Shown piece by piece: positions 1 to 64,000 of a stretch of DNA of 64,000 bases. The notes beneath the pieces are model-generated. The model saw nothing but the letters and a program-made list of their open reading frames with translations. It had not been told where the DNA came from and made no database searches. A program made the translations under genes and the position numbers. Within the stretch, counting starts at the first letter, position 1. Every line of letters begins with the position of its first letter. The DNA comes from Candidatus Levyibacteriota bacterium (GTDB lineage Bacteria > Patescibacteriota > Microgenomatia > Levybacterales > UBA12049), in NCBI GenBank assembly GCA_016199085.1, contig JACQHJ010000009.1, positions 41,667-105,666 on the forward strand, in the 5' to 3' direction.

Positions 1-149
1 AGGATATGGTAAATCAGGTTTACAGTCGTAGTCTTACCATCCGTACCGGTAACGCCTATAACTTTAAGTCTTCTTGCCGGGAACAAAAACAATATGTTCC
101 AAAAAACGGCAATAAAAAAATGGTAGATATTTTTAATTTTCTGCCACAT
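1..149 (-). CDS. Mur ligase family protein (MurE/MurF-like), N-terminal fragment; gene continues beyond the window start
   Basis: Minus-strand reading from ATG (rc of 147-149) gives [50 protein letters not shown], i.e. the GxTGTxGKTTT P-loop of Mur ligases. AGGAG lies 12 nt upstream. Not in the ORF track because under 60 aa are inside the window. Confidence 0.5.
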   Translation of the reverse strand, partial: [49 protein letters not shown]

Positions 150-202
150 GGGCGTATTATACTCCTTTTTGAAAATGCAAACAGTTAATATATAATGGTT
201 TT

Positions 203-532
203 GTGCTTAAGAACATAACATTAGGAGTCTCAACCGACCTAAAAGTAATCCAATTAAAAAGTCTTTGGGACAAAACTTTCGGAGCAATTAGGTTTAAAGA
301 TAAAATCCTTTCATTTAAAACGCGTTTTGGCATCCATTCTTTTTTTCTAAAAGCTCCTTTGGATGTTGTTATCTTGGATAAAGAGAAAAGAGTTGTAAAA
401 ATAAAAGAAAATCTTTTGCCAAACAGACTGTTTTTTTGGAATCCGAAACATTCCCAGGTTTTGGAACTGCCAAGCGGTTTTATAGAGAAATTGAGATTAA
501 AAGTAGGGCACATAGTTGAATTTACTTTATAG
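203..532 (+). CDS. DUF192 family protein
   Basis: 109 aa; ...FLKAPLDVVILDKEKRVVKI...VLELPSGF matches the conserved PLD-[IV]-x-F-x-D / VLE-x-x-G core of DUF192 (COG1430). Confidence 0.55.
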   Translation: MLKNITLGVSTDLKVIQLKSLWDKTFGAIRFKDKILSFKTRFGIHSFFLKAPLDVVILDKEKRVVKIKENLLPNRLFFWNPKHSQVLELPSGFIEKLRLKVGHIVEFTL

Positions 533-1861
533 TGTTTTAGCTCTGATCTTCTCCCAGAACTCTCCCCTTCTGCAAAGCTTTTTTGAGTCTTTTTTGTCTT
601 GCAAAAGCATTTCTACTGCCCTTTCCAAAAAAAGCGTGTTTTGCGAACCTTTAATAAGCACTATATCTTTTGGTTTAATTTTTTCCAAAATCATTTTTTT
701 ACTTTGGGTAAAGTTTAAAAAGGAATAATTTTCAAACTTGTTTTTTGTAAGAATAGGTTCTATGTATTTTTGAGAAAGAGGTCCGATGAGAATTACAAGA
801 TCAAGAGTCTTTAATATCCTTTTTGCAACCTCCTCATGCAACGCTTTACTCATAGTGCCAAGCTCCCGCATATCACCTATTACTCCAACCCTTCTTCGCT
901 GTTTTCCGATCTCAAAAACAAAGTCCAAAAGATCTAAGATTGGCGTAAGAGTAGCGTTGTTATACGAAGAATCAATCAAAACCGTATCTTTGATTCCTTT
1001 AAAAACAGTCATTCTGCCTGCCGGGAGAGAAAAGTCGCTTTCAAGCGTATCTATAGCATTTTCAACGTTAATTCCTTTTGTTGTGGCTGCAGCAATGGCA
1101 AGAAGAAACGAGTAGGCAAAGTGCTTTGGCAGAGGGTTTCCTATCTCAATTTTGTATTTTTTCCCTTTGTAGATAAATACGACCAGGAATTTGTCTACAA
1201 AATTTTGTATGTTTTCAATATAAAACGCAGCTTGCCTGTGGTTTGCCGAAACAGTAATCCTTACTGCATTTATTTCTCCTTGAAGGTTTTTAATGTTTTC
1301 GTCATCTAAATTTAGGACTGCAAATCCAGTTACTGGTAAAGAGGTAAGCAAAAGTCCTTCCTGTTTAGTCGTAAGATCCAAAAGATCCTTCTCTCTTTGG
1401 CTTTCTGATTTTGCCTCAACCAAAGGATCAAACTGCTGACTATGCTCATAAGAAATATTTGTTAAGACTCCGATATCCGGTTTTATTATTCTTAGAAGAT
1501 AACTCATGTTTTTAGGCTCAAACGGACTGTCGATTCCCATTTCGGCCACATATATGTCAAATTTTCTAAAATCAAATAGAGCATGAAGCGGGGCTAAAAT
1601 AAGCAACCTTAACCAGTCGGAAACAGTATTGGTTTTAACATGCAGACCTAGAATGTCCAAAGGCATTCCCGTCTCGCTGTTTTTTCCTTTACCCTGTTTT
1701 ACCCTGTATTTCTTTTGCAAAATAAGATGAATAAAGTTGGAAAGCGACGTCTTTCCGCTTGCCCCGCCCACTCCAATAACAAAAGGTTTAATTTTTTTAA
1801 GCTGAATTCTTGCCAAAACCCTTAAATATAAGAGAATTAATTTAATAGCTAAACTCTTCAT
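527..1861 (-). CDS. murF: Mur ligase family protein, MurF-like (UDP-MurNAc-tripeptide--D-Ala-D-Ala ligase) lacking the usual N-terminal domain
   Basis: 444 aa; P-loop GVGGASGKTS at residue about 30; DSSYNNATLTP and VIGDMRELG resemble the MurF DDSYNANP and GDMLELG motifs; placed immediately downstream of ftsI in a dcw cluster. Assignment MurF versus MurE is not certain. Confidence 0.6.
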   Translation of the reverse strand: MKSLAIKLILLYLRVLARIQLKKIKPFVIGVGGASGKTSLSNFIHLILQKKYRVKQGKGKNSETGMPLDILGLHVKTNTVSDWLRLLILAPLHALFDFRKFDIYVAEMGIDSPFEPKNMSYLLRIIKPDIGVLTNISYEHSQQFDPLVEAKSESQREKDLLDLTTKQEGLLLTSLPVTGFAVLNLDDENIKNLQGEINAVRITVSANHRQAAFYIENIQNFVDKFLVVFIYKGKKYKIEIGNPLPKHFAYSFLLAIAAATTKGINVENAIDTLESDFSLPAGRMTVFKGIKDTVLIDSSYNNATLTPILDLLDFVFEIGKQRRRVGVIGDMRELGTMSKALHEEVAKRILKTLDLVILIGPLSQKYIEPILTKNKFENYSFLNFTQSKKMILEKIKPKDIVLIKGSQNTLFLERAVEMLLQDKKDSKKLCRRGEFWEKIRAKTL

Positions 1862-1882
1862 TTTTAACCTATGTATTATACC

Positions 1883-3565
1883 TTATTCCCCGCTTGGAGG
1901 AATACCGTAATAGTTAAGCAATGACTTGGCAATATCGAAAAACATTGGAGCCGCCGTTTCCGCTCCATAAATTGAGGTTGTCGGCCTGTTTATAATAACG
2001 ATCATGACAAACTTAGGATCGTTTGAGGGGGCAAACCCGACAAAAGACGCTATAGTCTGATTAGGATCATAATGGCCTGCAATTGGAATAGAAGCCGTAC
2101 CCGTCTTTCCGGCTATTCTGTAGCCCTTTACACGAGCCCAGGAGGCCTCTCCTTTATTAACTGCGTTTACCATGATTTCAGCCATTACCTTGGCGGTTTG
2201 GGCACTGATGGGAGTATCGACAACCTTAGGCTCAATTTTAATAAATTCACCCTCATTTCCTTCAACCGCAGCTACGACATGAGGCTCCATTCTTTTGCCT
2301 TCATTGGCGATTGCGCCTATGGCTGTTAGAAGCTCTATGGGCGTTATGGAAATACCCTGTCCAAAGCCGGTTGTAGCCAAATCTACCTCATACCACTTAT
2401 TTTTTTCCTTAAAAGGAGCAAATACCTCACCTTGGAGGTCAATACCGCTCGTATCGCCTATTCCAAATTTTCCTAAATAGGAAAGCATCCTATCAAGCCC
2501 AAGTTTTTGAGCAACAAAAACCATACCCGTATTGTCTGAATGCTGGATAGTTTCAATCATATTGATGTTTTTTCGATATTTATCGTTCCAAGTATGAATG
2601 TCATAGCCTCCGATTGAGATGGGACCAGAGCAGATATCACACTTTGTTGTTGGAGTAACCAGTTTTGCATCCAAAGCAGAAGACATGATAAGAGGCTTAA
2701 AAGTTGAACCGGGCTCATATAAATCTGAGACAAACGGGTTTTTGTATGTTTCTAGAGGATATTCGAAATAGGTTGTAGGATCAAAAGAAGGGTAGGATGC
2801 CATCGCCAGTATTTGTCCAGTTTTGGGCTCCATAACGCCTATCATGCCTGAACTTGCACTGTATTTTTCTATGCCGGCCTTAAGCTTTTTCTCAACCAGA
2901 AACTGGATAGAACGGTCAACTGACAAGACAATGCTTTTGCCGTCAATTTTGCCGGTTGACTCATCCATTTTAGCAAGTATCGGCCTGCCAAACGCATCTG
3001 TAACAGTTGTTGCAACTCCGCCCTCACCCCTTAAGAGCCTGTCATAAAAACCTTCAAGTCCGAAATATCCCTTGTCATTTCCATCGTTGTCTTTTCCCAC
3101 AAATCCTAAAAGAGTAGCCGCCATTGATCCTTCCGGGTAAAAACGCGTATATTGCTCAGCAAAGCCAACGCCTTGTAAGCCTAGCTTTTCAAGCCTCTGT
3201 TTTGTCTCTGTGTCAACTTTTGACTTAACAGGTACCCAGACCCTATCCAAGGATAAACTCGCGCTGATTGAGGTGACATCAGTGTTTAGAACTGAAGCTA
3301 AAACCTGAGCGGTTGCTTCTTTATTTTTAACCTCTTTGGGATTTGCGTAGACCTGATATGACACTTTATTTGCAGCAATAGGGAAGCCGTCTGAAGTCTG
3401 GATTTCTCCTCTTTTTGGAAGTATTTTTATGGCTGTTCCATATTGGAGATCACCTAAACTTTGTAATTCCTGCGCTTTTACAACCTGCCAGTAAAAAAGC
3501 CTCAAGACAACGAGGAAAAAAGCAAAAACAATAAGCCCCAGGCAGAATTTATATCTCCAATTCAT
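1883..3565 (-). CDS. ftsI: Penicillin-binding protein 2/3 (FtsI-type peptidoglycan transpeptidase)
   Basis: 560 aa; N-terminal TM anchor; SXXK (GSTFKP), SXN (HSDNTG) and KTG (AGKTGTA) transpeptidase motifs; sits in the dcw cluster. Confidence 0.85.
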   Translation of the reverse strand: MNWRYKFCLGLIVFAFFLVVLRLFYWQVVKAQELQSLGDLQYGTAIKILPKRGEIQTSDGFPIAANKVSYQVYANPKEVKNKEATAQVLASVLNTDVTSISASLSLDRVWVPVKSKVDTETKQRLEKLGLQGVGFAEQYTRFYPEGSMAATLLGFVGKDNDGNDKGYFGLEGFYDRLLRGEGGVATTVTDAFGRPILAKMDESTGKIDGKSIVLSVDRSIQFLVEKKLKAGIEKYSASSGMIGVMEPKTGQILAMASYPSFDPTTYFEYPLETYKNPFVSDLYEPGSTFKPLIMSSALDAKLVTPTTKCDICSGPISIGGYDIHTWNDKYRKNINMIETIQHSDNTGMVFVAQKLGLDRMLSYLGKFGIGDTSGIDLQGEVFAPFKEKNKWYEVDLATTGFGQGISITPIELLTAIGAIANEGKRMEPHVVAAVEGNEGEFIKIEPKVVDTPISAQTAKVMAEIMVNAVNKGEASWARVKGYRIAGKTGTASIPIAGHYDPNQTIASFVGFAPSNDPKFVMIVIINRPTTSIYGAETAAPMFFDIAKSLLNYYGIPPSGE

Positions 3566-3843
3566 CTTTTTGCGACTGGCAAACCGGAGTTTATCACAAA
3601 ACTGGTTTTGCTATCTACAAATCCTAAAGTCGAGGCTTTGGAAGCAACATTAGATAAAGATGAACTTTCATAAAGTTTTTGGGCCAAGATCGCATTTTCT
3701 GTCTTTAGAACACTTACTTTTTCTTCAATCAAGGAAAGAGTGACTCCAGAGGTTGCAATATTGTTTGAAACATAGGTTCGAATAACCGAAAGAATCATTA
3801 CGGCGACTATTAAAATTGTGATTAGTAAAACGCTTTTTTTCAT
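3562..3843 (-). CDS. ftsL: FtsL-like cell division protein (single TM plus coiled coil)
   Basis: 93 aa, N-terminal hydrophobic helix followed by a heptad-like region; lies between rsmH and ftsI as ftsL does in dcw clusters; 4-nt overlap with ftsI. Confidence 0.45.
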   Translation of the reverse strand: MKKSVLLITILIVAVMILSVIRTYVSNNIATSGVTLSLIEEKVSVLKTENAILAQKLYESSSLSNVASKASTLGFVDSKTSFVINSGLPVAKR

Positions 3844-3845
3844 GT

Positions 3846-4730
3846 TTAATTTTTTGCAAATACTCTTAACTTTGCACTCTTACTTCTTGAATTTTGTCTC
3901 ATCTCCTCTTTTTCTGGCTCTATTGGTTTTTCCGTAACCGCATTTCCTAAATTTTGTTTTTCAAATTCCTTAAATATGTTTTTTACGATTTTGTCCTCTA
4001 ATGAATGAAAGCTTATTACCGCTATCCTTCCTTTGTTTTCTAAAAGTCTAAGTGCTTGCGGCAGAGCTTTTTCTAAATTGGCAAGCTCGCTGTTTACCGC
4101 AATCCTTAAGGCCTGGAAGACCTTTTGTCCGATCTTGTTTTTATCAAAATCGGAAAGATCCTCCTTATACCCATAAGCTTTTGCAACTACTCCCAAAAGC
4201 TCATTGGTAGTCTGAATCGCCTTTACTCTACGCGCGCTAATAATAGTGCGAGAAATGGCACTTGCATGACTTTCCTGACCCAATCTATTAAATAACTCAT
4301 ATAACTCTCCTTTCCCTAGTACATTGACTAGATATTCTGCTGTAACTTGCGAATCTTGATCCATTCGCATATCCAGCGGCCCATTTTTTAAAAAACTAAA
4401 ACCCCTTTTGGGCGTATCTATCTGATGGGAAGAAACTCCCAGATCAAATAAAACTCCCGAAACCTTTTCAAACCCGTTTAAATGTGCAATTTTCTCAAGA
4501 TTTGAGAAATTCCCTTTAACTAAAACCAGGTTTTTGTTGGTAATGTGTTGGGAAGCAAAGTCGATAGCATCCTGATCAACGTCTATTCCCAAAACCACCC
4601 CTCCCAAGCTTAAAATCCTTTCAGTGTGTCCTCCTCCGCCCAGTGTCGCGTCTATGTATTTTTTCCCTGGTTTTATTTGTAAAAGATCTATTGTTGACTC
4701 TAAAAGGACAGGTTTGTGAAATCTACTCAT
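3846..4730 (-). CDS. rsmH: 16S rRNA (cytosine1402-N4)-methyltransferase RsmH (MraW)
   Basis: 294 aa; N-terminus MSRFHKPVLLESTIDLL...DATLGGGGHT is the characteristic RsmH start; directly follows mraZ. Confidence 0.9.
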   Translation of the reverse strand: MSRFHKPVLLESTIDLLQIKPGKKYIDATLGGGGHTERILSLGGVVLGIDVDQDAIDFASQHITNKNLVLVKGNFSNLEKIAHLNGFEKVSGVLFDLGVSSHQIDTPKRGFSFLKNGPLDMRMDQDSQVTAEYLVNVLGKGELYELFNRLGQESHASAISRTIISARRVKAIQTTNELLGVVAKAYGYKEDLSDFDKNKIGQKVFQALRIAVNSELANLEKALPQALRLLENKGRIAVISFHSLEDKIVKNIFKEFEKQNLGNAVTEKPIEPEKEEMRQNSRSKSAKLRVFAKN

Positions 4731-5169
4731 CTTTTTTCCTACCCTCTTTATCTACAAGTCTTTGAGAAATCGTATCTATGTTTTTCTCCAAATGTAATCT
4801 GTACTCTTCCCATCTTCCTTTATCCCAAATCTCAACGTAACGCGACAAGCCTATGAATACGACTTCGTCTTTAATCTTTCCATAGTCTCTAAGATAAGCT
4901 GGAAGTATAAACCTTCCTTTGTTGTCAAGTTCGATGCTGGAAGCATTGCCAAGTAAGAACCTTTGGGTTTCCCTTGTTTCGGACTGAATAAACGGTCTTC
5001 CTTCAGTACCTTCAAGGAGCGCTTTCCAGTTTTCTTCTGATACAACAATGAGTGAGTTTTCATATCCTAGAGTTACAATTAACTTATCCCCCAAAATAAG
5101 CCTAAATTTTTTAGGAAATGCACTTCTACCTTTGTTATCAATTTTGCCGTCATACTGCCCTATTAACAC
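4723..5169 (-). CDS. mraZ: Transcriptional regulator MraZ
   Basis: 148 aa; MLIGQYDGKIDNKGRSAFP... with the duplicated DxxxR-type MraZ halves; GTG start with GGAG just upstream; first gene of the dcw operon. Confidence 0.85.
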   Translation of the reverse strand: MLIGQYDGKIDNKGRSAFPKKFRLILGDKLIVTLGYENSLIVVSEENWKALLEGTEGRPFIQSETRETQRFLLGNASSIELDNKGRFILPAYLRDYGKIKDEVVFIGLSRYVEIWDKGRWEEYRLHLEKNIDTISQRLVDKEGRKKDE

Positions 5170-5304
5170 TTTCTCCTGCCTTTCTTTATCCCACCTTTTC
5201 CCCTATTTTCCCACTTTTATATCATTTTGGCTTAAGTTTAGATGAGTGTCAATAGGCAAATGATGTGTTTTAGTGTCTATGAAAAACAAAAATCACTATA
5301 TGTA

Positions 5305-5331
5305 GTGAAACTGGTGAAAAGTGTTGTGAAA
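5305..5331 (+). promoter_or_regulatory. Three direct GTGAAA repeats (spacing 9 and 12 bp) in the mraZ upstream region; candidate MraZ operator
   Basis: gtgaaa at 5305-5310, 5314-5319 and 5326-5331 (TTTCAC on the mraZ strand), about 140-160 bp upstream of the mraZ start; MraZ proteins bind arrays of short direct repeats upstream of their own promoter. Confidence 0.25.
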
Positions 5332-5336
5332 AGAGG

Positions 5337-5810
5337 TTAGATACTGTCTAGGGTAGCACTTGACTGGAAAACGCTGCCGTCATCTTTGGTTACTTTTAAT
5401 ATAACCTTTATGCCTGAGACATCTTTATCGTAGTGACAGACGTCAGAACACGTACCCAAAGTGACTTCTTTTGTAGCAGGAGACTCTGAGACGTCAATCT
5501 GCCCTATTGCTCCTCTTGGAAGATCTCCGGCCAGATACGAAAGCTCATATTCAATGGCTGAAATACCCTGGGTATTGGCAACGCTGACTATAACCGTCTG
5601 GCCTTTGGGACCTGCTTCAAGAGTTAGGCCTAATTCTTCAGGCAAGATGGTTGGAATGGGTATTTCTGTAGGAAGAATATTGGTGTTTACGTTTTGGCCT
5701 ATTTGATTTCCGTTTCTGAAAAAGACAAAGGCTGAAAGAAGAACAACTAAGGCAACGACAACTATACCTGCAATCTGAACTTTTCTATTTTTTAATAAAT
5801 CCGGATTCAT
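5337..5810 (-). CDS. Hypothetical membrane-anchored protein (N-terminal TM helix, extracytoplasmic domain)
   Basis: 157 aa ORF with one hydrophobic helix (IAGIVVVALVVLLSAFVFF); no motif recognised. Confidence 0.4.
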   Translation of the reverse strand: MNPDLLKNRKVQIAGIVVVALVVLLSAFVFFRNGNQIGQNVNTNILPTEIPIPTILPEELGLTLEAGPKGQTVIVSVANTQGISAIEYELSYLAGDLPRGAIGQIDVSESPATKEVTLGTCSDVCHYDKDVSGIKVILKVTKDDGSVFQSSATLDSI

Positions 5811-5838
5811 TGACTATATAGAGCATAAACAAAACTTT

Positions 5839-5872
5839 TTTGTCTGTCAATATTAGAAATTGTCTGGTATAA
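5839..5872 (+). promoter_or_regulatory. Candidate sigma70-type promoter with extended -10 (TGgTATAAT) upstream of the gmk-like gene
   Basis: TGGTATAAT at 5864-5872, weak -35-like TGTCAA at 5844-5849 (17-bp spacer); the ATG of the downstream gene is at 5891. Confidence 0.35.
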
Positions 5873-5890
5873 TTTTAACATCCCAAGAAT

Positions 5891-6556
5891 ATGACTGAAC
5901 AAAAACCTTCAGTGGAGATTAACGTTGTAAGCCCGGGCCTTCTGGTAATTCTAACCGGACCTACTGCTGCGGGAAAAACAGAGATCAGAGAAAGAATGGT
6001 TGGAAAACACAGGAAACTAAAAAGCTTAGTCACGACTACTTCACGGCCAAAAAGACCAAGCGAAACCGATGGAATCGACTATCATTTTATTGATCCCGAG
6101 CATTTTCTACAAAGAGTTGAACTTGGGCATTTTTTGGAATATGCAGAATACGGAGGAAATCTCTACGGAACAACCAAAGACGAGCTTGAGAGAGTGTTAA
6201 GAGGCGAAGTCTTAATGTCTACCATGGAAATATCAGGAGCAGCCAGATTCGAAGAACACGTAAGGGAGGCGTATGACGCCCAAACCGCAGAACAAATACT
6301 TTCAAGATCAATTACTGTCTATATTGACCCAGGCTCAGAAGAAACACAAAGATACCGCTTCATCCATAGAGAAGCTGGACTTGGCAACTTTGAGACAAGA
6401 TTGCTGCAGGATAGAAGCATGCTGAAAGACTTTGGAGATAAATTTAAGCATAAAGTACTAAATCCTGACCAGGAACATATTGACAAGGCTATTGAAGGGG
6501 TAGAGAAATTATTAGAAGGCGTACTTCAAGTTCAAATTGGCAATCTATTCAGCTGA
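5891..6556 (+). CDS. gmk: Guanylate kinase-like P-loop kinase
   Basis: 221 aa; GPTAAGKT P-loop, TTTSRPKRPSETDGIDYHFI (the TTR-x-R-x-GE-x-DG-x-DY-x-F motif of guanylate kinases) and EYAEYGGNLYGT; the C-terminal third diverges from the canonical Gmk lid/tail. Confidence 0.65.
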   Translation: MTEQKPSVEINVVSPGLLVILTGPTAAGKTEIRERMVGKHRKLKSLVTTTSRPKRPSETDGIDYHFIDPEHFLQRVELGHFLEYAEYGGNLYGTTKDELERVLRGEVLMSTMEISGAARFEEHVREAYDAQTAEQILSRSITVYIDPGSEETQRYRFIHREAGLGNFETRLLQDRSMLKDFGDKFKHKVLNPDQEHIDKAIEGVEKLLEGVLQVQIGNLFS

Positions 6557-7832
6557 TTTTAGATAGAATGTAATCCTTAAGTTTATCAATCTTTATCCTC
6601 TCCTGTTTTGCGCTGTCTCTATCTCTAACTGTTACCGTATCGTCTTCCATTGTCTGGAAATCAACCGTAATACAAAACGGAGTTCCAGCTTCATCCTGTG
6701 CAAAGTATCTTTTTCCAATGTTTCCTCTTGCGTCCCATGCCGTCATAAAATGGGGTTTTAGACTGTCATAAATCCCCTTTGCCTTATTAACGAGCTCTGG
6801 CTTATTGGCAAGAAGCGGAAATACGGCTGTTTTGTAAGGAGCAAGCTTTGGGTGGAGTTTTAAAAACACCCTTCCATTATCCTCTGCGTATGCATTTAGA
6901 AGGAAAAATAAAGCTGATCTGTCTACCCCGCCTGAGGCTTCTATTGTCCAGGGAGTAAACTTTTCCCCATTTTCATCTACGTATGAAAGACTGTGTCTTG
7001 ATAGATCCCAGTCGCCTCTATGGTGAATCCCTTCAAACTCAGACCAGCCAAACGGAGCATTGTATTCAATGTCTTCTGCATATTTGGCATAGTGGGCGCG
7101 TTCACTTTCCTCGTGTTTTCTAAAGCGAAGATTTTTTGCATCCATTCCCAAAGAGATATACCAATCCATTCTTCGAACTTTCCAGTATTCAAACCATTTA
7201 TCCCCTTCTTTATCATCAGGTTTTATAAAAAACTCCAGCTCCATCTGTTCAAATTCCCTGCTTCTATAAGTAAAGTTACCGGGCGTTATTTCATTTCTGA
7301 AGGCTTTACCGATCTGGGCTATACCAAAAGGAATCTTTACTCTTGTAGAAGAAACGACGTTTTCAAAGTTTACAAAAGCACCCTGGGTTATTTCTCCTCT
7401 TAAATATATCTCCGATTGTTTTCCCTCGACAATTCCAAGATAGGCTTTGACTAAAAGATTGAATTTCTTGGGAGGTGTCCACTGTGTTTTTCCTTTGTGG
7501 GTTTTTTCATGAGCTTTTATCTCATCTTCCTTATCTGCCCTAAATCTCTGATGACAAGTCTTGCATTCAACCAATGGATCTGTAAAAGCGTCTACGTGAC
7601 CTGATTTTTGCCAAGTAACAGGATTCATCATGATAGCGGCGTCAATGCCGACAACGTCATCTCGAAAGCCAACCATTGATTTCCACCACTCCTCCTTTAT
7701 ATTTCTTTTCAGCAAAACTCCAAGGGGGCCGTAGTCCCAGGTTCCCGCAAGTCCTCCGTAAATTTCGCTTCCTGGGAAAATAAAGCCTCGCCTTTTACAC
7801 AAAGCGACAATTTTATCCATTAAGTTATCCAT
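6549..7832 (-). CDS. glyQS: Glycine--tRNA ligase (class II, alpha2 dimeric type)
   Basis: 427 aa; N-terminus MDKIVALCKRRGFIFPGSEIYGGLAGTWDYGPLG is the hallmark GlyQS start; class II aaRS motifs downstream. Confidence 0.9.
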   Translation of the reverse strand: MDNLMDKIVALCKRRGFIFPGSEIYGGLAGTWDYGPLGVLLKRNIKEEWWKSMVGFRDDVVGIDAAIMMNPVTWQKSGHVDAFTDPLVECKTCHQRFRADKEDEIKAHEKTHKGKTQWTPPKKFNLLVKAYLGIVEGKQSEIYLRGEITQGAFVNFENVVSSTRVKIPFGIAQIGKAFRNEITPGNFTYRSREFEQMELEFFIKPDDKEGDKWFEYWKVRRMDWYISLGMDAKNLRFRKHEESERAHYAKYAEDIEYNAPFGWSEFEGIHHRGDWDLSRHSLSYVDENGEKFTPWTIEASGGVDRSALFFLLNAYAEDNGRVFLKLHPKLAPYKTAVFPLLANKPELVNKAKGIYDSLKPHFMTAWDARGNIGKRYFAQDEAGTPFCITVDFQTMEDDTVTVRDRDSAKQERIKIDKLKDYILSKIS

Positions 7833-7871
7833 CAGCCTTATAATATCAAAAAAACAGTAGAGTTAAAACAG

Positions 7872-8411
7872 TCAAGAAAACTGGTAGAGAATTGGCCTTG
7901 TCTTTAACTTTCTTTCCAAAATCTCTTCTATAAGCACTTTTGTGTTTACGGCAACGTTTGGTGAATGTCTGTAAAAACCTAAGAGTTTTAGTATTTCAAT
8001 CTCAAACTCATAGATTACATCAGAAAGCTTTGGTGCATCCGAAAGTTTTTGTAAGGTACTTTTTAAAAGTTCGAATACTTCTTTGTTTTCCTCGTTTTCA
8101 GCGCAAAGTCCGTCAACCAATTCACAGATATGGAATGCGCTTCCGATTCTTTTAAGGTCTTTTTTTAAAAGGGGAAAGTTTTCCGTTGATTCAACTTCTG
8201 TAAGAAGGGGCATTGACCTTCCCTGATGGAGATTGAAAAATCCGTGATTTAAAAGCTCTATGTGCCCCGAGCGTCTGCTGGCAATTTTTCTTACGCCTTT
8301 TGCTTTTATTTGGAGTTTTCCCGCTGTTTTTGAAAAAACTGTTATGATTCTGTCGGCCTCACCGACATTTCTTCTTTTAATAACTATTCCCTCTACTTTA
8401 AAGGCTTTCAT
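7872..8411 (-). CDS. recO: DNA repair protein RecO (short form, N-terminal OB-fold region only)
   Basis: 179 aa; KVEGIVIKRRNVGEADRIITVFSKTAGKLQIKAKGVRK matches the RecO N-terminal domain; the usual C-terminal helical/zinc domain is absent (about 240 aa expected). Confidence 0.6.
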   Translation of the reverse strand: MKAFKVEGIVIKRRNVGEADRIITVFSKTAGKLQIKAKGVRKIASRRSGHIELLNHGFFNLHQGRSMPLLTEVESTENFPLLKKDLKRIGSAFHICELVDGLCAENEENKEVFELLKSTLQKLSDAPKLSDVIYEFEIEILKLLGFYRHSPNVAVNTKVLIEEILERKLKTRPILYQFS

Positions 8412-8414
8412 GTT

Positions 8415-10403
8415 TTATCTAAGATGCAAATTCAGTGTTTTATCGGCGGAGAGTTTAAATTCTTCAAGTTTTTGGCCACTAACATTTATTAAATATTCAT
8501 TCGCATTTGTTCCAGGCTGTTTCTGAATCATTAAAGGAAGAACGGAATTGTTCGCAAGCTTAAACGGAAGAGTATAGGTGAGAGTAATCTTGGCAACGCC
8601 TTGAGGCCGAACGGTTACAAAGCCCTCAAAGACTGTTTTATCAAGCTCGTCATATGTCTTCATTTTTACCTCAGAACCCTGACTTGAGACAAGCTTACTT
8701 CCTTTTGGAACATAGACCCTAAACCAATCTCGCAAAACCGCATTTAGACAAAGATTGCCTCTTTCAAGATTACAGTCTGAAGGCGCAAAGGGATTTTTGT
8801 AGTTTACGGTTACGGTTTTTGTGATTAACCCATCTGACCCTACGTTATAGTCTGAGGTTACAGCCTCTGAGACAAACATGTTGGATTTTGCGCCGCCAAG
8901 ATTTGCCTCGTTAATGTGAAGATAATCTCCGTCAAAGGCCATGATTCTTCCTGCAGCATTTAAGCCCTCAAGCCCTTCCTGGGCCTGGGCATTATTCATT
9001 TTAAAAAGAATGTGTTTTTCTGAGATTTGGGTAAGCATTGCCTGGAAAAGCGGTCCCCAATAGAGTTTTGGGGAAGATGAAAAAGCTTTTTGCATAATCG
9101 CATACATCAAATCTCCGATTATTCCTTTTCTGTTGGCTATGATTTTATTTGTAGGCTGATCTGCATAAACCTCGAGATTATAGATTACCTGCGGACAATC
9201 GCATCTTGGATCAATCTTTGTGTTCCATGTAGTTCCGCCCAAATCTATATCTCCTAGGATATCCATCGCTGCAACCATGGCCTGAGTATCAACTGCGATT
9301 ACTCCGTCCACGTCTTGAGATCTGGGTGATTTTTCATAAAGCTTGAAAAATTCATCCATAGAGACTTTAAAATCAGGCGAGAGATTACTGTCTCGAAGGT
9401 TTAGATTGTTAACCTCAAGATATTGTCTTATTACATCCGGCGCTTTCGCCTTGCCGGAAATTGTGTCGTCAAGATTATAAATGTTATCCGAGGCATCAAC
9501 GTGAACTACTCCGCTATCTAGTCTGAAATATGAGTAAGCGGTAATAAATCCTCCCGTAGGTCTTAACTCTTTATCGTTTTGGAAAATGATCAGGTATTTT
9601 TTCTCATCCGGCTCTCCAAGTAAAACAGGCAACATTTTAATAAGTGGCCTTGAACTGTTGATTAAAGTTACGCTTTGATCTGTAAGAGTTCTTAGGTTTT
9701 CCAACCCGCTTCTAATTTTCTTTCCTGGACCTATTGGCGGATAATGACCGGGTTCTACCTGATCAATTTCAGTCCTTATCAAGGATAGTTTATCCGCAAT
9801 ATCATCAATCTTTGGGGTAATTTTACTCATGGTTTTAACAGCTGTTTCAATTCTTTGCTGGGCACTTCCTCCGACAAAACTCCCTTGTCCTTTAAGGCCT
9901 AGCAGATCAGCATACGGCTTTATCGAATCGATGAGGATCCCTGCCGCATCCAAACCTTCAAAACCCGCATTCACAAGATGGTCTGCGTCGTTATAATACC
10001 AGCTGGCAATTGGAACAAATTTGAGATATCCCATTGAATGGAGGTTTTTCTGTACGTCTACCAAACCGTCTTTTGTTTTGGCAAGTTCCACTGCGGCAAG
10101 CTCAACGTTTTGTTTTTTAATAGCGTCAGCCGTAACTTTGGCCTGTGCATAAGTTACTTTTACCGACTGGTATGTCTTTAAGGCAGGAATAATTATAGCT
10201 ACGACCGAAAGGACGACCAATAAGACAACAACTGCCAGGGACACCTGAAACTTTCTGTTTCTAATAAGTTTTCTCATCTTTTCCTTAAATTGAGGAAATT
10301 TTGAATTTGAAAAGGATTGCGGAGTGGAAGTCTTGATATCGGAAGCTACAGGCTTGGGGGTATCAAAATTAATCTTAGATATGTTATCCATACACAATAT
10401 CAT
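8415..10403 (-). CDS. Membrane-anchored DUF4012-like protein
   Basis: 662 aa; one TM helix near the N-terminus; segment YLIIFQNDKELRPTGGFITAYSYF resembles the conserved core I associate with DUF4012; the family assignment is from memory, not a search. Confidence 0.4.
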   Translation of the reverse strand: MILCMDNISKINFDTPKPVASDIKTSTPQSFSNSKFPQFKEKMRKLIRNRKFQVSLAVVVLLVVLSVVAIIIPALKTYQSVKVTYAQAKVTADAIKKQNVELAAVELAKTKDGLVDVQKNLHSMGYLKFVPIASWYYNDADHLVNAGFEGLDAAGILIDSIKPYADLLGLKGQGSFVGGSAQQRIETAVKTMSKITPKIDDIADKLSLIRTEIDQVEPGHYPPIGPGKKIRSGLENLRTLTDQSVTLINSSRPLIKMLPVLLGEPDEKKYLIIFQNDKELRPTGGFITAYSYFRLDSGVVHVDASDNIYNLDDTISGKAKAPDVIRQYLEVNNLNLRDSNLSPDFKVSMDEFFKLYEKSPRSQDVDGVIAVDTQAMVAAMDILGDIDLGGTTWNTKIDPRCDCPQVIYNLEVYADQPTNKIIANRKGIIGDLMYAIMQKAFSSSPKLYWGPLFQAMLTQISEKHILFKMNNAQAQEGLEGLNAAGRIMAFDGDYLHINEANLGGAKSNMFVSEAVTSDYNVGSDGLITKTVTVNYKNPFAPSDCNLERGNLCLNAVLRDWFRVYVPKGSKLVSSQGSEVKMKTYDELDKTVFEGFVTVRPQGVAKITLTYTLPFKLANNSVLPLMIQKQPGTNANEYLINVSGQKLEEFKLSADKTLNLHLR

Positions 10404-10430
10404 ATATGGAAATACTAAAAGATGTCAACA

Positions 10431-11096
10431 TTACAGTGCGCCTTTACCGGAAATCATCGCCCAGGGAGTCTTTAAAATAATCCAGAGGTCATAGATAATT
10501 GATCTTTTCCTAACATATGTTTCGTCCATTTTAATCCTTTTATCGAAATTTATCTCAGATCTTCCTGAAACCTGCCAATAACCGGTAACGCCGGGTTTTA
10601 TGGACAAAACGACCTTGACGGCACTTTTTGTCTGAGGATACATTTTTTGCTGCTCGACGAGTTCGTCTGGATAATACGCCCTTGGTCCAACCAAGCTCAT
10701 ATCCCCTCTTAAGATGTTTATAAACTGGGGGACTTCATCAATTGAATGTTTTCGCAAAAAATGGCCGACTCTTGTAATTCTTGGGTCGTCTTTTAGTTTA
10801 TAGCTTCCCTTTTTGTATTCATGGAAAAGCTTTGAATATTTCGGACTGTTTCGAAGTATTGCATGCGCGTTTTGAATCATGCTTCTGAATTTATACATCT
10901 TAAAAAGCTTTCCTCCTTTCCCCACTCTTTCGGGAGTATCGGCAAGGATCGGTCCTTTTGTGTCAATTTTTATTGCCAAAGCTACAACTAGGATCAGGGG
11001 TGAAAAAAGAATCAAAAGAGTAAACGAGAAAACTATATCCATTAGCCTTTTTAAAGCTTCGTAAAGTCCACTTTTTTTAACTTCAGTATAAGGCAT
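10431..11096 (-). CDS. Polyprenyl-phosphate sugar phosphotransferase (bacterial sugar transferase, WbaP/PglC-type initiating enzyme)
   Basis: 221 aa; single N-terminal TM, KGPILADTPERVGKGGKLFKMYKFRSM... and LRGDMSLVGPRA are the signature motifs of the PF02397 sugar transferase family. Confidence 0.8.
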   Translation of the reverse strand: MPYTEVKKSGLYEALKRLMDIVFSFTLLILFSPLILVVALAIKIDTKGPILADTPERVGKGGKLFKMYKFRSMIQNAHAILRNSPKYSKLFHEYKKGSYKLKDDPRITRVGHFLRKHSIDEVPQFINILRGDMSLVGPRAYYPDELVEQQKMYPQTKSAVKVVLSIKPGVTGYWQVSGRSEINFDKRIKMDETYVRKRSIIYDLWIILKTPWAMISGKGAL

Positions 11097-11101
11097 AAGA
11101 T

Positions 11102-12187
11102 TTAGGTTAAATCCTCGTGTGGCGTTCCGGCAAGACTTTCAACGAGCTTTTTGATTTTAGGAACAGATGTCTTTGGACAGACCAAGACAACATCATCTGT
11201 AGTTATTACAAGCATTTCCGAAAGGTCAATTCCGACGGTTAGCTGTTTTGTATAGTTAAACATCAAAGTATCCCTTGAATCTTCAACTATAACATTGCCT
11301 TTGGTAACATTCTCATCATCCGTTTCGCTTAACGCCTCTTTTAAGGCCTCCCATGCTCCGATATCACTCCAGCCGATATCTACCGAGATTACGTTTCCAT
11401 ACTCTTTATCCATTCTCTCGGGAATTGCATTATCAAACGAGATTTTTTCAATTTTCGGATAGATCTCTTCCAAAACACTTTCATATTCGGGGGTGTCTAC
11501 CGCATTGTAGATTTTTAATAAATCTTTATATAAATCTGGAACCAAGGTTTCAAATAAGTGCCATAAGAATTTGGGCGTTGTTACAAAGTATCCTAAATTC
11601 CAGGCATGGTGTCCCCCTTTTACAAACTGCTCTGCAGTTGACAAATGGGGTCTGTATTTAAAGCTTGAGAAGGAATAGATTGGGATATCTCCGATGTCTT
11701 TAATTTTATCTCCAAACTCTATGTATCCAAGATTCTGACTTGCAAATCTGGGTTTTTGTCCTACAAAGACTATCTTTTTTGGATTTTCCAAAATGACTTT
11801 CTCTGCGGCGGAAAGAGCATCCCTGAATATCTGTTCTTCTTTAACCAGATGATCAGATCCCCAAAGAATTACAAAAGGTTCGTCTGGAAATCTTTTTGCA
11901 AAGATTGAGGTAACCAGTCCTACGGCCGGTCCTACGTCTCTCATTTCAGGTTCAATGATTATATTTTCCTCGGGAAGTTTGGGGAGCTGGTCTTTGACAA
12001 TTGTTTTATAATCTTTTCCCGTTGATATGAAAATATCTTCCCATTTAAAAAGAGGGAAAAGCTTATTGACTGCGATTTGCAGCATCGACTGATCGCCGAC
12101 TATTTTTTCAAACTGTTTGGGCGTATTTTTCCTTGAAAGTGGCCAGAGCCTTGTTCCCACTCCACCTGCGAAAATGACTGCTTTCAT
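11102..12187 (-). CDS. Mannose-1-phosphate guanylyltransferase-like sugar nucleotidyltransferase
   Basis: 361 aa; MKAVIFAGGVGTRLWPLSRKNTPKQF is the NTP-transferase G-x-G-T-R-L motif in the ManC/CpsB arrangement. Confidence 0.75.
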   Translation of the reverse strand: MKAVIFAGGVGTRLWPLSRKNTPKQFEKIVGDQSMLQIAVNKLFPLFKWEDIFISTGKDYKTIVKDQLPKLPEENIIIEPEMRDVGPAVGLVTSIFAKRFPDEPFVILWGSDHLVKEEQIFRDALSAAEKVILENPKKIVFVGQKPRFASQNLGYIEFGDKIKDIGDIPIYSFSSFKYRPHLSTAEQFVKGGHHAWNLGYFVTTPKFLWHLFETLVPDLYKDLLKIYNAVDTPEYESVLEEIYPKIEKISFDNAIPERMDKEYGNVISVDIGWSDIGAWEALKEALSETDDENVTKGNVIVEDSRDTLMFNYTKQLTVGIDLSEMLVITTDDVVLVCPKTSVPKIKKLVESLAGTPHEDLT

Positions 12188-13257
12188 AAATTCTTATGTG
12201 TGTTGATAAATGCTTCTAAATTTGTCCGAAAGTACTGCAACGAAAATCTCAAAGCATTTTCTCTACATGATTTCTCATTATATAAGGAAACCTTAAATTT
12301 TTCCAATACTTTTATTAAACTCTCTTTACTTTGTTCATTAAAAAATTCGCCGGTTACTCCTTCTTTTACAATATCCAGTGCTCCCCCTCCCCTAAAGGCA
12401 ATAACCGGCCTTCCGAAATAGTTTGCCTCAATCATAGTCAGTCCGAAATCTTCAAGACCAGGGAAAACCAGTGCAATCGAGTTTTTGTAATATTCAAATA
12501 GCTCTTGGTCTGATACGTCTTTAATAAATTCGATGTTTTTACCTGCCATTTGCTTTAATCTTTTTTCCTCTCCACCGCTTCCTATTATTTTCAAAGGCTG
12601 ACCTGTTTCATTGAAAGCGGAAATTGCCAAATCAATTTTTTTATAGGCAACAAAACGAGAGACTATTAAAAAATATTTCCCTTTTTGCTTGGTCAATGGA
12701 ATATTTGGGAAATCAATTGGAGCATTTATTACAGTTGAATCAAGGTTATAATATTTTTTAATTCTTTTTTTTACCTCATTTGAAATTGCAATTGTGAAAT
12801 CCGGTCTAAGGGCAGCTACCTTATCAAAGTTTCTTAAATACGAAACAAGTGGTGTTGAAATAAACCTAAGCAATCTGTTTTTAAAATATATCTCATACCC
12901 GCTCCAAAGATAGCGTGTAGGAGTAAGGCAATAACAGATGTGCAATGTTTGCGGTTTTGTTATTACGGCTTTTGAGAATTCACTAGTTACCGATATTACA
13001 AGATTATAATCGTCAAAATTAAAGCTTTCAAAAGAAAGAGGCATAAGTGTTGCAAATAGCTCATGAGACGATTTTGCAAACGGAAACTTTTGTAAAAAAG
13101 AAGTTTTTACTTTAAATGCTTTTGCCCAAGGTGCTTTTTTCTCATCATAAACCGAGGTGTAAAGGACGGCTTTGGGAAAAATCTTTTTTAAGGATATTAA
13201 GACTCGTTCAGCTCCTCCCCATTTATTTACTCTATCGTAAACTAATGCTACTTTCAT
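12184..13257 (-). CDS. Glycosyltransferase family 4 (GT-B, retaining)
   Basis: 357 aa; C-terminal EDFGLTMIEANYFGRPVIA (E-x7-E motif) and a GGxxR-like N-terminal glycine loop. Confidence 0.75.
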   Translation of the reverse strand: MKVALVYDRVNKWGGAERVLISLKKIFPKAVLYTSVYDEKKAPWAKAFKVKTSFLQKFPFAKSSHELFATLMPLSFESFNFDDYNLVISVTSEFSKAVITKPQTLHICYCLTPTRYLWSGYEIYFKNRLLRFISTPLVSYLRNFDKVAALRPDFTIAISNEVKKRIKKYYNLDSTVINAPIDFPNIPLTKQKGKYFLIVSRFVAYKKIDLAISAFNETGQPLKIIGSGGEEKRLKQMAGKNIEFIKDVSDQELFEYYKNSIALVFPGLEDFGLTMIEANYFGRPVIAFRGGGALDIVKEGVTGEFFNEQSKESLIKVLEKFKVSLYNEKSCRENALRFSLQYFRTNLEAFINTHKNL

Positions 13258-14353
13258 AAATTTCTATTGTCTGTCTTGCCATTTTATCCCAGGAAAAAAC
13301 ACTTACCCTTTTAAATCCGTTCTCAATAAGTTTTGCCCGTTTAACACCATCTTCTATTACCATTTCCATTTTCTTCTCTATTTCTTGTATATTGAATGGG
13401 TCGAAAAACATTGCGGCGTTTTTACAAATTTCTCTATGTACTTCTATGTCTGAGCAAACCACGGGGCTTCCAACAGACATTGCCTCAACCGCTGTTAAGG
13501 AAAATCCTTCCATAAAAGAAGGAATAACCGTTGCGATTGCATTTTTGTATAAAGAAAATAAATCCTTGTCGTTTGGATTGTTAATAAAAATAATGTTTTG
13601 AGATAGATTCAGCTTTTCTACCTGTTCCCAGATATTTTTGAAGAAATAATCTTTCTTTCCTACCAATACAAGCTTTATGTCTTTATATTTTTTTCTACCC
13701 ACAAAGTTTTTAAAGGCAGTTAAAAGGTTCTCTACGTTTTTATGAGGATAGAAATTACCAACTCTTAGAAAGTATTTTTCTTTTATTAAATCCTCTGTTG
13801 CCTTCAAGTTTTTGTTCTCAAATGCACCCTCGTAGGTAACGATAACTTTATCGGGATGTATGTTTTTATATGAAGACAAAATATCGTTTCTGACAGCATT
13901 TGAAGGAACTATTATTTTAACCGAAGTTTTGAGTGCGTTTTTGATTATAAAAAGGTAACTTTGTCTTTTCAGAAGGTATAGCGGGTATGGAAGCCTGGAC
14001 GCTTTTCCTGTCTTAATTTTTTTGGCTATTAAATCATGAAGGGTAATGACATATTTTTTCCTGTAGAAAACGGGAATTGAAAAGTACGGAAAATGAACAA
14101 GATCAAAATTGTACCCGCTAAGCTCTCTTGCAAAAGTTGTCTGTTCCGAAAGGCTATGCCACTTAATATCAGAAACTATAATTTTCCAATTCTTGTTTTT
14201 TACTGCTTTTTGTACATTTTCTAAATCATCACTTCTTACAAATATTACGTATTTATTCTTTTTGTCTATTCTTGAAAGATTTGAAGTTAGATTTCTAATA
14301 TACCTTCCAACACCGGTTTGAGACCATAAACGTCCGTCAATTCCAATAAGCAT
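13232..14353 (-). CDS. Glycosyltransferase family 4
   Basis: 373 aa; MLIGIDGRLWSQTGVGRY N-terminus typical of GT4 mannosyl/glucosyl transferases; C-terminal EGFSLTAVEAMSVGSPVV E-x7-E motif. Confidence 0.75.
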   Translation of the reverse strand: MLIGIDGRLWSQTGVGRYIRNLTSNLSRIDKKNKYVIFVRSDDLENVQKAVKNKNWKIIVSDIKWHSLSEQTTFARELSGYNFDLVHFPYFSIPVFYRKKYVITLHDLIAKKIKTGKASRLPYPLYLLKRQSYLFIIKNALKTSVKIIVPSNAVRNDILSSYKNIHPDKVIVTYEGAFENKNLKATEDLIKEKYFLRVGNFYPHKNVENLLTAFKNFVGRKKYKDIKLVLVGKKDYFFKNIWEQVEKLNLSQNIIFINNPNDKDLFSLYKNAIATVIPSFMEGFSLTAVEAMSVGSPVVCSDIEVHREICKNAAMFFDPFNIQEIEKKMEMVIEDGVKRAKLIENGFKRVSVFSWDKMARQTIEIYESSISLR

Positions 14354-14399
14354 GAGCTAATTATACAAGGGATAATGTTTTATTACAAAGCCAGAAGTT

Positions 14400-14717
14400 T
14401 TATATACTTAGATGATGTTCAATCCTATCCACTCGTTTTTTCACTGCCACAATATCTTTATCAAAAAAATCAATCACTGTGTCAACAGTCTTTTCAGTTT
14501 TCCTCACTCTTTTTTTAACATCTTTTACGTCAATTTCAATATCTTTTACTTTATCGCTCAGTTGGCCAATATCATGCTGAACCTGCATCCGCGACATTCT
14601 AATTTGGCTCTCAAGCGAGGTTTTGGCACTGGAGACTTCTGCTTCAATTTCTTCCCTCACTACTCCTCTGATTTGCTGAATATCTGTCTTAGTTAACATC
14701 GTTAAAGAATAGCTCAA
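14400..14717 (-). CDS. Small coiled-coil hypothetical protein
   Basis: 105 aa, highly charged with heptad-like periodicity, flanked by short intergenic gaps inside the glycosyltransferase operon; no motif recognised. Confidence 0.3.
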   Translation of the reverse strand: MSYSLTMLTKTDIQQIRGVVREEIEAEVSSAKTSLESQIRMSRMQVQHDIGQLSDKVKDIEIDVKDVKKRVRKTEKTVDTVIDFFDKDIVAVKKRVDRIEHHLSI

Positions 14718-14741
14718 ACAAAATTAAAAATCAAGATATTA

Positions 14742-15929
14742 TTACAAAGAGGACATATAGATTTTATTTAACTTATCCGAGATTATTTTCCAGTCGTAAT
14801 TTTGTTCAACAAATTTCCTGCTGTTTATAGTCAGCTTTCTATATAAACTTGGGTCAAGAGCTAAATCTACAACACAGTTTGCAAGCTCATCCGCGGTTTC
14901 CGCAGCCAAAACATGCGTTTGGTTTTTAGCTTCCAATCCTTCAATTCCAAGATTTGTAGTTACGATACCCACTCCCGAAGACATAGCTTCCAATATTTTA
15001 TAACTTGTTCCTCCTGCCGCCCTAAATGGAGCCAGAAGAATAAATGACTTTCTAAAAATTTCCCAAGTTTCTTCTTTATTGTTTGAATCAAAGGTTACGC
15101 TTGATAAACCTAATTCTTTCAAGCTATCCGGCAAGTTTCTTCCCACAACCCAAAGTTTTAGATTAAAATCTTTATTCAGCTGGCTAAACTTATCTATTAC
15201 TTTTGGCCAGATTTCTTTTAGGATAAACTCAAGGCTATCTCTGTTTTGCAGCCATTTGAAATCGCCGATAAACAAGACTCTTTTCTCCTGCGGGATTGCC
15301 ATAAAATCTCTAAATTTAAACTTTTCGGTATCAACTCCGTTTGGAATTACGGAAACATTTTCTCTTTTCATAATCTTTTTTTCGATATTTGAAACCGCAA
15401 CAAGCTTTGTAGCCTTATTCCAAGCTTGTTCCTCTTTTTGCTTTATTTTTGCTACATCTATTAGAAGAAGCGGCTTAACCAGGGGGTTTAAAAGGCTGGC
15501 ATATCTTTTATAAACCAAATACTCTACGTTATGCTCAACCAAAACAACGGGAATAGTGACTTTGGGAAGATTTTGGAAAACATAAAACGTCTCAACGTGA
15601 ATAAGGTCAAAGGTTTCTCTTACCATTTCATCTTTGATTGCAGTCTGCATTTCTTCAGAGGTGTGTCCGGTAATTAGAAACGGGTTTGTGGAAAAACCGG
15701 TTTTTAAAATGTTTTCAATGCTCCATTGTTTTTTTCTTTTGACCGTAACCACCTTTTTGCAGATTTTTTCAACTTCTTTTACATCTTCATCCGTTTGAAA
15801 ATCCCTTCTCTCACAAATTAAAGTAATTTCGTTATCCTTAGAAAGGTTTTTGATTAAGTTGTACAACCTGATATGGCCCCCACTATGAAGCGGGAACGGA
15901 AGATATGATGAGATTATCAGTATTTTCAT
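14742..15929 (-). CDS. Glycosyltransferase family 4
   Basis: 395 aa; MKILIISSYLPFPLHSGGHIRLYNL N-terminus and a C-terminal GT-B Rossmann domain. Confidence 0.75.
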   Translation of the reverse strand: MKILIISSYLPFPLHSGGHIRLYNLIKNLSKDNEITLICERRDFQTDEDVKEVEKICKKVVTVKRKKQWSIENILKTGFSTNPFLITGHTSEEMQTAIKDEMVRETFDLIHVETFYVFQNLPKVTIPVVLVEHNVEYLVYKRYASLLNPLVKPLLLIDVAKIKQKEEQAWNKATKLVAVSNIEKKIMKRENVSVIPNGVDTEKFKFRDFMAIPQEKRVLFIGDFKWLQNRDSLEFILKEIWPKVIDKFSQLNKDFNLKLWVVGRNLPDSLKELGLSSVTFDSNNKEETWEIFRKSFILLAPFRAAGGTSYKILEAMSSGVGIVTTNLGIEGLEAKNQTHVLAAETADELANCVVDLALDPSLYRKLTINSRKFVEQNYDWKIISDKLNKIYMSSL

Positions 15930-17374
15930 GGCTTTTGTAAAAGATTAAAGATTACGTACTGATCGGTTGCCTCAATAATTTTAAACTGCGTACCAATTCC
16001 AAGATCGGTGTCTGTTGGGTTAACCAAAACAAGATAGGAAGCGCCCTTTTTTATAAGGTCCGCCAGACCGTTTTGAAAAGAAGCCCAGCCTTTTCTTTTT
16101 GTCTGGTATAAAAAGGAGGTATCTCCGTTATAGTTGGCAACTATCTTTGCATCCTTTGGGGTAAGCCTGTCAACTGCCTTACCTGCGACAAGGATTGATT
16201 GATTATTGATATTGAAAAAATCCCGAACATAGTACCAACTAAAGAAAAACGAAAAAATGGTAAGGGTTAAAAAGATAAGGTAGGAAACGGATTTATTGAT
16301 ATTTCCAAGAGGTCTTGTCAAGAAAACTCCCCCAATACCCATTGCCATAGAAATGCTTGGAATAATCAGAATCTGGTAATAATCATGCTGGACATTTCCT
16401 CTGGCAATTACCGTCATATAAATTAAAGACGCTCCTATAAATGACAATAAAAACAAAAGGTCTTTTTTAACATGGAGCCTTAAAAATCCAAGCATCAAAA
16501 GGGGGAGTCCGAAATAGCCTAAAATAAGTTTTGAGAGTCTTTCGCCAAATAACCAGTAGAAGAATGCCCCCTTGAATCTGATATTTCCTTCGTTGAAAAG
16601 CCAGTTACTCGCGGGAATACCCTCGGGAAAGGACTGCATCCATAATCTCCACAAAAGAAGAGGAATAACCGAGACTACCGCAAAAACCCAAAGCTGCCAT
16701 TTTTTTAAAAATGCAAACCCGTATTTCTCAAAAGACAGATAGATAATCGGAAGAGTGAAAAAAAGAGCATAAGGCTTAATCAGAAAACTAACGCTTATAA
16801 AGAAAAGTGAAACGAGAAAATAAAGCCACTTTTTGAAGCCTTCTTTGTCGCTTTTTTCCAAAGCTACTCCGAAAAAGTAGATTCCCGCTAAAACCGCCAT
16901 GACCATTGAAGGATCCGGAAGAATCGTTCTTGAAAAATAGATATTATAGGGAAGGAAAAGAAAGAAAACCAAAGACAGGAATCCTGCCGATGCTCCAAAA
17001 CGGCGTTTAACTATTAAAAATAAAAAGAGTGCAGAAAGCATTGAAGCCGTTATCGACACGAGCCTACCCCATTCTTCTATAGTAAAAACCCCAAATGACT
17101 TAAAGAAAAAGGCTTGGAAAAAATTATAGATAGGGAATTCTACAAATCTTAAACCTTTAGGATTATCTATCCCCGAGGGTACATTGGACAAATCATCAAA
17201 TTGAGGATGCAGCGGGTCAAAACCGTTGGTTGCAAAATTTCTGGATACCGCACTTGTGTCTGCCTGGCGCCAGGAGTGCCAATCGGCAATCGGAGAGTCA
17301 AATCTGTAAAGTCTAAAAATAAAACCTAAGACAAAAAAGAGAATTAAGAAAATTACTTCAAGTTTTCGCATCAA
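15926..17374 (-). CDS. Polytopic membrane glycosyltransferase, GT-C fold (ArnT/PMT-like)
   Basis: 482 aa; about 10 predicted TM helices followed by a C-terminal soluble domain; conserved acidic/aromatic first-loop segment (DSPIADWHSWRQADT); ATGA start/stop overlap with the upstream GT4. Confidence 0.45.
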   Translation of the reverse strand: MMRKLEVIFLILFFVLGFIFRLYRFDSPIADWHSWRQADTSAVSRNFATNGFDPLHPQFDDLSNVPSGIDNPKGLRFVEFPIYNFFQAFFFKSFGVFTIEEWGRLVSITASMLSALFLFLIVKRRFGASAGFLSLVFFLFLPYNIYFSRTILPDPSMVMAVLAGIYFFGVALEKSDKEGFKKWLYFLVSLFFISVSFLIKPYALFFTLPIIYLSFEKYGFAFLKKWQLWVFAVVSVIPLLLWRLWMQSFPEGIPASNWLFNEGNIRFKGAFFYWLFGERLSKLILGYFGLPLLMLGFLRLHVKKDLLFLLSFIGASLIYMTVIARGNVQHDYYQILIIPSISMAMGIGGVFLTRPLGNINKSVSYLIFLTLTIFSFFFSWYYVRDFFNINNQSILVAGKAVDRLTPKDAKIVANYNGDTSFLYQTKRKGWASFQNGLADLIKKGASYLVLVNPTDTDLGIGTQFKIIEATDQYVIFNLLQKP

Positions 17375-17403
17375 TCTTATTTTACGTTACTTATAAGTCT
17401 TTA

Positions 17404-20400
17404 TCAATTAGGCGAAACTACTGGCTGTTTTTCTGGATAGCGGTCTATCTCCCTAAGGCTTCCGTCCTCGTTAAAGACAAATACCCTGTTGGTAAGCGAC
17501 AATCCTGCGCTTTGCAAAGCTGTGTCTACGTTTGGATGAAGGTATACTTTAGCATCCTTGTTTTGGAAAGCAAACCAGACGGCGTCCGAAATACCAACGG
17601 GAAATACCCAAGCGTCACCAACCCTAAGCGGCACATCTACGAAATGAAATTGCACTTCTCCCTTAGACCAGTAATCCGTGTAGAGTGCGTCGATTGAGAT
17701 GAAAAATTTTCTTGCCTTCTCTCCTGCCCCGCTCCAGTCAAAGTATGACTGCTGGATTTGGATTATTTGGAAAAGGGAAAAAACAATTATAATAACCGAG
17801 ACAGCTAAAAGCGCAACTTGCCTGCCTTCTTTTAAGAGAAATTCATAAAGCTTGTTAAGTAGGAATACAAAGATCAAAATTAAACCTAAAGATGCCAAAT
17901 AACTGTATCTTGATGTGATATTGCCAAGACCAAGATAGGGTAAAAGGGAAATAACAAAAAAGAGTCCTCCAAAGACAACTATCTTTCCATCGTTACTATT
18001 AAAAATCTTAATTTTCTTTTTAAATCCGTAGACTAAGGCTGCTAAAGCTACAACTCCAAGTACCACCGGAATTGCCAGATTTGCCCTAAGCACTGCTCTG
18101 AGCGTCTCGTACAAAGGAAGCGCGCTTTGCCCAACTAAAACGAGTGAAACATAACCGAGTAGGTTTCCGGCGAAGTTGAAGGGAAGCATGACAAAATCAT
18201 AGCTATAATCTCCGCTTAGCCAATGACTTTGGGAGACAAAACGAAGTAAAAGATAAATTACAACCGGTACAAAAAGCAACAAATAATCTTTTCTTTTTAC
18301 AACTTCTCTTAAAAAGGACAAAATACCCTCCTTTGCTTTATAGGCAATTATTAGAAGCGGTATTACAATCCCCATCTCGTGAAACATTAGACCTAAAGAA
18401 AGAGAGATTACTGAAAGAATATACAGATACACTTTCTTTTTTTCATCCCACTGTATAAACAGTAGAAGCGATAAAAGAGCAAAAAAGGCTGTAAAAAGAT
18501 GGCCTACCGATGATATCCAAAAGACTGCTTCTGTATAGCCGCTTAAGATTAAAAATAAGAAGGCAGACAAAACAGCAAGTAATTTGCTTTTAAAGACTCT
18601 TTTTGAAAGAAGATAGAAAAGAAAAGAAACACCAAAATGAAGAAACAGTGAAACCGCATGATAGACGGCCTGATTTAACCAAAATACTGATTCCATAACG
18701 TAAAAATAGACTTTTGTTCCGGGCCTAAAGAAGAATCCGTTTGATTGAGTAAAGAAACTTATTATCCTATCAAGGGGAGAACAGTTATTTGTACAGTCAG
18801 CCGCCCACCTAAGCCACGTATAATCGTCTCCCACGAAAAAGTTTGCAAGCATTGGTGAAAATAATAAAACGGCAAATAAAAGAAGATAAACAGCAATAGC
18901 AATATTTGAAGTAGCAACTTTTTTAAGTTCGGCAAATAAATTAACAGATGTTTTTTGATATAACATTAAAATCGCAAGCGTTACGCCGACCAGCATCCAG
19001 AGCACAAAAGCAATCTTTGACGCCTCAAATACATCTATTAAGGTCGCATTTAGAAAAAGCCCTACAGCGCCCCCCACAAATCCCAATACAAAACTTTTCG
19101 CAAGAGGAGATTCAATATCGGCAAATCCTTTCTTTATGTAAATTGCCAGGGATGTAAAAATTGAGAAAAAGGCTATAAAACCAAGTAAACCAATTTCTCC
19201 TAATATTCTTAGGTAATTATTATCAACCGCCAAACTGACAGATCCATAACCACTTCCAATTAGTATGTTTCTGCCAAAGGCGGTAAGAGCCCTTGGCCAT
19301 TCACCCTGGAAACGCGTCGTAAATGAAAGATCATAGGCTGCCGCCCTTTTAACTACGAAATCCCCATGCAGTACAAGTACCTGCGCAGAAAAAGTCGCCT
19401 TAATATCCGGCGGAAGTTCATAATAAAAATTACCAAGTCTTCTTATAACAGGCGAGAGCGCAAGATTTATGTATCCTGTTCCCTGAGGAAGGCTTTCTCC
19501 GGTAGACACATTTGTAGCAAGTACCAGAGGAACTTCTTGCGGTATGAATTCAAAAGGAAGAAGCGCCGAAGCAGAGGACTTCAAAGTTTCCGCATTACCT
19601 GAAATTGCGCCTATTAGCTCTTCTTTGTCTTTGACTCTTTTTTGCAAAACTATTTTATCTTTAAAATAATCCTTTTGAACAAACCTCACGTGGCCAACGG
19701 AATCACCGGTTTTTGCATCAATCACAACATCCACTTCAGAGATGGTACTTTTGAATCGGTCTAAAAGAGACGGCTGGAATGTAATTACCAAAAGTGCAAA
19801 AACAAAAAGCAAAGGAACCGTTAAGAACACAAGTTTTTTCTTTTGAAAAAAGAGGACAATCAAAAGTGAGACGAAAAGCACAAAAAACGAAACTCTTGAG
19901 ACAGTCATATTAAGAAGAATTAATCCTAAAAAGGCAGTTGTTAAAAGGAATATTTTTATAATCCAGTTTTTGAATCCAAAGAAAAGGCTAACGACTATAG
20001 GAATAATTAAGACAAGATAGGCTGCCAGATCATAATGACCGGCAAACGTAGAAGAAACTCTTGAAAGAGAAGAAAGCGTAATGGGAATTCCTTTTGCAAA
20101 TTCTTCGTTCATTGTTAAGTACGCCGGAAGTCCCAGATATTTTTGGCCAAAACCATATCCGATTACAGAAAGTAACGTAAAGACTAAAACTGCAATAATT
20201 ATAGGAAGAAATCTTTTATCCTTCATTCCCTGATAAGCAATAAAAAACAAGCTCATGTATTCGATATGCCTAACCAAGGAGAGAAAGGCGACGTTGGGGA
20301 AGACATTGGCAATGGTTGGAAAAATAAGCAAAACTCCGTGCATTGTCGCTATTGCACCTATTATCCAAAACGTGATTATAGGAATCGTCAATGGAGTTTT

Positions 20401-20601
20401 TAGAGTGATCTTTTGCTTAAGTAACAGAAAAATCCAGGAAAGTAAAACAAAAAAGACGACAAAATCTTCTCCCCTTACGTATACCCAGGTATTTTTAATA
20501 TCAAGGATTGGAATTTTGGGAAAAAGGGGAATGAAGGCAATTAAAAATAATGTCTCCAAAAATAAAATATTATCCCAAATCCATGAAATTATTTTTTTCA
20601 T
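17404..20601 (-). CDS. Fusion protein: O-antigen ligase/polymerase-like (Wzy_C) domain plus GT-C (ArnT/PMT_2-like) glycosyltransferase domain
   Basis: 1065 aa; N-terminal half is polytopic with NNYLRILGEIGLLGFIAFFSIFTSLAIYI (Wzy_C / O-antigen ligase signature); second polytopic half starts with FVGDDYTWLRWA (acidic DD/DE first-loop motif of GT-C enzymes) and ends in a soluble domain. Confidence 0.55.
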   Translation of the reverse strand: MKKIISWIWDNILFLETLFLIAFIPLFPKIPILDIKNTWVYVRGEDFVVFFVLLSWIFLLLKQKITLKTPLTIPIITFWIIGAIATMHGVLLIFPTIANVFPNVAFLSLVRHIEYMSLFFIAYQGMKDKRFLPIIIAVLVFTLLSVIGYGFGQKYLGLPAYLTMNEEFAKGIPITLSSLSRVSSTFAGHYDLAAYLVLIIPIVVSLFFGFKNWIIKIFLLTTAFLGLILLNMTVSRVSFFVLFVSLLIVLFFQKKKLVFLTVPLLFVFALLVITFQPSLLDRFKSTISEVDVVIDAKTGDSVGHVRFVQKDYFKDKIVLQKRVKDKEELIGAISGNAETLKSSASALLPFEFIPQEVPLVLATNVSTGESLPQGTGYINLALSPVIRRLGNFYYELPPDIKATFSAQVLVLHGDFVVKRAAAYDLSFTTRFQGEWPRALTAFGRNILIGSGYGSVSLAVDNNYLRILGEIGLLGFIAFFSIFTSLAIYIKKGFADIESPLAKSFVLGFVGGAVGLFLNATLIDVFEASKIAFVLWMLVGVTLAILMLYQKTSVNLFAELKKVATSNIAIAVYLLLFAVLLFSPMLANFFVGDDYTWLRWAADCTNNCSPLDRIISFFTQSNGFFFRPGTKVYFYVMESVFWLNQAVYHAVSLFLHFGVSFLFYLLSKRVFKSKLLAVLSAFLFLILSGYTEAVFWISSVGHLFTAFFALLSLLLFIQWDEKKKVYLYILSVISLSLGLMFHEMGIVIPLLIIAYKAKEGILSFLREVVKRKDYLLLFVPVVIYLLLRFVSQSHWLSGDYSYDFVMLPFNFAGNLLGYVSLVLVGQSALPLYETLRAVLRANLAIPVVLGVVALAALVYGFKKKIKIFNSNDGKIVVFGGLFFVISLLPYLGLGNITSRYSYLASLGLILIFVFLLNKLYEFLLKEGRQVALLAVSVIIIVFSLFQIIQIQQSYFDWSGAGEKARKFFISIDALYTDYWSKGEVQFHFVDVPLRVGDAWVFPVGISDAVWFAFQNKDAKVYLHPNVDTALQSAGLSLTNRVFVFNEDGSLREIDRYPEKQPVVSPN

Positions 20602-20607
20602 AAGGCT

Positions 20608-21171
20608 CTACCTAAACCATGCTGCGCGACCTAATTTATATGTGGGGTTTTTGTTTGCCCTCTCCCCTATCTCCTTTGCAGGAACTCCTCCAACGATCTT
20701 AAATTCTTCAACGTCTTTTGTAACTACTGCTCCTGCTCCAACAACAGCACCTTTTTTAATTGTAACTCCGGGAAGTATTATTGCTCTTGGTCCGACAAAG
20801 ACGTAGTCTTCAATAACTACGGGTTTTTTAATAACGTTTTCTACTCCTGCAAAATTTTCTTCAGCCGTATCATGTTGTGAGTTATAAATCATGACCTCGC
20901 TTGCAATATCGACGTGATTCCCTATTATCAATTTATCTCTTCCGTCTAAAACCGCATTTTCGCCGATTATTGAATCGCTTCCAATTGAAATATTGGGAGG
21001 GTAATAAAATACAGCTCCCATGTGAATTGTCGAGCCGCTTCCAATTTTAATTCCCCACAATCTGTAAAAAAATCGTCTTATGTGATGCGACGGGATGTAA
21101 CCGGCCAATCTAAGCTTTGCGACAACAAATTCCCAAAAAACTGTTTTTAGCCTTCTATAAATTCTTTTCAT
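20608..21171 (-). CDS. Hexapeptide-repeat (left-handed beta-helix) sugar O-acetyltransferase
   Basis: 187 aa; repeated [LIV]-G-x-x-x-x hexapeptides (IGSDSIIGENAVLDGRDKLIIGNHVDIASEV...IEDYVFVGPRAIILPGVTIKKGAVVGAGAVV), WbbJ/WcaF/maltose acetyltransferase-like. Confidence 0.75.
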   Translation of the reverse strand: MKRIYRRLKTVFWEFVVAKLRLAGYIPSHHIRRFFYRLWGIKIGSGSTIHMGAVFYYPPNISIGSDSIIGENAVLDGRDKLIIGNHVDIASEVMIYNSQHDTAEENFAGVENVIKKPVVIEDYVFVGPRAIILPGVTIKKGAVVGAGAVVTKDVEEFKIVGGVPAKEIGERANKNPTYKLGRAAWFR

Positions 21172-22277
21172 TTATTACTTGCCAATTCTTCTAAAACCTT
21201 AAGTGTTTCTTTGGCTGTTTTCTCCCAGGAAAACTTCTTTATTTGATTATAGCCTTTTTCTATCATCTCTTGCCTAAGACTTGGGTTCTTTATTACTTTT
21301 TCAATTTTTTCCTTGATGTCATCACTATTGTTAGGGTCAAAATAGATTGCCGCGTCTCCCCCTGCTTCGGGAAGGCTTGAGACGTTACTTGTCAGTACCG
21401 GACATCCGTGCTTCATTGCTTCCAAAACCGGCAAACCAAATCCTTCATATAATGAAGGCAAAACAAAACAGAGAGCGTTTTTGTAAAGTGAGGGAAGATC
21501 GTCATCTTCAACAAAATCTAGGAATTTAACTCTTTCTCCAACACCAAGTCTGCCAGGCGCAGATAATATATCTTCGTAAAGCCATCCTTTTTTACCGACA
21601 ACAACGAGTATTAAATTCTCCTTCTCAATTTTAGAAAACGCTTCTATAAGCTTTACGATGTTTTTTCTAGGCTGCAGAGTTCCTACAAAAAGGATATAGT
21701 TTTTATCAATTCCGAATTTTTTCCTTAAATCATCCATTGATAATATTCTAACACTAGTTGGCTTTTTTATTCCAGGATAAGTAACAACTATTTTTCCCTC
21801 GTCAACGCCGTATACATCGATTATATCACTCTTACTAAACTGGCTAATCGTAAAAATTTTGCTTGCATTTTTAACAGAATATTTCGTCCAATTAGTAAGC
21901 TGGTAGAGATCTTTTTTGGCAAAAAGGATTGGGAAATGAATAAATGAAAGGTCCATTATCGAAATTACTGTTGGTATTGGAGAAAACCTTGGTGCGTAAT
22001 GAGTCGGAGTGAAAAATATATCAGGTCGCTTGCCTAGAAAAAGGTTTAAAGGAAGACCAAATTGAGTCCACATTTTCTTTGGACCAACTGTGCGATACCT
22101 GAGGTTTGAGTTTGGGGGAGGCATTTCACTTCGTGGGTTTTCTTTTAAGAATATTTCAAATTTAACTTTTCGCTCATCTTGAATTTTAGCAAACTCCAAT
22201 AAAAGTTCGTATGCGTATTCACCTATTCCCACCTTTTTTTCTACATTTGCTTCATTTCCGTCAATTCCTATTACCAT
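21168..22277 (-). CDS. Glycosyltransferase family 4
   Basis: 369 aa; MVIGIDGNEANVEKKVGIGEY N-terminus; C-terminal EGFGLPVLEAMKHGCPVL E-x7-E motif. Confidence 0.75.
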   Translation of the reverse strand: MVIGIDGNEANVEKKVGIGEYAYELLLEFAKIQDERKVKFEIFLKENPRSEMPPPNSNLRYRTVGPKKMWTQFGLPLNLFLGKRPDIFFTPTHYAPRFSPIPTVISIMDLSFIHFPILFAKKDLYQLTNWTKYSVKNASKIFTISQFSKSDIIDVYGVDEGKIVVTYPGIKKPTSVRILSMDDLRKKFGIDKNYILFVGTLQPRKNIVKLIEAFSKIEKENLILVVVGKKGWLYEDILSAPGRLGVGERVKFLDFVEDDDLPSLYKNALCFVLPSLYEGFGLPVLEAMKHGCPVLTSNVSSLPEAGGDAAIYFDPNNSDDIKEKIEKVIKNPSLRQEMIEKGYNQIKKFSWEKTAKETLKVLEELASNK

Positions 22278-22281
22278 ATTT

Positions 22282-23256
22282 TTATTTTATCCTATACATT
22301 GCCCCTCTGGTAGTTCCAAGTTTTATTATATATCCTTCTTTTTCAAGTTTTTTTAAATCATATCTAATCATACGACTTGAGACCTTATAAAATCTTCTGC
22401 TAATAAAATCCAGGGAAACAACTTCATGATCCCTTATAATATCTAGTATCTCTTTTCTTCTCGGAAGTAGCAAATCTTCCCTTTTGTATTCCTTAACGCT
22501 TAACTCTTCTAAGGTTTTTTGAATCTGGGCCTCAAGTAATTCAAGCATGAATTCAATAAATGAAGTTGTGTCACTCTTATCCAAATAGGCGTAGTACTCT
22601 TCTTTTCTTTCATTGAGAATTTCCTCTATGGAAATAAGACCGTTAAATGAATATCCGCTTTTAAGTAAAATTGCCTGGAGTAAAAGCCTACCAACTCTTC
22701 CATTTCCATCTAAGAAAGGATGAATTTTCTCAAAAGAAATGTGGGATGCAAATGCTTTAATAAGAGCATTCTCGCTGTCTTTTTGATTAATGTAGACAAT
22801 CAATTGCAAAAGTAACTCGGAAAGTTTTGATGGAGGAGGAGGAATATATACCGGAAAACCTGATTGGTTATATATGGCACTAGGCTCCCTTCTTGTCATG
22901 CCTAAACTATCAGTTAGGCTTTTCATAACAATTCTATGGAGATCTAGGATAAAATCTATATCAATATTGTCTTTTTTTCCCTGGATAAAGGAAAAAGCGG
23001 ATAAAATATTCTCAATCTCAATCCTTTCTCTAAACTTCGGATTAAACCTGTTCAAATTATCTATATCAGACAGTTCAAGACTATTACCTTCTATTTTTGC
23101 GGAAAACAATGAACTCTTTAAAAGGGATTTTCTCTGTAGGTTAACTCTTAAGTTTTCGGGGATTTGTATTTTCTCAAGAGCTGCTCTTTTAACTTCAATG
23201 CTGGCTATGAGCCTTAGTATATCCTGAGTTAAGTCATACTTAAGTGGAATTTCCAT
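22282..23256 (-). CDS. Class II Fic family protein (putative AMPylator) with C-terminal winged-helix DNA-binding domain
   Basis: 324 aa; canonical Fic motif HPFLDGNGRVGR (HxFx[DE]GNGRxxR); upstream inhibitory-helix motif SAKIEG ([ST]xxxE[GN]); C-terminal ...RMIRYDLKKLEKEGYIIKLGTTRGAMYRIK looks like a wHTH. Confidence 0.85.
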   Translation of the reverse strand: MEIPLKYDLTQDILRLIASIEVKRAALEKIQIPENLRVNLQRKSLLKSSLFSAKIEGNSLELSDIDNLNRFNPKFRERIEIENILSAFSFIQGKKDNIDIDFILDLHRIVMKSLTDSLGMTRREPSAIYNQSGFPVYIPPPPSKLSELLLQLIVYINQKDSENALIKAFASHISFEKIHPFLDGNGRVGRLLLQAILLKSGYSFNGLISIEEILNERKEEYYAYLDKSDTTSFIEFMLELLEAQIQKTLEELSVKEYKREDLLLPRRKEILDIIRDHEVVSLDFISRRFYKVSSRMIRYDLKKLEKEGYIIKLGTTRGAMYRIK

Positions 23257-23300
23257 ATCTTACCAAATATTACCAGATATTTCCGAATATTTCCAGATTA
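23251..23300 (+). repeat. Five tandem 10-bp units (consensus T[TA]CC[AG]NATAT) spanning the Fic start codon and 5' region
   Basis: ttccatatct / taccaaatat / taccagatat / ttccgaatat / ttccagatta read directly from 23251-23300; one-helical-turn periodicity. Confidence 0.5.
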
Positions 23301-23315
23301 AGCATATTGAGGCTA

Positions 23316-23879
23316 TTATACTCCTACGTTTATCACTTCGAGTTTTTTCTCATTAATACCCAGTATTTCAATTGCATCTTTTTTAGTAGCTTCCGAAATA
23401 CAAAGTATTCTATCCGTTTCTTTTCTTACCCACTTTAGTTTTCTCTTTTGCGATGAAACGATATTTGGAGAAATAATGAACCTAAAAGGATTAAAGCTCG
23501 TTTGATTATGAGATTCTTCGGGATACTTATACACTATTAAATCATAAAGTATTGTTACCTTTTTGGCATGTTTAGTTGGAGGCTCTGTCCAATCCGAAGA
23601 AATATATATATCTACGTTTCCAATAAAATTTTCAATTGGAAATACGTGCAACCTATTCCACATAATATCCAAGATGGTTGGGGGAATTTTAAATTTCTTA
23701 ATTGATACGTTTGGATTTTCTATATTTAACTCTGGGAGTTTGCCCCTTAGTGAGGAGTAAAAAAGAATATACTGATTCTTTTTATCAATTTCAAATAGAT
23801 AGGAAAGCAAACTTTTTAAATAATTAGAAACTCCTGTGTTTTTGTAAGTTAGTTGAGAAATATCAATTCCTATTATCAT
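23316..23879 (-). pseudogene. Truncated GT4 glycosyltransferase (N-terminal half only; C-terminal E-x7-E Rossmann domain missing)
   Basis: 187 aa; MIIGIDISQLTYKNTGVSNY matches the N-terminus of the two intact paralogs at 13232..14353 and 21168..22277 (MxIGIDG...TG[IV]G.Y), but the ORF stops at ...KLEVINVGV where those continue for about 180 more residues; the Fic gene starts 60 nt downstream. Confidence 0.55.
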
Positions 23880-23899
23880 GCGCTTTAATTATATTAGTT

Positions 23900-23928
23900 T
23901 GATAAAGCTATATCAATTAGGTATAATT
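23900..23928 (+). promoter_or_regulatory. Near-consensus sigma70 promoter TTGATA-17-TATAAT, predicted to give a leaderless mRNA for the 23936 ORF
   Basis: TTGATA at 23900-23905, 17-bp spacer, TATAAT at 23923-23928; the ATG at 23936 is 8 nt after the -10 and has no Shine-Dalgarno sequence. Confidence 0.55.
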
Positions 23929-23935
23929 CGAGCTT

Positions 23936-24886
23936 ATGAATATTAGAGAAAGAAGCACAGGGAGCGAAGGAGGCGTGGCTACGCCACGAATCGATGTAGA
24001 TGCTTTCATCGCAAAGTACGGGGTAGATAACGAATTAACTAGGGAAGTTTTACATGAATTTCCCACATTATGTTATTTATTGGGAAATACAACTGATACA
24101 CCTCAAGCCATGGACTCAAGACCAGACGGAGTTGCGAGGCGTATATTTTTCCTTACAGAAGGCTCTGGCATGTTCGGCCTTAGTCAACCTGAGGACGCAA
24201 TGAGATGGAGAGGAATTTTTAATCATGTTATGGGAACAACCCGTCAAGTTTACTATTTAGGCCAAAGACTGATGGAAATTGGCGAAGGCGGTAGAGCTGA
24301 ACTTGGTAGTCATGGTTTCGATGCTGGAACTTTTGATGAGATAGATCCTGAACTTATGCGAAGATTCTTCCTTGTTTCTCACGCAGGGCGAAGAAGAGCT
24401 GATGAGCGTGCATGGCATGGTCTTAATGACGGTGTACACATAGAAGATGATATTGGAGAAGCCTCACTTGAATTCTTAACATCCCAAGACGCAGAACAGG
24501 GAATTATCGATTTGATGAGGGTTGAAGCTCACTCAGATCTTCTTGATACCGCTATGACCTTAGGATATTTCCCAAACATTGTAGATAACGTTCTTACCTA
24601 TACCGATTGGACATATGGTCAACGACCTCAAACACTACAGTCTCGATTTGAAGGATTACGAAAAAGCCAAAGACAGCCAGTAGAAGTATTGGATGCACTT
24701 GAGAGAGCGGGAAATCACTTTGAACAGGCTATCGTTTCCGTTTTGGGAATAGATACGCCTACAAGAATGGCGAATGCCTCTTATGATTGGGAGGAAAGAA
24801 TTAGAAGAGCTTATTGTGCCCCCTCAGGCATTTCTATTGCCCACGCATTCCCTGATTATAGCGCTCAGTTTGGAATTACAGCTTAA
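23936..24886 (+). CDS. Hypothetical protein with N-terminal nucleotidyltransferase-like GS-x9-DxD signature
   Basis: 316 aa; residues 9-22 GSEGGVATPRIDVD fit the Pol-beta-superfamily NTase pattern hG[GS]-x9-13-Dh[DE]h, but no hydrophobic strand precedes it; GC about 43-52% versus about 28-32% in flanking glycan genes; driven by the canonical promoter above. Confidence 0.45.
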   Translation: MNIRERSTGSEGGVATPRIDVDAFIAKYGVDNELTREVLHEFPTLCYLLGNTTDTPQAMDSRPDGVARRIFFLTEGSGMFGLSQPEDAMRWRGIFNHVMGTTRQVYYLGQRLMEIGEGGRAELGSHGFDAGTFDEIDPELMRRFFLVSHAGRRRADERAWHGLNDGVHIEDDIGEASLEFLTSQDAEQGIIDLMRVEAHSDLLDTAMTLGYFPNIVDNVLTYTDWTYGQRPQTLQSRFEGLRKSQRQPVEVLDALERAGNHFEQAIVSVLGIDTPTRMANASYDWEERIRRAYCAPSGISIAHAFPDYSAQFGITA

Positions 24887-24891
24887 TCTAC

Positions 24892-25539
24892 CTATCTTCC
24901 TACAGGGAAAGTAAACAGAGGCTTTGGACAAGTACCATATGGCGCAAATGGAGCTAAGGCTATTGCACTAGGGCTAAATTGAATGGGTTCTTGCGGCAGG
25001 ATCTCTATTGCTTCCCTTGCTAGTTTACGATCTTGCAAATAACCTAGTGTGACGTGTGGAGTATAGTCCTCTCCTACAAAAATCTGACCCCATCTTCTAA
25101 CGTTTGCCTTTAATCGTGGACTAAGTCCCCTTAGTCTTGCCACAACGTCACTTACGTGTCCTTCTCTTTGCTCATTTAGTGCTGCAAATACCGTATCGTG
25201 TAAATTTTGGATTGCCCTATCTTTTACCACATTAAAGAAAAGAAATCCCGAAAATTCTGAATATCCTTCCAGGATAACATCCATTCCTTCTAGGGATCCT
25301 GCAATATTTCTTACTGTTTCCTCAACCTTATCTTGGTTTCGTAAGGGATATCTTGCGGGGTATAAAGATAAATGAGGAAGATGGAATTCTCTATCTAAAG
25401 TAAAAGCGGTTGGGAAATGTTTTCCCAATAACGTACTTAGGGCAATAAGCTTATCTGTCGTCACTTCATCGGGAAGTAAAACAACGTTAAGATCAACAGT
25501 TGGCTCTTTTCCTTCCTTTTCTCTATCTTTTGTGCTCAT
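24892..25539 (-). CDS. 2H phosphoesterase superfamily protein (LigT / 2'-5' RNA ligase / cyclic phosphodiesterase-like)
   Basis: 215 aa; two H-x-[ST]-x-hydrophobic motifs (HLPHLSLY and HVTLGYL) spaced about 110 residues apart as in LigT/ThpR-type enzymes; convergent with the previous ORF, 5-nt gap. Confidence 0.55.
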   Translation of the reverse strand: MSTKDREKEGKEPTVDLNVVLLPDEVTTDKLIALSTLLGKHFPTAFTLDREFHLPHLSLYPARYPLRNQDKVEETVRNIAGSLEGMDVILEGYSEFSGFLFFNVVKDRAIQNLHDTVFAALNEQREGHVSDVVARLRGLSPRLKANVRRWGQIFVGEDYTPHVTLGYLQDRKLAREAIEILPQEPIQFSPSAIALAPFAPYGTCPKPLFTFPVGR

Positions 25540-25639
25540 AATTAAAAAGTTCTTGTATTCTTATATAACTCATCATTTTTGTTGGCTTCAGAAAGGGATT
25601 CTATCAACAAATTAGACTTGAATGCAAGTAAGATAATGA

Positions 25640-26533
25640 TCAGAACCTTTTTAATACGCTTTTAGGATTGTCCGGATTGTCAAGATATCGTATATAAAGA
25701 ACTAACTCATCTAATATTCCCCATTTCTGCTTCTTTCTCTTTTCTACAAAACTGTCTCTGTCTATTTCTTCATTTTCTTTTTGTATCTTCGGGTAGATAA
25801 AAGGAACCTTGACTACTTTAACTTTTAAACCTAAACGTAAAGCTTTTACTATTGCAAACATTTGCGAATTTGAAAAATCATCGGGTGAGACATATTTTCC
25901 TACCCCACTAGCATATGGTGTCTTTAATCTTAATTCATATCTTTCTAAAAACAACTTTATTATCTCTGGATCGTTTTTACAAACAGTGGGGCCAAAAAAA
26001 ATGTCCAGCTCCTCTTCTTGGGGTAAAAGCTCAAATTCATGTAAAATATCGTTATATTTTTTGTTTGCGTCCATTTCTGACTCATACATATAATCTGGGT
26101 AGCTGGAAGAAAAAAGATCCCGCTGTCTTTTAGGAACAATTATGTCCGCCTCACCCCTAAGAATTGGTTCAACTAACTGGGGGGTACAATCATCAACTAA
26201 TGAGACTTTTTCTGGTTCTGTTCTTACTATAACTTTGGCTTGGGGAATCTGTGAAGAATATTCAATAAGCTGTCTTCTGGCAGCTGCCCTACTTTTTCCA
26301 CTTCTTTCCAAAACAATTATTCCGCGTTTAGCCAACTCCTCTTTAAATTCGCTAGAGCTTTCTCCATCATTTATTACAACTGCGTAGCCATGTTTTATTG
26401 CCGCATCTATGCTTTGGATGGCTAAATCTCCTCTTACTTTATCAGTATTAGATAAATCCAAAGACTCTCCCTTATACCAATTGGGATATTTTGTTGTAGC
26501 AGCGATAACAATTGATCTTGGGTCAAGCTTCAT
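25640..26533 (-). CDS. Hypothetical protein, possibly GT-A-like (function unknown)
   Basis: Long ORF 25640..26587 (315 aa); internal Met at 26533 (MKLDPRSIVIAATTKYPNWY...) avoids a 65-nt overlap with the upstream gene; no diagnostic motif; VVINDGESSS is only loosely DXD/DGS-like. Confidence 0.35.
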   Translation of the reverse strand: MKLDPRSIVIAATTKYPNWYKGESLDLSNTDKVRGDLAIQSIDAAIKHGYAVVINDGESSSEFKEELAKRGIIVLERSGKSRAAARRQLIEYSSQIPQAKVIVRTEPEKVSLVDDCTPQLVEPILRGEADIIVPKRQRDLFSSSYPDYMYESEMDANKKYNDILHEFELLPQEEELDIFFGPTVCKNDPEIIKLFLERYELRLKTPYASGVGKYVSPDDFSNSQMFAIVKALRLGLKVKVVKVPFIYPKIQKENEEIDRDSFVEKRKKQKWGILDELVLYIRYLDNPDNPKSVLKRF

Positions 26534-26771
26534 TTCTTTTATTGGAGTTACTTTTGGCACTTTTATACTTAGCCAAATTAAAAACAATACTTAGAAAAAT
26601 AAAGGCAACCGCATAATAAACTAGGTGTTGTGCCGTAAAGAAAATCTGAAGATAAAATAAAGGAATTGATAACACCAGTGCTCCTAATCCAAAGATTAAG
26701 CTTAGCTTGCTATTTCTTTTATAAATTAAAAAAGTAAGTACTAATAAAAACAAAACGTCCTGTATCTTCAC
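26523..26771 (-). CDS. Small membrane protein (2-3 TM) downstream of the GtrB-like GT2
   Basis: 82 aa, predicted TM helices; overlaps the stop of the GT2 gene by 4 nt (translational coupling). Confidence 0.4.
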   Translation of the reverse strand: MKIQDVLFLLVLTFLIYKRNSKLSLIFGLGALVLSIPLFYLQIFFTAQHLVYYAVAFIFLSIVFNLAKYKSAKSNSNKRNEA

Positions 26772-27703
26772 TCTGATTTATATTTTATTATTTCATCTAG
26801 TGTTTTAGAAGTCTTGTTTCTCTCCGAAATACTAATTATTAAATCGGCGGTAAAACCAGCAAAAAGAACTTGAAAACCGGCTAGCATCAAAAGCATGCCA
26901 AAGATTAAAAGTGGTCTTGATCCGATAGATTCCCCCATGAAATGAATAATTGTTAAATATAAAAGAATGAAAAAGCCGATTATACTTATCAAACCCCCAA
27001 CCAAACCAAAGAAATGAAGAGGTCTTTTGGCATATTTTGTCAAAAAAAGTATTGTAAACATGTCCGGGACGTCTTTAAATACCTTTGAGAAACCATACTT
27101 TGATTTTCCAAACAATCTTTTCTCATGGACAATCGGGATTTCTGTTACTTCAAATCCCTTTTCAGAGACCAAAAGAGGAATAAACCTGTGCATTCCCCCG
27201 TATAAATTAAGATCTTTTATGGCATCTTTTTTATAGAGTTTTAATCCGCAGTTATAATCATGCAGATGAACTCCCCAAAAGGCTGACATTAGAAAATTAA
27301 ATATCTTTGAAGGAAGTTTCATATAGATTGCATCTTTTCTGTTTTTCCTCCAGCCAGAAACCAGATCAAAGCCTTCTTTTGATTTATTTAGTAAATTTTG
27401 TATTTCTTCCGGTCTATCTTGTAAATCAGCATCCAGAGTCACTACATAGTCACCGTTTGCTGCCTTGAATCCATAGGTTAAAGCTTCTGCCTTTCCCTGG
27501 TTTCTTCTAAAAGAATAAATTTTAATAGTATTGTCTTTTGCAGCTAGTTTTTTGATGATTTCCAAGGAAGAATCAGTAGAACCATCATCTACAAAGATTA
27601 TTTCATGGTTTTTGTCAATTTTGGAAAGAGCTTCTTTAAGCCGAGGATAAAATTTATCTAAACTCTCCTCTTCGTTATATACGGGTATTAAAGCGGTAAT
27701 CAT
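26768..27703 (-). CDS. Polyprenyl-phosphate glycosyltransferase, GT2 (GtrB/ArnC/dolichol-P-mannose synthase-like) with C-terminal TM helices
   Basis: 311 aa; LIPVYNEEESL...IIFVDDGSTDSS...TLDADLQDRPEEI (GT2 DXD/DAD motifs) and two C-terminal hydrophobic helices (HFFGLVGGLISIIGFFILLYLTII...). Confidence 0.8.
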   Translation of the reverse strand: MITALIPVYNEEESLDKFYPRLKEALSKIDKNHEIIFVDDGSTDSSLEIIKKLAAKDNTIKIYSFRRNQGKAEALTYGFKAANGDYVVTLDADLQDRPEEIQNLLNKSKEGFDLVSGWRKNRKDAIYMKLPSKIFNFLMSAFWGVHLHDYNCGLKLYKKDAIKDLNLYGGMHRFIPLLVSEKGFEVTEIPIVHEKRLFGKSKYGFSKVFKDVPDMFTILFLTKYAKRPLHFFGLVGGLISIIGFFILLYLTIIHFMGESIGSRPLLIFGMLLMLAGFQVLFAGFTADLIISISERNKTSKTLDEIIKYKSE

Positions 27704-27715
27704 GATAACATTCTA

Positions 27716-29731
27716 TCATTTTTTAACCCTTGATCCAATCAATAAGTATAAAAGTATTAGGATTAATGTTATTGATCCCAACATTACCCCAACCATTACA
27801 TAGATTTGAGGACCATAATACAAATCAATAGTATAATTACCTTCTTTCTGCAGAATAAAACTATTAAAGACTTTATCGTAAGGCTCTGAAGGCAGAATAG
27901 TCTTTGAATTGCCAGGTTCTTTAAGTATCCAATTCTTATCGTATTTTTCAGAAAAAACAAGTCTGTCATTGATTTTTACATTTTCCAAGTAAAGTTTGTA
28001 GCTAACAGGGCTTATTCTTTCATATTTGACTAAAGACTTCCCTGAGGTCGTCCAGAAATGATCTTTATAGTTTTCTATTTCAAAGACATAAATCTTCCCA
28101 ATCTGTTTTACGTTTTTTAGCCAAGAGACAGACTTTAGCTGCTTAAGCGTAAATAGATAAAGATCATTGTTATATTTCCTGTCTTTTAAAAATATTTCTC
28201 CCTGGCTATCGTATGGAATGATTACATATTTTACAGACGAGTTGATTAAGATTCTCTGCGTTTCCTCTTGCTTAAATTTTTCAACTAATAATTTATTATC
28301 AACCTCTTTTAAGAATTCTCTTGCGGGTAGCGCTGGGTGTAAATTACTGAAGGGGGCAAATCTTTGTGCCATGGGAAACCATAATACTCTATAAAAGTTT
28401 TCGTCTAAAGAAAGATATTTTTCAAGCTGCGTGTAGTCACTGGGAATAGTTGTTGATTTAAAAGCTCCAGACAACTTACCAAATATTGCTGGGTCTATCA
28501 AAAACAATAAATAAACTAAAACTGCCAGTAAAAATATATTTTTGGATGAGAAATTAAATAATGAGGGTCTTTTAAACTTACTCAAATACTCATATATCTT
28601 TCCGATTGAAAAAGGAATTAAGATGCTATATGAAATTGCGATCAAAAGATACCACTTTGTTGGATCCCTAAACATAATAAAGCCGGGAATATGATCAAAT
28701 AGCCAAATATATATAAAACCAAAAGGATCGTTAGCTCCCTTTGCCAAAAATGCTCCTAAAAGTCCTAAAATCGCAAAAAACAATATATTTTTTTTAATTC
28801 TTTCCTCTTCGTTCTTAATAAAAAATAAACTCGAGTAAGCAAGGATTGGAACAATCAAAAACTCAGGTCTCATAAACGAAACTTTACCAAAAAGGTTCTC
28901 AGGCCAATTTGGATGAAGAAGGGAAATGGTGTTTTCAAACGTTGCAAAACTAAAAAATTTCACAGCACCAAAAGATGTATATATTTGTCCTAAGTCGTAT
29001 AAAGGATTTACGCGTAGGATTAGAGTTGGAATTATCCAGTATGAATTTAGAAGAAAAGCTATAAAAAAAGGAATACCTAGGGAGTAAACTATTCTAAATA
29101 GGAATTTTTTAGAAAAATCAATATTAAATAGAAGATAAAACAGAAAAACAAAAACAGTAACATAGGCAATCCTTAGATCAAGCATCACCTGTAACGATAA
29201 AACCAGTCCTATCAAAAAAGAGAATAATAATTTTTTCTGATTAAACGAAACTAAAAACAAATAAAATACTAAAGGAGCGATTGCATAGGCAAGAGAGATA
29301 AAGATTTGGCCTCCGCCAATAAGCATCAATACATAAGTATTTAAAGAGAATATTAGGGTTGAGATAAAAGCAAATTTTGATGAAGGAAAAAACTTTTTAA
29401 AAAATAAAATTGGTATAACTATTAAAGCTAATAAAAGCGGGTAAAAATAAAATACTCTCTCAGCAAGCAACCAGTTTAATGAGAAAAATCTTGCAAACAA
29501 TAAGGGAATAGCCTCAATGAAATGAAGCCAGGAAAAAGGCGATACAAAAGCTCCCAAACCTCCTACCGCAAGATTCCATCCCCATGCATAAGGCATTAAT
29601 GAAATGTCTTGTAATCTAGACGTTGATATAAAAGAAAAGTCACCTGAAGAGATTACATGGGGGTAAAACCAATTCTTAAAAACTACAATAAAGAGTAATA
29701 AAATAAAATAAAAGTTTTTTTTAAAAAACAT
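27716..29731 (-). CDS. Large polytopic membrane protein, probable GT-C glycosyltransferase (YfhO/ArnT-like) with C-terminal soluble domain
   Basis: 671 aa; about 14 predicted TM helices in the first 470 residues then a hydrophilic 200-aa tail ending in a TM; no catalytic motif identified. Confidence 0.45.
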   Translation of the reverse strand: MFFKKNFYFILLLFIVVFKNWFYPHVISSGDFSFISTSRLQDISLMPYAWGWNLAVGGLGAFVSPFSWLHFIEAIPLLFARFFSLNWLLAERVFYFYPLLLALIVIPILFFKKFFPSSKFAFISTLIFSLNTYVLMLIGGGQIFISLAYAIAPLVFYLFLVSFNQKKLLFSFLIGLVLSLQVMLDLRIAYVTVFVFLFYLLFNIDFSKKFLFRIVYSLGIPFFIAFLLNSYWIIPTLILRVNPLYDLGQIYTSFGAVKFFSFATFENTISLLHPNWPENLFGKVSFMRPEFLIVPILAYSSLFFIKNEEERIKKNILFFAILGLLGAFLAKGANDPFGFIYIWLFDHIPGFIMFRDPTKWYLLIAISYSILIPFSIGKIYEYLSKFKRPSLFNFSSKNIFLLAVLVYLLFLIDPAIFGKLSGAFKSTTIPSDYTQLEKYLSLDENFYRVLWFPMAQRFAPFSNLHPALPAREFLKEVDNKLLVEKFKQEETQRILINSSVKYVIIPYDSQGEIFLKDRKYNNDLYLFTLKQLKSVSWLKNVKQIGKIYVFEIENYKDHFWTTSGKSLVKYERISPVSYKLYLENVKINDRLVFSEKYDKNWILKEPGNSKTILPSEPYDKVFNSFILQKEGNYTIDLYYGPQIYVMVGVMLGSITLILILLYLLIGSRVKK

Positions 29732-30080
29732 CTTTAAAATACCTTTCTTTTATTATCAAATAAAAATACTTAAGAATAGAAAGAACTATAAACCCATAAA
29801 CGAATGAGAAATAATGATTTGCTTCAGTTGTTAATCCAAAAATATAAACAATAAGACTTATTGAAAAGAAAATCATAGCAATAGTCTCAAATGATATTTT
29901 TAAAAAAATAAGAAGAATACAAAAGCCGTAAATAACAAAATAATTAAGACCGAGGATTTGCCTCAAAATAAAATAATACAGAATAAAAAAAGGCCAATAT
30001 AGAAAAAACTTTTGGGAATTATAGCTATGAAAACTTCCTTTACTCTTATGCCATATTTTTTTTAAATGACGGTTGTCCAT
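29721..30080 (-). CDS. Small 4-TM membrane protein (GtrA-like flippase candidate)
   Basis: 119 aa, four hydrophobic segments; lies between two giant membrane proteins and 2 kb from the GtrB-like GT2. Confidence 0.3.
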   Translation of the reverse strand: MDNRHLKKIWHKSKGSFHSYNSQKFFLYWPFFILYYFILRQILGLNYFVIYGFCILLIFLKISFETIAMIFFSISLIVYIFGLTTEANHYFSFVYGFIVLSILKYFYLIIKERYFKDVF

Positions 30081-30084
30081 ATGT

Positions 30085-33000
30085 CTACCTATTCCTATAT
30101 CTTAAGAAAAAGAATAAAGCGATTGCAAATAAAATTATTGTAACAAATAAATTTTTAACTATTAGACTTTGTCGACTAAATACTACATTTATCTCCGTGC
30201 TTTCATGCTTATCAATAAACCAGGCATTGGCATATCCGTTTTTAAAATGCGGGAAGACTATTTTTTTACCATTAATATATTCAAACGCCTCCCAATCAGA
30301 TCCGTAGGACTGATTAAAGACCAAGAATTTTCCCAAATTACTTCCCTTAGGAACTGTTATTTTGTATTTTACTGGACTTTCCTTGACTACATTTATATTA
30401 GCCGTTGAAATAATGTTGGAGGATTCTGTTGTGCAGAAAAGCTGAATATCCCCACCCTCTACAATTCTTTCAACAAAAAGATCTTTATATTCTAACTCAT
30501 CCTCCTGGTCTGATTGGGGATTTAAAGAGAAAAGGTAGAGATAATATTTTTTCTTATCTAAGGACGATATCGAAAAATCTTTTTCATAGCTTTTATCGCT
30601 GATAAAAGATCCCGTATCAATGAAAATAAAATCATTCTGAGGTATATCAGACGAGCCAATAAATTCCAGGGTTTTAAAATCAAGTTTATTTTTTGTGACC
30701 GCTACCGCGATTTTTTGTTTAGAAACTAAACCTGGGGAGAATGTAATTTTATAAAGACCATTAGGTATGTTTCCTAAGTCAATTTCTTTAACTTCCCCGG
30801 ATTTCTGTCTTAATGAAGGGATATTAAGAATACTATTTGTAGAATACTCTACAGAAACAGGATAATTTCCCTTAGATAGTAACGCTGAAATCGTAGAATT
30901 ATTATCTTTTTTAAGATTACCTAATGTAATACTTTCAATTTTTAAGCCATTATTATAATTGTCAGCTGTGCAAAGATATTGATCCTTTTTGGGAATATCA
31001 AGTCTCATTCTGTAAATTTTATTTTTATAATCTGTTTCCCAAATTGTTTTGTCTAGCTCCGATAGCTTGGAGTTCTGTAAAGAGAGTAATAAAGAAAGCT
31101 GGCCCCGAATTTGATCGTTTCTAATAACTGTACCAAAATTTAAATAATCCGAAAGCTTTTGATTTTGTGCTCCAAGAAAATTTTTTATCTCCGTACTTTT
31201 ATTGCTTAGGTCAAAAAAGTTAGCCTTATATTTCTTAAAAAGTGAATCTATGTTTTCCATTTTTTTGATGTATGAAGAGATATAATTTTTAGATTTTAGC
31301 GCATCTTTTTCTTCTAAGGCTTCCATCATTTTGGAAAATTCTTTAGTTGAATCAATGATTGCATAGCTTATTTTTTGATCTAAGGAAAGATCGTCTGTCA
31401 AGTTTTTCCCAATTAACTGCTTTACTAAATCCTTAAGTTTTCTTAGTAAGGATTCATCGGGAGGTTTTATGACAGATGAGAAAATTTTTACGCAACCGAC
31501 ACAATTTGCAACCGGGGCATATAGGTTTACAAATGAGCTATATTTCTTAAAATCCTCATTTCTATTTATAACTAGATAATCTTCTTTATCACCTAATTGC
31601 TTTGACAGCGATACGTAATCACGGCCTGAGTTTAAGGATGAATTCGTATAAACGACTGATGTCGGAATGGAGAATCCGTAATTGTAATTATTATCTTGGC
31701 TTTCAACTGAGTAGAGCTCAAAAAAATCATTCTCAAATGTTTTTTTGAAGTCATGATCTTTGTTTAAGAACCCTATTGCCATCTGTGGGGTCGCATTGCT
31801 TAAATATATATAGTTTGTGTAATAATAAGGAATATTATCTTTTCTTATGAGAACAAGGCCTATTTGATTTTGCAAAAGAAAATTTTTAAATCCCCCGAAA
31901 TCTCCCTTTTCAAGCAACATATATGGAGAAAAATTGAAGGAATCTGGACCATTATTAAGAAGCTGGGTGGAAAGAAAATTGCAAGAGACAAAACGGGTCA
32001 AAATGTCCTGTCCGACATATGACATGTCGTATTTTGGCCAAACTGCGCTGGAAATCATTGAACTTCGAGGAACTACCAATATTGTAGTGCCTGCACATTT
32101 ATCGGACAGGTATGACTTCAACTCATAATACTCGGGAGGAATGTTTGTTTTTGCACTTAGAGTATATTTTTTATCCTGATAGGTAAAATCAATTTTTTTA
32201 ATATTATCGTAGGCGAATAGAAAAAAAGGGCCAGTTACAACGAGACCTGTCACTAAAAGAACAAAGAATGAAATCCTTAAGAGAAGACGTTGTTTTTTTT
32301 CAATTAAGACTTTTGCAAGACATGCAAAGCCAATAGATGATAGGGTGAGGAAAGCAAAAACATAAAACAATCCCGCCTTATGCCATGCATCCCTAAAAGC
32401 TCCAAAAAAAGGTAGGTTTTCAAATGCAAATTTAGTAATCTGCGCAAGAGGAGGATTGCCCAATTTTACAATAAAAAGAGTGACAATAAAAACGCTCAAA
32501 AGAAACATTGGTATAAACTTATTCGCAAGAGTTTTTATCCTCGTTGTTAAATAAATAATTAGAAACAAGAATAGAAAAAGCGGGAAAGGAAATAAAAGAC
32601 TCTTTGTATAGAGAAAGTCCCAACTAAAAGGATTATTGTTCATCATAGGACTTCCAAAAAGACGTAGCGAGTTCAATAAGTTACTCCGAATGCTTCCAAC
32701 ATCAAAATAAACAGTTGTTCCCAAAGAACTTTGACTATCATAAAGATCCTTAAATCCAAGAAGAGAGGGGAAAAACCACCACCATTGGGAAAAAACAACC
32801 ATAAGTAAAAATAAAACAATCTTTAGCGAACGGGAACTAAAAATACTATGTCTTGACAGAAACCAGTGAAAAAAAAGATAAAAAAATAGTAAAAGCAGAT
32901 ATTGCTCAAGAAAAACGTAAGTGGTAAATCCTGGAGACATAAAGAAAAGCGTAGCAAAGAATGTAAATAACCACCTTTTTGGAATATTTTGCGATTCATC

Positions 33001-33540
33001 TTTCTTATCTAAAGGGTACAACTTGAATAATGCTAAAATATTCAAAGGCAGAAGGCTGTAAATATATATTTGGGGATTAAACATAAAGTAAGAATAGTAA
33101 AATGTATAAAGATTAAAGGCATAAAAAATTGCAAAAAGAAAACTTATAATCTTATAAACAGTAGCGTGTTTTTCTATATCCTGGCCTACTACGGTTACCA
33201 ACAAATACTTAGACATCAGATAAAAATTGACTATTGATAAAAAAATAAATGAAAAATAAAGAAGTGCTTGTGTCAATGAGAGACTCCCAAATAGTTTTAA
33301 AAGAATCCCAACAGACAATGAGTATGGAAACCAACTCCATCCATTACCAGAATAACCGGGAAAATTAATAGGATTCCAATTATAAAAAAAGGTTTCAACT
33401 GCAAATTTTATATCAAGAGGTAATAATGTATCCCAATAATAGAGGATTGTTCCATGATTAAACCAACTATATATACTAGTAACTGAGAGTACAAGGGCAA
33501 TAAGAATTACAATAAATCTTTCCGTTCTACTAAACTTCAT
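30085..33540 (-). CDS. Very large polytopic membrane protein (1151 aa), probable GT-C-type glycosyltransferase with 650-aa C-terminal extracytoplasmic region
   Basis: About 14 TM helices in the first 450 aa (…ILYYWDTLLPLDIKFAVETFFYNWNP…), long soluble region, final TM anchor (LFVTIILFAIALFFFL). Confidence 0.45.
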   Translation of the reverse strand: MKFSRTERFIVILIALVLSVTSIYSWFNHGTILYYWDTLLPLDIKFAVETFFYNWNPINFPGYSGNGWSWFPYSLSVGILLKLFGSLSLTQALLYFSFIFLSIVNFYLMSKYLLVTVVGQDIEKHATVYKIISFLFAIFYAFNLYTFYYSYFMFNPQIYIYSLLPLNILALFKLYPLDKKDESQNIPKRWLFTFFATLFFMSPGFTTYVFLEQYLLLLFFYLFFHWFLSRHSIFSSRSLKIVLFLLMVVFSQWWWFFPSLLGFKDLYDSQSSLGTTVYFDVGSIRSNLLNSLRLFGSPMMNNNPFSWDFLYTKSLLFPFPLFLFLFLIIYLTTRIKTLANKFIPMFLLSVFIVTLFIVKLGNPPLAQITKFAFENLPFFGAFRDAWHKAGLFYVFAFLTLSSIGFACLAKVLIEKKQRLLLRISFFVLLVTGLVVTGPFFLFAYDNIKKIDFTYQDKKYTLSAKTNIPPEYYELKSYLSDKCAGTTILVVPRSSMISSAVWPKYDMSYVGQDILTRFVSCNFLSTQLLNNGPDSFNFSPYMLLEKGDFGGFKNFLLQNQIGLVLIRKDNIPYYYTNYIYLSNATPQMAIGFLNKDHDFKKTFENDFFELYSVESQDNNYNYGFSIPTSVVYTNSSLNSGRDYVSLSKQLGDKEDYLVINRNEDFKKYSSFVNLYAPVANCVGCVKIFSSVIKPPDESLLRKLKDLVKQLIGKNLTDDLSLDQKISYAIIDSTKEFSKMMEALEEKDALKSKNYISSYIKKMENIDSLFKKYKANFFDLSNKSTEIKNFLGAQNQKLSDYLNFGTVIRNDQIRGQLSLLLSLQNSKLSELDKTIWETDYKNKIYRMRLDIPKKDQYLCTADNYNNGLKIESITLGNLKKDNNSTISALLSKGNYPVSVEYSTNSILNIPSLRQKSGEVKEIDLGNIPNGLYKITFSPGLVSKQKIAVAVTKNKLDFKTLEFIGSSDIPQNDFIFIDTGSFISDKSYEKDFSISSLDKKKYYLYLFSLNPQSDQEDELEYKDLFVERIVEGGDIQLFCTTESSNIISTANINVVKESPVKYKITVPKGSNLGKFLVFNQSYGSDWEAFEYINGKKIVFPHFKNGYANAWFIDKHESTEINVVFSRQSLIVKNLFVTIILFAIALFFFLRYRNR

Positions 33541-34586
33541 TAAGCATTAAGTAAGCTATTAAGATAAGAAATTCTTTTGTGCATCTTAGCATAATTGGGA
33601 ATATTTGTATTTGCGATCATTCTAAAGAATATATGTTTTCTTATAAAAGCAAGTATTAATTTTGGCGCAAGCAATGAAAAGAAAAACCAAAACCAGTATT
33701 CAAATGAAAATCTTAATTTTGGCGAAATCTCTAGGACTCTTTTAGAAAAAATTTTAAGATTAGAATTATTTGTATAATATTTTGCTGCAGGAAATTCTCT
33801 TATAATTATTTTTAGCCTCTTATTTAAAAACTGTTCATATTCATTTCCTCCTAGTAGTCGGCTGACTTCTGTAAAATATTTTTCAAATCTAAACTGTCCA
33901 TTACTTAGTTGATATCTTGGATGAGAAGCGTTTTGCGACCAGGATGCTGCAAGGAATTGTTGTTGAACAAAATATCCCCCAAACTGATAGATGTTATAAA
34001 AAATAATCTTAAACCAGGCTACGAATTCCGAATTCATTAGGTCAATTTTTTTAGGATAGTTATTTTTAAATACTATTCCCGTAATAAAGAAAGGGTCAAT
34101 TTTTTCAATAAAGTCTACAATAATCTTTTTATTTTCTTTGGGTTTGATTTTAAAATCTCTTTGAATATCCTTATGAAAATCAAATATTAAATCTTTCTCT
34201 TGTAAAACACTTAAATAGTTCATCCTGACGAAGCCATAACTCTCTTTTTTGATAAGAGCGTAAAGACGGCTTAACGTTTGGGGAAAAATAATGAAGTCAT
34301 CATCACCATGTAGCAATATATAGGTACCGCTTGCCGCATTGATAGCTTTTCGCAAATTCGGAATCCACCCAATGTTTTTTACATTCTTTGAGTATTTAAT
34401 TCTTGGATCTTTAAATTTCCTTACAATATCCTCTGTCCCGTCATTAGAATTATTGTCAGAAATTATTATCTCAAAATCAGAAAAATCCTGCATTAATATA
34501 CATTGAATAGCAAGTTTTAAATTATTTGCTCTTTTGTATGTAGGAATTAATATAGAAAAAAAAGGATTTTTAATCATTTTTAACAT
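33540..34586 (-). CDS. Glycosyltransferase family 2
   Basis: 348 aa; FSILIPTYKRANNL...IIISDNNSNDGTEDIV...LLHGDDDFII (GT2 D/DXD motifs). Confidence 0.75.
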   Translation of the reverse strand: MLKMIKNPFFSILIPTYKRANNLKLAIQCILMQDFSDFEIIISDNNSNDGTEDIVRKFKDPRIKYSKNVKNIGWIPNLRKAINAASGTYILLHGDDDFIIFPQTLSRLYALIKKESYGFVRMNYLSVLQEKDLIFDFHKDIQRDFKIKPKENKKIIVDFIEKIDPFFITGIVFKNNYPKKIDLMNSEFVAWFKIIFYNIYQFGGYFVQQQFLAASWSQNASHPRYQLSNGQFRFEKYFTEVSRLLGGNEYEQFLNKRLKIIIREFPAAKYYTNNSNLKIFSKRVLEISPKLRFSFEYWFWFFFSLLAPKLILAFIRKHIFFRMIANTNIPNYAKMHKRISYLNSLLNA

Positions 34587-35493
34587 AACGAAGGATAGTG
34601 TTTACAACTGAATCAATGGAAAGATTGTTTGCCTCTCTCATAAATTCCTGATTCCCTATAACTTTGGTAAACCTATCCTGTACGCCTAATCTTTTAAATT
34701 TAATACTGAAACTATTTTCTGCTAATACTTCAGATACTGCACTTCCCAATCCGCCGATTATTGAATGTTCTTCTAATGAAAATATAGCTCTTGTTTTTTT
34801 TGCACTATCTATAACAATATTGGAATCAAATGGCTTTATCGTATGCATACTCACTACTCGAACGCTGAATCCTTTTTTAGCAAGTATTTTTGAAACCTCG
34901 AAAGCTCTATATAACATAGTGCTCGTAGCAATTATTGTTAAATCTTTACCATCCGTAATTATTGCTCCTTTTCCCACCTCAAGCTTTGACTTTGTATTAT
35001 GAATAACTGGCTCCCCTGCTTTTCCTAGTCGTATATAAACTGGGCCTTTTATTTTTAGCGCTTGCCTTGTTACAAATTCTACCTCTTTCGGATCACCCGG
35101 GCAAAAAATTGTTAGATTAGCAAGAGTTCTTAAAACTCCTATATCTTCCAATCCGTGGTGCGTATGGCCGTAAGGTCCGTAAGAAAATCCTGCTCCTACC
35201 CCAACGATTTTGACATTTAAATTCTGGTAGCAAATATCATTTCTTATTTGCTCAAAATTTCGCATTGTTACAAAAGGGACAATTGAGTAAATAAAAGGAG
35301 TTTTTCCTTCCGTGGCAAGACCAGCTGCCAAACCTGTCATATTCTGCTCGGCAACTCCAGCATTAAGATATTGTCTGGGAAATTTCTCAATATATTTTTC
35401 AAATACAGAAAATCCTAAATCCCCCGTAATAAGCATTATGTCTTTATTATTTTGTGCTAGTTGATAAAGGGTATTTAAGAATGTTGTTCTCAC
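34570..35493 (-). CDS. Transketolase, C-terminal (pyrimidine-binding / Tkt-C) subunit
   Basis: 307 aa; ...NAGVAEQNMTGLAAGLATEGKTPFIYSIVPFV...GPYGHTHHGLEDIGVLRTLANLTIFCPGD typical of split transketolase B subunit. Confidence 0.8.
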   Translation of the reverse strand: MRTTFLNTLYQLAQNNKDIMLITGDLGFSVFEKYIEKFPRQYLNAGVAEQNMTGLAAGLATEGKTPFIYSIVPFVTMRNFEQIRNDICYQNLNVKIVGVGAGFSYGPYGHTHHGLEDIGVLRTLANLTIFCPGDPKEVEFVTRQALKIKGPVYIRLGKAGEPVIHNTKSKLEVGKGAIITDGKDLTIIATSTMLYRAFEVSKILAKKGFSVRVVSMHTIKPFDSNIVIDSAKKTRAIFSLEEHSIIGGLGSAVSEVLAENSFSIKFKRLGVQDRFTKVIGNQEFMREANNLSIDSVVNTILRYVKND

Positions 35494-36320
35494 TTTAAGC
35501 TTAACCTCCTTATCGCCTCATCAGCCTCTTCTTGCGTAGGTGATTTATATTGAGACGATATTTTATTTACATAAATAGGAACTCCACCCAATCCTTTAAT
35601 TGTATGAGCAATAATAACCGTTGGTTTATTTTTCTTTATAGAAATTTTTTTAAATGCAGTAATCAATTCATTAAAGTTGTGCCCATCTACCTCAACTACC
35701 TCCCAACCAAAACTTCCCCATTTTTTTGAAAATGGTTCTAGGTTCAAAACATCCTTTGTATGCCCAAATCCTTGAAGCTTATTATAATCAACTATTGCAA
35801 CAAGGTTATCAAGCTTATGATGCCCAGCAAATAATATTGCTTCCCAAGTTGATCCCTCGTCACATTCACCATCTGAAATAATACAGAAAATTCTATGTTT
35901 CTTACTGTCTATTTTGCCTGCATATGCCATGCCCATTGCCATTGATAAGCCATGGCCTAAAGAACCCGCCGAGACTTCCACTCCTGAAACACAATGTCTA
36001 GTAGAATGCCCAGGAAGCTTACCGTTATTACTTTCGTATCCTTCTAAAAATTTTTTATCGAAAAAGCCACGCTCTGCCAATACAGCGTATAGCGCTTTTG
36101 CGTCATGGGCTTTACTAAAAACTAATCTGTCACGTTCCTTGCCATAGGGGTTTTGCGGGTTAATATTCATTATCTCAAAATAGAGAGAAACTAAAATCTC
36201 AACACAAGAAAGTGCACCGCCAGTATGGGCACTTTTGGCTCTCAGGCTCATTTCGATGATGTCTTTTCTAATTTTTTTAGCTTGATTTTTAAGAAAATCT
36301 ATTCTCTTTGTACTAAGCAT
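35490..36320 (-). CDS. Transketolase, N-terminal (TPP-binding) subunit
   Basis: 276 aa; AHTGGALSCVEIL...GSLGHGLSMAMGMAYA...GDGECDEGSTWEAILFAGHHKLDNL (TPP-binding GDG...E...N-type region); ATGA overlap with the C-terminal subunit gene. Confidence 0.8.
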   Translation of the reverse strand: MLSTKRIDFLKNQAKKIRKDIIEMSLRAKSAHTGGALSCVEILVSLYFEIMNINPQNPYGKERDRLVFSKAHDAKALYAVLAERGFFDKKFLEGYESNNGKLPGHSTRHCVSGVEVSAGSLGHGLSMAMGMAYAGKIDSKKHRIFCIISDGECDEGSTWEAILFAGHHKLDNLVAIVDYNKLQGFGHTKDVLNLEPFSKKWGSFGWEVVEVDGHNFNELITAFKKISIKKNKPTVIIAHTIKGLGGVPIYVNKISSQYKSPTQEEADEAIRRLSLK

Positions 36321-36371
36321 AACGCTTATCCTATAACATAGGCTCTTGTTTTACAAGATTAGTAAATAAGG

Positions 36372-38705
36372 TTAGATGGGAAAATATAATTCAATCATAT
36401 CATCTTTACTTGCATCAATTTTTCTGTAATGATCGGATAAAATCTTTTCGATCTTCTTAGACCAAATCTCATACTCTCCCACATGAAACCTTCTACCAGT
36501 AAAGACTTTATAGCTTTTATTCGTTTCTAAGAAATTGTATATTTTTTTAACATCACTTTTTAAAAAAAGTTCCATAAGCCCAGGTGTATCAAGAACTGAA
36601 ATTGTTTTTGATTCCTCATAATAAACACTCGGAAACGTAGCTAGAATGAATATTTTTTCTCCTTTTTTTGTATGATTTTTAATAAATTTAATGTCTTCCG
36701 ATATCATCGATTGTTTTTGTTTCCCCGACAACTCGCCTATTATAGAGTTAACCGCTTTAATGTTTCCTATGTATATGCGATCAAAGTTCTCGAACCAATA
36801 GACGGAATATGAAGAAATAAAGAAATATAAAAGTAAAAAAAGAATTATTTTATGATAGATTCTTATTCCATTTTTTTTAACTCCACTCCAAAGTTCGTCT
36901 GTAAAAATTATTACTAAAATAACTGCAGAATAAATTGGCCCCCATAAGTCTACATCTGTTCCTCTCCCTTGGAAACGAGAAAACGCGCTGATTCCCAAAA
37001 CAGATAGCAAAAAAATAACCGTAGACCTATATTCATTTTCTTTCTTTATCAAATTAATCAGGGAGTATAAAATTCCTATCAGATAGATCAAAATCACCAG
37101 ATTCCACGGATGAATAAGCTTAAGGGGAGTCATTGTAAGACCAAGGAAATAATAAAATCTTTGATACTCTAAAATGAGTCTAAAATCAGGAAAGCTTCCA
37201 TATTGATTTAAAATATACAAACCATATATCATAAATACAAAAAATAAAATACATAATCCTCTTACTAATTGAAGAACAATATTTTTTAAAACCATCTTTA
37301 GGTTTTTATTATTATGGTTAAGAAACTCTAAATAAAATAATGACAACATCCATGTTAAAAAAACTACTATTCCTGTTTCTACGTTCCATAAAATTGCAAC
37401 TGAATACAGTACAAAAGAAAAATAGTATAGAATTTTATTTTTGCTCTGAAAATAAAATGAAGACAAAAATATAAGCAAAAATGGGAAAAATATCCTAAGA
37501 GGGAAAAATTGAAAATAAGGATTAATCGGAGTTAATGGAAAAAAACGTCCTCCTGGCATTATATAAAATACAAAGAAAAAGGAAATACCCAATAAGCAGA
37601 TAAATTTATCTCTAACAAACCTTCTAAGAAAGAGTAAGATAATAAAAATCGATATACCATATAACAAAGTCATTATAAAAGTAAAATTAAAAATACTTAA
37701 TCCTATTGCAGTAAAAATAGGAACTAAAAAATGAGGATATAAACCATAAAGATTAACAAAGTTATTAACAAGAAGAGCCTTGCCAGAAAAAACTTGAGAA
37801 ACAGAATAGAAAATTGTTTCTAAATCATGAGCTTTTTCTAAATTATTGGGTAATAAGTATTGACTTAGACCAAAAACCCTAGGTAAAAAAACAGATATCA
37901 CCACTAAAAAAATCAATGAAACAATCAAAAAGGTTAATGCTTTGTTGATATATTTAAATTTAGATTCATATTTGTTTTTTAAAAAAAGCAGTAAAACAAA
38001 TAGTAGGAAAACGAAAATATAATTAATAGGCTGTCTATAGAAATAATTATTTACTACATAATAAAAGTTAACGCTTTTTAGGTCGAAAAAAGTCAAAAAA
38101 AATAACAAGGAGCTACTAAGGATAACAGAAAATGAATAAATTATTTTTATAGATTTAACATATTTAACTACAACTTTTCTAAAAAAAGAGAAGGACATAA
38201 ACAATAATAGAGGGAATAAAAAAATTCCACTCAAATATTGAAATCTTTCTACAGGTTCTGGGAAAAATAGACTCTTATCTCGAACTGATATTTGAGTAGC
38301 AAATTCTATTATTTTTTCTATATCCGGTGTATATATTTTCGCAATCAAAAATACTATAAGCAGGATTATTCCTATCGAAAAGATAATACTATATACAGCA
38401 GCAATATAATCTTCCTTTTCTGATATAAATACTTTATTTACTCTGGAATTCTCACCAACAGATTCTTTTTTCTTAGTTTTACCTGCCTCCAAACGCAATT
38501 TTGAGAATATTGTCATAATAAACTGATTCTTTATTTTTTTATTGGCTATATTTTGGAATTTAAACAACTTTATGCCTTTGATAAATTGTGGGAATTTAAC
38601 AAAATTGAAACGTGTCAGTTTTAAAAAAAATAAAAATATTAAACTGAGAAGATATAAATTTTTACCTTTAATTAACATTGTGTTTTGTTTTTTATAGTAT
38701 AGCAA
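36372..38705 (-). CDS. Large polytopic membrane protein (about 15 TM) with C-terminal soluble domain; putative glycan-assembly enzyme
   Basis: 777-aa ORF; the true start may be the internal Met at about 38516 (MTIFSKLRLE...); no motif recognised. Confidence 0.4.
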   Translation of the reverse strand: MLYYKKQNTMLIKGKNLYLLSLIFLFFLKLTRFNFVKFPQFIKGIKLFKFQNIANKKIKNQFIMTIFSKLRLEAGKTKKKESVGENSRVNKVFISEKEDYIAAVYSIIFSIGIILLIVFLIAKIYTPDIEKIIEFATQISVRDKSLFFPEPVERFQYLSGIFLFPLLLFMSFSFFRKVVVKYVKSIKIIYSFSVILSSSLLFFLTFFDLKSVNFYYVVNNYFYRQPINYIFVFLLFVLLLFLKNKYESKFKYINKALTFLIVSLIFLVVISVFLPRVFGLSQYLLPNNLEKAHDLETIFYSVSQVFSGKALLVNNFVNLYGLYPHFLVPIFTAIGLSIFNFTFIMTLLYGISIFIILLFLRRFVRDKFICLLGISFFFVFYIMPGGRFFPLTPINPYFQFFPLRIFFPFLLIFLSSFYFQSKNKILYYFSFVLYSVAILWNVETGIVVFLTWMLSLFYLEFLNHNNKNLKMVLKNIVLQLVRGLCILFFVFMIYGLYILNQYGSFPDFRLILEYQRFYYFLGLTMTPLKLIHPWNLVILIYLIGILYSLINLIKKENEYRSTVIFLLSVLGISAFSRFQGRGTDVDLWGPIYSAVILVIIFTDELWSGVKKNGIRIYHKIILFLLLYFFISSYSVYWFENFDRIYIGNIKAVNSIIGELSGKQKQSMISEDIKFIKNHTKKGEKIFILATFPSVYYEESKTISVLDTPGLMELFLKSDVKKIYNFLETNKSYKVFTGRRFHVGEYEIWSKKIEKILSDHYRKIDASKDDMIELYFPI

Positions 38706-38792
38706 AATCTATCCTTCAATAATCGTTAATTTATTCTTCATATTTTTAAAGACTTTATGCCTATGATATACTAAACGAAATATTTTATTTGG

Positions 38793-39848
38793 ATGAATAA
38801 GACCTTTTGGAAAAATAAAAAAGTATTTATAACGGGAGGTGCTGGCTTTATCGGGCATAAGTTAGCTGATTCTTTAATAAAACTCGGGGCAAAAACAACA
38901 ATTGCAGACAATCTGTTCAGCGGCGATATTAATAATGTGCTACGGGTTTATAAACAAAATAATTTAAAATATAAAAAAACTAGTAAAGGATATTCTGCAG
39001 AAAATGGAAATAACTTCTTAAAGATTGATATACAGGACTATAACAAAACTCTTAAAGCCTTAGATGGTCATGAAGTTGTTTTTCACTTAGCTGCAAATTT
39101 TGGTGGTAGAGGATATATAGATACCCACCCAGCAGATTGCTGTGAGAACTTTGCGATGACTCAAAATATAATAAAAGCTTCTCATATTGTAAAAATAGAC
39201 AGAGTTCAATTCGCTTCTTCTGCCTGTGTCTATCCATCTGATCTTCAAAAAAAATATAATTCAAAATACTTACTTAAAGAAGCTGACGCTTTTAAAAACG
39301 GATGGGGAAATGCAGACAAGGAATACGGATGGGCAAAATTAATGGGAGAGATCAAGCTTAGAGCATACTATAACCAATATGGCCTTAAAAGCTCAATAAC
39401 TCGGTATGTCACCGTATATGGTCCATGGGAAAATGACACTCACGCTATTATAGCATTAATAAGAAGAGCCATACGCAAAGAAGATCCATATGTTATTTGG
39501 GGAAGTGGAAAGCAAGACAGGGATTTTACATACATCGACGACATTGTTTCTGGAACAATTTCGGCATGTCAATTTATAACAAATGCCGATGTTGTGAATT
39601 TAGGTACAAGTAAAAGGTATACGATGATAGAATCCGTTAACCTTATATTTGATATTCTCGGGTGGAGACCAAAAGATATAATCTTCGATAAAACCAAACC
39701 AGAAGGAGTTAAAACTCGAGCTCTTGATATATCAAAATCAAAAAAGCTTTTGGGGTGGACTCCTAAGTATGATTTCAGAAAAGGATTGGAAAAAACTATT
39801 GAATGGTTTATAAAAGAAAACCCCAAATCCGTTGAGACAATAAAATAA
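38793..39848 (+). CDS. NAD-dependent sugar-nucleotide epimerase/dehydratase (extended SDR)
   Basis: 351 aa; ITGGAGFIGHKLADSL Rossmann motif and catalytic YGWAK (YxxxK). Confidence 0.8.
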   Translation: MNKTFWKNKKVFITGGAGFIGHKLADSLIKLGAKTTIADNLFSGDINNVLRVYKQNNLKYKKTSKGYSAENGNNFLKIDIQDYNKTLKALDGHEVVFHLAANFGGRGYIDTHPADCCENFAMTQNIIKASHIVKIDRVQFASSACVYPSDLQKKYNSKYLLKEADAFKNGWGNADKEYGWAKLMGEIKLRAYYNQYGLKSSITRYVTVYGPWENDTHAIIALIRRAIRKEDPYVIWGSGKQDRDFTYIDDIVSGTISACQFITNADVVNLGTSKRYTMIESVNLIFDILGWRPKDIIFDKTKPEGVKTRALDISKSKKLLGWTPKYDFRKGLEKTIEWFIKENPKSVETIK

Positions 39849-39856
39849 ATTAAGAT

Positions 39857-40555
39857 ATGAATATATTAAGTATTATACTGCCTGTCTATAATGAAAAAGG
39901 TACTATTGAACGTGTATTAAATGAATGGATGAAAGAACTTGAGAAATATAATCTTCAATACCGTTTTGTCATTTGCGAAGACGGTTCCACGGATGGAACT
40001 AAAGAATTCCTTAAGAAAATAAAGAATAAATACAAATTAATATTAAATCAAAAGAACGAACGAAGAGGATATGGGAGAGCTGTAATAGACGGGATTAAAA
40101 CAAGTAAGTCAAAATATCTTCTTTGCATAGACTCCGATGGACAATGTGATCCAAAAGATTTTAAAAAATTTTGGAAAAATAAAGACAAAGCAGGTGTAAT
40201 AATTGGATGGAGAAAAAAGCGAACAGATGCTTTTCAAAGGAAAATTTTTTCACAATTATTTAAGTTAGCGCATTCCCTGTTGTTTCCTTCAAATATTCAT
40301 GATCCTTCAGCTCCTTTTGTACTTTTTAAAAAAGAAACAATATTTCCTCACCTTGATTACTTAAAATATCTTAATGAGGGATTTTGGTGGGGATTCGTCG
40401 GGATGTGCGTTAAAAATAACTTATTAGTTTTCGAACTTCCAATTAATCATAGGTCTCGACTTGATGGAAAAACACAAGTATATATAACTAAAAAAATCCC
40501 GTCAATTGCTTTACGAAATTTACTTGGACTACTTAGGCTTAAATTCGTAAAGTAA
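39857..40555 (+). CDS. Glycosyltransferase family 2 (soluble, dolichol-P-sugar synthase-like)
   Basis: 232 aa; LSIILPVYNEKGTI...FVICEDGSTDGT...LLCIDSDGQCDP. Confidence 0.75.
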   Translation: MNILSIILPVYNEKGTIERVLNEWMKELEKYNLQYRFVICEDGSTDGTKEFLKKIKNKYKLILNQKNERRGYGRAVIDGIKTSKSKYLLCIDSDGQCDPKDFKKFWKNKDKAGVIIGWRKKRTDAFQRKIFSQLFKLAHSLLFPSNIHDPSAPFVLFKKETIFPHLDYLKYLNEGFWWGFVGMCVKNNLLVFELPINHRSRLDGKTQVYITKKIPSIALRNLLGLLRLKFVK

Positions 40556-40589
40556 AGAACATGCACGTTTGTTACTTACGATCATAATA

Positions 40590-40806
40590 TGAATGCTTAT
40601 AATTCTTTCATCCTACTGGAAATAACACTTGTAGAAAAAGGCATATACCTATCTCATTCTTTTAAAATTAATTAATAGCAATGATTTTATTATGAATATA
40701 TTAAATAAGATTAGCAAAAAATCGTAAACTATTAACTGACATAATTAATAACTTGAACTATTGGAGAGTTAACGAAGCTTTAGTTATTTTACTTTTTTAT
40801 CTTTAG
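40590..40806 (+). pseudogene. Decayed fragment of a third copy of the 42211..44151 / 44199..45584 membrane-protein family, in inverted orientation
   Basis: 40681-40800 aligns at about 85-90% identity to the reverse complement of 42590-42725; it translates to *IRLAKNRKLLTDIINNLNYWRVNEALVILLFYL* versus parental KIRKKNRKVLTDIINNLNYWRLNKALVILLFIL; 40590-40680 encodes a weak N-terminus-like remnant MNAYNSFILLEITLVEKGIY. Confidence 0.45.
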
Positions 40807-41365
40807 GGATCTTTAAATCTAAAATAGTTTGATAATTAAGTTTTGAAAAATAATTTGCGTCTTGAAACGCTTTTTTATCTTTTTGAGAAACTTTATAAGC
40901 TTGTTTGTCAAAAATCTCCTGATGCTTGAGAGCCGCTGTCTTTATTCTTTCATCAAGTTCTTGAGTAATCCCTTGATGTCTCCAAAATGCCCATTTATAG
41001 TCTGTAACTAAAATCGTGAAATAATGCTCCCCTTTAAGTGCTGTTTCTTTTGCCAAAGCAATATTTCCTTTATCTAATAGAAGCAGGCTTGCATAAATTG
41101 TCTTATCTGCCATTATCAAATCCCACTCGATTTTTTTTATAGGATCGGAAACCAACTTTGACATGATTTTATCTCTTAAAACTTTTAATTTATATAATGG
41201 GTTATCTGGTAACATACCCGGCCAAGCAAGTTGGTAATTAACAGAGGCGGATTGTGTAGAAATTGCATTACTGGAATCTATTTTTTCTTGAGCAAAACTA
41301 GTTGTTCCACAAAATAAAAACAAGGAGAAAACAATTAAAAGACATACTAAGAATAAATTCTTCAT
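40784..41365 (-). CDS. Secreted hypothetical protein (signal peptide)
   Basis: ORF 40784..41413; probable start at internal Met 41365 giving MKNLFLVCLLIVFSLFLFCGTTSFA|QE signal peptide; no further motif. Confidence 0.4.
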   Translation of the reverse strand: MKNLFLVCLLIVFSLFLFCGTTSFAQEKIDSSNAISTQSASVNYQLAWPGMLPDNPLYKLKVLRDKIMSKLVSDPIKKIEWDLIMADKTIYASLLLLDKGNIALAKETALKGEHYFTILVTDYKWAFWRHQGITQELDERIKTAALKHQEIFDKQAYKVSQKDKKAFQDANYFSKLNYQTILDLKIPKDKKVK

Positions 41366-41514
41366 TTTTAGAAATATAAACTTGATTATACGAAAAAATA
41401 CATTGTTTAGCAATATGAGGCAACATGTCTCAAATAATTTTATACCGAACTTTACTCATTATTCTATTTTAAAATGAAAAACTAAATAATATTATCTAAA
41501 TTCATTTCTGGTTA

Positions 41515-41543
41515 TTGACTACATGAAACGGAAAAAATATAAT
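41515..41543 (+). promoter_or_regulatory. Consensus sigma70 promoter TTGACT-17-TATAAT upstream of the methyltransferase gene
   Basis: TTGACT 41515-41520, 17-bp spacer, TATAAT 41538-41543; AGGAAAG RBS at about 41571; ATG at 41584. Confidence 0.5.
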
Positions 41544-41583
41544 AAACTTTGATTATTCGCCCAACACAGAAGGAAAGTCTTTT

Positions 41584-42312
41584 ATGAGTCATGATCTGGG
41601 TATGCCCGGGAATTACGAGTATTTATCTCTTAATAAAGGAATTTCTATACAACGACAATGGAATAAAAATAGACTCCTATTATTAAAAAAAATAAATTTC
41701 ATAACAAAAAATGATATTGTGCTTGATGCCGGATGCGGGTCAGGTAATGTTGTTTTGGAATTTTCAAAATTAGCAAAAAGAATTGACGGATGGGATATTA
41801 ATAAAAACTCAATTTCCTTTTTAAGGAAAAAAATAAAAGAGAACCAAATAAGAAACGCAAATACTGCCGTTAGAAATTTGCTTAAAGTGAAGGGGAAACC
41901 CCATTTTTCAAAAATCATTTTAACCGAAGTTATCGAACATTTTTCACATGAAGATTACAAAAAAATGCTATTAAATCTTAGGTATCTTCTTTTACCAAAA
42001 GGAAGAATTTTTATAACAACTCCAAATGATAAAAGTATTTGGCCAATTCTTGAATTTATGTTAAATATTTTCCAAAAAAACATACAAAGAGTACCAACTT
42101 TGGATGATAGACATCTGGGACACTTCGATAAAAAAACGCTCGAGACTATAGTTGAAGAGGCTGGTTTTAAAATCATACATTCTGGGACCATGAATTCTTT
42201 CTCTCCTTTTTTATTTTTTCTTTCGGAAAAGAAACGAGACAAAATTAGCTACTGGGAAAGCAAAAGCATTAAATTCGGCCCGCTTTTGTTTCTGATCGCG
42301 GAGAAAAAATGA
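41584..42312 (+). CDS. Class I SAM-dependent methyltransferase
   Basis: 242 aa; VLDAGCGSGNVVLEF (motif I) ... ILTEVIEHF (motif II region). Confidence 0.75.
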   Translation: MSHDLGMPGNYEYLSLNKGISIQRQWNKNRLLLLKKINFITKNDIVLDAGCGSGNVVLEFSKLAKRIDGWDINKNSISFLRKKIKENQIRNANTAVRNLLKVKGKPHFSKIILTEVIEHFSHEDYKKMLLNLRYLLLPKGRIFITTPNDKSIWPILEFMLNIFQKNIQRVPTLDDRHLGHFDKKTLETIVEEAGFKIIHSGTMNSFSPFLFFLSEKKRDKISYWESKSIKFGPLLFLIAEKK

Positions 42313-44151
42313 ATTTTGTAACATATTTTCTATCCCAGCTTTTATTAAAAAGTAAAAGTGAATAAGGACGAATATATTCATAAATCGCGGGTCAAAAAGG
42401 GTCATCCCTCGTGGGTCTATAGACGTAAAGATCCAAAGCCCCTTCAATAATAAAGCAAGCGTTGAGATATAACAGTAAAATCTCGCCTTTGAATTCTCTC
42501 TTGTCTCGACCCATAACAAAAGAATTATTGGGAGAGAATAATATAATCTATAGGTGAATGAAGACTGAGGGATAAGATTAATAACGGCATCTGCCAGAAT
42601 AAAAAGTAAAATAACCAAAGCTTTATTTAACCTCCAATAGTTCAAGTTATTAATTATGTCGGTTAATACTTTACGATTTTTTTTCCTAATCTTATTTAAT
42701 GTATCTATAATAAAATCTTTGGTTTTGCGAAAAATACTTATAAAAGGAATAATAAATACCAAGATAAACATTGCCTTAGAGATGGCTGAAATAATAACAA
42801 CATCTCTATATACCACCCTATCATCCAAAACTGCGCATGTATGTTTATATACACAGCTTGTTAATAAACTTGCAGTTGCTTCAAATGAGTGGTTTATACT
42901 TAAATATCTAGGTTCATTAAACAAATTTGCTGCAAATTTCGCCCACATTTGAGTTTGATTGATCGTATCAGCAATTGTAATATTTAATCCAAAAAGGTGA
43001 GGAGAATAGTTAAATCCTAAAAAAGATACAACAAAAGAAACAAATGTCAAAAGAGCATATTCTGAACTAAATATAGCAATTAAGGCAAAAGGGGCCAAGA
43101 ATAGTTTAGCATTTACTAAAAACCCCATCATAAAACCTATTAGTATTGTATAGGTGAATAAAGCAAGGGAAGGACGTGTTGTTTTTCTACGTGAAACTAT
43201 CATTAATAATAAGAATCCAACCAAAAGAGAAAAGATAATGTCCATATTAACTCTTTCCAGTCCAAAACTTCCCGGAATCCCAAGTAAAAAAATAATAAAT
43301 ACCATGAGCAAAATACTTTTTACGCGTTCTTTTTTTTTATAAGCTAAAAGAAATATAAAAATAATGTATCCGGCTATTGTTGTAACAATTAACATTTGAG
43401 AAATAAGTTGCTCACAAGAAATTAAAGGCGTAGTTTGTGATAGCGAGCATATTCCAAGCTGGGGAGCAAAAATAAGAAATGGGGAAAAGAAAAAATATAT
43501 TGCTGGACCATAACTTATTTGAAGATCAAAATAAGGATTTAGTCCATGAATCATGTATTCGGTTGGAAAAAATACAGGTACCAAGAAATCCTGGCCAACG
43601 CGTACATGGAAAAATTTTTCAGGCAGAATTAAAGCACCCCCAGGATCTGAGTAAGTGATTGAAAATCTTGTAAGAACTACTATAAGCAATAGAACTATAA
43701 ATATAAATATTTGATCTTTGTTTATAAAACTCACTGATTTGTTCCACAAACTAATAAGCCTTTTATGTATTAAGCTTCTGTATACAGTTATTGACACTTT
43801 TACTAATTTGGTATCATAGACAAACAGAATTAATTTTTTGAAAGATTCAGTAAACAATTTAATGACGATTAAAATTTTTTTAAATCCTTGCTTGTTAACT
43901 AATTTTTGAGGAAAATCATTAATCGTTAAGCTCCTTAAACCACCACTCTTTATCTTTTTATATATAAAAAATACAGTTCTATATATTCTAGGAAAAGTTT
44001 TTATTAAAAATAATGATGATGTAAGGATCAGAAGAAGTATAAATGAAATAATCATCATAATTCCCAAAAGAAATAAATTCGGGTTATAAATACCATTATC
44101 GTAAAAGTTTTTTACCAATTGAGGAATATTAGCTAAAGATAAATACAACAT
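42211..44151 (-). CDS. Polytopic membrane protein, paralog A (GT-C-like candidate)
   Basis: 646 aa; many TM helices; C-terminal 90 aa align to paralog B (FTYRLYYSLPIILLLWVETRENSKARFYCY / FNYRLYYSLPIVLILLTETQNQTKAKFYCY); its 3' end overlaps the convergent methyltransferase gene by 102 nt. Confidence 0.5.
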   Translation of the reverse strand: MLYLSLANIPQLVKNFYDNGIYNPNLFLLGIMMIISFILLLILTSSLFLIKTFPRIYRTVFFIYKKIKSGGLRSLTINDFPQKLVNKQGFKKILIVIKLFTESFKKLILFVYDTKLVKVSITVYRSLIHKRLISLWNKSVSFINKDQIFIFIVLLLIVVLTRFSITYSDPGGALILPEKFFHVRVGQDFLVPVFFPTEYMIHGLNPYFDLQISYGPAIYFFFSPFLIFAPQLGICSLSQTTPLISCEQLISQMLIVTTIAGYIIFIFLLAYKKKERVKSILLMVFIIFLLGIPGSFGLERVNMDIIFSLLVGFLLLMIVSRRKTTRPSLALFTYTILIGFMMGFLVNAKLFLAPFALIAIFSSEYALLTFVSFVVSFLGFNYSPHLFGLNITIADTINQTQMWAKFAANLFNEPRYLSINHSFEATASLLTSCVYKHTCAVLDDRVVYRDVVIISAISKAMFILVFIIPFISIFRKTKDFIIDTLNKIRKKNRKVLTDIINNLNYWRLNKALVILLFILADAVINLIPQSSFTYRLYYSLPIILLLWVETRENSKARFYCYISTLALLLKGLWIFTSIDPRGMTLFDPRFMNIFVLIHFYFLIKAGIENMLQNSFFLRDQKQKRAEFNAFAFPVANFVSFLFRKKK

Positions 44152-44198
44152 TAAATTTTTATCTAGGCAATTATATCATTAAATATGTTTTTTGAAAT

Positions 44199-45584
44199 TC
44201 AAGAATTTTGTACACGATATTTAACAATGGAGCTTGAGGTATGACTTCTCAAAAGCAGGTAACTTGACTTAATTAAAAAAATAAAATGAAAGATTATAAA
44301 AATGTTCATTAGGCGTGCATCTATTATCCCTTTTATAGAAGGGGACAAGTTAACTATCCATAATCCACCTAAAACAAGAAAAATCATGGAAAGATAGCAA
44401 TAAAACTTTGCCTTAGTTTGATTTTGAGTCTCTGTTAATAAAATCAAGACAATAGGGAGAGAGTAATATAATCGATAGTTAAAAGCGATTTCTGGAACAA
44501 GATTTATAAAAGCAGTTATAAAAGTTAATAAAAAAATCAAAGAATATTTGTTTGTTTTTAATTTCAATAAATATCGCTTATAAAGAATAGGGCTTTTTAA
44601 TAGACTTATGAGTTTGACTAAATTCTTTTTTTTAAAAAAATTTCTAGAAAAGAATGCAATAACAAAAGTTAGTAAAACTATAATTAAAGTTAATAAATTA
44701 TTTGGGTATGCTTCACAATTTTGAGTTTTAAGACAATCTGTAAAATAAGACGCAAGAGCAGCGGGAGAATGGTTGTATGCTGGGCTAAAATTAACAGTAA
44801 CTCTTTCATTCCATAAATAAACCCTGTTTAGAAAAGTTAAAATACCAGTAGGTGACCCGAATATATTTGGTAAATACGTAATAATTATAAAAGATCCCAA
44901 AAAAGAAAAAAATTTAAAAATAATATTTTTTGAGAATAAAATAAAAACTACAGAAAAAGGGAAAAGAAAGATTTTGGCATTGGTAATCGCACCTAATAAA
45001 ATTCCCATAAAAATAGAATAAAGTTTTCCATATTTATCCAATAATTTTTTTTCATTAAATTTAAGCAGAATTATAAAACCTAAAGCCAAAGAAAGGAAAA
45101 TGTCAACATTACCCATATAAAAACCAAGGATTCCGGGTATTGAAAAAAAGAAAGTCAAAATAAAAAGTAAGGCGATTTTTTTTATTTCGGAAGACTGCTT
45201 TTTAAATAATATTTTGAAAAAAAATAAATATGACAAAAATAGAGGAAGCAGAAGTATTGAGTAAATAGTAATATTATTCCCCAGCTTTAAAAGAAGGAAC
45301 GGAGATATAATTAGGGGGAATAAATGGCCACATGCAGAGTTAACCCAACCTAATTGGTTCATTACCTCTCCTCTAACCATAAACATACTTCTTACATATA
45401 CGCATGTGTTAAAATCATTAGCAAAAACAAGGCCTAAGTTTTTAGGTACGGAAACTGACTGAGGAGAAAAAATAGATGAAACAAACGGATTTGAAATTAG
45501 AGTAAGCAAAAACAAAGCCAAAATAATTATGAAAGTCCTATGTTTAATCGCAAATATTGTTTTTTTTATTAAACTGTTATACAT
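44199..45584 (-). CDS. Polytopic membrane protein, paralog B
   Basis: 461 aa; shares the C-terminal module and the VNMDIIFSLLVGF / GNVDIFLSLALGF segment with 42211..44151. Confidence 0.5.
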   Translation of the reverse strand: MYNSLIKKTIFAIKHRTFIIILALFLLTLISNPFVSSIFSPQSVSVPKNLGLVFANDFNTCVYVRSMFMVRGEVMNQLGWVNSACGHLFPLIISPFLLLKLGNNITIYSILLLPLFLSYLFFFKILFKKQSSEIKKIALLFILTFFFSIPGILGFYMGNVDIFLSLALGFIILLKFNEKKLLDKYGKLYSIFMGILLGAITNAKIFLFPFSVVFILFSKNIIFKFFSFLGSFIIITYLPNIFGSPTGILTFLNRVYLWNERVTVNFSPAYNHSPAALASYFTDCLKTQNCEAYPNNLLTLIIVLLTFVIAFFSRNFFKKKNLVKLISLLKSPILYKRYLLKLKTNKYSLIFLLTFITAFINLVPEIAFNYRLYYSLPIVLILLTETQNQTKAKFYCYLSMIFLVLGGLWIVNLSPSIKGIIDARLMNIFIIFHFIFLIKSSYLLLRSHTSSSIVKYRVQNS

Positions 45585-45833
45585 TTAATCTAAATGAAAC
45601 TTCTTTATTATAACTCATCTTTTAAATTCCGCTAAGCAAATCGAGCTTAGTCCAAAACCAAAATCAATATTATTCTCAATATACCTAAACCAAAGAAATA
45701 ATATTCTTGAGATCAATAAGTTCAGAATATTTTTATTGCTCTTTGTTCTTATTCTGCTATTTTAGCATATTTTTGTATCTTATAAACGCTAACAAGAAAT
45801 ATAAAATATTAACTTTATCAACATCCAAATAAT

Positions 45834-45842
45834 TGATATAAT
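45834..45842 (+). promoter_or_regulatory. Extended -10 element TGATATAAT 19 nt upstream of the 45861 ORF
   Basis: tgatataat at 45834-45842 in an AT-rich divergent intergenic region; only a weak -35. Confidence 0.3.
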
Positions 45843-45860
45843 AAAGCAATAACTATTTTT

Positions 45861-46787
45861 ATGAAACAGTCAATGTATAGATGGTATTTCTTATTTTTTT
45901 CCTTCTCTATTATACTGATTTTTATTTCACTTATGTCTTTCGGCACTTTATTACATTCCAAGGATTTAAGATTAAACAATTGGGAAACAGAATCAAATCT
46001 ACCGGTAATTGGCATTAATGAGCAATATGACTTTGTTCTCTTAGGATCATCTCATGCAAGAACCTTGTCTAGATCAAACAACCATCTAAGGGTGGAAAAA
46101 ATTCTTGGGAAAAAATTTCTGAATCTTTCCCAAGGCGGAGATAAAACAGGAGCCGTATTGGATCAGCAAACATATTTAAATTATTTTTATCAGCGTGGAA
46201 ACTCTGCAAAAATGTTGGTATATTTTGTTGACCCCTACATATTTTTTAATAAAAGCTTGGACTATAATGCAGACCCTTATTTAAATGAGCCATTTAGATT
46301 AGACTTTCTTTCTAGACTGTTAATTGATAGACCCAAAAATCCTCAAGCGTTAGAAAAATACATAAAGAAAATATTTGAGACTCGAACAATAGCTCACTAC
46401 CCTGTATTTGAAAAACCTTTAGAGAGTACGATCGTAGCATCAATCTCTGCCGTTGACGCAAAAAACAGATTTAATACCTTATATAAATCTTCATATAATA
46501 AGAACTATTTTAACAACGTTTTGACTGCTTTAATACAAACATTAAATATTGGTAATAAACATAACGCAAAAATTATTATGATTGTTCCACCTACGCTTCT
46601 TCCTGAAAACGAGAATGATCATTATGCATATGAGTCTCTAAATTATGAAAGCAAGAGGATGGGCTTTGAATATTATAACTATTCTAAAGCAATTCGTGAA
46701 AAGAATTTATATTACAACATTGATCATCTCAATACCGAAGGGGTAATTTTTTTTACAGAAACACTCTTAAAGCCAATACTTAGGTGA
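45861..46787 (+). CDS. Membrane-anchored hypothetical protein (possible SGNH/AlgJ-like fold)
   Basis: 308 aa; N-terminal TM (WYFLFFSFSIILIFISLMSF) then a soluble domain with DFVLLGSSHA; only weak resemblance to SGNH hydrolases. Confidence 0.35.
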   Translation: MKQSMYRWYFLFFSFSIILIFISLMSFGTLLHSKDLRLNNWETESNLPVIGINEQYDFVLLGSSHARTLSRSNNHLRVEKILGKKFLNLSQGGDKTGAVLDQQTYLNYFYQRGNSAKMLVYFVDPYIFFNKSLDYNADPYLNEPFRLDFLSRLLIDRPKNPQALEKYIKKIFETRTIAHYPVFEKPLESTIVASISAVDAKNRFNTLYKSSYNKNYFNNVLTALIQTLNIGNKHNAKIIMIVPPTLLPENENDHYAYESLNYESKRMGFEYYNYSKAIREKNLYYNIDHLNTEGVIFFTETLLKPILR

Positions 46788-46831
46788 GATACTGTTATTA
46801 TCTTAACGGTTTTAATATTATATAACTTAAT

Positions 46832-47587
46832 ATGAATAAAATAGGTTTTAAAGAATCGAGAATATCTGAAAAACATTATTTTGAATGGAGAAAAAACCGC
46901 GCACAATCCGCTGTGAATCGAATAAGCGGAAATTATGAGTTAAAAAATAAGGTTACCTTAGACATTGGTTGTGGTTATGGCGCGCTTAGCTCTATCCTAC
47001 TCTCTAAAGGAGCAAAGGTTTATGCTACGGAAACAGACAAAAGTAAATTAGACTCAGCGGAGAAATTAATTAAAGGCAACAAAAAAAATATTAAGTATTT
47101 ACACGTAAAAAATGAAATATTACCTTTTAAAGATAAATTCTTCGAGGTTATTTTTTTATTCGATGTTATTGAACATGTAAAAAAACCCGAGATAATGATT
47201 GAGGAATGTGAACGAATACTAAAACCAGAAGGACTACTTTATGTTGAATTTACACCTTATTATTCTATAACCGGTCACCATTTATATGACTACACCAAAT
47301 TACCGATCCACGCACTACCTAAGAGTTTGATTAAAAAAATTGTATTTTCAAAAAAAGCTAAAAGCTTTATGACGCAAGAATATTACTGGGAACAATTCGA
47401 ATCGCTAAATAAGCTTAGAATTGAGAAGTTTCAAAAAATGGTAGAGAAGGATTTTATTAAAGTAAATGAAAGGTTCATAATAAAATATCCCGAACTTTTC
47501 GAAATTAATTTGGGATTTATAAATTATTTCGGTTTTTTCAAAGATTATCTTACAATGAGCTACGAAGGACTATTTAAAAAAACATGA
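46832..47587 (+). CDS. Class I SAM-dependent methyltransferase
   Basis: 251 aa; LDIGCGYGALSSIL ... VIFLFDVIEHV. Confidence 0.75.
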   Translation: MNKIGFKESRISEKHYFEWRKNRAQSAVNRISGNYELKNKVTLDIGCGYGALSSILLSKGAKVYATETDKSKLDSAEKLIKGNKKNIKYLHVKNEILPFKDKFFEVIFLFDVIEHVKKPEIMIEECERILKPEGLLYVEFTPYYSITGHHLYDYTKLPIHALPKSLIKKIVFSKKAKSFMTQEYYWEQFESLNKLRIEKFQKMVEKDFIKVNERFIIKYPELFEINLGFINYFGFFKDYLTMSYEGLFKKT

Positions 47588-47865
47588 ATTATTTTATTGA
47601 ACAGCTTACTGACCCTTGGGTTCTATTTGGCTTCTTTGCGCAGTTTTTATTCTTTCTTAGATTTGTCGTGCAATGGATTGCTTCTGAAAAGGAAAAGAAA
47701 AGCATTATTCCAATTTCGTTCTGGTATCTGGGGATTGCGGGATCTTTAATGATATTAATCTACTCGATAAATAGAAAAGATATTGTGTTTATAATAGGCT
47801 CTATTCTCAGCACTTTGATATACTTGCGTAACATCATACTAGTAAAGAGAATTAATATTGACTAA
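47584..47865 (+). CDS. Lipid-A-disaccharide synthase N-terminal (LAB_N) domain membrane protein
   Basis: 93 aa, 3 TM; QFLFFLRFVVQWIASEKEKKSIIPISFWYLGIAGS matches the R-F-x-x-QW-x-x-SEK...S-x-x-P-x-x-FW core of PF07578; ATGA overlap with the methyltransferase. Confidence 0.55.
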   Translation: MNYFIEQLTDPWVLFGFFAQFLFFLRFVVQWIASEKEKKSIIPISFWYLGIAGSLMILIYSINRKDIVFIIGSILSTLIYLRNIILVKRINID

Positions 47866-47971
47866 ATTAACTGAGCTTCCAAACCCTAATTGATTCTTCC
47901 CATAAAACAATTGAAGCACGAATAAGAAAGAAGAAGTGAAATATAAAAAATAGTGTTAAAAGTCTTAGATC

Positions 47972-48014
47972 AATTGTAAAATGCATATTGGGACTTAATT
48001 GTAAAACCCATATT
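47972..48014 (+). repeat. Imperfect 18-bp direct repeat AATTGTAAAA[TC][GC]CATATT, two copies 25 bp apart, in a convergent intergenic region
   Basis: aattgtaaaatgcatatt at 47972-47989 and aattgtaaaacccatatt at 47997-48014. Confidence 0.4.
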
Positions 48015-48212
48015 CCATCTAAATGTAATAAGAACATAGATAAATAGCAATAAACTTATGCTTTTTTTTTCGAAACATTCTTTAAAATGAGTTTATATAA
48101 GTTTTTGTTCCTAAAATCAAAATTCAAGCCACCTAAGCTCAAATTAAATTTTTCAAGATTAAAAGGTGCACTTGACATAAGGCAAGATCCTAGAGGGTAA
48201 GAAGGGAATAAA

Positions 48213-49013
48213 CTATTTTATCCTTTTCCTCAACATCTCTATTCTATTATCATCTTCGATATTGATAGCGGAATAATAATTTTTTTTATTTTGGAGCCAA
48301 AGCAGTTCAAACATATTAGCTTTAATAATTCCTCTCTCTACCTTTTTGAAATTACTAGGCACGTTGAATACTATTTTTCTGGTCTCAAAACGGTCTAGAA
48401 GTTTTTTAGATACAAGTTTTTTAATAAATGGAATTGCTTCAACCGCAATACCCCCACCCATAGTAGTCCTTAAACCCTTTTTCTTTGCCAAAGTAAACAT
48501 TGACTGTGCAATTTCATACAATTGGTCACAATTAATGTCATCCCTCCCCAGTCCCAACGATCCTGACATATCTACTCTTCCCAACGTAACAGTATCAATG
48601 AGGCGTATCAACTTAACGCTTAATATTTCTTTGAGATTTTGAAATCCTTGGTATGTTTCAATATTTACTCCAAAATGTATTTCTTTTTTTAAATCCTCCG
48701 GAAAATGTTTTTTAATTGCCTCCAAATATTTTGTCATTGCATATGGACTTTCAATCATAGGAGCAATAAGACCCGTCACCCCAATATGCTGTGCCTCAAA
48801 CATATCTGTTATTGCTTCTGCGCCACCTATTTTTATGACTAATCCTAATCCTGCTCGGTCTGCAACTTCTTTTAAGCGCATCAACTCATTCATCCTTACC
48901 GCTTCGGTTTCAAACTCAGCTTTTAATTCCACTACTTTATGGTTTTCTCTGAGGTCAATAAGAAGTTTTACCATTTTATTTTCTAACGTATTCACAGTTT
49001 TATTATACACCAA
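48213..49013 (-). CDS. HpcH/HpaI aldolase / citrate lyase beta (CitE)-like TIM-barrel protein
   Basis: 266 aa; GLIAPMIESPYAM resembles the G-x-x-x-P-K-[IV]-E-S loop of the CitE/HpcH family and ...NIETYQGFQNLKEIL the following I-E-T-x-x-G motif; the catalytic Lys position is Met, so assignment is tentative. Confidence 0.4.
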   Translation of the reverse strand: MVYNKTVNTLENKMVKLLIDLRENHKVVELKAEFETEAVRMNELMRLKEVADRAGLGLVIKIGGAEAITDMFEAQHIGVTGLIAPMIESPYAMTKYLEAIKKHFPEDLKKEIHFGVNIETYQGFQNLKEILSVKLIRLIDTVTLGRVDMSGSLGLGRDDINCDQLYEIAQSMFTLAKKKGLRTTMGGGIAVEAIPFIKKLVSKKLLDRFETRKIVFNVPSNFKKVERGIIKANMFELLWLQNKKNYYSAINIEDDNRIEMLRKRIK

Positions 49014-50085
49014 TTATTTTTCTCAACTCTACCAAACTCGACTCGTATTCGTCAATACCTAGATTATTAATCTTAATAAGTGAAAAGTTTTTTTGCGGAA
49101 GGACGAGCACTAAGTCATTACCAATCCTTTTTTTATCTTTTTTCATATTTTCTAATATTAAGTCTTTGTCAAAATATCTTTTTTTAATATTGACTACATC
49201 TCTGGGAATATTGGGAACTAGCAAATGTTTATTTAAATCATCAAAAACTTTTTTATCAATTAATCCTCTTTTAAGAGAAACTACGTTTGCAAATATAATA
49301 CCAATTAAAATAGCCACTCCATGGGGAATCCTAAATGATGATGCAGGCTCAAGCGCATGTCCAAATTCATGTCCATAATTTAAAAGATTTCTTCTTCCCG
49401 TGTCAAACTCGTCTCCTTCCATATAGCTTAGTTTGATCTTCATGCCTTCTTCAATTATATTAAGTATTTCCTGTCTATTTTTATTGTTTTTTAACTTTTC
49501 TATTTTTTTTAATGTATTATCCAAATCCGAAATGGCATTTCCCTTCATTAAGTAAAATTTAATAATTTCTCCTACTCCACTGAAATAGTTTAATTTAGGA
49601 AGTGTTTTTAAAAAATCCACATTAATAATAATTTTTGATGGGGGATAGAAAGTACCTAATACGTTTTTATATGATTTGAAATTAAGAGAAGTCTTAAGAC
49701 CTATTGCGCTATCTGCCATCGCCAATAACGTGGTTGGGACATAAATCCAATTAATCCCTCTATATAAAGTAGAGGAAACAAATCCAACAACATCTTGGCT
49801 TATTCCTCCCCCAAAAGAAATAATAGTCAAATTTTTTTTTGCCGTTTGCTCTAGCAGTTTTTCATATACCTTCATTACTGTTTTTATAGTTTTGTTTTGT
49901 TCACCCAGCTTTACAATTATTAACTTATCTTTAGGAAATTTATTAAAAATACTTTTTTTGTAAAAAGCGTATACATTTGATCCTACAATAACGATATAGT
50001 GTTCTATCTGGAGAAATTCGTTTATAAAATTAAAATCTTTTGCAAATATAACTTCAAAATCCTTAATTTTTGACTTAATCTTCAT
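49003..50085 (-). CDS. 3-dehydroquinate synthase-like sugar-phosphate cyclase (DHQS / DOIS / sedoheptulose-7-P cyclase family)
   Basis: 360 aa; GGGISQDVVGFVSSTLYRGINWIYVPTTLLAMADSAIGLKT and HEFGHALE match the DHQS nucleotide-binding and metal-binding motifs. Confidence 0.75.
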   Translation of the reverse strand: MKIKSKIKDFEVIFAKDFNFINEFLQIEHYIVIVGSNVYAFYKKSIFNKFPKDKLIIVKLGEQNKTIKTVMKVYEKLLEQTAKKNLTIISFGGGISQDVVGFVSSTLYRGINWIYVPTTLLAMADSAIGLKTSLNFKSYKNVLGTFYPPSKIIINVDFLKTLPKLNYFSGVGEIIKFYLMKGNAISDLDNTLKKIEKLKNNKNRQEILNIIEEGMKIKLSYMEGDEFDTGRRNLLNYGHEFGHALEPASSFRIPHGVAILIGIIFANVVSLKRGLIDKKVFDDLNKHLLVPNIPRDVVNIKKRYFDKDLILENMKKDKKRIGNDLVLVLPQKNFSLIKINNLGIDEYESSLVELRKIIGV

Positions 50086-50087
50086 AT

Positions 50088-50753
50088 TTATTTACAAATA
50101 AAGCCTCCGTCAATTACGATGTTTGCTCCCGTAATATAGGTATTCTCTTCGGCAATGAGAAAAGCCACTAGATTTGCAATCTCCTCTGGCTCTGCTAGTC
50201 TTCCCATGGGAATATCTGAGGCTATGGCTGCTATTTTTTCAGGAGGATTTACTTTAATCAAATCTGTGTTCGTAAACCCAGGAGAAACAGAATTTACAAG
50301 AATATTATAGGGAGCAAGTTCTAGGGCCAAAGATTGAGTTACTCCGTTTATGCCATGTTTTGTTGCGGAATATAAAACTTGTTTTCCACGGGCAATCACC
50401 CCAAAAATAGAACTTATATTAACGATCCTTCCCCATTTATCCTTTTTCATGCTTCCAACAAATCCTCTAATTAATTTTATTGGGGCGATAAGATTTACTT
50501 GAATAGTCTCATTTATATTTTCATCAGACAGTTCATCAATCCACTGAGGATGGTTTATTCCCGCATTGTTAATAATAATATTAATTTTTTCTTTTTTGTA
50601 CTTTTTAATAAAATTATCAATAGAGTTGTCGTTTGATAAGTTAAGTTCTTCCCTATCTGGAGAAATAATTTTATATTTTTTTTCCAGCTTATTTTTAATT
50701 GCTTTTCCGATTCCCCTTGAAGAACCTGTTAACAAAATAATCTTTTTCATCAT
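50088..50753 (-). CDS. Short-chain dehydrogenase/reductase (SDR)
   Basis: 221 aa; TGSSRGIGKAI (TGxxxGIG), NNAG, and YSATKHGINGV (YxxxK). Confidence 0.8.
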   Translation of the reverse strand: MMKKIILLTGSSRGIGKAIKNKLEKKYKIISPDREELNLSNDNSIDNFIKKYKKEKINIIINNAGINHPQWIDELSDENINETIQVNLIAPIKLIRGFVGSMKKDKWGRIVNISSIFGVIARGKQVLYSATKHGINGVTQSLALELAPYNILVNSVSPGFTNTDLIKVNPPEKIAAIASDIPMGRLAEPEEIANLVAFLIAEENTYITGANIVIDGGFICK

Positions 50754-51620
50754 TTAAGCAATAAGCACCCCCCAATCAGCGCAAAATTTTTCCACCCCTT
50801 TTTTTGTCAACTCATTTTCCAAACGCGTCTTTCTCCAATCTTTAGGAAAATTAAGTAAGTCAATGAAGGGAATAGTTTCTAGCTCAGTTTTATAAATATA
50901 TGAGCTACCTGGAATAGGACACCCCTTTTCTGCCCACTCTGATAAAACTGAAAAAGGCGCTGTTATAATATCGCATTCAAGACTTAAAGAAGACAAAAAA
51001 TGAGGCAAATTGCGTACACTTGCCGCTAAAACCTCTACGTGGTTATTTTTATCTTTTCTATAGCTTTTTAAAATATTTGAAATTAGGCTTATTCCATTTT
51101 GCCCAACATCATCAAGTCTTCCAATAAAGGGCGATATTAAAACTGCTCCCTTACTTGCGCCCTTCGTTGCAAGAAACACGGCGGCTGCCTGCTCTTGAGT
51201 AAAACATAAAGTCATATTTATCCTCATTCCATCTTGCGCCGCTTGATGCGCTGCCACAAGACCTTCTTTTATAATTGGGAGTTTTATATGAGCATTTGGA
51301 ATCCAAGAAAACATTTCTTCTGCTTCTTTAAGCATTTGGGAAGATGTTGTTTCAAAATCTGCGTATACCTCAACTGACACGGAGCCTTGGGGAATAAGTT
51401 TTGAGATTTCTTGAATTACATCTTTGTAAAATGCATATATTTCTTTTTTTGTGAATTTCTTCCCTTTCTTAATCATCTCAACGGCTTTAGGATTTTTGGC
51501 TATTAGAGTTGGATTAGTTGTTTGTCCGTCTAGAAATCCAAGTATTTTAATTATTTTTTTAGTTTCAATAGGATCACCGCTATCGAGAAAGATTTTAGTT
51601 TTTAAATCTTTTGGTCTCAT
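50754..51620 (-). CDS. Transaldolase / fructose-6-phosphate aldolase family (short FSA/TalC type)
   Basis: 288 aa; IFLDSGDPIETKKI...GQTTNPTLIAK and catalytic-Lys segment HIKLPIIKEGL. Confidence 0.75.
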   Translation of the reverse strand: MRPKDLKTKIFLDSGDPIETKKIIKILGFLDGQTTNPTLIAKNPKAVEMIKKGKKFTKKEIYAFYKDVIQEISKLIPQGSVSVEVYADFETTSSQMLKEAEEMFSWIPNAHIKLPIIKEGLVAAHQAAQDGMRINMTLCFTQEQAAAVFLATKGASKGAVLISPFIGRLDDVGQNGISLISNILKSYRKDKNNHVEVLAASVRNLPHFLSSLSLECDIITAPFSVLSEWAEKGCPIPGSSYIYKTELETIPFIDLLNFPKDWRKTRLENELTKKGVEKFCADWGVLIA

Positions 51621-51628
51621 TATATAAA

Positions 51629-52486
51629 TTATTTTTTTATTTGTTTTTTATTTTTGGTATACCAATCATATACTTTTTTAATTGCTTCATCAATATTTGT
51701 AAATGATAGGTTTTTGATTTCTTTAAGTAGTCTTGAATTATCGCATGTATATTCATTGCCTAATCCCTTATTTTTAATAATTATTTTAGATTTATCTCTT
51801 GCAATTCTGTTAATTTTTTTAGCAAGTTTAGCTATATTGATAGGTTTTCCTGTTCCGATATTGTAGAATTTGTATTCTCCGTCATTCTCAATAAAATATT
51901 CTACAATTTTTAAAAAATCTTCAATATAAAGATAATCAAAATAAACATCCTTATTAATCGTTATCGGTAATCCAAAGATATTTCTACAGATTGCATTGGA
52001 AATAAACCTGTACCTATAATCCTCATATTTTCCAAATAACCCAAATATTCTTAAGCTAACTATTCCCTCCGTATTCTCTATATATTTTGAACAAAGATAT
52101 TTGTAGTACCCGTAATCATCTACAGGGACCCTTTTATCAAAATCTTCTTCTTTTATCTTTCTTATTGGAAACCTTTTATCATATTCCGCACCAGATCCTA
52201 AATGTATCATTTTTTTAAAATATTTCTTATTTCTTACGATATTAAAAAACATTCGTAAGCTCTCATAAAACATCTTGTTCTCCTGCTCTTCCTGACGACT
52301 ACCACCTACCACAGCAGCATGAATAACTACATCAATATTTTTTTTCCTAAAAAAATTTTCTACTGCAATTTCATCGAGAAGATCTAGCTCTTTATGTTTA
52401 GGGATATAAAGTCTATATTTTGTCTCCAATCGTTCTTTTAAATTCCTTCCAATATAACCACTTGCACCTGTAATTAAAATGTTCAT
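51629..52486 (-). CDS. NAD(P)-dependent epimerase/reductase (extended SDR, dTDP-4-dehydrorhamnose reductase / GDP-fucose synthase-like)
   Basis: 285 aa; ILITGASGYIGRNL Rossmann motif, YGYYKYLCSK (YxxxK). Confidence 0.7.
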   Translation of the reverse strand: MNILITGASGYIGRNLKERLETKYRLYIPKHKELDLLDEIAVENFFRKKNIDVVIHAAVVGGSRQEEQENKMFYESLRMFFNIVRNKKYFKKMIHLGSGAEYDKRFPIRKIKEEDFDKRVPVDDYGYYKYLCSKYIENTEGIVSLRIFGLFGKYEDYRYRFISNAICRNIFGLPITINKDVYFDYLYIEDFLKIVEYFIENDGEYKFYNIGTGKPINIAKLAKKINRIARDKSKIIIKNKGLGNEYTCDNSRLLKEIKNLSFTNIDEAIKKVYDWYTKNKKQIKK

Positions 52487-52487
52487 T

Positions 52488-54317
52488 TTATGTATTCTCC
52501 CAGGTAGGAATTATCATATTTGCTTTAAATTCATCTCGTGGCAAAAATGGTCCCATATCTTCTAGTGGAGGAGACTCGAATTGACCGTCTGGGGTTCTTC
52601 TTGCCATAAGTTTTGGAGTAAGCATTAGCTCTCGTACTGAATTAATGTCACATACAATGGGACCTGGTTCATTTAAAACTCTTTTTATTTTTTCTTTCAT
52701 ATCGACATGACTATTAATTCTTATTGCCTTAAATCCATAAGCCTTGGCAACTTTTACGAAATCTGGGGAGCTCACTCCAGATTTTGAATTTACCGCAACG
52801 TGCTTTCCCGCAAATAGATTATTCTGCGTATTTTTAATAGAAAGGTATCCGTCGTTGCTATAAATAAAAAGTTTAATTGGAAGGTTATGGTGTTTCATAA
52901 CCTGAAGCTCATGGATATTAAGCTGTAAGCTTCCATCTCCTTCAAAACAAATTACCCTCTTCTTCTTATTCGCAGCAAAAGCAACGCCAATTGCCGCAGG
53001 TAATCCATACCCCATTTGTGCGCAACCATTATTTAAAATGACTCGCTGGTTTGGTTTTACATAAAAAGCTTGATACATACAGTTAAGAGCACCTACCCCA
53101 TCTGAAACAACAATAAGTTCGTTCTTTTTTAAAAGCTTTCCAATTACCTCGATGAAATAATATGGATTCACGTATCGCTTTTTCCTCTTATACTCTGGCA
53201 GCACGACTGGATATTTCTTATTGAGCCTGACTCCGTATGCTAACCAATCTTTTATATTGAGAGCTAGAGGCTTTTTTTTAAGCTGTCTTGTCATTTCTGT
53301 GATAAAGTCTTTTGCGTCAAAGTTAACTCTGAGATCCGGCGAGAGTATAAATTTATTCAATTCCTCCTTATCTATATCTACCATTACTTTATACGCTTTT
53401 CTTGCAAATGCCTTATAGGTAAATCCAATTGTTCGGATGTCAAGGCGCGCTCCAATCGAAAGGAAAAAATCGCTATTTTGAAGAACAAAGTTTGCAGCTC
53501 TTTGGCCAAACGCATGTCCTCGTCCAAAAAAATAGCGATGAGAAGAGGGGATTAGGTCATATCCAGCATAACTCGTAAGTACTGGAATTTTGAGAAGGTC
53601 AACAAGCTTAAGAAACTCTTTTGCTGCTTGAGCAAGTCGTATACCATTTCCTGCGTAAAGGACAGGTCTTTTTGAATTTCTCAAATTTTCAAGGACCTTA
53701 CTCACTTGTTTTTCTAAAAGCTTTTTTTCTGTCTCGTGTGAAAAACCTATTTCATTTGGATTAAATTGCTTAAGTTCTTTTAAATTAATAAAAGACCCTT
53801 GAACATCTAACGGAATATCTATCCATACAGGCCCTGGTCTTCCAGTTTTTGCAAGATATACTGCTTTTTCAAGATGATAACGAATTTCACTTGGATCCAT
53901 TACGGTAACTGCGTATTTGGTTATTGGCTTAACTATATCTACAATATTTATCTCCTGATCTCCAAGCTGCCTCACTCCTTTACTTGCACCTAGAAGCTCT
54001 CGCTTTACCTGTCCTGAAATAACTAGCATGGGAATAGAATCCAACCAAGCGCCAAGCATTCCAGTAATTGCATTTGTGCCACCTGGACCAGTTGTTACAA
54101 CACAAACCCCAATATTTCCTGAGATTCTTGCATAGGCCTCCGCTGCTGTTGCGCATGCTTGTTCATGATAATTGCAGACATATTTTATTTTCCTACTTTT
54201 CCCAATCGAATCAATAAGATGAATATTTCCACCACCTGAAATCAAAAATATATGTTTTACTCCAAGATTTTCAACAAATCGAACAATATAATCTGAGATT
54301 TTTATTTTACTTTCCAT
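52488..54317 (-). CDS. Thiamine-pyrophosphate-dependent enzyme of the acetolactate synthase family (YerE-like candidate for C2 branch addition to an NDP-ketosugar)
   Basis: 609 aa; N-terminal Pyr domain (...VVTTGPGGTNAITGMLGAWLDSIPMLVISGQV), C-terminal TPP motif GDGSLQLNIHELQ...SNDGY (GDG-x24-NN-like). Confidence 0.75.
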   Translation of the reverse strand: MESKIKISDYIVRFVENLGVKHIFLISGGGNIHLIDSIGKSRKIKYVCNYHEQACATAAEAYARISGNIGVCVVTTGPGGTNAITGMLGAWLDSIPMLVISGQVKRELLGASKGVRQLGDQEINIVDIVKPITKYAVTVMDPSEIRYHLEKAVYLAKTGRPGPVWIDIPLDVQGSFINLKELKQFNPNEIGFSHETEKKLLEKQVSKVLENLRNSKRPVLYAGNGIRLAQAAKEFLKLVDLLKIPVLTSYAGYDLIPSSHRYFFGRGHAFGQRAANFVLQNSDFFLSIGARLDIRTIGFTYKAFARKAYKVMVDIDKEELNKFILSPDLRVNFDAKDFITEMTRQLKKKPLALNIKDWLAYGVRLNKKYPVVLPEYKRKKRYVNPYYFIEVIGKLLKKNELIVVSDGVGALNCMYQAFYVKPNQRVILNNGCAQMGYGLPAAIGVAFAANKKKRVICFEGDGSLQLNIHELQVMKHHNLPIKLFIYSNDGYLSIKNTQNNLFAGKHVAVNSKSGVSSPDFVKVAKAYGFKAIRINSHVDMKEKIKRVLNEPGPIVCDINSVRELMLTPKLMARRTPDGQFESPPLEDMGPFLPRDEFKANMIIPTWENT

Positions 54318-54332
54318 ATTTTATATATTCAA

Positions 54333-55286
54333 TCATACTACCGACTTATACCATTTTAAAACATCTTCTAAAGAGCTATCTAAATCATATTTATTTCCCC
54401 ATCCCATTTTTTTTATTTTTCTATCATTTAAATGCTGATATGGTATTTCGTTTTTTGCACTATTAAGGATTTTGAAATCTATTTTTGTATTTAAAATCTT
54501 TTCACATTTTTTTAATAGTTGCAAAACGGAGAGAGTATCATTTGAAGAGAAATTATAAGCTTCTCCTACTGTTTTTTTAATATTTTTAAGAAGAAAAATA
54601 TATCCCTCAACTACATCCTTCACATATAAATAGTCTCTCACATAGGTTCCATCACTTCTTAGAAGTAAGGTTTTTTTATTTATAACCGCATCACAAATAT
54701 CCGGTATTATTCTTCCTAAATGAAAATCTCCTTCTCCATATACGTTTCCAAACCGTGTAATAACTACAGGAAGACTAAAAGATTTGTAATAAGTATAAGA
54801 TATTAAATCTGCGGCTGATTTTGAAACGTCATAAGGATGGTCACCTCTTAGGGGAGACGTTTCATCGTAAGCCTTAGTGGTTTTTCCGTAAGCTTTGTCA
54901 CTAGATGCAACAATTACTCCCTTAATATTTTTTATCTGTCTTGCAGCATCGAGAACGTTTACCGTACCCATAATATTTGTTTCAAAAGTAGCATGTGGAT
55001 TTAGAAACGCATTATCTACAATAGGCTCTGCCGCAAGATGAAAAACAAAACTGGGATTATAAAAATTAAATACATCAAATAGTAAATCTCTTTTCCTAAT
55101 ATCAACAAGTCTAAGGATTGTCTTTGAATTTAAACCTTGGCTTGCATAAATAGAATTCCTATTAACTTCTATGTCTAGGACTATCACATTTTTTGCACCC
55201 AGATCAAGCAAGCCCTTAACCAAATTACTTCCGATAAAGCCTGCCCCTCCTGTTACTATAATTACCTCTTTATCTAATCCTTCCAT
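54333..55286 (-). CDS. rfbG: CDP-glucose 4,6-dehydratase-like (RfbG/DdhB)
   Basis: ORF 54333..55313; TNIMGTVNVLDAARQIKNIKGVIVASSDKAYGK and GDHPYDVSKSAADLI align to RfbG TNVMGTVHLLETVKQVGNIKAVVNITSDKCYDN / GYDPYSNSKGCAELV; VTGGAGFIGSNL Rossmann motif; start probably the internal Met at 55286. Confidence 0.7.
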   Translation of the reverse strand: MEGLDKEVIIVTGGAGFIGSNLVKGLLDLGAKNVIVLDIEVNRNSIYASQGLNSKTILRLVDIRKRDLLFDVFNFYNPSFVFHLAAEPIVDNAFLNPHATFETNIMGTVNVLDAARQIKNIKGVIVASSDKAYGKTTKAYDETSPLRGDHPYDVSKSAADLISYTYYKSFSLPVVITRFGNVYGEGDFHLGRIIPDICDAVINKKTLLLRSDGTYVRDYLYVKDVVEGYIFLLKNIKKTVGEAYNFSSNDTLSVLQLLKKCEKILNTKIDFKILNSAKNEIPYQHLNDRKIKKMGWGNKYDLDSSLEDVLKWYKSVV

Positions 55287-56059
55287 ACTTTCCACCTTGG
55301 ATCCTCTTTCCAAATTTTGTTCAAATCACTGACATCGGCATAAGTATCCATACAGTGCCAAAAACCATCATGAGAATAAACCGATAATTGCTTTTTAGAA
55401 ACCAGCCTTTTTAAAGCCTCATGCTCAAATTCTGCAGGATTTATATATTTAAAAAACTCTCTTTTAAAAACCATAAATCCCCCATTAGTTCTTTCTTTTA
55501 AAATAGGTTTTTCTATGAAGCTTTCCGCAATGAGTTTTTGGTTGATTTTTAAAAGTCCGTATTTACTTCGGGGATGGACTCCGGTGATCGTTCCTATTGT
55601 CCCTTGTCTTTTATGAAAGTTTACAAGCTTACTAATATCAATGTCTGCAACACCATCTCCATAAGTTACCATAAAATATTTATCTGTTTTTGGAATAAAG
55701 TTTTTAACCCTCAAGATCCTTTCGCCGGGTAGAGTTTCTTCTCCTGTATCTACAAATGTAATTTTAAAATTATCATTTTTATTTTCATTCTTTTTGCCTT
55801 TATGAATTAACGTTTTACCTGTTTTTGTAGAAATGGAGAAATTATTTGAGTAGTGTTTTTGGTTTAAAAAATATTGTTTTATCTGATCACCTTTGTAACC
55901 AAGAGCAATAATGAAGTCATTAAATCCGTAATGTGCATATATTTTCATTATATGCCACAATATTGGCATGTCTCCAATTTGAACCATGGGCTTTGGTTTA
56001 AACTCCGTTTCTTCTTTAAGCCTATAACCTAAACCTCCACATAGAATAATTGTCTTCAT
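55274..56059 (-). CDS. rfbF: Glucose-1-phosphate cytidylyltransferase (RfbF/DdhA)
   Basis: 261 aa; [57 protein letters not shown] is nearly collinear with Salmonella RfbF [57 protein letters not shown]; also [10 protein letters not shown] and GFWHCMDT (RfbF YGDGVADLDI / GFWQPMDT). Confidence 0.85.
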   Translation of the reverse strand: [261 protein letters not shown]

Positions 56060-57093
56060 AGGTATTTACTAAATTTTAACTTTAGCACGGCAAAACTAGT
56101 AAATCTGACGTAGTATATCAAAAATAGCAAACACATAAAAGGATGGAGAAACCATGCAGCGTCTCTTACTTTTAAAAATCCTCTTATGCTTAAAAATAAA
56201 GGCTGGATAAATGTAACTGTATAAAAAATATATTTTGATAAATTCACTATGTCTTTTGGGGAATTAAAATCAAAAACTGCGTATCTTCTATGATCTAAGT
56301 ACTTTGACAATGAATATCTCTTAACATATAAAACTCTTCTTCTAACAAGATCAAAAATTCCATTTCCTATATCATGCTCAATACTTGTCGTTTTTACTAC
56401 AGCAAATCTTTTGAAACCTAATTTTAATAGATCTACATAAATATCTATATGCACATAAGCTTCGGGAGAAATATCTGCCTTTAGCAAAATCTTTCTTCTT
56501 GTCAAAAATCCATTATCTCCTACTGTTGGAAGATTATTTTTATTGAATTCAACTACATCGTAGTTTTTCTCCCTTTTAATTATTTTCCCTTTTAAGTACT
56601 TATCTGTTAACCAGGTTTCCCTATCTGCTTTATTTAGATATAGGGCAACAGGATCGCTAATCCCAAAACAAGCACAATATCTATCAAGCAGCTTCATGTT
56701 TTTATTTATCCCGTAATGCAGAGTAAAGGTTGAGATTATTTTTCTATCGTCAATGAAAGGTTGAATTAACTGCCGTAAAGAATTTTTATCCGATAAGACA
56801 TTATCTGACTCAAGCCAAAGAACAATGTCGTTTTTTGCCTTTTTTACGGCAAATACTCTTCTTACCTCACTTTGGTCTCTCAAGTTTTTTTTAACTATCA
56901 ACTTGCATCCATAATTTTTTAAGTAATTAATTTTGTTTTTTTCTGAACCCCCATCGACTATAATGTGCTCAATCAACTGTTTTGGATAATCTTGATTTTT
57001 AATTGATTCTAAAACTTTCCTGAAAACTTTGGGATTGGGATTTAGAGTAATAGTTAAAATTGATATGCTGGGAAGTGAAAAGCTCTTCTTCAT
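56056..57093 (-). CDS. Glycosyltransferase family 2
   Basis: 345 aa; ISILTITLNPN...HIIVDGGSEK...LWLESDNVL (GT2 DGGS/DXD-type motifs). Confidence 0.7.
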   Translation of the reverse strand: MKKSFSLPSISILTITLNPNPKVFRKVLESIKNQDYPKQLIEHIIVDGGSEKNKINYLKNYGCKLIVKKNLRDQSEVRRVFAVKKAKNDIVLWLESDNVLSDKNSLRQLIQPFIDDRKIISTFTLHYGINKNMKLLDRYCACFGISDPVALYLNKADRETWLTDKYLKGKIIKREKNYDVVEFNKNNLPTVGDNGFLTRRKILLKADISPEAYVHIDIYVDLLKLGFKRFAVVKTTSIEHDIGNGIFDLVRRRVLYVKRYSLSKYLDHRRYAVFDFNSPKDIVNLSKYIFYTVTFIQPLFLSIRGFLKVRDAAWFLHPFMCLLFLIYYVRFTSFAVLKLKFSKYL

Positions 57094-57207
57094 TGTATTG
57101 AATTAGGAATTGTCGTATTATAGCATCTAAAGATATCCAAATAAAATAAAAGAAAGATTGTTATTGTCAAGAAATTTTATTTAATGTAAAATCATTTTGT
57201 AAATAAG

Positions 57208-58407
57208 ATGAAAGGATTAAGAGTTTCATACGCACAAGCCGTCCACGATGACGCTGAGACAAAAAAAATTCTTTCTGTACTAAAGGAACATAGAACCATA
57301 ATCGGAAAAGAAACAGAAGAGTTCGAGAAAAGAGTCGCAACGCATTTTGGAAAAAAATATGCAGTTATGGTAAATTCCGGCTCTTCTGCAAATTTAATTG
57401 CCGTCAGATTATTAAATTTACCTGCCCATTCAGAAGTGATTACACCGCTACTTACTTTTTCAACTACTATTGCTCCCCTTTTACAAAATGGCCTTGTCCC
57501 CGTCTTTGCCGATGTAGAAGAGGGAAAATACATAATTAATTTAGACGAAATAGAAAAACTTATTTCAAAAAAAACAAAAGCCCTTATGATTCCTCTTCTA
57601 ATAGGAAACGTTCCAGATATGAAAAGACTTAGACGGATTGCCGATAAGCATAAATTGTTTATTATTGAAGACTCATGCGATACCCTGGGAGCAACCTTTG
57701 ATGGAAAACCAACCGGCTACTATACAGATATTTCGACAACAAGCTTTTATGGATCACACATTATAACAGCAGGGGGCGGGGGAGGCATGGTAATGGTAAA
57801 CAGCACTAGCTGGAGAGATAAGGCAAAGGTTTTGCGAGGATGGGGAAGAAGTTCTTCTATTTTTAGCGAGTCTGAAAGTATAGATAAAAGGTTTAAGGCA
57901 AAAATAGGAAATATTCAATACGATGCAAAGTTTATTTTTGATGAAATAGCCTATAATTTCATGCCGATGGAAATTGGTTCTGCTTTTGGCAATGCACAAC
58001 TTGATAAATTACCCAAATTTAAGGCAACGAGGGAGAAGAATTTTAAGCATCTTTATGAATTTTTCAAAAAGTACGAAAGGTTTTTTATTCTCCCTAACCA
58101 GGATAAAAAAGTAAGAACTCAATGGCTGGCCTTTCCCCTAACAATTAAGGAAAACAGTCCTTTTACAAGACTTGAATTAGTAAAATATTTGGAACTAAAC
58201 AATATACAAACTCGCCCAATATTTACGGGCAACATTTTGATGCAACCCGGATTTAAAAACATCCCTCATAGAAAAAATGGTAAATATACTTATACAAATC
58301 AAGTAATGAAGCAAAGTCTTCTAATTGGATGTCATCATGGATTAAAAAAGGAACATCTAGATAAACTAAAAAATGTTTTTAGTAAATTATTAAATAAATA
58401 TTCTTAA
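57208..58407 (+). CDS. DegT/DnrJ/EryC1-family PLP/PMP enzyme of the 3-dehydrase type (RfbH/E1- and ColD-like): His replaces the Schiff-base Lys, no Fe-S cysteine motif
   Basis: 399 aa; VMVNSGSSANLIAVRLL, NGLVPVFADVEEGKYIIN, RLRRIADKHKLFIIEDSCDTLGATFDGK, TTSFYGSHIITAGGGGG and TRPIFTGNILMQPGF align to Salmonella RfbH and E. coli ColD; codon 184 is CAC (His, nt 57757-57759) where aminotransferases have Lys; the E1 CYCAPGCDNTC [2Fe-2S] motif is absent (only 2 Cys in the protein). Confidence 0.75.
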   Translation: MKGLRVSYAQAVHDDAETKKILSVLKEHRTIIGKETEEFEKRVATHFGKKYAVMVNSGSSANLIAVRLLNLPAHSEVITPLLTFSTTIAPLLQNGLVPVFADVEEGKYIINLDEIEKLISKKTKALMIPLLIGNVPDMKRLRRIADKHKLFIIEDSCDTLGATFDGKPTGYYTDISTTSFYGSHIITAGGGGGMVMVNSTSWRDKAKVLRGWGRSSSIFSESESIDKRFKAKIGNIQYDAKFIFDEIAYNFMPMEIGSAFGNAQLDKLPKFKATREKNFKHLYEFFKKYERFFILPNQDKKVRTQWLAFPLTIKENSPFTRLELVKYLELNNIQTRPIFTGNILMQPGFKNIPHRKNGKYTYTNQVMKQSLLIGCHHGLKKEHLDKLKNVFSKLLNKYS

Positions 58408-59249
58408 GCTCTCTTTTGGGCAAGAATTGCTACGCCAAGACCTTTTTTATTATTTATCATTGTATCTACTTGGGATAATACAATAAGGAACGGATAAAAA
58501 AGTCCTGCAAGAATAAAACTTTTTTCAAGCAGAATATGGTTAATCTCCCATGCGAGTTTTCCAAAAAATCCAAATGTATGCCTTACCACTATTATTTTAA
58601 ATTTAAAATCTACGAGTTCTTTTATTAACTGCCTTACCACAAAGCCTTCACGAACGTGATCTTCGTGATGCCACTTTTTAAGCTGGCTAAATATCCTTTC
58701 TTGATTAGGTTGGGGAGTATGAATATAAAGATATCCTTTATTAGCCAATTGTCCATAAAAGTTTTTTAAAACCTTTCTGTAATCCTTTATGTGTTCCAAA
58801 ACATCAATATTAACTATTAAATCATATTTTTGTTTATCGTATTCCCTGGAAATATCTCTATAATAAAAATCTATTTCGCTAAATCCTAATTCCTCGGCAA
58901 ATTTCTTAGAAAAATTAATTTTGTTCTTATCGATCTCCTCCCCTACTATTCCTGCCTTAGGGAACATCTTGCAAAGCCAAAATGAATAGGTTCCGATTCC
59001 GCTCCCTGCATCAAGAACATTTTTAACCCTTTCCTTATTTACTTTTTCTGATATTATTTTTTTAAAATATAGGCTTCTAATTAAAAATCCAACCTCGGGA
59101 ATCCCAAATATTTGTATGTAAATTTTTTGAAGCAAAAAGATAAGGCTCTTATTGCTTGTTTTTTTTACTTTCCTACCATACTCATGCTTCATCTCTTTAA
59201 ATGAGTCAAGGAGTATCTCGGGATGTCGTGAATATTCTGATCCGATCAT
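58404..59249 (-). CDS. Class I SAM-dependent methyltransferase
   Basis: 281 aa; VLDAGSGIGTYSFWL (motif I) ... LIVNIDVLEHI. Confidence 0.7.
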   Translation of the reverse strand: MIGSEYSRHPEILLDSFKEMKHEYGRKVKKTSNKSLIFLLQKIYIQIFGIPEVGFLIRSLYFKKIISEKVNKERVKNVLDAGSGIGTYSFWLCKMFPKAGIVGEEIDKNKINFSKKFAEELGFSEIDFYYRDISREYDKQKYDLIVNIDVLEHIKDYRKVLKNFYGQLANKGYLYIHTPQPNQERIFSQLKKWHHEDHVREGFVVRQLIKELVDFKFKIIVVRHTFGFFGKLAWEINHILLEKSFILAGLFYPFLIVLSQVDTMINNKKGLGVAILAQKRA

Positions 59250-59258
59250 AAAAATATA

Positions 59259-60578
59259 TTACTGTTCATTATATAAAAAAACACTCCAAATATTTAGTAG
59301 AAAAATAAAGGTCAAAAGGGCAGTGTTTAACATATTTGTTTTTTTCAACGTCTTTGGAAAAAATAAAGGAAGCAAAGATAATCCACAAAGTACTAAAAAT
59401 AGTCTTAAGACTATAAAAGAAAAACCAAAATAAGTAGCCCAAGTAAGCTGGAGCATTGATAAACCCGTAAACATTAACAGTAATAACGTATAAATGCGGT
59501 TTTTATTGAAATATTCTTTAATAAATAAGGCTATTGAAATAACCAAGAATGGGTAAAAAGGATATCTGTACCATCCATGCTGAGGTTCGTTAGGGATCGC
59601 AAAAATAAAAATAAAAAAGTAAGTCAGAAATGGAAGTAATAATAAGTAATTTTTCCTAAAGTTTTTCAGACTAAGAATAAAAATTGCAAACCACCCAAAA
59701 TATATCCACCCATCAATTAGGAATCTATCTACAAGATATGGCGAGGTAAACAACGCAAAAAAACTATTAAAAGTTAAATCATATCTTTGCAGCTGGAATC
59801 CCAATAGATCAAAAAATAATTTTGAATCAAAATATATTCCGTACAAAAAATATAGGGAAAATATTGGAATAACTATTGCTATAAACTTTAATGCATCTTT
59901 ATATCTTTTTAAAAATAAGAAAATCAAAAATATTGATATACCCGCAACAACCCAGGGAGCCTTAGAAAGTGCTAAGAATCCACAAACAACAGCAGCTACA
60001 TTTCTAAAGACAGAGTTTTTTGTTTTAACAAACTTTATGGTTAAGTATAAAGATAAAAGAAAAAAGGGAATAAAGAAATTTTCATTCTGAACAAGTCTTG
60101 ATCCTATCACAATTGTTGGAACAGTGGCATAAATAAATGAACTTAAAAGTCCTATTTTATATCCATAAACCTCTGCGGCAAAAACATAGATAATAAAAAT
60201 GCTTAAAATCCCAAGGATAAGAGCTAAGCCCCGAATGCGAGACAGGTCTATGTCAAACACGTCTTTTGCCCCATTTACTAACGCATAAGAACCTGCAACC
60301 AAACCAAAAAATGGGGGGTGCTCAAGATACGGCTTTACCAAAACAAAATGTGCTTTTTGATAAATAATATCTTTTTTATTTTCATACTGGGGATGCGGTG
60401 ACCAAGATATTGGAACATGATTTTGAATCAGGTTTATTCCAAGCCAGACCCAGGCATACTCATCAAAGGTTGCTCCAAGCCTTGGCCACGTATAGAGATC
60501 GTTTTGCCTTAAAACTAATCCCAAAACAAGGATTAATCCTAAGATTAAAAATCTAAATTTAAATAAATACTTATCCAT
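59259..60578 (-). CDS. GT-C glycosyltransferase, ArnT/PMT (GT39/GT83)-like
   Basis: ORF 59259..60659; start at internal Met (60578, MDKYLFKFRF...) removes the overlap with the upstream GT4; first-loop acidic motif LGATFDEYAW (DE motif of PMT_2/ArnT enzymes); about 12 TM helices. Confidence 0.55.
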   Translation of the reverse strand: MDKYLFKFRFLILGLILVLGLVLRQNDLYTWPRLGATFDEYAWVWLGINLIQNHVPISWSPHPQYENKKDIIYQKAHFVLVKPYLEHPPFFGLVAGSYALVNGAKDVFDIDLSRIRGLALILGILSIFIIYVFAAEVYGYKIGLLSSFIYATVPTIVIGSRLVQNENFFIPFFLLSLYLTIKFVKTKNSVFRNVAAVVCGFLALSKAPWVVAGISIFLIFLFLKRYKDALKFIAIVIPIFSLYFLYGIYFDSKLFFDLLGFQLQRYDLTFNSFFALFTSPYLVDRFLIDGWIYFGWFAIFILSLKNFRKNYLLLLPFLTYFFIFIFAIPNEPQHGWYRYPFYPFLVISIALFIKEYFNKNRIYTLLLLMFTGLSMLQLTWATYFGFSFIVLRLFLVLCGLSLLPLFFPKTLKKTNMLNTALLTFIFLLNIWSVFLYNEQ

Positions 60579-61677
60579 TTCTTGCAACTCTTTTAATAAC
60601 TTCAAGGCTATTTGCCGCTGCCGTCTCCCAGTTAAATGTATTTGCCCATTTCTTAGCATTTTTACTAAGTTTTAGCCTTAATTCTTTGTTTTTTAATATT
60701 CTACAGATGTTATCAATAAACTCTTTTTCGTCTTTTGACAAATACCCAGTCTGACCATGTCTTATTGACTCAGAAAGCCCTGCTACATCAAATGCCACTG
60801 CTGGAGCACCATATAAATTTGCTTCTATAACTGATATTCCCCAACCCTCCCCAATCGAAGGGTTAACAAATACCCAGGCTTTAGATAATAGATGCTTTTT
60901 CTCAGCCTCGCTTACCGGTCCAATTATATTCACTTTTCTTCTGGTAATACTTCTCATTGTTATGTCTGTGATTGAAGAAGCCTCTGTGCCCCAACCCGCG
61001 ATCATTAAATGCGCATTCGGTACGCGTTTTAAGACCTCAGGCATTATTTTAATAAGCAAATCTACTCTTTTATATTTTTTAATTCTTCCAAGATAAAGAA
61101 TGGTAGGTTTATAGAATTTATTTACAGATGCATTTTGTTTTTTACCATTAATACCACAATAAACTATTTCGATATTCTTATTTTTAAAACCTCGCTCTAT
61201 CAGATCATCCTTGGTAGTTTTAGATATAGCAATGATTTTTGTTTTGTAGTAGAAAAGTGGAAATAAATACCTTTCAATGATAAATCCAACTATATTAATA
61301 GGAAAAGGAAGTTCTACAAAAAATTGTTTTCCGTGGACATGATAGACTACTGCAACTTTAGGTTTTCGGCAGTAAATAGTCGTAAAAAAAGGTATCCCGT
61401 TTTGCACGTCAACGACTACATCTGTATTTTTTCTAAATCTTGTAAAATAATATATAAATGCCCAAAGGTACAAAGTAAATCTTCCGCCTTTTCTGTAAAT
61501 TTTAATCCCGCTGATCGTTTCTTCGCTTGGCAATTTTCCCCTTACATCCTGTCCGCAAAAAAGAGTAACTTTGTGGCCCATTTTAATCCATCTTTTAGCA
61601 AGTTCCGAAATATAAACCTCTCCGCCTCCGGCCCACTCATGTTTTGTATCCCTCCAATTTAAAATTAGTATATTCAT
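60571..61677 (-). CDS. Glycosyltransferase family 4
   Basis: 368 aa; MNILILNWRDTKHEWAGGGEVY N-terminus; C-terminal EGWGISVIEANLYGAPAVA E-x7-E motif. Confidence 0.75.
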   Translation of the reverse strand: MNILILNWRDTKHEWAGGGEVYISELAKRWIKMGHKVTLFCGQDVRGKLPSEETISGIKIYRKGGRFTLYLWAFIYYFTRFRKNTDVVVDVQNGIPFFTTIYCRKPKVAVVYHVHGKQFFVELPFPINIVGFIIERYLFPLFYYKTKIIAISKTTKDDLIERGFKNKNIEIVYCGINGKKQNASVNKFYKPTILYLGRIKKYKRVDLLIKIMPEVLKRVPNAHLMIAGWGTEASSITDITMRSITRRKVNIIGPVSEAEKKHLLSKAWVFVNPSIGEGWGISVIEANLYGAPAVAFDVAGLSESIRHGQTGYLSKDEKEFIDNICRILKNKELRLKLSKNAKKWANTFNWETAAANSLEVIKRVARNG

Positions 61678-62414
61678 TTATCGTAGTAATGTACAATTTT
61701 AAGTCTGTAAAACACTGCTGCCGTATCCCAGAGCATTCTTAGAATAATAGCCCAAAAGTTTAAGATCGAAACAGAACTGTATCCGCTAAAATCTAGCTTT
61801 ATGGGAGACTCATAAATCTTTTTATATCCGAGCCTATAAGCTACAGCCAGAGCCTCTACGTCGAATGCAAATCTTTTTACAAGTATTCTTTTAAATACGT
61901 CTTTAGCTACAACTCTTTTATACAATTTAAACCCTACCTGAGTATCTCTTACGCTAAAACCAAACAGAAGGTGCGTTATCGTTCTGTATCCCCAAGAAAG
62001 TATTTTCCGTGCAAAAGGATAATTAACTTTTGAATCTGGATGCAGCTTACTGCCTACAACAATATCTGCCTTATTCCAATCAAAAATATTAAGCATTATG
62101 GATATCTGTGATGGATCTATATCCATCCCTGCATCTATAAACCCTATTATATCTCCTTCTGCCTTCTCAACTCCGTATTTAACAGCAAAACCCTTACCTT
62201 TATTTATTTCATATCCAAATATTCTAACTGTATTTTTTTTAACAGACTTTGCTTTCTCAAACGTATTGTCAGCAAAACCATCTACTACTACAATAATCTC
62301 GTATTTGAAATTAAACGAGGACAGAATATTATCAAGATTGATAATATCTTTTACTATTGTTTTTTCTTGTCTGTATGCAGGGACAACCAAAGATAAATAC
62401 TTAAAACTTCTCAT
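61674..62414 (-). CDS. Glycosyltransferase family 2 (polyprenyl-phosphate hexose synthase-like, soluble)
   Basis: 246 aa; LSLVVPAYRQEKTI...IIVVVDGFADNT...GFIDAGMDIDP. Confidence 0.75.
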   Translation of the reverse strand: MRSFKYLSLVVPAYRQEKTIVKDIINLDNILSSFNFKYEIIVVVDGFADNTFEKAKSVKKNTVRIFGYEINKGKGFAVKYGVEKAEGDIIGFIDAGMDIDPSQISIMLNIFDWNKADIVVGSKLHPDSKVNYPFARKILSWGYRTITHLLFGFSVRDTQVGFKLYKRVVAKDVFKRILVKRFAFDVEALAVAYRLGYKKIYESPIKLDFSGYSSVSILNFWAIILRMLWDTAAVFYRLKIVHYYDK

Positions 62415-62450
62415 CAGTAAGTAATAAAATCTAAACGAAATTATATTACA

Positions 62451-63707
62451 CTATAGCTTAAATTTTTTATAGTAGTAAGCTAGTAGAGATGCTATCAAGC
62501 TTAGGCATACAAAAATAGAGACGTAGATTATTTGATAAAAATCTTTGTGAAAGCTATAAATAAGAATTATTTGTAAAAAGGCCGCAGGCACAACAAAGAA
62601 TAATACTCTTTTTTCATTTAATGATAAAAAGAGACTTACTATCACATTAACAACGCTAAAAAGTGTAACAAAAATCCCAAAATATCCTAAATATTTAGAC
62701 AAAATAAGATAATCTCTTCCTCCTAAAAATAGGTTAATAACAATTTGAGGATAAATGAAATAAAAGAAAGTAATAAAAGATGATGGAATTAATACCAAAA
62801 GCATAGCAAGATAAAACAATTTTTTATAGGCTTGTCCAATGGTATGTCTTTTGATAAGCAGTGGGAACATAACCAGCGGAATTGGTGCAGTAAAATAAAA
62901 AATAACCTTTCCTACTAATGATAATCCCGCATAGAATCCCGCCTGAGAAGAATTAAAAAAATGCTTAACTAAAATTACGTCTATGGAAGTAAAAGACGTA
63001 AGAAAAAGAACCGTAATAAATGCGGGAATAGAATAGTTAATAATCTCTTTTTTGGGAATTACAATTTTTTCTTTACTTACTGCTTTTAAAATTTTGGAAA
63101 GAGGTACAAAGGCAATTAGGAAAATCCCAAGCGCCATAAAGAATATTGACCAAAGGCCTGCAAAAACCCTAAAACCCGCATAAACCAAAACAACTCCGAC
63201 TATTAGTTTTATAACTCCTCCCAAAAAACCTATTGTAGATATAAAAGCAAATTTCATTATGCTTTGTAAAAAAGCGGTGTTTAAAGTAGAAAAGTAAAAA
63301 GCAACAACAGTTAAGCCAGTAATGACTATATAAAACTTGTTTTCTAGATGTAGGTAGTTACTTAAGGGTATGGAAAACAGTACAAATAAAGATAAGATTA
63401 CAAGTGAGAATAAGAGAATAAACTTAAAGGAGATAAGATAAAAGTTATTCACCTTGTTTATTTCATTTTTAGAGTAATAGGCCGTTGCGAATTTAACTAT
63501 TATTGTATTGATTGAATTAGAAGGAATAGCCGACAAAGTGATTACTGAAAGAAGGCTGGCAAAAATTCCGTAGTCTGCATAGGATAAATTTCTTGCCAAA
63601 AAAAGATTTAATAAAAATGCAAGTATATTGGCACCCATCGAGCCAATAAAAATATAAAAGCTCCCACTTACGAGCTCATGACGAATAATTTTTTTTATAA
63701 ATTCCAT
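62451..63707 (-). CDS. wzx: Oligosaccharide flippase (Wzx; MOP/polysaccharide biosynthesis protein family)
   Basis: 418 aa, about 12-14 TM helices with the Wzx layout (N-terminal ...FIGSMGANILAFLLNLFLARNLSYADYGIF...). Confidence 0.65.
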   Translation of the reverse strand: MEFIKKIIRHELVSGSFYIFIGSMGANILAFLLNLFLARNLSYADYGIFASLLSVITLSAIPSNSINTIIVKFATAYYSKNEINKVNNFYLISFKFILLFSLVILSLFVLFSIPLSNYLHLENKFYIVITGLTVVAFYFSTLNTAFLQSIMKFAFISTIGFLGGVIKLIVGVVLVYAGFRVFAGLWSIFFMALGIFLIAFVPLSKILKAVSKEKIVIPKKEIINYSIPAFITVLFLTSFTSIDVILVKHFFNSSQAGFYAGLSLVGKVIFYFTAPIPLVMFPLLIKRHTIGQAYKKLFYLAMLLVLIPSSFITFFYFIYPQIVINLFLGGRDYLILSKYLGYFGIFVTLFSVVNVIVSLFLSLNEKRVLFFVVPAAFLQIILIYSFHKDFYQIIYVSIFVCLSLIASLLAYYYKKFKL

Positions 63708-64000
63708 TATTTACCTATTGCTTTCCTATATGCTTCTACAGTTTTTCTGGATGTCTTTTCCCATGAAAATTTCTTGATATTATCAAAACCCTTATTCTTT
63801 AAATCATCTTGTAGGCTACTATTGGTAAACACTTTGTTAATTCCGTTTGCTATTGATTCTAAGTTATAACCATCTACAAAATATGCAGCTTCTCCGGCCA
63901 CCTCTCCCAACGATCCTTCTTTGGTTGTAATAACTGGACAACCACAAGACATTGCCTCAAGTATTGGTAAACCAAAGCCTTCATAGAGAGATGGCATTAC
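63707..64000 (-). CDS. Glycosyltransferase family 4, C-terminal portion (gene starts beyond the window end)
   Basis: Last 96 codons visible; MPSLYEGFGLPILEAMSCGCPVI carries the E-x7-E motif that normally sits about 280 residues into a GT4, so the true start is past 64000. Confidence 0.6.
   Translation of the reverse strand, partial: VMPSLYEGFGLPILEAMSCGCPVITTKEGSLGEVAGEAAYFVDGYNLESIANGINKVFTNSSLQDDLKNKGFDNIKKFSWEKTSRKTVEAYRKAIGK

Follow-up and report, generated by a model that had tools for sequence, protein, structure and literature searches.

The region from 22.3 to 25.5 kb of a Candidatus Levybacteria (CPR) contig is probably a patchwork of four independent units, in which a Fic gene and a 2H phosphoesterase gene were inserted separately into an ancestral core and have been inherited vertically. 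The contig was analyzed over a window of 64,000 nucleotides, the whole stretch of DNA under study, and compared with related loci (prefixed L) on MAG or metagenome contigs; all of the evidence is computational. From 8.4 to 64 kb, the window is occupied mostly by glycosyltransferase (GT), NDP-sugar, flippase, and large membrane-protein genes, and the glycan-dominated character described in the original prediction is thereby confirmed. The genes do not form the single long operon proposed there, as plus-strand genes are also found in four further places (38.8-40.6, 41.6-42.3, 45.9-47.6, and 57.2-58.4 kb). All four open reading frames originally placed in the region, encoding Fic, half-GT4, ORF3, and 2H, were recovered at the following coordinates, listed here with their neighbors:

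21168..22277, minus strand: full-length GT4 glycosyltransferase, 369 aa (Pfam Glycos_transf_1, 6.4e-42, plus Glyco_transf_4)
22282..23256, minus strand: SoFic-type class II Fic protein with a C-terminal winged HTH (wHTH), 324 aa (Pfam and PADLOC)
23249..23295, minus strand: 10-nt tandem repeat array, 4.7 copies, CTGGWARTAT-like (TRF)
23316..23879, minus strand: stand-alone GT4 N-terminal (acceptor-side Rossmann) domain protein (half-GT4, or GT4N), 187 aa (Glyco_transf_4, 3.9e-06)
23888..23927, both strands: two overlapping, face-to-face divergent promoters (TTGATA-17-TATAAT each)
23936..24886, plus strand: ORF3, 316 aa, without a Pfam model, remotely HD/HDOD-like
24892..25539, minus strand: 2H-superfamily phosphoesterase, 215 aa (PF13563, 6.3e-14)
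25640..26587, minus strand: X315, a soluble GT-A glycosyltransferase-like protein (start uncertain; the NCBI call is 306 aa)

The original prediction held that related genomes might carry an intact GT4 and lack the block. Instead, L014, L017, and L019 keep the order GT2-X308-2H-ORF3-GT4N(187 aa)-Fic-GT4 of the window, including the equally short GT4 half. Amino-acid identities to these relatives are congruent across the locus (86-88% for Fic, 71-74% for 2H, and 68-90% for the neighbors). Because relatives carry Fic and 2H at the same place, the region is an ordinary patchwork rather than a new system. Neither gene is present in L005 or in the outgroup loci L009, L021, L029, and L034, and L006 has Fic and lacks 2H. 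Among non-redundant loci, ORF3 was found in 32, and 2H and Fic in three each. Thus, Fic is a derived single-gene insertion between half-GT4 and the full-length GT4, and 2H is a derived insertion limited to the window's own sub-clade; the latter would have joined the GT2-X315 unit later, at its 3' end. The branching order among the window clade, L005, and L006 is in conflict (GT4 and GT4N put L005 closer, ORF3 and Hexapep put L006 closer), so a single loss of Fic may have occurred, and how often it was gained is uncertain. All genomes with 2H carry Fic as well, a distribution with which a functional link between the two may be compatible.

The region had been read as one horizontally acquired stress/defense or nucleotide-signaling module, composed of Fic, ORF3, and 2H, whose insertion inactivated a GT4. 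Such a module is very improbable. In its favor, Fic fits the PADLOC SoFic model, and to this narrow extent the proposed defense role has some support; both Fic and 2H are missing from the outgroup loci, so the description of a non-glycan block holds for these two additions. In addition, the corresponding spot of L001, L002, and L004 is taken by AbiE toxin-antitoxin pairs, indicating that it tolerates defense-type genes. However, the three genes are not found as a set: all 32 non-redundant loci have ORF3, for the most part with neither Fic nor 2H, and L006 shows that Fic can occur without 2H. ORF3 is moreover fused to a GT-A domain in P0063 and lacks a nucleotidyltransferase (NTase) signature; it belongs with the sugar genes. 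Together with the synteny described above, which already contradicts the module, these observations dissolve its integrated character.

Composition likewise speaks against it. The GC content of the two genes singled out as GC-rich had been put at 43-52%; the measured values are 43.3% and 40.6%. GC3 is 0.30 and 0.27, the same as for the neighbors, and the excess is therefore confined to the first two codon positions and reflects amino-acid composition. Synonymous codon usage is native-like (z between -0.26 and +1.0). A reading as a horizontally acquired island was rejected on the basis of this neighbor-like GC3, of the codon usage, and of the shared arrangement in L014, L017, and L019. Fic and 2H are nonetheless derived relative to the deeper outgroups. 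Across all genes, dN/dS ranges from 0.05 to 0.22, with values of about 0.10-0.12 for Fic, 0.16-0.21 for 2H, and 0.05-0.16 for half-GT4. Synonymous divergence is saturated and Fic and 2H are still intact; both genes are under purifying selection.

The supposed inactivation of a GT4 is also not borne out. The 187-aa protein does correspond to the N-terminal half of a GT4: its alignment with the adjacent 369-aa GT4 takes in residues 1-169 of the latter, and the protein ends where the N-domain of that neighbor ends; it scores 27.4 bits against Glyco_transf_4, just under the cutoff of 28.5, and the C-terminal donor-binding domain Glycos_transf_1 is absent from it by Pfam. It is not reduced, for wherever the entire gene occurs its product measures 174-191 aa, whether Fic is present or not. 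In loci without Fic, for example, it is 174 aa long in L005, 177-178 aa in L009, L021, and L034, and 181 aa in L029, and the L001 orthologue (191 aa, 72% identity) shares the same C-terminus. A pseudogene or a recent truncation was rejected given this stable length, the common C-terminus, and the dN/dS values. Half-GT4, which has ORF3 close by in 12 non-redundant loci, is a conserved short ancestral gene, and the full-length GT4 is its ancestral downstream partner. In relatives without Fic, the GT4 ATG lies 2-4 nt past the half-GT4 stop (TAA-tt-ATG in L005, TAA-gatt-ATG in L009), a spacing that suggests translational coupling; half-GT4 would act with the full-length GT4. The Fic cassette, consisting of the repeat array and the SoFic-type gene, appears to have entered exactly between these two codons.

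The ancestral core would comprise half-GT4 and ORF3, transcribed divergently from the two overlapping promoters. A consensus promoter of its own had been predicted for ORF3 and was found at 23899-23927 on the plus strand; that of half-GT4 lies at 23916-23888 on the minus strand, and each matches at 11/12 positions. Each -10 element ends 8 nt ahead of its ATG and no Shine-Dalgarno sequence is found, so both transcripts are probably leaderless. The promoter block is conserved in L014, L017, L016, L006, and L005.

ORF3, part of the ancestral core, belongs to a small, Patescibacteria-restricted family without a Pfam model. Its description as NTase-like did not survive: ORF3 matches nothing in Pfam, NCBIfam, or PADLOC and no NTase-fold profile or structure, and a nucleotidyltransferase of the MNT / NTase_sub_bind type was rejected, the profiles being silent and the remote fold HD/HDOD-like. 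A canonical HD-domain phosphohydrolase was also rejected. The H...HD...D signature is incomplete (H97, H149-A150, and D224, the dyad reading H-A without the Asp), none of 41 family members matches Pfam HD or HDOD, and Foldseek with ORF3 returned nothing significant. The HD/HDOD resemblance is remote. A conserved RR pair (152-153), together with R237 and R290, suggests an anionic ligand. In the 32 non-redundant loci, ORF3 is usually surrounded by glycan genes or phosphatases (GT4N in 12, X315 in nine, GT2 in nine, an epimerase in five, and PAP2 in five). X315 lies outside the coordinates originally drawn for the region, yet it is part of the core. Its GT-A fold most resembles those of DPMS, MpgS, and GpgS, with no Pfam match and only a weak AglJ match (5e-05). 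P0063 unites an X315-like GT-A domain with ORF3 in one chain. From these associations, we infer that ORF3 and X315 work together on a phosphorylated intermediate, either a sugar or a lipid.

The Fic protein was correctly assigned to class II with a wHTH. It matches Pfam Fic (1.1e-18) and HTH_DeoR/HTH_11 at residues 266-312; the PADLOC SoFic model (7.2e-49) covers residues 10-321 of 324, and the PDB matches are 4rgl (5.8e-24) and SoFic 3eqx (9e-12, 48 bits). The inhibitory motif SAKIEGN (residues 52-58) and the active-site motif HPF[L/S]DGNGR, which reads HPFLDGNGR in the window, are invariant in five orthologues. SAKIEGN lies N-terminal to the active-site motif in the same chain, placing the protein in class II, which is defined by an N-terminal inhibitory motif (PMC12249575). 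By family, the autoinhibited AMP-transferase would be a toxin or abortive-infection effector once derepressed.

The repeat array begins 40 nt ahead of the Fic start codon and reaches into the third codon of the gene. Its three occurrences of the repeat pattern, where 0.19 would be expected, are the only ones in the window. A 53-nt stretch over the array is identical in the window, L014, L017, and L016, as are the 41 nt covered by L001, while 47-49% of the synonymous sites of the adjacent Fic gene differ; a variant of the repeat is kept in L006. No RNA structure was detected at the array (z +0.40). Between the window and L006, the wHTH is about 84% identical, versus 66% for the whole Fic protein. 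On these sequence grounds, the array is probably the operator for the Fic wHTH, and autoregulation by wHTH binding to the repeats would be the most likely mechanism, as judged from the family.

The same data can be taken to mean that Fic, 2H, or both were recruited to the glycan pathway, which is conceivable but unlikely. Fic would sit on its repeats, as a repressor or roadblock, and control the downstream GT4 operon, or it would AMPylate a pathway enzyme, and 2H would hydrolyze a phosphorylated or cyclic-phosphate product of X315 and ORF3, in the role held elsewhere by His_Phos_1, PAP2, or NUDIX. The Fic gene is indeed a member of the transcription unit, separated from the GT4 start by 4 nt, and the repeats and the wHTH are the best-conserved parts. 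ORF3 is repeatedly found beside or fused to phosphatases: P0036 is a fusion of ORF3 with His_Phos_1, PAP2 is the neighbor in five loci, and L048 carries His_Phos_1 and NUDIX beside ORF3. X315 resembles GpgS and MpgS, the products of which need a phosphatase, and 2H, the last gene of the minus-strand GT2-X315 unit, sits exactly between X315 and ORF3. However, most relatives run the same pathway without Fic and 2H, and no enzyme of the Fic or 2H type is known to take part in the assembly of glycans.

The 2H gene is convergent with ORF3, with the two stops 5 nt apart, as originally described. Its product exceeds the cutoff of PF13563 (2_5_RNA_ligase2; 52.7 bits vs. 27) and, weakly, that of DUF1045 (28.4 bits, 1.9e-06), and both HxS/T motifs, HLS at 56-58 (H56, S58) and HVT at 162-164 (H162, T164), are invariant in seven orthologues. 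The DUF1045 family includes the sugar cyclic-phosphate hydrolase PhnPP, a connection that would suit recruitment; against it, the PhnPP equivalog TIGR03223 gives 22.3 bits vs. a cutoff of 248.95. The LigT/ThpR equivalog TIGR02258 is similarly missed (14 vs. 65.7 bits), and neither a PDB relative by sequence nor a PADLOC match was found. The protein is most likely a cyclic-phosphate or phosphoester hydrolase.

Alternatively, Fic and 2H could be unrelated passengers, Fic as a selfish addiction-type toxin without a defense role and 2H as an enzyme of general RNA-end healing or a 2',3'-cyclic phosphodiesterase. Fic-wHTH proteins of class II are very common, most of them being uncharacterized, and the best 2H match is a generic 2'-5' RNA ligase superfamily model, with PADLOC silent on it. 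Even so, we regard this as unlikely: both genes have stayed intact at dN/dS 0.1-0.2 over saturated synonymous divergence, and the 2H search returned the window's own protein and five homologues at 72-85% identity, all from this sub-clade. Both of the two homologue contigs looked up show the window's context around 2H, which would be odd for a housekeeping enzyme. On the patchwork reading, Fic and 2H would have been retained vertically under purifying selection since their separate entries.

A more far-reaching proposal, which we consider quite unlikely, is that the Fic-wHTH protein was domesticated as a switch in a surface-glycan operon. It would bind the strictly conserved 10-nt array between two GT genes that were once translationally coupled, its occupancy or AMPylation state gating GT4 and the downstream glycan genes; in parallel, an undescribed CPR-specific glycosyl-phosphate pathway would be formed by ORF3 and X315, whose phosphoesterase partner could be 2H, His_Phos_1, or PAP2 interchangeably. 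If true, such a switch would couple a toxin/abortive-infection enzyme to surface structures recognized by phages or hosts. Overall, the locus is ordinary, with modest side leads.

Comparison with known systems places each protein near, and in part outside, a described family. Split GT-B glycosyltransferases exist as Alg14/Alg13 and bacterial EpsE/EpsF-type pairs. Like them, half-GT4 is a separate, conserved N-terminal Rossmann half tightly coupled to a neighboring GT gene; in contrast to them, its neighbor is not a lone C-half but a whole GT4 that includes an N-domain, and no C-half-only GT ORF was seen in the window. X315 shares only 8-17% sequence identity with the soluble GT-A synthases GpgS, MpgS, MGS, and DPMS. 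Relative to the HD/HDOD superfamily (PDB 3i7a, 3m1t, SadB, and PgpH), ORF3 adds an N-terminal helix/beta-hairpin subdomain. Within the 2H superfamily (LigT/ThpR, PhnPP/DUF1045), the window protein has both HxS/T motifs and misses the LigT and PhnPP equivalog levels. SoFic has been described as an anti-phage system that consists of a single protein (PMC12249575). Fic from the window shares with Shewanella oneidensis SoFic (3eqx) the motifs (S/T)xxxE(G/N) and HPFx(D/E)GN(G/K)R, the C-terminal wHTH, and the single-gene layout; it is only remotely similar in sequence, and with 55.4 bits vs. a cutoff of 550 it stays below the orthology threshold of the NCBIfam equivalog NF046030. For E. coli SoFic, a small downstream antitoxin (AS1-like) gene has been reported, whereas the window Fic has none, since only 4 nt separate it from GT4. 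No description of a SoFic-associated repeat array was found in the general SoFic literature consulted. The window Fic differs further from SoFic in sitting between two glycosyltransferase genes of a CPR bacterium, with a 10-nt repeat array ahead of it.

The block at 22282-25540, which lies on a contig of Candidatus Levybacteria (Patescibacteria/CPR), is a patchwork of two ancestral glycan-associated core genes and two single genes that were acquired separately and have long been resident. The core consists of a stand-alone GT4 N-domain protein (GT4N) and of ORF3, an HD-like protein partnered with a GT-A enzyme; the additions are a gene for a 2H phosphoesterase (2H) and a SoFic-type Fic-wHTH gene that has a probable operator array. 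Every component belongs to a known kind. The original prediction had described an inserted defence or signalling module beside an inactivated glycosyltransferase. Its observation was largely right, with all ORF positions exact, but it erred on the range of GC, on the label of NTase and on the single operon, and the module reading was mostly wrong as well, the arrangement being a conserved one. The features of the block are as follows:

22282-23256, minus strand: Fic gene (Pfam Fic, 1.1e-18), with a C-terminal HTH_DeoR/HTH_11 match
23249-23295: period-10 tandem array, 4.7 copies of a CTGGWARTAT-like unit, immediately upstream of Fic and reaching into its codon 3
23316-23879, minus strand: GT4N, 187 aa, matching only the Glyco_transf_4 N-domain
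23936-24886, plus strand: ORF3, 316 aa, with a TTGATA-17-TATAAT match upstream
24892-25539, minus strand: 2H, 215 aa (PF13563, 6.3e-14), with both HxS/T motifs

Pfam scans upheld the predominance of glycan genes between 8.4 and 64 kb. Represented there are Bac_transf, NTP_transferase, many GT2 and GT4 enzymes, PMT_2, epimerases, DegT, methyltransferases and a Polysacc_synt flippase, together with large membrane proteins lacking annotation. The region is not one glycan operon, as had been proposed, because several plus-strand units interrupt it. At 48213-54317 and 34570-36320, a DHQ-synthase-like cyclase, a transaldolase, an SDR, an HpcH-type aldolase, an acetolactate-synthase-like TPP enzyme and a split transketolase hint that an unusual sugar (branched, heptose or cyclitol-type) is made. 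Two of the large unannotated membrane proteins, M1065 and M671 (17404-20601; 27716-29731), diverge far more unevenly across relatives than neighbouring genes do: M1065 is 81% identical in locus L005 vs 38% in L006, and M671 76-79% in L001 and L014 vs 48-49% in L005 and L006. This pattern suggests allelic replacement or mosaicism inside the glycan locus.

Composition offers no sign of foreign origin. The GC content of ORF3 and 2H, put at 43-52% in the original prediction, was measured at 43.3% and 40.6%, respectively. The excess sits in codon positions 1 and 2, and GC3 (0.30 and 0.27) resembles that of the neighbours. When the synonymous codon usage of each gene was compared with the pooled rest of the window (window sd 1.5), z-scores were +0.80 for Fic, +0.35 for GT4N, -0.26 for ORF3, -0.20 for 2H and +1.0 for X315, the soluble GT-A glycosyltransferase-like protein encoded at 25640-26587 on the minus strand; none of these genes is atypical. 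With GC3 and synonymous codon usage both native-like, an inference of foreign origin from GC was ruled out. No tRNAs were found as possible marks of an integration site, and terminator-like hairpins are no commoner in the region than in shuffled sequence (5 vs 3.2).

Relatives were compared by fetching the gene contexts of homologues, every locus being metagenome-derived. Three close relatives, L014 (GCA_040960315.1), L017 and L019, share the order of the window: GT2, X308 (the X315 counterpart), 2H, ORF3 on the opposite strand, GT4N, Fic and GT4, with Hexapep after GT4. Their GT4N is equally short, at 187 aa, and their Fic measures 324 aa. Among close relatives, this is the finding that the original prediction had named as its own refutation. 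In loci of this type, identity to the window is 86-88% for Fic, 71-74% for 2H, 82-84% for ORF3 and 79-80% for GT4N; neighbouring genes fall at 68-90%, and the per-gene identities are congruent. Farther out, L006 has Fic and lacks 2H, and L005 has neither, retaining a 174-aa GT4N directly upstream of GT4. The distant loci L009/L026, L021, L029, L034 and L039 likewise lack Fic and 2H and keep ORF3 and a GT4N of 177-181 aa. At this deeper level, therefore, only Fic and 2H are additions. Identity matrices conflict on the branching of the window clade, L005 and L006: L005 comes out closer by GT4 and GT4N, L006 by ORF3 and Hexapep. This leaves two histories for Fic, a gain after L005 had branched off or a single loss in L005. 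Under both of them Fic is a derived gene, being absent from all four deeper outgroups. 2H was seen only in genomes with Fic, a distribution that by itself leaves room for a functional link between the two.

Several records among L007, L008, L009, L011, L012 and L013 are titled 'uncultured Gammaproteobacteria' or 'Chloroflexia'. Despite such titles, L008 and L009 hold part or most of the locus, and L007, L011, L012 and L013 carry a homologue of ORF3, whose family is otherwise named only from Patescibacteria. The taxonomy in these titles is apparently a placeholder or a mislabelling.

GT4N, previously taken for a broken glycosyltransferase, covers residues 1-169 of its 369-aa neighbour GT4 (21168-22277, minus strand) in alignment. 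Its length is 174-191 aa wherever a locus holds the entire gene, and it lies close to ORF3 in 12 non-redundant loci; the L001 orthologue, 72% identical, even ends at the same C-terminal residue. Synonymous change is saturated, with dN/dS of 0.05-0.16. In Fic-less loci, GT4 begins only 2-4 nt after the GT4N stop codon (TAA-tt-ATG in L005, TAA-gatt-ATG in L009), a spacing typical of translational coupling. Similar length in all loci with the entire gene, selection and the tight GT4 junction together identify GT4N as a maintained short protein and not a remnant. Insertion of Fic as the cause of a GT4 truncation was also ruled out, since Fic-less loci have an equally short gene. GT4N presumably partners the full-length GT4.

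GT4N and ORF3 share a spacer of 56 nt, which carries at 23888-23927 two overlapping face-to-face TTGATA-17-TATAAT promoters, one for each of these divergent genes and each matching at 11/12 positions. Each -10 element ends 7-8 nt ahead of its own ATG and a Shine-Dalgarno sequence is absent, which makes leaderless transcripts probable for both genes. L005, L006, L014, L016 and L017 conserve the spacer; L008 and L009 do not.

ORF3 matches NCBI protein HY344_04750 at 100% identity and belongs to a small family: an exhaustive HMMER search through 1.84 billion representative clusters returned no more than 62, with sources, where named, in Patescibacteria. The earlier label "NTase-like" is without support from Pfam (41 members), NCBIfam or PADLOC, and NTase identity was ruled out, as no profile matched and the fold search points to HD/HDOD. 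Its AF2 model, for which 41 sequences were used, has high confidence (pLDDT 93.6); Foldseek returned nothing significant, its best meaningful matches again being HD proteins. Sequence-profile searching of the PDB linked ORF3 to no solved structure, and neither this search nor Pfam scans of 41 members gave an HD or HDOD match. The conserved residues are H97, H149, R152, R153, E157, D224, R237 and R290; with Ala and not Asp after H149, ORF3 lacks the canonical HD dyad. The fold is assigned as HD/HDOD-like, with remote similarity.

Fusions and neighbourhoods indicate the company that ORF3 keeps. In the family member P0063 (610 aa), ORF3 is fused to an N-terminal domain 37% identical (1e-52) to X315, and in P0036 (524 aa) it is fused to His_Phos_1; in each of P0076 (497 aa) and P0052 (505 aa), ~190-215 unannotated N-terminal residues precede the ORF3 domain. 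Within 4 kb of ORF3 across 32 non-redundant loci, the recurrent genes are GT4N (12), X315, GT2 and GT4 (9 each), epimerase and PAP2 phosphatases (5 each), and also His_Phos_1 and NUDIX. Fic and 2H occur at 3 loci each, all in or beside the window's clade. Therefore, ORF3 goes with sugar or lipid-phosphate genes and not with a defence module. The neighbours of ORF3 in L048 were considered as X315 or GT4N homologues and proved to be neither. For X315 itself, the mechanical ORF opens with TTG and gives 315 aa (26560-26587); the NCBI protein has 306 aa and orthologues 283-320 aa, which makes a start farther downstream probable.

The 2H stop lies 5 nt from that of ORF3, and the gene closes the GT2-X315 unit at its 3' end; a scan of the 100-nt spacer at 2H gave no promoter match. 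In L006, X300 (the X315 counterpart) and ORF3 are convergent and overlap by 4 nt, which marks 2H plus spacer as a clean insertion. A homologue search with 2H returned its own protein and five homologues (72-85% identity), and both of those whose contigs were looked up had the same context. The HxS/T motifs are invariant and dN/dS is 0.16-0.21. The protein scores below the LigT and PhnPP equivalog cutoffs, and it has no PADLOC match and no sequence relative in the PDB. It may have been recruited into an X315/ORF3 pathway, given that PAP2, His_Phos_1 and NUDIX recur near ORF3 and that P0036 is a His_Phos_1-ORF3 fusion. In L003/L018 (1062-1644), 2H is split into pieces of 150-160 aa and 50 aa in one metagenome contig, either because the allele is frameshifted or because the assembly is wrong.

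Other inserts were observed in relatives. At the GT4N/GT4 junction, L021 carries a 534-aa multi-pass membrane protein (4805-6409) and L029 a 129-aa ORF (6818-7207), judged by eye from sequence to resemble the 23S-rRNA-IVP four-helix bundle; Pfam PF05635 was recorded solely for another gene, in L006. In the close relatives L001 (645-1486), L002 (488-1329) and L004 (311-1152), ORF3 and GT4N are separated by an AbiEii toxin gene and a small partner upstream of it; AbiEii adjoins ORF3 in L047 (385-1056) and lies a few kb off in L029 (12259-13154). The AbiEii-partner pair is absent from the window. Given these varied inserts, the junctions flanking the GT4N-ORF3 pair are permissive landing sites.

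Fic is a class II protein, because the inhibitory SAKIEGN motif sits N-terminal to HPFLDGNGR. The PADLOC SoFic model matches residues 10-321 at 7.2e-49, and the protein also has matches among solved class II structures, namely 4rgl (5.8e-24) as well as FICD and SoFic 3eqx (about 1e-11 to 1e-13). Against the NCBIfam SoFic equivalog it scores 55 bits, with a cutoff of 550; it is thus SoFic-type by architecture and not an orthologue. Its dN/dS of about 0.10-0.12 reflects purifying selection. Phage origin was rejected for Fic and 2H after IMG/VR scans, which yielded no viral relatives, and for Fic also after INPHARED tblastn, where matches reached at most 36% identity over at most 67% of the protein.

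The two-unit repeat pattern of the array occurs 3 times vs 0.19 expected and is unique within the window. The 53 nt spanning the array are identical in the window, L014, L017 and L016, as are the 41 nt covered by the L001 contig; the stretch from the GT4N stop to the array is variable, and the Fic gene next to it differs at 47-49% of synonymous sites between the window and L014 or L017. L006, whose Fic is 66% identical, retains four CTGG(A/T)A(A/G)TAT units (9333-9372), and its wHTH is ~84% identical to that of the window (own count), above the whole-protein value. The repeats, one helical turn apart, are a candidate operator of the Fic wHTH. An RNA element in the Fic leader was rejected, as an Rfam scan of the window gave no match and the predicted fold is unremarkable (z +0.40).

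The main value of this analysis is a correction: an apparent defence island beside a broken glycosyltransferase is a conserved arrangement. Codon position 3 should be checked before raised GC is read as foreign origin, and relatives should be consulted before "half" enzymes are called inactivated. The best leads are the Fic repeat array, a candidate operator of a SoFic-type gene that is directly testable; the ORF3/X315 pair, whose ORF3 represents an HD-like family confined to Patescibacteria, without a Pfam model and with genetic ties to a GT-A enzyme and to phosphatases; and the conserved stand-alone GT4 N-domain protein.

Class 2 "Sofic" proteins are single-protein anti-phage systems and toxic AMPylases, and in E. 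coli H397 the toxin is neutralised by AS1, a 47-aa protein encoded downstream (PMC12249575). The window Fic differs in having no downstream AS1-like gene, for which there is no room, since the gap from the Fic stop to the start of GT4 is only 4 nt. The arrangement of GT4N and GT4 can be compared with a different kind of system. Alg14/Alg13 are split GT-B enzymes, to which the pair is loosely analogous, with the difference that the neighbour of GT4N is a complete enzyme.

Follow-up and report, generated by a model that had tools for sequence, protein, structure and literature searches.

The window analysed here is a 64-kb stretch of DNA from the genome of an uncultured CPR bacterium (Levybacteria), in which four closely packed ORFs on the minus strand fill positions 48213-51620 (ORF calling). 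These four genes close a nine-gene operon that runs from 57093 to 48213 and is accompanied by a divergent gene at 57208-58407. The genes of this region and a distant transketolase are as follows.

48213..49013, minus strand: HpcH/HpaI-like aldolase gene (266 aa; Pfam HpcH_HpaI 36.9 bits)
49003..50085, minus strand: 3-dehydroquinate synthase (DHQS) paralog gene (360 aa; DHQ_synthase 125 bits and DHQS_C 98 bits)
50088..50753, minus strand: classical FabG-like SDR gene (221 aa; adh_short_C2 150 bits)
50754..51620, minus strand: transaldolase gene (288 aa; TAL_FSA 168 bits)
51629..52486, minus strand: extended SDR gene of the RmlD/epimerase type (Epimerase 92.7 bits, RmlD_sub_bind 42.5 bits)
52488..54317, minus strand: YerE-like ThDP carboligase gene (all three TPP_enzyme domains)
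54333..55313, minus strand: CDP-glucose 4,6-dehydratase-like gene (TIGR02622 198 bits; Pfam Epimerase and GDP_Man_Dehyd)
55274..56059, minus strand: glucose-1-phosphate cytidylyltransferase-like gene (TIGR02623 266 bits)
56056..57093, minus strand: GT2 glycosyltransferase gene (Pfam Glycos_transf_2 51 bits)
57208..58407, plus strand: E1/RfbH-like 3-dehydratase gene (RfbH NF011936 355 bits)
34570..36320, minus strand: split transketolase in two ORFs (Transketolase_N on one; Transket_pyr and Transketolase_C on the other)

A sequence-only reading of the same DNA had described a self-standing sub-cluster of an HpcH-like, a DHQS-family, an SDR and a transaldolase gene. All four genes are borne out by ORFs with matching Pfam domains, whereas the self-contained unit dissolves into the end of the longer operon: the list passed over the pathway-defining genes, namely those for the YerE-like carboligase, the extended SDR taken as YerF-like and, directly upstream, the CDP-3,6-dideoxyhexose set. 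The split transketolase it had placed nearby was located at the position given above. Its remark that shikimate-pathway genes are otherwise absent from view also holds, as domain and profile searches of the 64-kb window found none besides the DHQS-like one.

The DHQS paralog scores 261.6 bits against the AroB model TIGR01357, under the curated equivalog cut-off of 305, and its relatives from the same cassette reach 243-271 bits. Against TIGR04425, a family named by NCBI curators AroB-related putative sugar phosphate phospholyase (cyclizing), it scores 378 bits, narrowly under the cut-off of 400. A second CPR member reaches 340 bits and non-CPR members of the same cassette 403-460 bits. The DHQS-like proteins of four loci (L024, L031, L032, and L048) pass this cut-off, and their loci share the SDR, the ThDP enzyme, the aldolase, and the reductase with the window. 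We treat the paralog as a divergent CPR branch of the TIGR04425 clade. Among the gene families common to the related loci examined, no shikimate (aro) gene stands beside the DHQS paralogs. These scores support the earlier suggestion that the protein, encoded in a glycan locus, is probably a non-housekeeping member of the DHQS family.

In an alignment, all 13 DHQS active-site residues match those of E. coli AroB, and none of them varies among 55 members of the family. In A. nidulans numbering (1DQS), we take this set to be R130, D146, K152, N162, E194, K197, K250, R264, N268, H271, H275, H287, and K356. Lys218 and Arg232 of the paralog, invariant in the family, correspond to Lys250 and Arg264, which bind the substrate carboxylate in DHQS. 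A position pair likewise 14 residues apart, and presumed on this spacing to match Lys218/Arg232, is Leu267/Asp281 in EEVS and Glu254/Ala268 in DDGS (PMC10666671). The sequence-only reading had called for inspection of the substrate-specifying residues and expected an EEVS-, DDGS-, or DOIS-type cyclase acting on sedoheptulose-7-P or a hexose-6-P; the retained Lys/Arg pair is DHQS-like and shows neither the EEVS nor the DDGS fingerprint. A phmmer comparison with solved proteins points the same way, ranking DHQS (155 bits) above DOIS (115), EEVS (100), and DDGS (84). Because all 13 catalytic and binding residues are invariant, the sequence gives no argument against full DHQS chemistry, and the completely kept set of DAHP contacts, including the carboxylate and phosphate binders, looks fitted to a DAHP-like substrate. 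We propose that the paralog may act as an NAD+/metal-dependent phosphate eliminase on a DAHP-like keto acid; in the literature on caryophyllose and acyl-branched sugars, we found no role assigned to the DHQS paralog of this cassette.

The neighboring CitE/HpcH-like TIM-barrel protein had been recognized correctly. Its HpcH_HpaI score exceeds the Pfam cut-off of 25 bits, and the best Foldseek matches of its AlphaFold2 model (pLDDT 88.9) are HpcH/HpaI/YfaU pyruvate aldolases at a TM of ~0.55, with 3qz6, HpaI, HpcH, and YfaU at the top. In hhalign, E. coli YfaU aligns with 92.9% probability, placing E119 and D148 on the metal ligands E153 and D179. This alignment starts only at residue 75 and does not reach the site of the catalytic Arg70 of HpaI, where by eye an invariant Lys61 lies at the corresponding strand end. 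By score, TIM-barrel fold, and metal ligands, the protein classifies as a probable class II pyruvate aldolase (HpcH/HpaI, PF03328), and we propose it as the predicted maker of a DAHP-like 4-hydroxy-2-keto acid from pyruvate and erythrose-4-P. An HpcH-like aldolase occurs in 46 related loci; elsewhere the slot holds a NeuB-like PEP-condensing enzyme (L036) or an HMGL/DmpG-like pyruvate aldolase (L032, L039, and L042). Every aldolase slot is thus occupied by a predicted condensing enzyme, which we count in favor of a branched-sugar pathway.

The best solved relative of the ThDP enzyme is 8rph (455 bits), which we take to be JanthE of a 2024 paper, followed by 5ahk (267 bits), presumably PpYerE, and by acetolactate synthases with at most 265 bits (PDB search). 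With scores under every NCBIfam acetolactate-synthase cut-off, the enzyme classifies as a probable YerE-like carboligase. Its gene was found in 43 loci. A second ThDP gene is present in L003 and L018, where one of the two lies beside a DmpFG-like pair (an erwiniose-type module) and the other beside the DHQS-paralog module. Judging from this pairing, each ThDP enzyme appears to be accompanied by its own supply module, which again counts for a branched sugar. The extended SDR, found in 34 loci and mostly adjoining the ThDP gene, has weak PDB matches to dTDP-4-dehydrorhamnose reductases. We propose it as a putative YerF-like reductase of the branch C1' keto group, where YerF-like denotes family and position beside the ThDP gene.

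The remaining operon genes and the divergent gene point to an activated deoxysugar. The 4,6-dehydratase stays under the TIGR02622 cut-off of 278 bits, so it is formally outside this family; the cytidylyltransferase, found in 29 loci, matches TIGR02623 end to end under a cut-off of 300; and the 3-dehydratase falls short of 423 bits for RfbH. The latter has E1 (3bcx, 266 bits) as best PDB match and a histidine aligned with the E1 active-site His ('SFYGSH'), while lacking counterparts of the cysteines in the E1 segment CYCAPGCDNTC. Together they constitute a likely CDP-4-keto-3,6-dideoxyhexose gene set, whose nucleotide and sugar specificity is putative because all three enzymes score under their equivalog cut-offs. 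The GT2 encoded by the first gene of the operon is a candidate transferase of the branched sugar; it is no orthologue of the GT2 of ~314 aa encoded after the cassette in 33 other loci.

Synteny extends far beyond this genome. The conserved unit comprises the YerF-like reductase, the YerE-like carboligase, the aldolase, the SDR, and the DHQS-like protein, usually with the glucose-1-P cytidylyltransferase, the CDP-glucose 4,6-dehydratase, and the E1-like 3-dehydratase nearby. It is present in 53 genome loci, in which the DHQS-paralog clade always lies within the cassette, and in several metagenome loci. The carriers belong to CPR, Bacteroidota, Geobacteraceae, Sulfuricurvum, Chlorobiaceae, Lentisphaerae, Anaerolineales, and Actinobacteria (Geobacter and Flavobacterium among them). 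In 46 of 58 loci the DHQS-like gene is directly preceded by the gene of the classical SDR, which was found in 52 loci altogether and is proposed as candidate ketoreductase for the 6-keto group remaining after phosphate elimination.

The closest known counterpart is the M. marinum LOS locus for caryophyllose (MMAR_2329 to MMAR_2336), which is annotated with the same set, including a DHQS-family protein. Its annotation lists an aldolase/citrate lyase (MMAR_2331), a ThDP enzyme (MMAR_2332), a GT2 (MMAR_2333), a G1P cytidylyltransferase (MMAR_2334), RfbH (MMAR_2335), and a CDP-glucose 4,6-dehydratase (MMAR_2336), and mutants in MMAR_2331, MMAR_2332, and MMAR_2333 are without caryophyllose. The parallel is one of annotation and leaves MMAR_2330 aside; the likeness of MMAR_2329 to the window paralog is one of annotation and gene context. 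In contrast to the M. marinum locus, the window belongs to a CPR genome, has an additional transaldolase inside the operon, lacks cysteines aligned to the Cys-rich segment of E1, and is without the ~314 aa GT2 present in most relatives. In the published scheme for acyl-branched sugars, the aldolase delivers a 4-hydroxy-2-keto acid, which the YerE-like ThDP enzyme ligates to CDP-4-keto-3,6-dideoxyglucose before the YerF-like enzyme reduces the product (PMC9306805). The yersiniose A (YerE/YerF) and erwiniose (ErwE/ErwF/ErwI/ErwJ) pathways likewise combine a ThDP carboligase, donor supply by a pyruvate aldolase, and a finishing reductase (PMC9306805), with pyruvate and 4-hydroxy-2-oxopentanoate as the respective donors. 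Unlike the window, neither cluster contains a DHQS-like gene or a classical SDR, which here would be two extra tailoring enzymes acting on a phosphorylated precursor. While acyl-branched-sugar clusters are already known, the operon adds a CPR example with a DHQS paralog.

We consider it somewhat more likely than not (probability roughly 0.55) that the operon builds a caryophyllose-like long-branched deoxysugar for a cell-surface glycan, with the four genes at its 3' end as the precursor-supply half. The product would be a CDP-3,6-dideoxyhexose bearing a long polyhydroxyalkyl chain at C4. On the acceptor side, the cytidylyltransferase, the 4,6-dehydratase, and the E1-like 3-dehydratase would provide CDP-4-keto-3,6-dideoxyhexose. 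On the donor side, the class II aldolase would condense pyruvate with erythrose-4-P, supplied by the transaldolase, to 3-deoxy-heptulosonate 7-phosphate (DAHP or an epimer). The DHQS paralog would then perform the first half of DHQS chemistry, namely NAD+ oxidation at C5, β-elimination of phosphate, and re-reduction, leaving C7 as a methyl group beside a C6 ketone, which the adjacent classical SDR would reduce to give 4,5,6-trihydroxy-2-oxoheptanoate. The YerE-like enzyme would decarboxylate this 7-deoxy keto acid and add the remainder to C4 of the acceptor; finally, the YerF-like extended SDR would reduce the C1' ketone and the GT2 would transfer the sugar to the glycan. Were DAHP stripped of its C7 oxygen, ligated with loss of CO2, and reduced, the outcome would be the 1,3,4,5-tetrahydroxyhexyl side chain of caryophyllose. 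We infer the substrates, the step order, and the halt of the DHQS paralog before cyclization, building on the family assignments, the active-site conservation, the cross-phylum synteny, and the annotated M. marinum parallel. An unusual higher-carbon sugar unit, one of two products suggested by the sequence-only reading, is accordingly the most likely one, given the ThDP, reductase, and CDP-3,6-dideoxyhexose genes and the caryophyllose parallel; the other, a cyclitol, finds no support in the DHQS-type residues or in the sparse occurrence of the transaldolase.

Bartlett and Knowles are said to have found that the enol-pyranose intermediate of DHQS cyclizes spontaneously, so that a linear product from the paralog would need interception. 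Moreover, the invariant active site would be equally expected of a truly cyclizing DHQS, which counts against the branched-sugar pathway. In that case the aldolase would again deliver DAHP or an epimer, whose ring the paralog might close into a dehydroquinate-type carbocycle; reduction by the SDR could then give a quinate-like cyclitol carboxylate. This would be used as glycan substituent, or its ketone as acceptor of the ThDP enzyme, with ThDP enzyme and reductase otherwise making an ordinary yersiniose-type branch from pyruvate. The 13 invariant residues, the cyclizing activity in the NCBI family name, and the acceptance of cyclic ketones by YerE-type enzymes in vitro fit this possibility, which we regard as unlikely but worth keeping in mind. 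Dehydroquinate, not being a 2-keto acid, is excluded as ThDP donor, and the co-conservation with the ThDP enzyme would stay unexplained. Further, among the gene families of the related loci, the cassette has no conserved enzyme that would activate a cyclitol carboxylate and no conserved acyltransferase to pass it on. The M. marinum locus, which shares the gene set, produces caryophyllose, and the described LOS structures are without cyclitol. With its steps rearranged, the pathway could also lead to the same caryophyllose-like product: erythrose-4-P would first become a 4-deoxy-tetrose (2,3-dihydroxybutanal) through C2 oxidation, phosphate elimination, re-reduction, and ketoreduction by the DHQS paralog and the SDR, and only then would the aldolase add pyruvate. 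This order accounts for the same genes and for the erythrose-4-P supply, and it agrees with the published caryophyllose proposal of pyruvate and a free C4 aldehyde, in which the DHQS-like enzyme is not invoked (PMC9306805). A C4 aldehyde phosphate, however, gives no reason to keep Lys218/Arg232 and the full DAHP-pyranose contacts, and we hold the aldehyde-first order to be quite doubtful.

Two further explanations dispense with a branched sugar. EEVS (ValA), DDGS (MysA), and DOIS belong to the same superfamily and likewise put DHQS chemistry to non-shikimate use, and DHQS-family genes outside shikimate operons often encode such cyclases. With the transaldolase adjacent and the split transketolase in the window, a C7 cyclitol for the glycan might be made from sedoheptulose-7-P. 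The Lys/Arg pair, in place of Leu/Asp (EEVS) or Glu/Ala (DDGS), largely refutes this explanation; the lower phmmer scores to all three enzymes than to DHQS and the absence of the transaldolase from ~52 of 58 related loci add to the case, making it very improbable. Even less credence goes to a chance co-location of an ordinary AroB and a pentose-phosphate transaldolase in a glycan locus. CPR genomes are compact, the gene content considered here is that of the 64-kb window, and the paralog shares with AroB the fold family and 13 of 13 catalytic and substrate-binding residues. Against it stand the AroB score (262 under 305 bits) and the higher one for the separate TIGR04425 clade, the recurrence of this clade with SDR and ThDP enzyme in the same glycan cassette across many phyla, Geobacter and Flavobacterium included, and the lack of another shikimate gene in the window.

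The preferred branched-sugar pathway assigns the pentose-phosphate enzymes a subordinate part. The transaldolase has Thermoplasma transaldolase 3s0c as best PDB match and aligns with its Glu in 'VSVEV', its Schiff-base Lys in 'IKLP', and its Phe in 'SPFIGR'. In the 'SPF/Y' motif, Phe marks transaldolases and Tyr fructose-6-P aldolases. The earlier label of an FSA-type transaldolase is right as to the TAL_FSA family, while the FSA type is ruled out by the Phe in favor of the transaldolase type. The gene occurs in only 6 of ~58 related loci, all CPR, at changing positions within the cassette, and we propose it as an accessory gene and putative erythrose-4-P supplier; this sparse distribution speaks against the claim that transaldolase and transketolase feed sedoheptulose-7-P to the locus. 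Transaldolase, split transketolase, and PEP carboxylase recur as accessory genes of the CPR loci and are presumably precursor suppliers, which we also count for a branched sugar. The split transketolase possibly contributes erythrose-4-P as well or is plain housekeeping. In tblastn searches, one or both transketolase halves lie less than 10 kb from the cassette in five loci (L017, L019, L020, L053, and L058), with both halves near it in L019, L053, and L058.

The sequence-only reading had singled out four genes at 48213–51620, and the minus-strand ORFs and their Pfam matches confirm this group: a HpcH-like aldolase, a 3-dehydroquinate synthase (DHQS)-like protein, an SDR, and a transaldolase, with gaps of a few bases at most. 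The four genes form the tail of a longer operon, which is transcribed in the order GT2, cytidylyltransferase, 4,6-dehydratase, ThDP enzyme, extended SDR, and then the four.

Genes of the operon and the divergent RfbH/E1-like gene
48213–49013, minus strand, HpcH/HpaI-like protein (Pfam, 36.9 bits)
49003–50085, minus strand, DHQS-family protein (DHQ_synthase, 125 bits; DHQS_C, 98 bits)
50088–50753, minus strand, classical FabG-like SDR (Pfam)
50754–51620, minus strand, TAL_FSA protein, the transaldolase (168 bits)
51629–52486, minus strand, extended SDR, directly before the four genes
52488–54317, minus strand, ThDP enzyme, 609 aa
54333–55313, minus strand, CDP-glucose 4,6-dehydratase-like
55274–56059, minus strand, glucose-1-P cytidylyltransferase-like (TIGR02623, 266 bits)
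56056–57093, minus strand, GT2, first gene of the operon
57208–58407, plus strand, RfbH/E1-like gene, divergent from the operon

The window, annotated by Pfam, is low in G+C (about 30–40%) and from about 10 kb to 64 kb represents a large glycan locus with glycosyltransferases, a flippase, methyltransferases, and PMT-like membrane proteins, in which this annotation found no shikimate genes. A promoter and terminator scan gave signals no better than chance. In the mechanical ORF list, 48213–49013 and 54333–55313 start with TTG and overlap their upstream genes, and the NCBI version of the former protein has 260 aa versus 266 aa in the list; both true starts probably lie a few codons downstream.

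Comparison with three metagenomic neighbourhoods and 53 genome loci, by tblastn and clustering of all ORFs, delineates the conserved cassette. As many of these loci lie on incomplete contigs, the family counts are lower bounds.

Related loci carrying each gene family
DHQS-like, at least 58
SDR, at least 52
HpcH-like, at least 46
ThDP enzyme, at least 43
extended SDR, at least 34
GT2 of ~314 aa, at least 33
cytidylyltransferase, at least 29
RfbH-like, at least 27
transaldolase, at least 6

Loci outside the CPR mostly follow the order reductase, ThDP enzyme, aldolase, SDR, DHQS-like gene, and GT2, and in 46 of 58 loci the gene immediately upstream of the DHQS-like one is the SDR. All six transaldolase loci are from CPR relatives, and the place of this gene inside the cassette varies. 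Thus, the transaldolase is optional while the ThDP enzyme and the reductase belong to the core, so that the boundary originally drawn around the four genes was misplaced. The four genes themselves are real and functionally linked.

The DHQS-like protein scores 378 bits against TIGR04425 (cut-off 400), the model named [quoted passage not shown], and 262 bits against aroB (cut-off 305), while cassette relatives from Flavobacterium, Geobacter, Sulfuricurvum, and Lentisphaerae reach 403–460 bits against TIGR04425, above its cut-off. It therefore represents a slightly divergent CPR branch of the TIGR04425 clade rather than a housekeeping AroB. Its 100% identity to an NCBI record from Candidatus Levybacteria assigns the window to a genome of this group. 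All residues known to line the DHQS active site are identical to E. coli AroB in the alignment and do not vary among the 55 family members compared, comprising the three metal ligands, the phosphate binders, and the carboxylate binders Lys250 and Arg264 (Lys218 and Arg232 in the window protein). Moreover, among solved structures, DHQS scores highest (155 bits), followed by DOIS (115), EEVS (100), and DDGS (84). The residues that distinguish the other cyclases include Leu267/Asp281 in EEVS and Glu254/Ala268 in DDGS (review, PMC10666671); we take these pairs as the Lys250/Arg264 positions because all pairs are 14 residues apart. Active-site residues and structure scores together indicate that the substrate should bear a carboxylate and a phosphate, as DAHP does, and should be neither sedoheptulose-7-P nor glucose-6-P. 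A tblastn search of plasmids with the DHQS-like protein returned ordinary AroB only (identity at most 35%), and no paper turned up in a literature search for TIGR04425, by accession or by model name.

The ThDP enzyme links the operon to acyl-branched sugars. Its best match among solved structures is 8rph (455 bits), which we take to be JanthE, a YerE-like enzyme, followed by 5ahk (267 bits), presumably PpYerE, and by acetolactate synthases at no more than 265 bits. In the unifying scheme proposed and partly demonstrated by Steitz et al (PMC9306805), an aldolase forms a 4-hydroxy-2-keto acid, a YerE-like enzyme joins it to CDP-4-keto-3,6-dideoxyglucose, and a YerF-like reductase completes the branch. 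Compared by annotation and gene context, the Mycobacterium marinum LOS locus, which makes caryophyllose, holds the same gene set as the window: the RefSeq annotation (supplementary table of PMC12395582) gives, besides the DHQS-family protein (MMAR_2329), an aldolase/citrate lyase (MMAR_2331), a ThDP-binding protein (MMAR_2332), a GT2 (MMAR_2333), a glucose-1-P cytidylyltransferase (MMAR_2334), RfbH (MMAR_2335), and a CDP-glucose 4,6-dehydratase (MMAR_2336). A homologue search seeded with an actinobacterial family member and aimed at MMAR_2329 gave no mycobacterial protein among the matches listed. Among YerE-type branched-sugar clusters, a known family, the locus is a new member from the CPR and most resembles the M. 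marinum caryophyllose genes. A literature search found no paper combining “caryophyllose” and “dehydroquinate”, and the literature searched does not discuss the role of the DHQS-family gene.

A PDB sequence search with the HpcH-like protein gave chance matches only; as the protein is too remote for sequence search, a fold search was used. The confident AlphaFold2 model (pLDDT 88.9) has the class II pyruvate aldolases HpcH, HpaI, and YfaU as its top structural matches, and in a profile comparison with E. coli YfaU, Glu119 and Asp148 align with the two metal ligands. Some loci lacking this aldolase have a non-orthologous enzyme in its slot: a NeuB-like PEP-condensing enzyme in one from Anaerolineales (L036, 8246–9334) and a HMGL/DmpG-like pyruvate aldolase of 531 aa in Geobacteraceae (L032, 7588–9183; L039, 11077–12705; L042, 4249–5844). 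Since the replacements are other condensing enzymes, we argue that the aldolase slot makes a 3-deoxy-2-ulosonic acid. Further, there are two ThDP genes in each of two related loci, L003 (1792–7366) and L018: one adjoins a window-type module, the other a DmpF/DmpG-like pair of acetaldehyde dehydrogenase and DmpG-like aldolase that resembles the erwiniose module. This arrangement agrees with each ThDP enzyme having its own keto-acid supply module, and a single such locus may make two different branched sugars.

Caryophyllose is 3,6-dideoxy-4-C-(D-altro-1,3,4,5-tetrahydroxyhexyl)-D-xylo-hexose, and from its side-chain structure the donor must be 4,5,6-trihydroxy-2-oxoheptanoate, which is DAHP, or an epimer, minus the C7 oxygen. 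We propose, with a probability of roughly 40%, that the TIGR04425 paralogs, acting together with the adjacent SDR, are not cyclases but run only that half of DHQS chemistry which comprises oxidation, phosphate elimination, and reduction, so that a DAHP-like keto acid is deoxygenated at C7, giving the methyl terminus of caryophyllose-type side chains. The aldolase would join pyruvate and erythrose-4-P into this keto acid, and the DHQS paralog would remove the phosphate by C5 oxidation, beta-elimination, and re-reduction. The CH2-O-phosphate would thereby become a methyl ketone, provided that the enol is protonated instead of closing by aldol addition, and the classical SDR, as a small-molecule ketoreductase, would reduce the C6 ketone to the triol. 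Each member of the conserved trio would thus perform one necessary step. The proposal would explain the retained DAHP-binding residues by a DAHP-like substrate, the two reductase types by their different substrates (nucleotide sugar for the extended SDR, free acid for the classical SDR), and the CPR accessory genes (transaldolase, split transketolase, archaeal-type PEP carboxylase) as precursor suppliers. In the name D-erythro-D-gulo-decose, the D-erythro centres are the last two hydroxylated side-chain carbons, consistent with an origin from D-erythrose-4-P.

The main rival is that the DHQS paralog truly cyclises its substrate to dehydroquinate or a quinate-like unit. The DHQS enol intermediate cyclises readily, and the sequence carries no sign that cyclisation is suppressed; however, dehydroquinate is unusable as a ThDP donor and the M. 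marinum LOS contains no cyclitol, so that we consider this outcome unlikely. Alternatively, the paralog and the SDR might act on erythrose-4-P first and reach the same product, but this order fits the conserved carboxylate binders less well than deoxygenation of the keto acid. A sedoheptulose-7-P cyclase was rejected on the active-site residues, and housekeeping AroB with transaldolase on the model scores and cross-phylum synteny. A caryose-type carbocycle built on the nucleotide sugar was likewise rejected, as the carboxylate binders point to a free keto-acid substrate. Of the two products first suggested, the cyclitol is unlikely, while the higher-carbon sugar was near the mark.

The published scheme presumes a free C4 aldehyde for caryophyllose (PMC9306805). 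Deoxygenation of the keto acid would fill a gap in this scheme, the source of the 6′-deoxy four-carbon end of the side chain. If true, it would be a new reaction outcome for the sugar-phosphate-cyclase superfamily, and surface-glycan loci, from those of CPR bacteria to those of mycobacteria, would widely encode a pyruvate-dependent way of making a DAHP-like compound. It also assigns a concrete, testable function to a widespread paralog family publicly annotated as “3-dehydroquinate synthase” or “putative cyclising phospholyase”, with the paralog and SDR pair as the element worth testing. Shikimate-pathway capacity should not be read from such genes in metagenome-assembled genomes. Moreover, the operon suggests that a small-genome CPR bacterium devotes some ten genes to a single exotic C12 branched sugar for its surface, of a type otherwise known from plant and animal pathogens.

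Public MAG records assign several contigs with 50–91% identity to the CPR gene (loci L009, L010, L012, L014, L015, L023, L027–L029) to “uncultured Gammaproteobacteria” or “Methanosarcinales”; these contigs probably belong to CPR and were mis-binned or mislabelled. Four loci have a GT87-family glycosyltransferase together with the cassette (L032, 3671–4849; L013; L023; L059), and the M. marinum locus likewise has one (MMAR_2327). In the window, a split transketolase (34570–36320, minus strand) adjoins a GT2; tblastn places one or both transketolase halves less than 10 kb from the cassette in L017, L019, L020, L053, and L058, of which L019, L053, and L058 have both. The split enzyme could be housekeeping or a source of erythrose-4-P. 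Five CPR loci have an archaeal-type PEP carboxylase (PEPcase_2, 428 bits), absent from the window, within or next to the cassette (L001, 7582–9084; L002, 2747–4249; L008, 7551–9071; L019, 14131–15633; L058, 3996–5519); it might feed the aldolase with oxaloacetate as a pyruvate-enolate equivalent.

Six long ORFs of 461–1151 aa in the glycan locus (17404–20601, 27716–29731, 30085–33540, 36372–38705, 42211–44151, and 44199–45584) gave no match to Pfam at the threshold applied; they may encode membrane polymerases, or glycosyltransferases from an unknown family. A Fic/DOC-domain protein (22282–23256, minus strand) sits among the glycosyltransferase genes. The E1/RfbH-like 3-dehydratase (57208–58407, plus strand) keeps the active-site His (SFYGSH) but has Ser and other residues at the cysteine positions of Yersinia E1 (CYCAPGCDNTC), which presumably bind its iron–sulfur cluster, and only two Cys in the whole protein; it may work like ColD, without a reductase partner. 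Three SAM-dependent methyltransferase genes surround the operon (41584–42312, plus strand; 46832–47587, plus strand; 58404–59249, minus strand), and as the cluster behind a related branched sugar in Rhodopseudomonas palustris likewise contains a methyltransferase (PMC9306805), the operon sugar may be O-methylated.

Follow-up and report, generated by a model that had tools for sequence, protein, structure and literature searches.

What sugar is made by a gene group in which the genes of the CDP-glucose pathway and a ThDP-dependent carboligase lie beside a relative of the E1 dehydratase that lacks three of the four ligands of the iron-sulphur cluster? The group is found in a 64 kb genome fragment (the window) of Candidatus Levybacteria, a candidate-phyla-radiation lineage of the Patescibacteria. 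The initial annotation had read positions 52488-58407 as a unit for a branched 3,6-dideoxyhexose. Its open reading frames are located where it placed them, but the unit was drawn too narrowly. A tightly packed minus-strand operon of nine genes spans 48213-57093 and is accompanied by one divergent gene at 57208-58407 (+); the GT2, transaldolase-family, DHQS-like and HpcH/HpaI-family genes of the same operon had been omitted. The features are as follows.

57208..58407, plus strand: putative Fe-S-free E1-like dehydratase, DegT family, 399 aa
57094..57207, no strand: divergent intergenic region, 114 bp, separating the dehydratase gene from the operon headed by GT2
56056..57093, minus strand: GT2-family glycosyltransferase, first operon gene (Pfam Glycos_transf_2, 51 bits)
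55274..56059, minus strand: RfbF-like glucose-1-phosphate cytidylyltransferase (TIGR02623, 266 bits)
54333..55313, minus strand: RfbG-like NDP-glucose 4,6-dehydratase-type SDR (TIGR02622, 198 bits)
52488..54317, minus strand: YerE/JanthE-like ThDP-dependent carboligase, 609 aa, three TPP domains (Pfam)
51629..52486, minus strand: extended SDR (RmlD-like) reductase (Pfam Epimerase 93 bits, RmlD_sub_bind 42 bits)
50754..51620, minus strand: transaldolase/FSA-family protein (Pfam TAL_FSA, 168 bits)
50088..50753, minus strand: classical SDR, FabG-like, 221 aa (Pfam adh_short_C2, 150 bits)
49003..50085, minus strand: DHQ-synthase-like (DHQS-like, AroB-related) sugar-phosphate phospho-lyase/cyclase (TIGR04425, 378 bits)
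48213..49013, minus strand: HpcH/HpaI (aldolase/citrate-lyase) family protein, last operon gene (PF03328, 37 bits)

The region 57094..57207 is probably a bidirectional promoter region. It contains promoter-like hexamers on both strands, at a frequency not above chance, and the divergent GT2/DegT layout recurs in the sibling Levybacteria loci L004/L005.

A relative of E1 lacking cluster cysteines

The divergent gene encodes a DegT-family protein (Pfam DegT, 261 bits) matching the RfbH model NF011936 with 355 bits (cut-off 423). Its proposed kinship with RfbH/E1 and ColD was borne out. E1 (RfbH/DdhC/AscC), the CDP-6-deoxy-L-threo-D-glycero-4-hexulose-3-dehydrase of Yersinia and Salmonella, belongs to the same fold family and is the closest solved relative (Yersinia E1, 3bcx, 266 bits, 37.6% identity), with ColD behind (167 bits, 30.9%). 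Shared with E1 are the 'WGR...RF' loop, the CDP-glucose context (RfbF, RfbG), the cassette position in sibling genomes and the His replacing the PLP lysine: His184, encoded by CAC at 57757-57759 as annotated, aligns with E1 His220 (SFYGSHIIT here, SFYPAHHIT in E1). The N-terminal extension of E1 and its insertion before 'GDEVIT' are absent. Whereas E1 C193 is retained, C251, C253 and C261 (RDCYCAPGCDNTCKKRF) are replaced by RSSSIFSESESIDKRF in the alignment, so that three of the four ligands are missing, in agreement with the earlier remark that the cysteine cluster is lacking, and the whole protein has two cysteines, C157 and C375. Since the cluster needs four, the protein cannot bind the [2Fe-2S] of E1. 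It is most likely a PMP/PLP-dependent NDP-4-keto-6-deoxyhexose 3-dehydratase, free of Fe-S and carrying the diagnostic His.

The lack of cluster-holding cysteines implies that the protein cannot accept E3-type electrons, which points to a mechanism of the ColD type. ColD, the GDP-4-keto-6-deoxy-D-mannose 3-dehydratase of the colitose pathway, is likewise His-containing and Fe-S-free and works by enamine hydrolysis with PMP regenerated by glutamate; the same mechanism is predicted for the DegT protein. However, ColD-type proteins ('HGW' loop) lie outside the group of E1 and the Cys-free proteins, and ColD acts on a GDP-mannose-derived sugar beside GMD and ColC, whereas the context in the window is CDP-glucose. 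A ColD-like, glutamate-driven 3-deoxygenation of a CDP-hexose is thus supported, although not proven. The absence of an E3 reductase, invoked earlier in its favour, extends to the entire window: every ORF of at least 80 aa lacks the plant-ferredoxin Cys motif, and no Pfam match to Fer2, FAD_binding_6 or NAD_binding_1 was obtained among the 51 main ORFs scanned (about 200 aa or longer). As evidence for ColD-like chemistry it is nevertheless weak, since E3 is equally absent from sibling loci that have a classical Fe-S E1; moreover, the window may simply not reach as far as a gene for E3 or some other reductase. Sibling Levybacteria with RfbF, RfbG, a reductase (plus RmlC-like in some) and the Cys-free dehydratase also have no E3 within 10 kb.

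Taking into account that the gene is transcribed divergently, that its product falls below the RfbH cut-off, that the 2022 review covers E1, ColD and SpnQ only, with no characterised member of the Cys-free clade, and that SpnQ, a relative of E1, is able to transaminate under some conditions, the protein could instead be 4-aminotransferase- or epimerase-like, or require a redox partner encoded at another locus, and the C-3 hydroxyl would be removed elsewhere or not at all. We regard this as improbable. The Lys-to-His substitution that defines the dehydratases has no exception among the 146 cluster representatives aligned, and His together with a loop free of Cys is seen in 120 of the 120 closest homologues, excluding a sequencing artefact; the true aminotransferases of sibling loci retain Lys (SFYPSKNLGA). 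In a tree rooted on ColD, the protein falls within a Cys-free clade of 45 clusters; the sister group of this clade is formed by the Fe-S E1 proteins, and ColD lies outside both. In other lineages, Cys-free members occur as fusions with 4,6-dehydratase, RmlC or RmlD-like domains but in no case with a reductase, and can thereby be assigned to NDP-deoxyhexose pathways. Moreover, the neighbour of the orthologous ThDP cassette is a classical Fe-S E1, sharing 51% identity with the Yersinia enzyme, in L008, L011, L013, L018, L019, L021, L022 and L039, but a Cys-free dehydratase in the window and L014; the Cys-free protein takes the place of E1, and hence the two types look interchangeable. A distantly related ThDP locus of SAR86 (L035) also has a Cys-free dehydratase. 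A further argument against this alternative is that two cysteines are too few for a four-Cys cluster. The combination was originally described as not typical; this is correct for characterised enzymes only, as Cys-free E1-like proteins account for 89 of the best 150 clusters at 50% identity, and in Levybacteria this type is the norm.

The CDP-glucose genes and the carboligase

The calls of RfbF and RfbG withstood closer analysis. The RfbF-like protein matches TIGR02623 from end to end (266 bits, cut-off 300; next family 82 bits), and its top structure is the glucose-1-phosphate cytidylyltransferase 1tzf (194 bits; runner-up 65 bits). Its neighbour is an NDP-hexose 4,6-dehydratase-type SDR, about equally close to dTDP-type and CDP-type enzymes: the profile of CDP-glucose 4,6-dehydratase, TIGR02622, gives 198 bits (cut-off 278) versus 172 bits for the dTDP type, and the PDB search 137 bits for the dTDP type and 121 bits for the CDP type. 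Its active-site stretch reads SSDKAYG, against STDEVYG in the dTDP enzyme, and YDVSK is also present. The ATG at 55286, from which the gene was originally annotated, is a more likely start than position 55313. A GT2 orthologue adjoins RfbF in L006, L007 and L004/L005, and the GT2 protein is the candidate transferase for the sugar.

The 609-aa enzyme of the acetolactate synthase family had been related to YerE. It has three ThDP domains, and its best solved relative is the YerE-like JanthE (8rph, 455 bits, E 3e-135, residues 2-602), the match taking in JanthE's C-terminal extension, compared with 266 bits for the PpYerE/AHAS entries and 260-267 bits for AHAS structures. It is very hard to believe that this is the large subunit of a housekeeping acetolactate synthase lying by chance in a glycan locus. 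The best NCBIfam model is indeed that of the biosynthetic large subunit, TIGR00118, but its 398 bits are far under the AHAS cut-off of 538. Neither ilvN, ilvC, ilvD nor an AHAS small subunit is found near the gene, which is translationally packed in the sugar operon and whose orthologues consistently adjoin RfbF/RfbG/E1 genes in many genomes. Judged by its sequence, the enzyme belongs with the YerE-like, ketone-accepting sugar-branching carboligases. It has the canonical GDG in the ThDP motif, whereas JanthE, the physiological substrates of which are not known (PMC12188165), has CDG.

Clusters of YerE-like carboligases (YerE, ErwE, MMAR_2332, MyGE, JanthE; Steitz et al. 2022, PMC9306805) resemble the window in their ALS-like ThDP enzyme, CDP-4-keto-3,6-dideoxyglucose genes, NAD(P)H reductase, aldolase and glycosyltransferase. 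They correspond to the 'unifying scheme' for acyl-branched sugars, in which an aldolase, a YerE-like enzyme and a reductase join the genes for CDP-4-keto-3,6-dideoxyglucose (PMC9306805; PMC12247030); the aldolase of the caryophyllose cluster, MMAR_2331, is of the HpcH/citrate-lyase family (PMC9306805), as in the window. The window differs in its Fe-S-free dehydratase, in DHQS-like, SDR and transaldolase-like genes without counterpart in the published branched-sugar clusters compared, and in its host. The Patescibacteria host presumably has no LPS.

Both reductase/epimerase genes named earlier were confirmed, 51629-52486 as an extended and 50088-50753 as a classical SDR. The former has weak PDB matches to dTDP-4-dehydrorhamnose reductases; among 21 related Patescibacteria-type loci, 16 contain its orthologue together with the ThDP gene, and where positions were listed it lies immediately downstream of that gene. 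It is a candidate YerF-type side-chain or 4-keto reductase.

The additional module and the branch

The ThDP enzyme, the reductase, the small SDR, the DHQS-like protein and the HpcH aldolase form a conserved block, to which the window adds the transaldolase-like gene; the order ThDP-Epimerase-SDR-DHQS-HpcH-GT2 is kept in L037-L039. The transaldolase-family protein (TIGR00875 123 bits, cut-off 246; motifs DSGD, SVEV, IKLP, NMTLCF and SPFIGRLDD) is Phe-type and hence transaldolase-like by motif, and is linked to the ThDP gene also in L006, L016 and L037. The small SDR is present in 10 of the 10 loci with a detected DHQS-like gene (L006, L011, L013, L014, L015, L019, L021, L037-L039). The DHQS-like protein matches TIGR04425, 'AroB-related putative sugar phosphate phospholyase (cyclizing)', over its full length, below the cut-offs of both this model (378 bits, cut-off 400) and TIGR01357 aroB (262 bits, cut-off 305). 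Unlike AroB, it is encoded in a glycan operon, not in a shikimate context, and its ThDP-linked gene is always paired with the small SDR and an enzyme condensing pyruvate or PEP, one per cassette variant: HpcH, NeuB-family (L014) or DHDPS-like (L013). The HpcH protein (PF03328 37 bits, cut-off 25) has 4141 homologues, most with precomputed PF03328 and the name 'aldolase/citrate lyase family protein'; in L015, L019, L021 and L037-L039 its gene invariably follows that of the DHQS-like protein, and it is a candidate pyruvate aldolase.

On balance, we propose that the operon and the divergent gene, including a donor-building module, build a 3,6-dideoxyhexose, activated with CDP and bearing a carbon branch at C-4, that is destined for a surface glycan. 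By family membership, RfbF would convert CTP and glucose-1-phosphate into CDP-glucose and the RfbG-like SDR would yield CDP-4-keto-6-deoxyglucose. The His184 protein would form a PMP-sugar Schiff base and, like E1 and ColD, expel the hydroxyl at C-3; enamine hydrolysis would free the product and an amino donor such as glutamate regenerate PMP. The ThDP enzyme would then add an acyl-anion equivalent, supplied by a 2-oxo acid, onto the C-4 ketone, the RmlD-like SDR would reduce the new side-chain carbonyl like YerF in the published yersiniose/erwiniose/caryophyllose scheme, and GT2 would transfer the finished sugar. In the reading that we prefer, the HpcH, transaldolase-like and DHQS-like proteins and the small SDR would synthesise or modify a 2-oxo-acid donor that is longer and functionalised, pyruvate and a tetrose phosphate giving a DAHP-like 2-keto-3-deoxy-heptonate-7-phosphate for processing by the DHQS-like enzyme and the SDR. 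This donor-building is the least secure step. The location of the dehydratase gene on the opposite strand counts against the proposal as a whole. Since the RfbF, RfbG, RfbH, DHQS-like and AHAS models were all matched below curated cut-offs, substrate details could differ.

The initial annotation was thus right in part: core pathway, dehydratase, carboligase and a branched 3,6-dideoxyhexose stand, while rarity, extent and product required correction, as the conserved block that it missed suggests a more elaborate branch, so that the two-carbon, yersiniose-type one is not the sole and perhaps not the best prediction. That branch would return if the locus made two products, the ThDP enzyme using plain pyruvate and the extra genes turning pyruvate and erythrose-4-phosphate, through a DAHP-like acid, into a DHQ-like ring, reduced to a DHQ/quinate-like acid serving as glycan component or acceptor. 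All DHQS motif residues, catalytic, carboxylate- and phosphate-binding ones included, do not vary among 11 orthologues and the DHQS of S. aureus, and the top PDB matches are true DHQ synthases (1xag, 155 bits), not sedoheptulose-7-phosphate or glucose-6-phosphate cyclases. A carbocyclic, DHQ-like product is therefore predicted, which, not being a 2-oxo acid, would be unusable directly as a ThDP donor and counts against donor synthesis. The HpcH, NeuB-family or DHDPS-like neighbour would equally fit an alternative DAHP-type synthase, and loci with ThDP enzyme, reductase and RfbF/G alone need no special donor. We still consider two products rather unlikely: the operon has no enzyme for activating or attaching a carbocyclic acid (ligase, second nucleotidyltransferase), the aldolase of published acyl-branched-sugar clusters makes the ThDP donor, and the module adjoins the ThDP gene in every case and goes together with a separate subclade of ThDP enzymes, which is better explained by shared chemistry.

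The cassette-linked ThDP enzymes form one clade, and its sister clade comprises loci with only ThDP enzyme, reductase and RfbF/G. The latter includes two Levybacteria loci, L016 (whose contig is truncated) and L020; the distribution of the module is therefore not a simple matter of taxonomy. In L019 a second ThDP enzyme lies beside the cassette, preceded by DmpF/DmpG-type genes in the arrangement of ErwJ/ErwI/ErwE.

Gene arrangement and identity of the DegT-family dehydratase

The region comprises nine minus-strand genes whose ends overlap or nearly abut from 57093 down to 48213, and a DegT-family gene that diverges from them across a 114-bp spacer. GC content is low over the operon and the DegT gene (about 0.30-0.35), and a scan for promoters and terminators gave counts at chance level. 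The coordinates of the initial annotation were all correct and every gene that it listed is present, although four genes of the operon had gone unmentioned. All curated-model cut-offs were missed by the operon and dehydratase proteins, and the genome is visible over 64 kb only.

Genes of the operon and the divergent dehydratase gene
57208-58407, plus strand, divergent: DegT-family dehydratase
56056-57093, minus strand: GT2 glycosyltransferase
55274-56059, minus strand: RfbF-like protein
54333-55313, minus strand: RfbG-like protein; the ATG at 55286 is the likelier start
52488-54317, minus strand: ThDP enzyme, 609 aa
51629-52486, minus strand: extended SDR
50754-51620, minus strand: transaldolase-family protein
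50088-50753, minus strand: classical SDR
49003-50085, minus strand: dehydroquinate-synthase-like (DHQS-like) protein
48213-49013, minus strand: HpcH/HpaI-family protein

Two antisense ORFs inside the dehydratase gene (57192-57533 and 57754-57999, both on the minus strand, 113 and 81 aa) are almost certainly spurious.

The dehydratase matches Pfam DegT with 261 bits and the RfbH model NF011936 with 354.7 bits, under its cut-off of 423. Its best PDB match is Yersinia E1, 3bcx (266 bits; 37.6% identity over 372 aa). The catalytic position was fixed by alignment to wild-type E1 and to its H220K mutant: His184 (CAC, 57757-57759) aligns with H220 of E1 (SFYGSHIIT in the query, SFYPAHHIT in E1), confirming that a histidine occupies the place of the PLP-binding lysine, as the initial annotation had proposed. 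The [2Fe-2S] motif of E1 is reportedly C-X57-C-X1-C-X7-C, a description ascribed to Agnihotri et al. in 2004, and its positions C193, C251, C253 and C261 were taken from the 3bcx alignment. The cluster loop, RDCYCAPGCDNTCKKRF in E1, reads RSSSIFSESESIDKRF in the dehydratase; C157, equivalent to C193, is the sole cluster ligand retained, and the whole protein contains two cysteines. The dehydratase hence cannot bind the four-cysteine cluster of E1, and the predicted loss of the cluster holds.

The lack of a nearby E3 reductase gene had been used in the same sense. No ORF of the 64-kb window carries the plant-type ferredoxin cysteine motif in a regex search, and none of its 51 main ORFs has a Fer2 or FNR-type Pfam domain, so that E3 was not found there. 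However, the loci with Fe-S-type E1 do not contain an E3-like ORF either; the absence is real within the window but has little weight by itself, and it is the missing cysteines that carry the argument.

The dehydratase shares with E1 the DegT/aspartate-aminotransferase-type fold, the closest similarity and the histidine in place of the PLP lysine, but it lacks three defining features of E1, namely the cluster motif, the E3 partner and a score reaching the RfbH cut-off. With ColD it has in common the histidine and the absence of an Fe-S cluster. Unlike the similarity to E1, that to ColD is weak (167 bits; 30.9% identity), and whereas ColD belongs to a GDP-mannose context (GMD, ColC), the dehydratase gene adjoins RfbF and RfbG.

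Phylogeny and probable function of the cysteine-free dehydratases

A Candidatus Levybacteria MAG has yielded an identical dehydratase sequence; an exact search for the protein in the contig index gave no entry. The histidine is present and the loop cysteines are absent in each of the 120 homologues nearest to it, which are 66-100% identical and come mostly from Patescibacteria, and all 146 aligned representatives of the 150 best 50%-identity clusters contain the histidine. True aminotransferases of sibling loci, on the other hand, retain the lysine. These comparisons, suggested in the initial annotation, rule out that the histidine is a sequencing artefact or that the protein is an ordinary aminotransferase. 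Among the 150 best clusters, 89 representatives have no loop cysteine, 55 carry at least three, as in E1 ('DWGRDCWC...C'), and a few show the ColD 'HGW' loop. Neighbour-joining analysis of 119 full-length representatives with ColD as the root, calculated without support values, places the query in a clade of 45 clusters, all cysteine-free, whose sister is the Fe-S clade holding Yersinia E1; ColD-like sequences lie outside both. As judged from these alignments, the combination of histidine and missing cysteines is genuine, conserved and common in sequence space.

The representatives of the cysteine-free clusters are almost all metagenome proteins. In other lineages, members are fused to 4,6-dehydratase (SDR), RmlC or RmlD-like domains, and a reductase fusion was found in none of the ten fusion proteins checked, the partners being SDR, RmlC, RmlD-like or intein domains (the C-terminal region of one homologue, P0148, is without assignment). 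Inteins (Hint/Intein_splicing) interrupt some E1-like homologues shortly upstream of the catalytic histidine region, as in P0127 (669 aa), P0146, P0198, P0212 and similar two-stretch matches. The public annotations 'CDP-6-deoxy-D-xylo-4-hexulose-3-dehydrase', 'E1' and 'aminotransferase' do not separate cysteine-free from Fe-S proteins and mask the difference between both types. A 2022 review of nucleotide-sugar dehydratases gives E1, ColD and SpnQ as the only characterised types (PMC8987622). Our literature search found no account of a cysteine-free CDP-sugar 3-dehydratase, although an earlier description is possible.

Sibling Levybacteria loci encode RfbF, a 4,6-dehydratase, a reductase and the cysteine-free dehydratase, sometimes with an RmlC-like epimerase, which amounts to a predicted complete gene set for a simple 3,6-dideoxyhexose; there is no E3 within 10 kb of the dehydratase gene in them. 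The genomic context was also compared in 31 loci recovered by means of the ThDP enzyme and three recovered by means of the aldolase. There, the orthologous ThDP cassette adjoins a canonical Fe-S E1, 51% identical to that of Yersinia, in loci L008, L011, L013, L018, L019, L021, L022 and L039, and the cysteine-free type in the window and in L014. The dehydratase of L035, a distantly related locus from SAR86, is likewise cysteine-free. Thus, within a single pathway context the Fe-S and the cysteine-free types appear to stand in for one another, and no stronger argument is at hand that both yield CDP-4-keto-3,6-dideoxyglucose.

Deoxygenation at C-3 proceeds either by a radical route that depends on the Fe-S cluster and E3 (E1) or by a hydrolytic route driven by glutamate (ColD). 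When there is no redox centre, the only known way to finish the reaction is that of ColD, in which the enamine is hydrolysed and glutamate serves to regenerate PMP, with release of ammonia. Lacking a redox centre, the dehydratase would end its reaction by these same two steps and, by analogy, probably works like ColD. A large cluster-less clade of E1 lineage whose members trade places with Fe-S E1 in a conserved cassette would provide an experimental handle on how one mechanism gave rise to the other and would offer an oxygen-tolerant, reductase-free enzymatic synthesis of CDP-3,6-dideoxy sugars.

The ThDP enzyme and its associated module

The ThDP enzyme has the Pfam domains TPP_enzyme_N/M/C and scores 398 bits against the biosynthetic AHAS model TIGR00118, whose cut-off is 538. 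Among solved structures it comes closest to 8rph (455 bits, E 3e-135, residues 2-602, C-terminal extension included), whereas the PDB entries of AHAS and PpYerE reach only 260-267 bits. The 8rph structure is that of JanthE, a YerE-like enzyme of Janthinobacterium that joins 2-oxo acids to ketones (PMC12188165; PMC12247030) and whose physiological substrates are not known (PMC12188165). The enzyme of the window has the canonical GDG motif, in contrast to CDG in JanthE. Its orthologues are linked to genes for CDP-4-keto-3,6-dideoxyhexose and a YerF-like reductase in the window and 20+ related loci; an RmlD-like reductase orthologue occurs in 16 of the 21 related Patescibacteria-type loci, directly downstream of the ThDP gene wherever positions are listed. 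Taking into account that: (i) the AHAS cut-off is missed; (ii) JanthE is the top match; (iii) ilv partners are lacking nearby, and (iv) the gene forms part of the operon and its orthologues are linked to RfbF/RfbG/E1 genes, a housekeeping acetolactate synthase was rejected. The YerE assignment of the initial annotation is upheld, and the enzyme is classified by sequence as a candidate YerE-like ketone-accepting carboligase, not a bona fide AHAS; its predicted reaction is the addition of a 2-oxo acid to the C-4 ketone of the CDP-sugar.

JanthE-like enzymes 39-44% identical to that of the window were also found in L024-L034 (Lachnospiraceae/Clostridia MAGs, rumen and gut Firmicutes). Their neighbours are unrelated to RfbF/RfbG/E1; therefore, this JanthE-like clade has at least one other genomic context.

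In the scheme by which Steitz et al. unify the acyl-branched sugars, a functionalised 2-oxo acid comes from an aldolase. This acid is joined to CDP-4-keto-3,6-dideoxyglucose by a YerE-like enzyme, and the branch is then completed by a reductase; for caryophyllose, the aldolase (MMAR_2331) belongs to the aldolase/citrate-lyase family (PMC9306805). The gene-cluster elements of this scheme find their counterparts within 48213-58407, namely HpcH, the ThDP enzyme, two SDRs, RfbF/RfbG/E1-like genes and GT2, and the pathway is predicted to belong to the known family of acyl-branched 3,6-dideoxyhexoses. Its distinguishing features are the cluster-less dehydratase of E1 lineage, the DHQS-like module and the Patescibacteria host. 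Two ThDP sugar-branching systems lie side by side on one Patescibacteria contig, L019 (5295-9973). In one, an ErwE-like enzyme follows an acetaldehyde dehydrogenase (DmpF/BphJ-type) and a 4-hydroxy-2-oxovalerate aldolase (DmpG/BphI-type), the ErwJ/ErwI/ErwE arrangement described for erwiniose; the other is a JanthE-like enzyme with the DHQS-like/HpcH module.

The order ThDP-reductase-SDR-DHQS-like-HpcH(-GT2) is kept in L006, L015, L019, L021 and L037-L039, on Roizmanbacteria, Gottesmanbacteria and Levybacteria contigs and also in bins labelled Acidobacteriota or Bacteroidota; in some cases a transaldolase-like gene comes before the block. HpcH is replaced in L014 by a NeuB-family enzyme, an FGGY kinase and a HAD phosphatase, and in L013 by a DHDPS-like aldolase-kinase fusion; common to the variants are one pyruvate/PEP-condensing enzyme, the DHQS-like enzyme and the small SDR. 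Module-linked ThDP enzymes form one clade in a neighbour-joining tree without support values, and the sister clade holds loci with ThDP enzyme, reductase and RfbF/G only. As this sister clade includes two Levybacteria loci, L016 (truncated contig) and L020, the module does not simply track taxonomy.

The HpcH-like protein is assigned from its Pfam match (37 bits) and the matching annotation of homologues, and a sequence search of the PDB gave no match. The nearest model to the DHQS-like protein is TIGR04425 (378 bits, cut-off 400). Unlike AroB, the protein stays under the cut-off of the aroB model TIGR01357 (261.6 bits versus 305) and lies in a glycan operon instead of a shikimate-pathway context. 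However, its nearest PDB relatives are genuine DHQ synthases, and like AroB it retains the metal-, NAD-, phosphate- and carboxylate-binding residues, invariant in alignment with S. aureus DHQS. Through a mapping to A. nidulans numbering, these residues presumably bind the phosphate and carboxylate of DAHP, and the complete motif points to a DAHP-like substrate. The aldolase could plausibly make such an acid from pyruvate and erythrose-4-P, the tetrose phosphate coming from the transaldolase-like gene, perhaps also from a split transketolase at 34570-36320.

The module could serve donor synthesis or tailoring. The main rival of this reading is the production of a separate quinate-like component, which gains from the standard DHQS reaction: this would yield a carbocycle and not a 2-oxo acid, a poor fit to donor synthesis. 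Strict linkage and co-variation with the ThDP subclade place donor synthesis or tailoring slightly ahead, with low confidence. In the literature no DHQS-like gene was found described in a branched-sugar cluster, although an earlier description is possible.

We advance a tentative joint reading, doubtful as a whole, in which (a) the cysteine-free clade is a fourth mechanistic class of nucleotide-sugar 3-dehydratases and (b) the module and the YerE-like enzyme attach a DAHP-derived unit at C-4 of the sugar. If (a) is true, CDP-hexoses would undergo a reductase-independent, ColD-like deoxygenation by enzymes of E1 lineage, and the clade would represent a living ColD/E1 intermediate that swaps freely with Fe-S E1. 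The cluster as found is no major surprise, since cysteine-free E1 relatives are abundant and ColD is a precedent; it is a clean, testable case for the evolution of C-3 deoxygenation and flags the conserved module. If (b) is true, a carbocyclic or omega-deoxy unit might be attached, for instance by the ThDP enzyme taking an acyl donor that is ring-derived or ring-opened, giving a new higher branched or carbocycle-bearing sugar in candidate-phyla-radiation envelopes. The ThDP enzyme with the DHQS-like module would widen the toolbox of tertiary-alcohol-forming carboligases, and the two together point to an uncharacterised complex sugar on Patescibacteria, a group in which cell-surface chemistry has hardly been studied.

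The surrounding glycan island

Beyond dcw-type genes at 527-4730 (Mur ligase, PBP, MraW), nearly all of the window is a glycan-biosynthesis island of about 55 kb (~8400-64000), across which GC drops from about 0.40 to about 0.30. It encodes DUF4012, a Bac_transf initiating transferase, a mannose-1-P guanylyltransferase-like protein, many GT2/GT4 proteins, two PMT_2 (ArnT-like) proteins, several methyltransferases and a flippase. Seven large ORFs of the island, between 308 and 1151 aa long, matched nothing in Pfam at E<=1e-4 and may be novel membrane or polymerase-type proteins.

Island ORFs with no Pfam match
17404-20601
27716-29731
30085-33540
36372-38705
42211-44151
44199-45584
45861-46787

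The split transketolase (minus strand) has its N-terminal ThDP domain at 35490-36320 and its pyrimidine-binding and C-terminal domains at 34570-35493. It adjoins a GT2 gene (33540-34586), and similar split genes occur in L016 and L017. Its role might be to provide erythrose-4-P, or it might act as a second sugar-branching enzyme, of transketolase type; branching of this type has been proposed for miharamycin/amipurimycin (PMC12247030).

Eight of the compared loci (L006, L008, L011, L014, L018, L021, L037 and L038) contain genes 60-93% identical to the Patescibacteria genes described here under the MAG labels 'uncultured Gammaproteobacteria', 'Methanosarcinales archaeon', 'Sulfotelmatobacter' or 'Bacteroidota', and mis-binning or mislabelling is likely. 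A gene for a Fic/DOC-domain protein with a C-terminal HTH (22282-23256, minus strand) lies among the glycosyltransferase genes of the island, and a gene of this type recurs in a sibling Levybacteria glycan locus (L004, 12086-13066).
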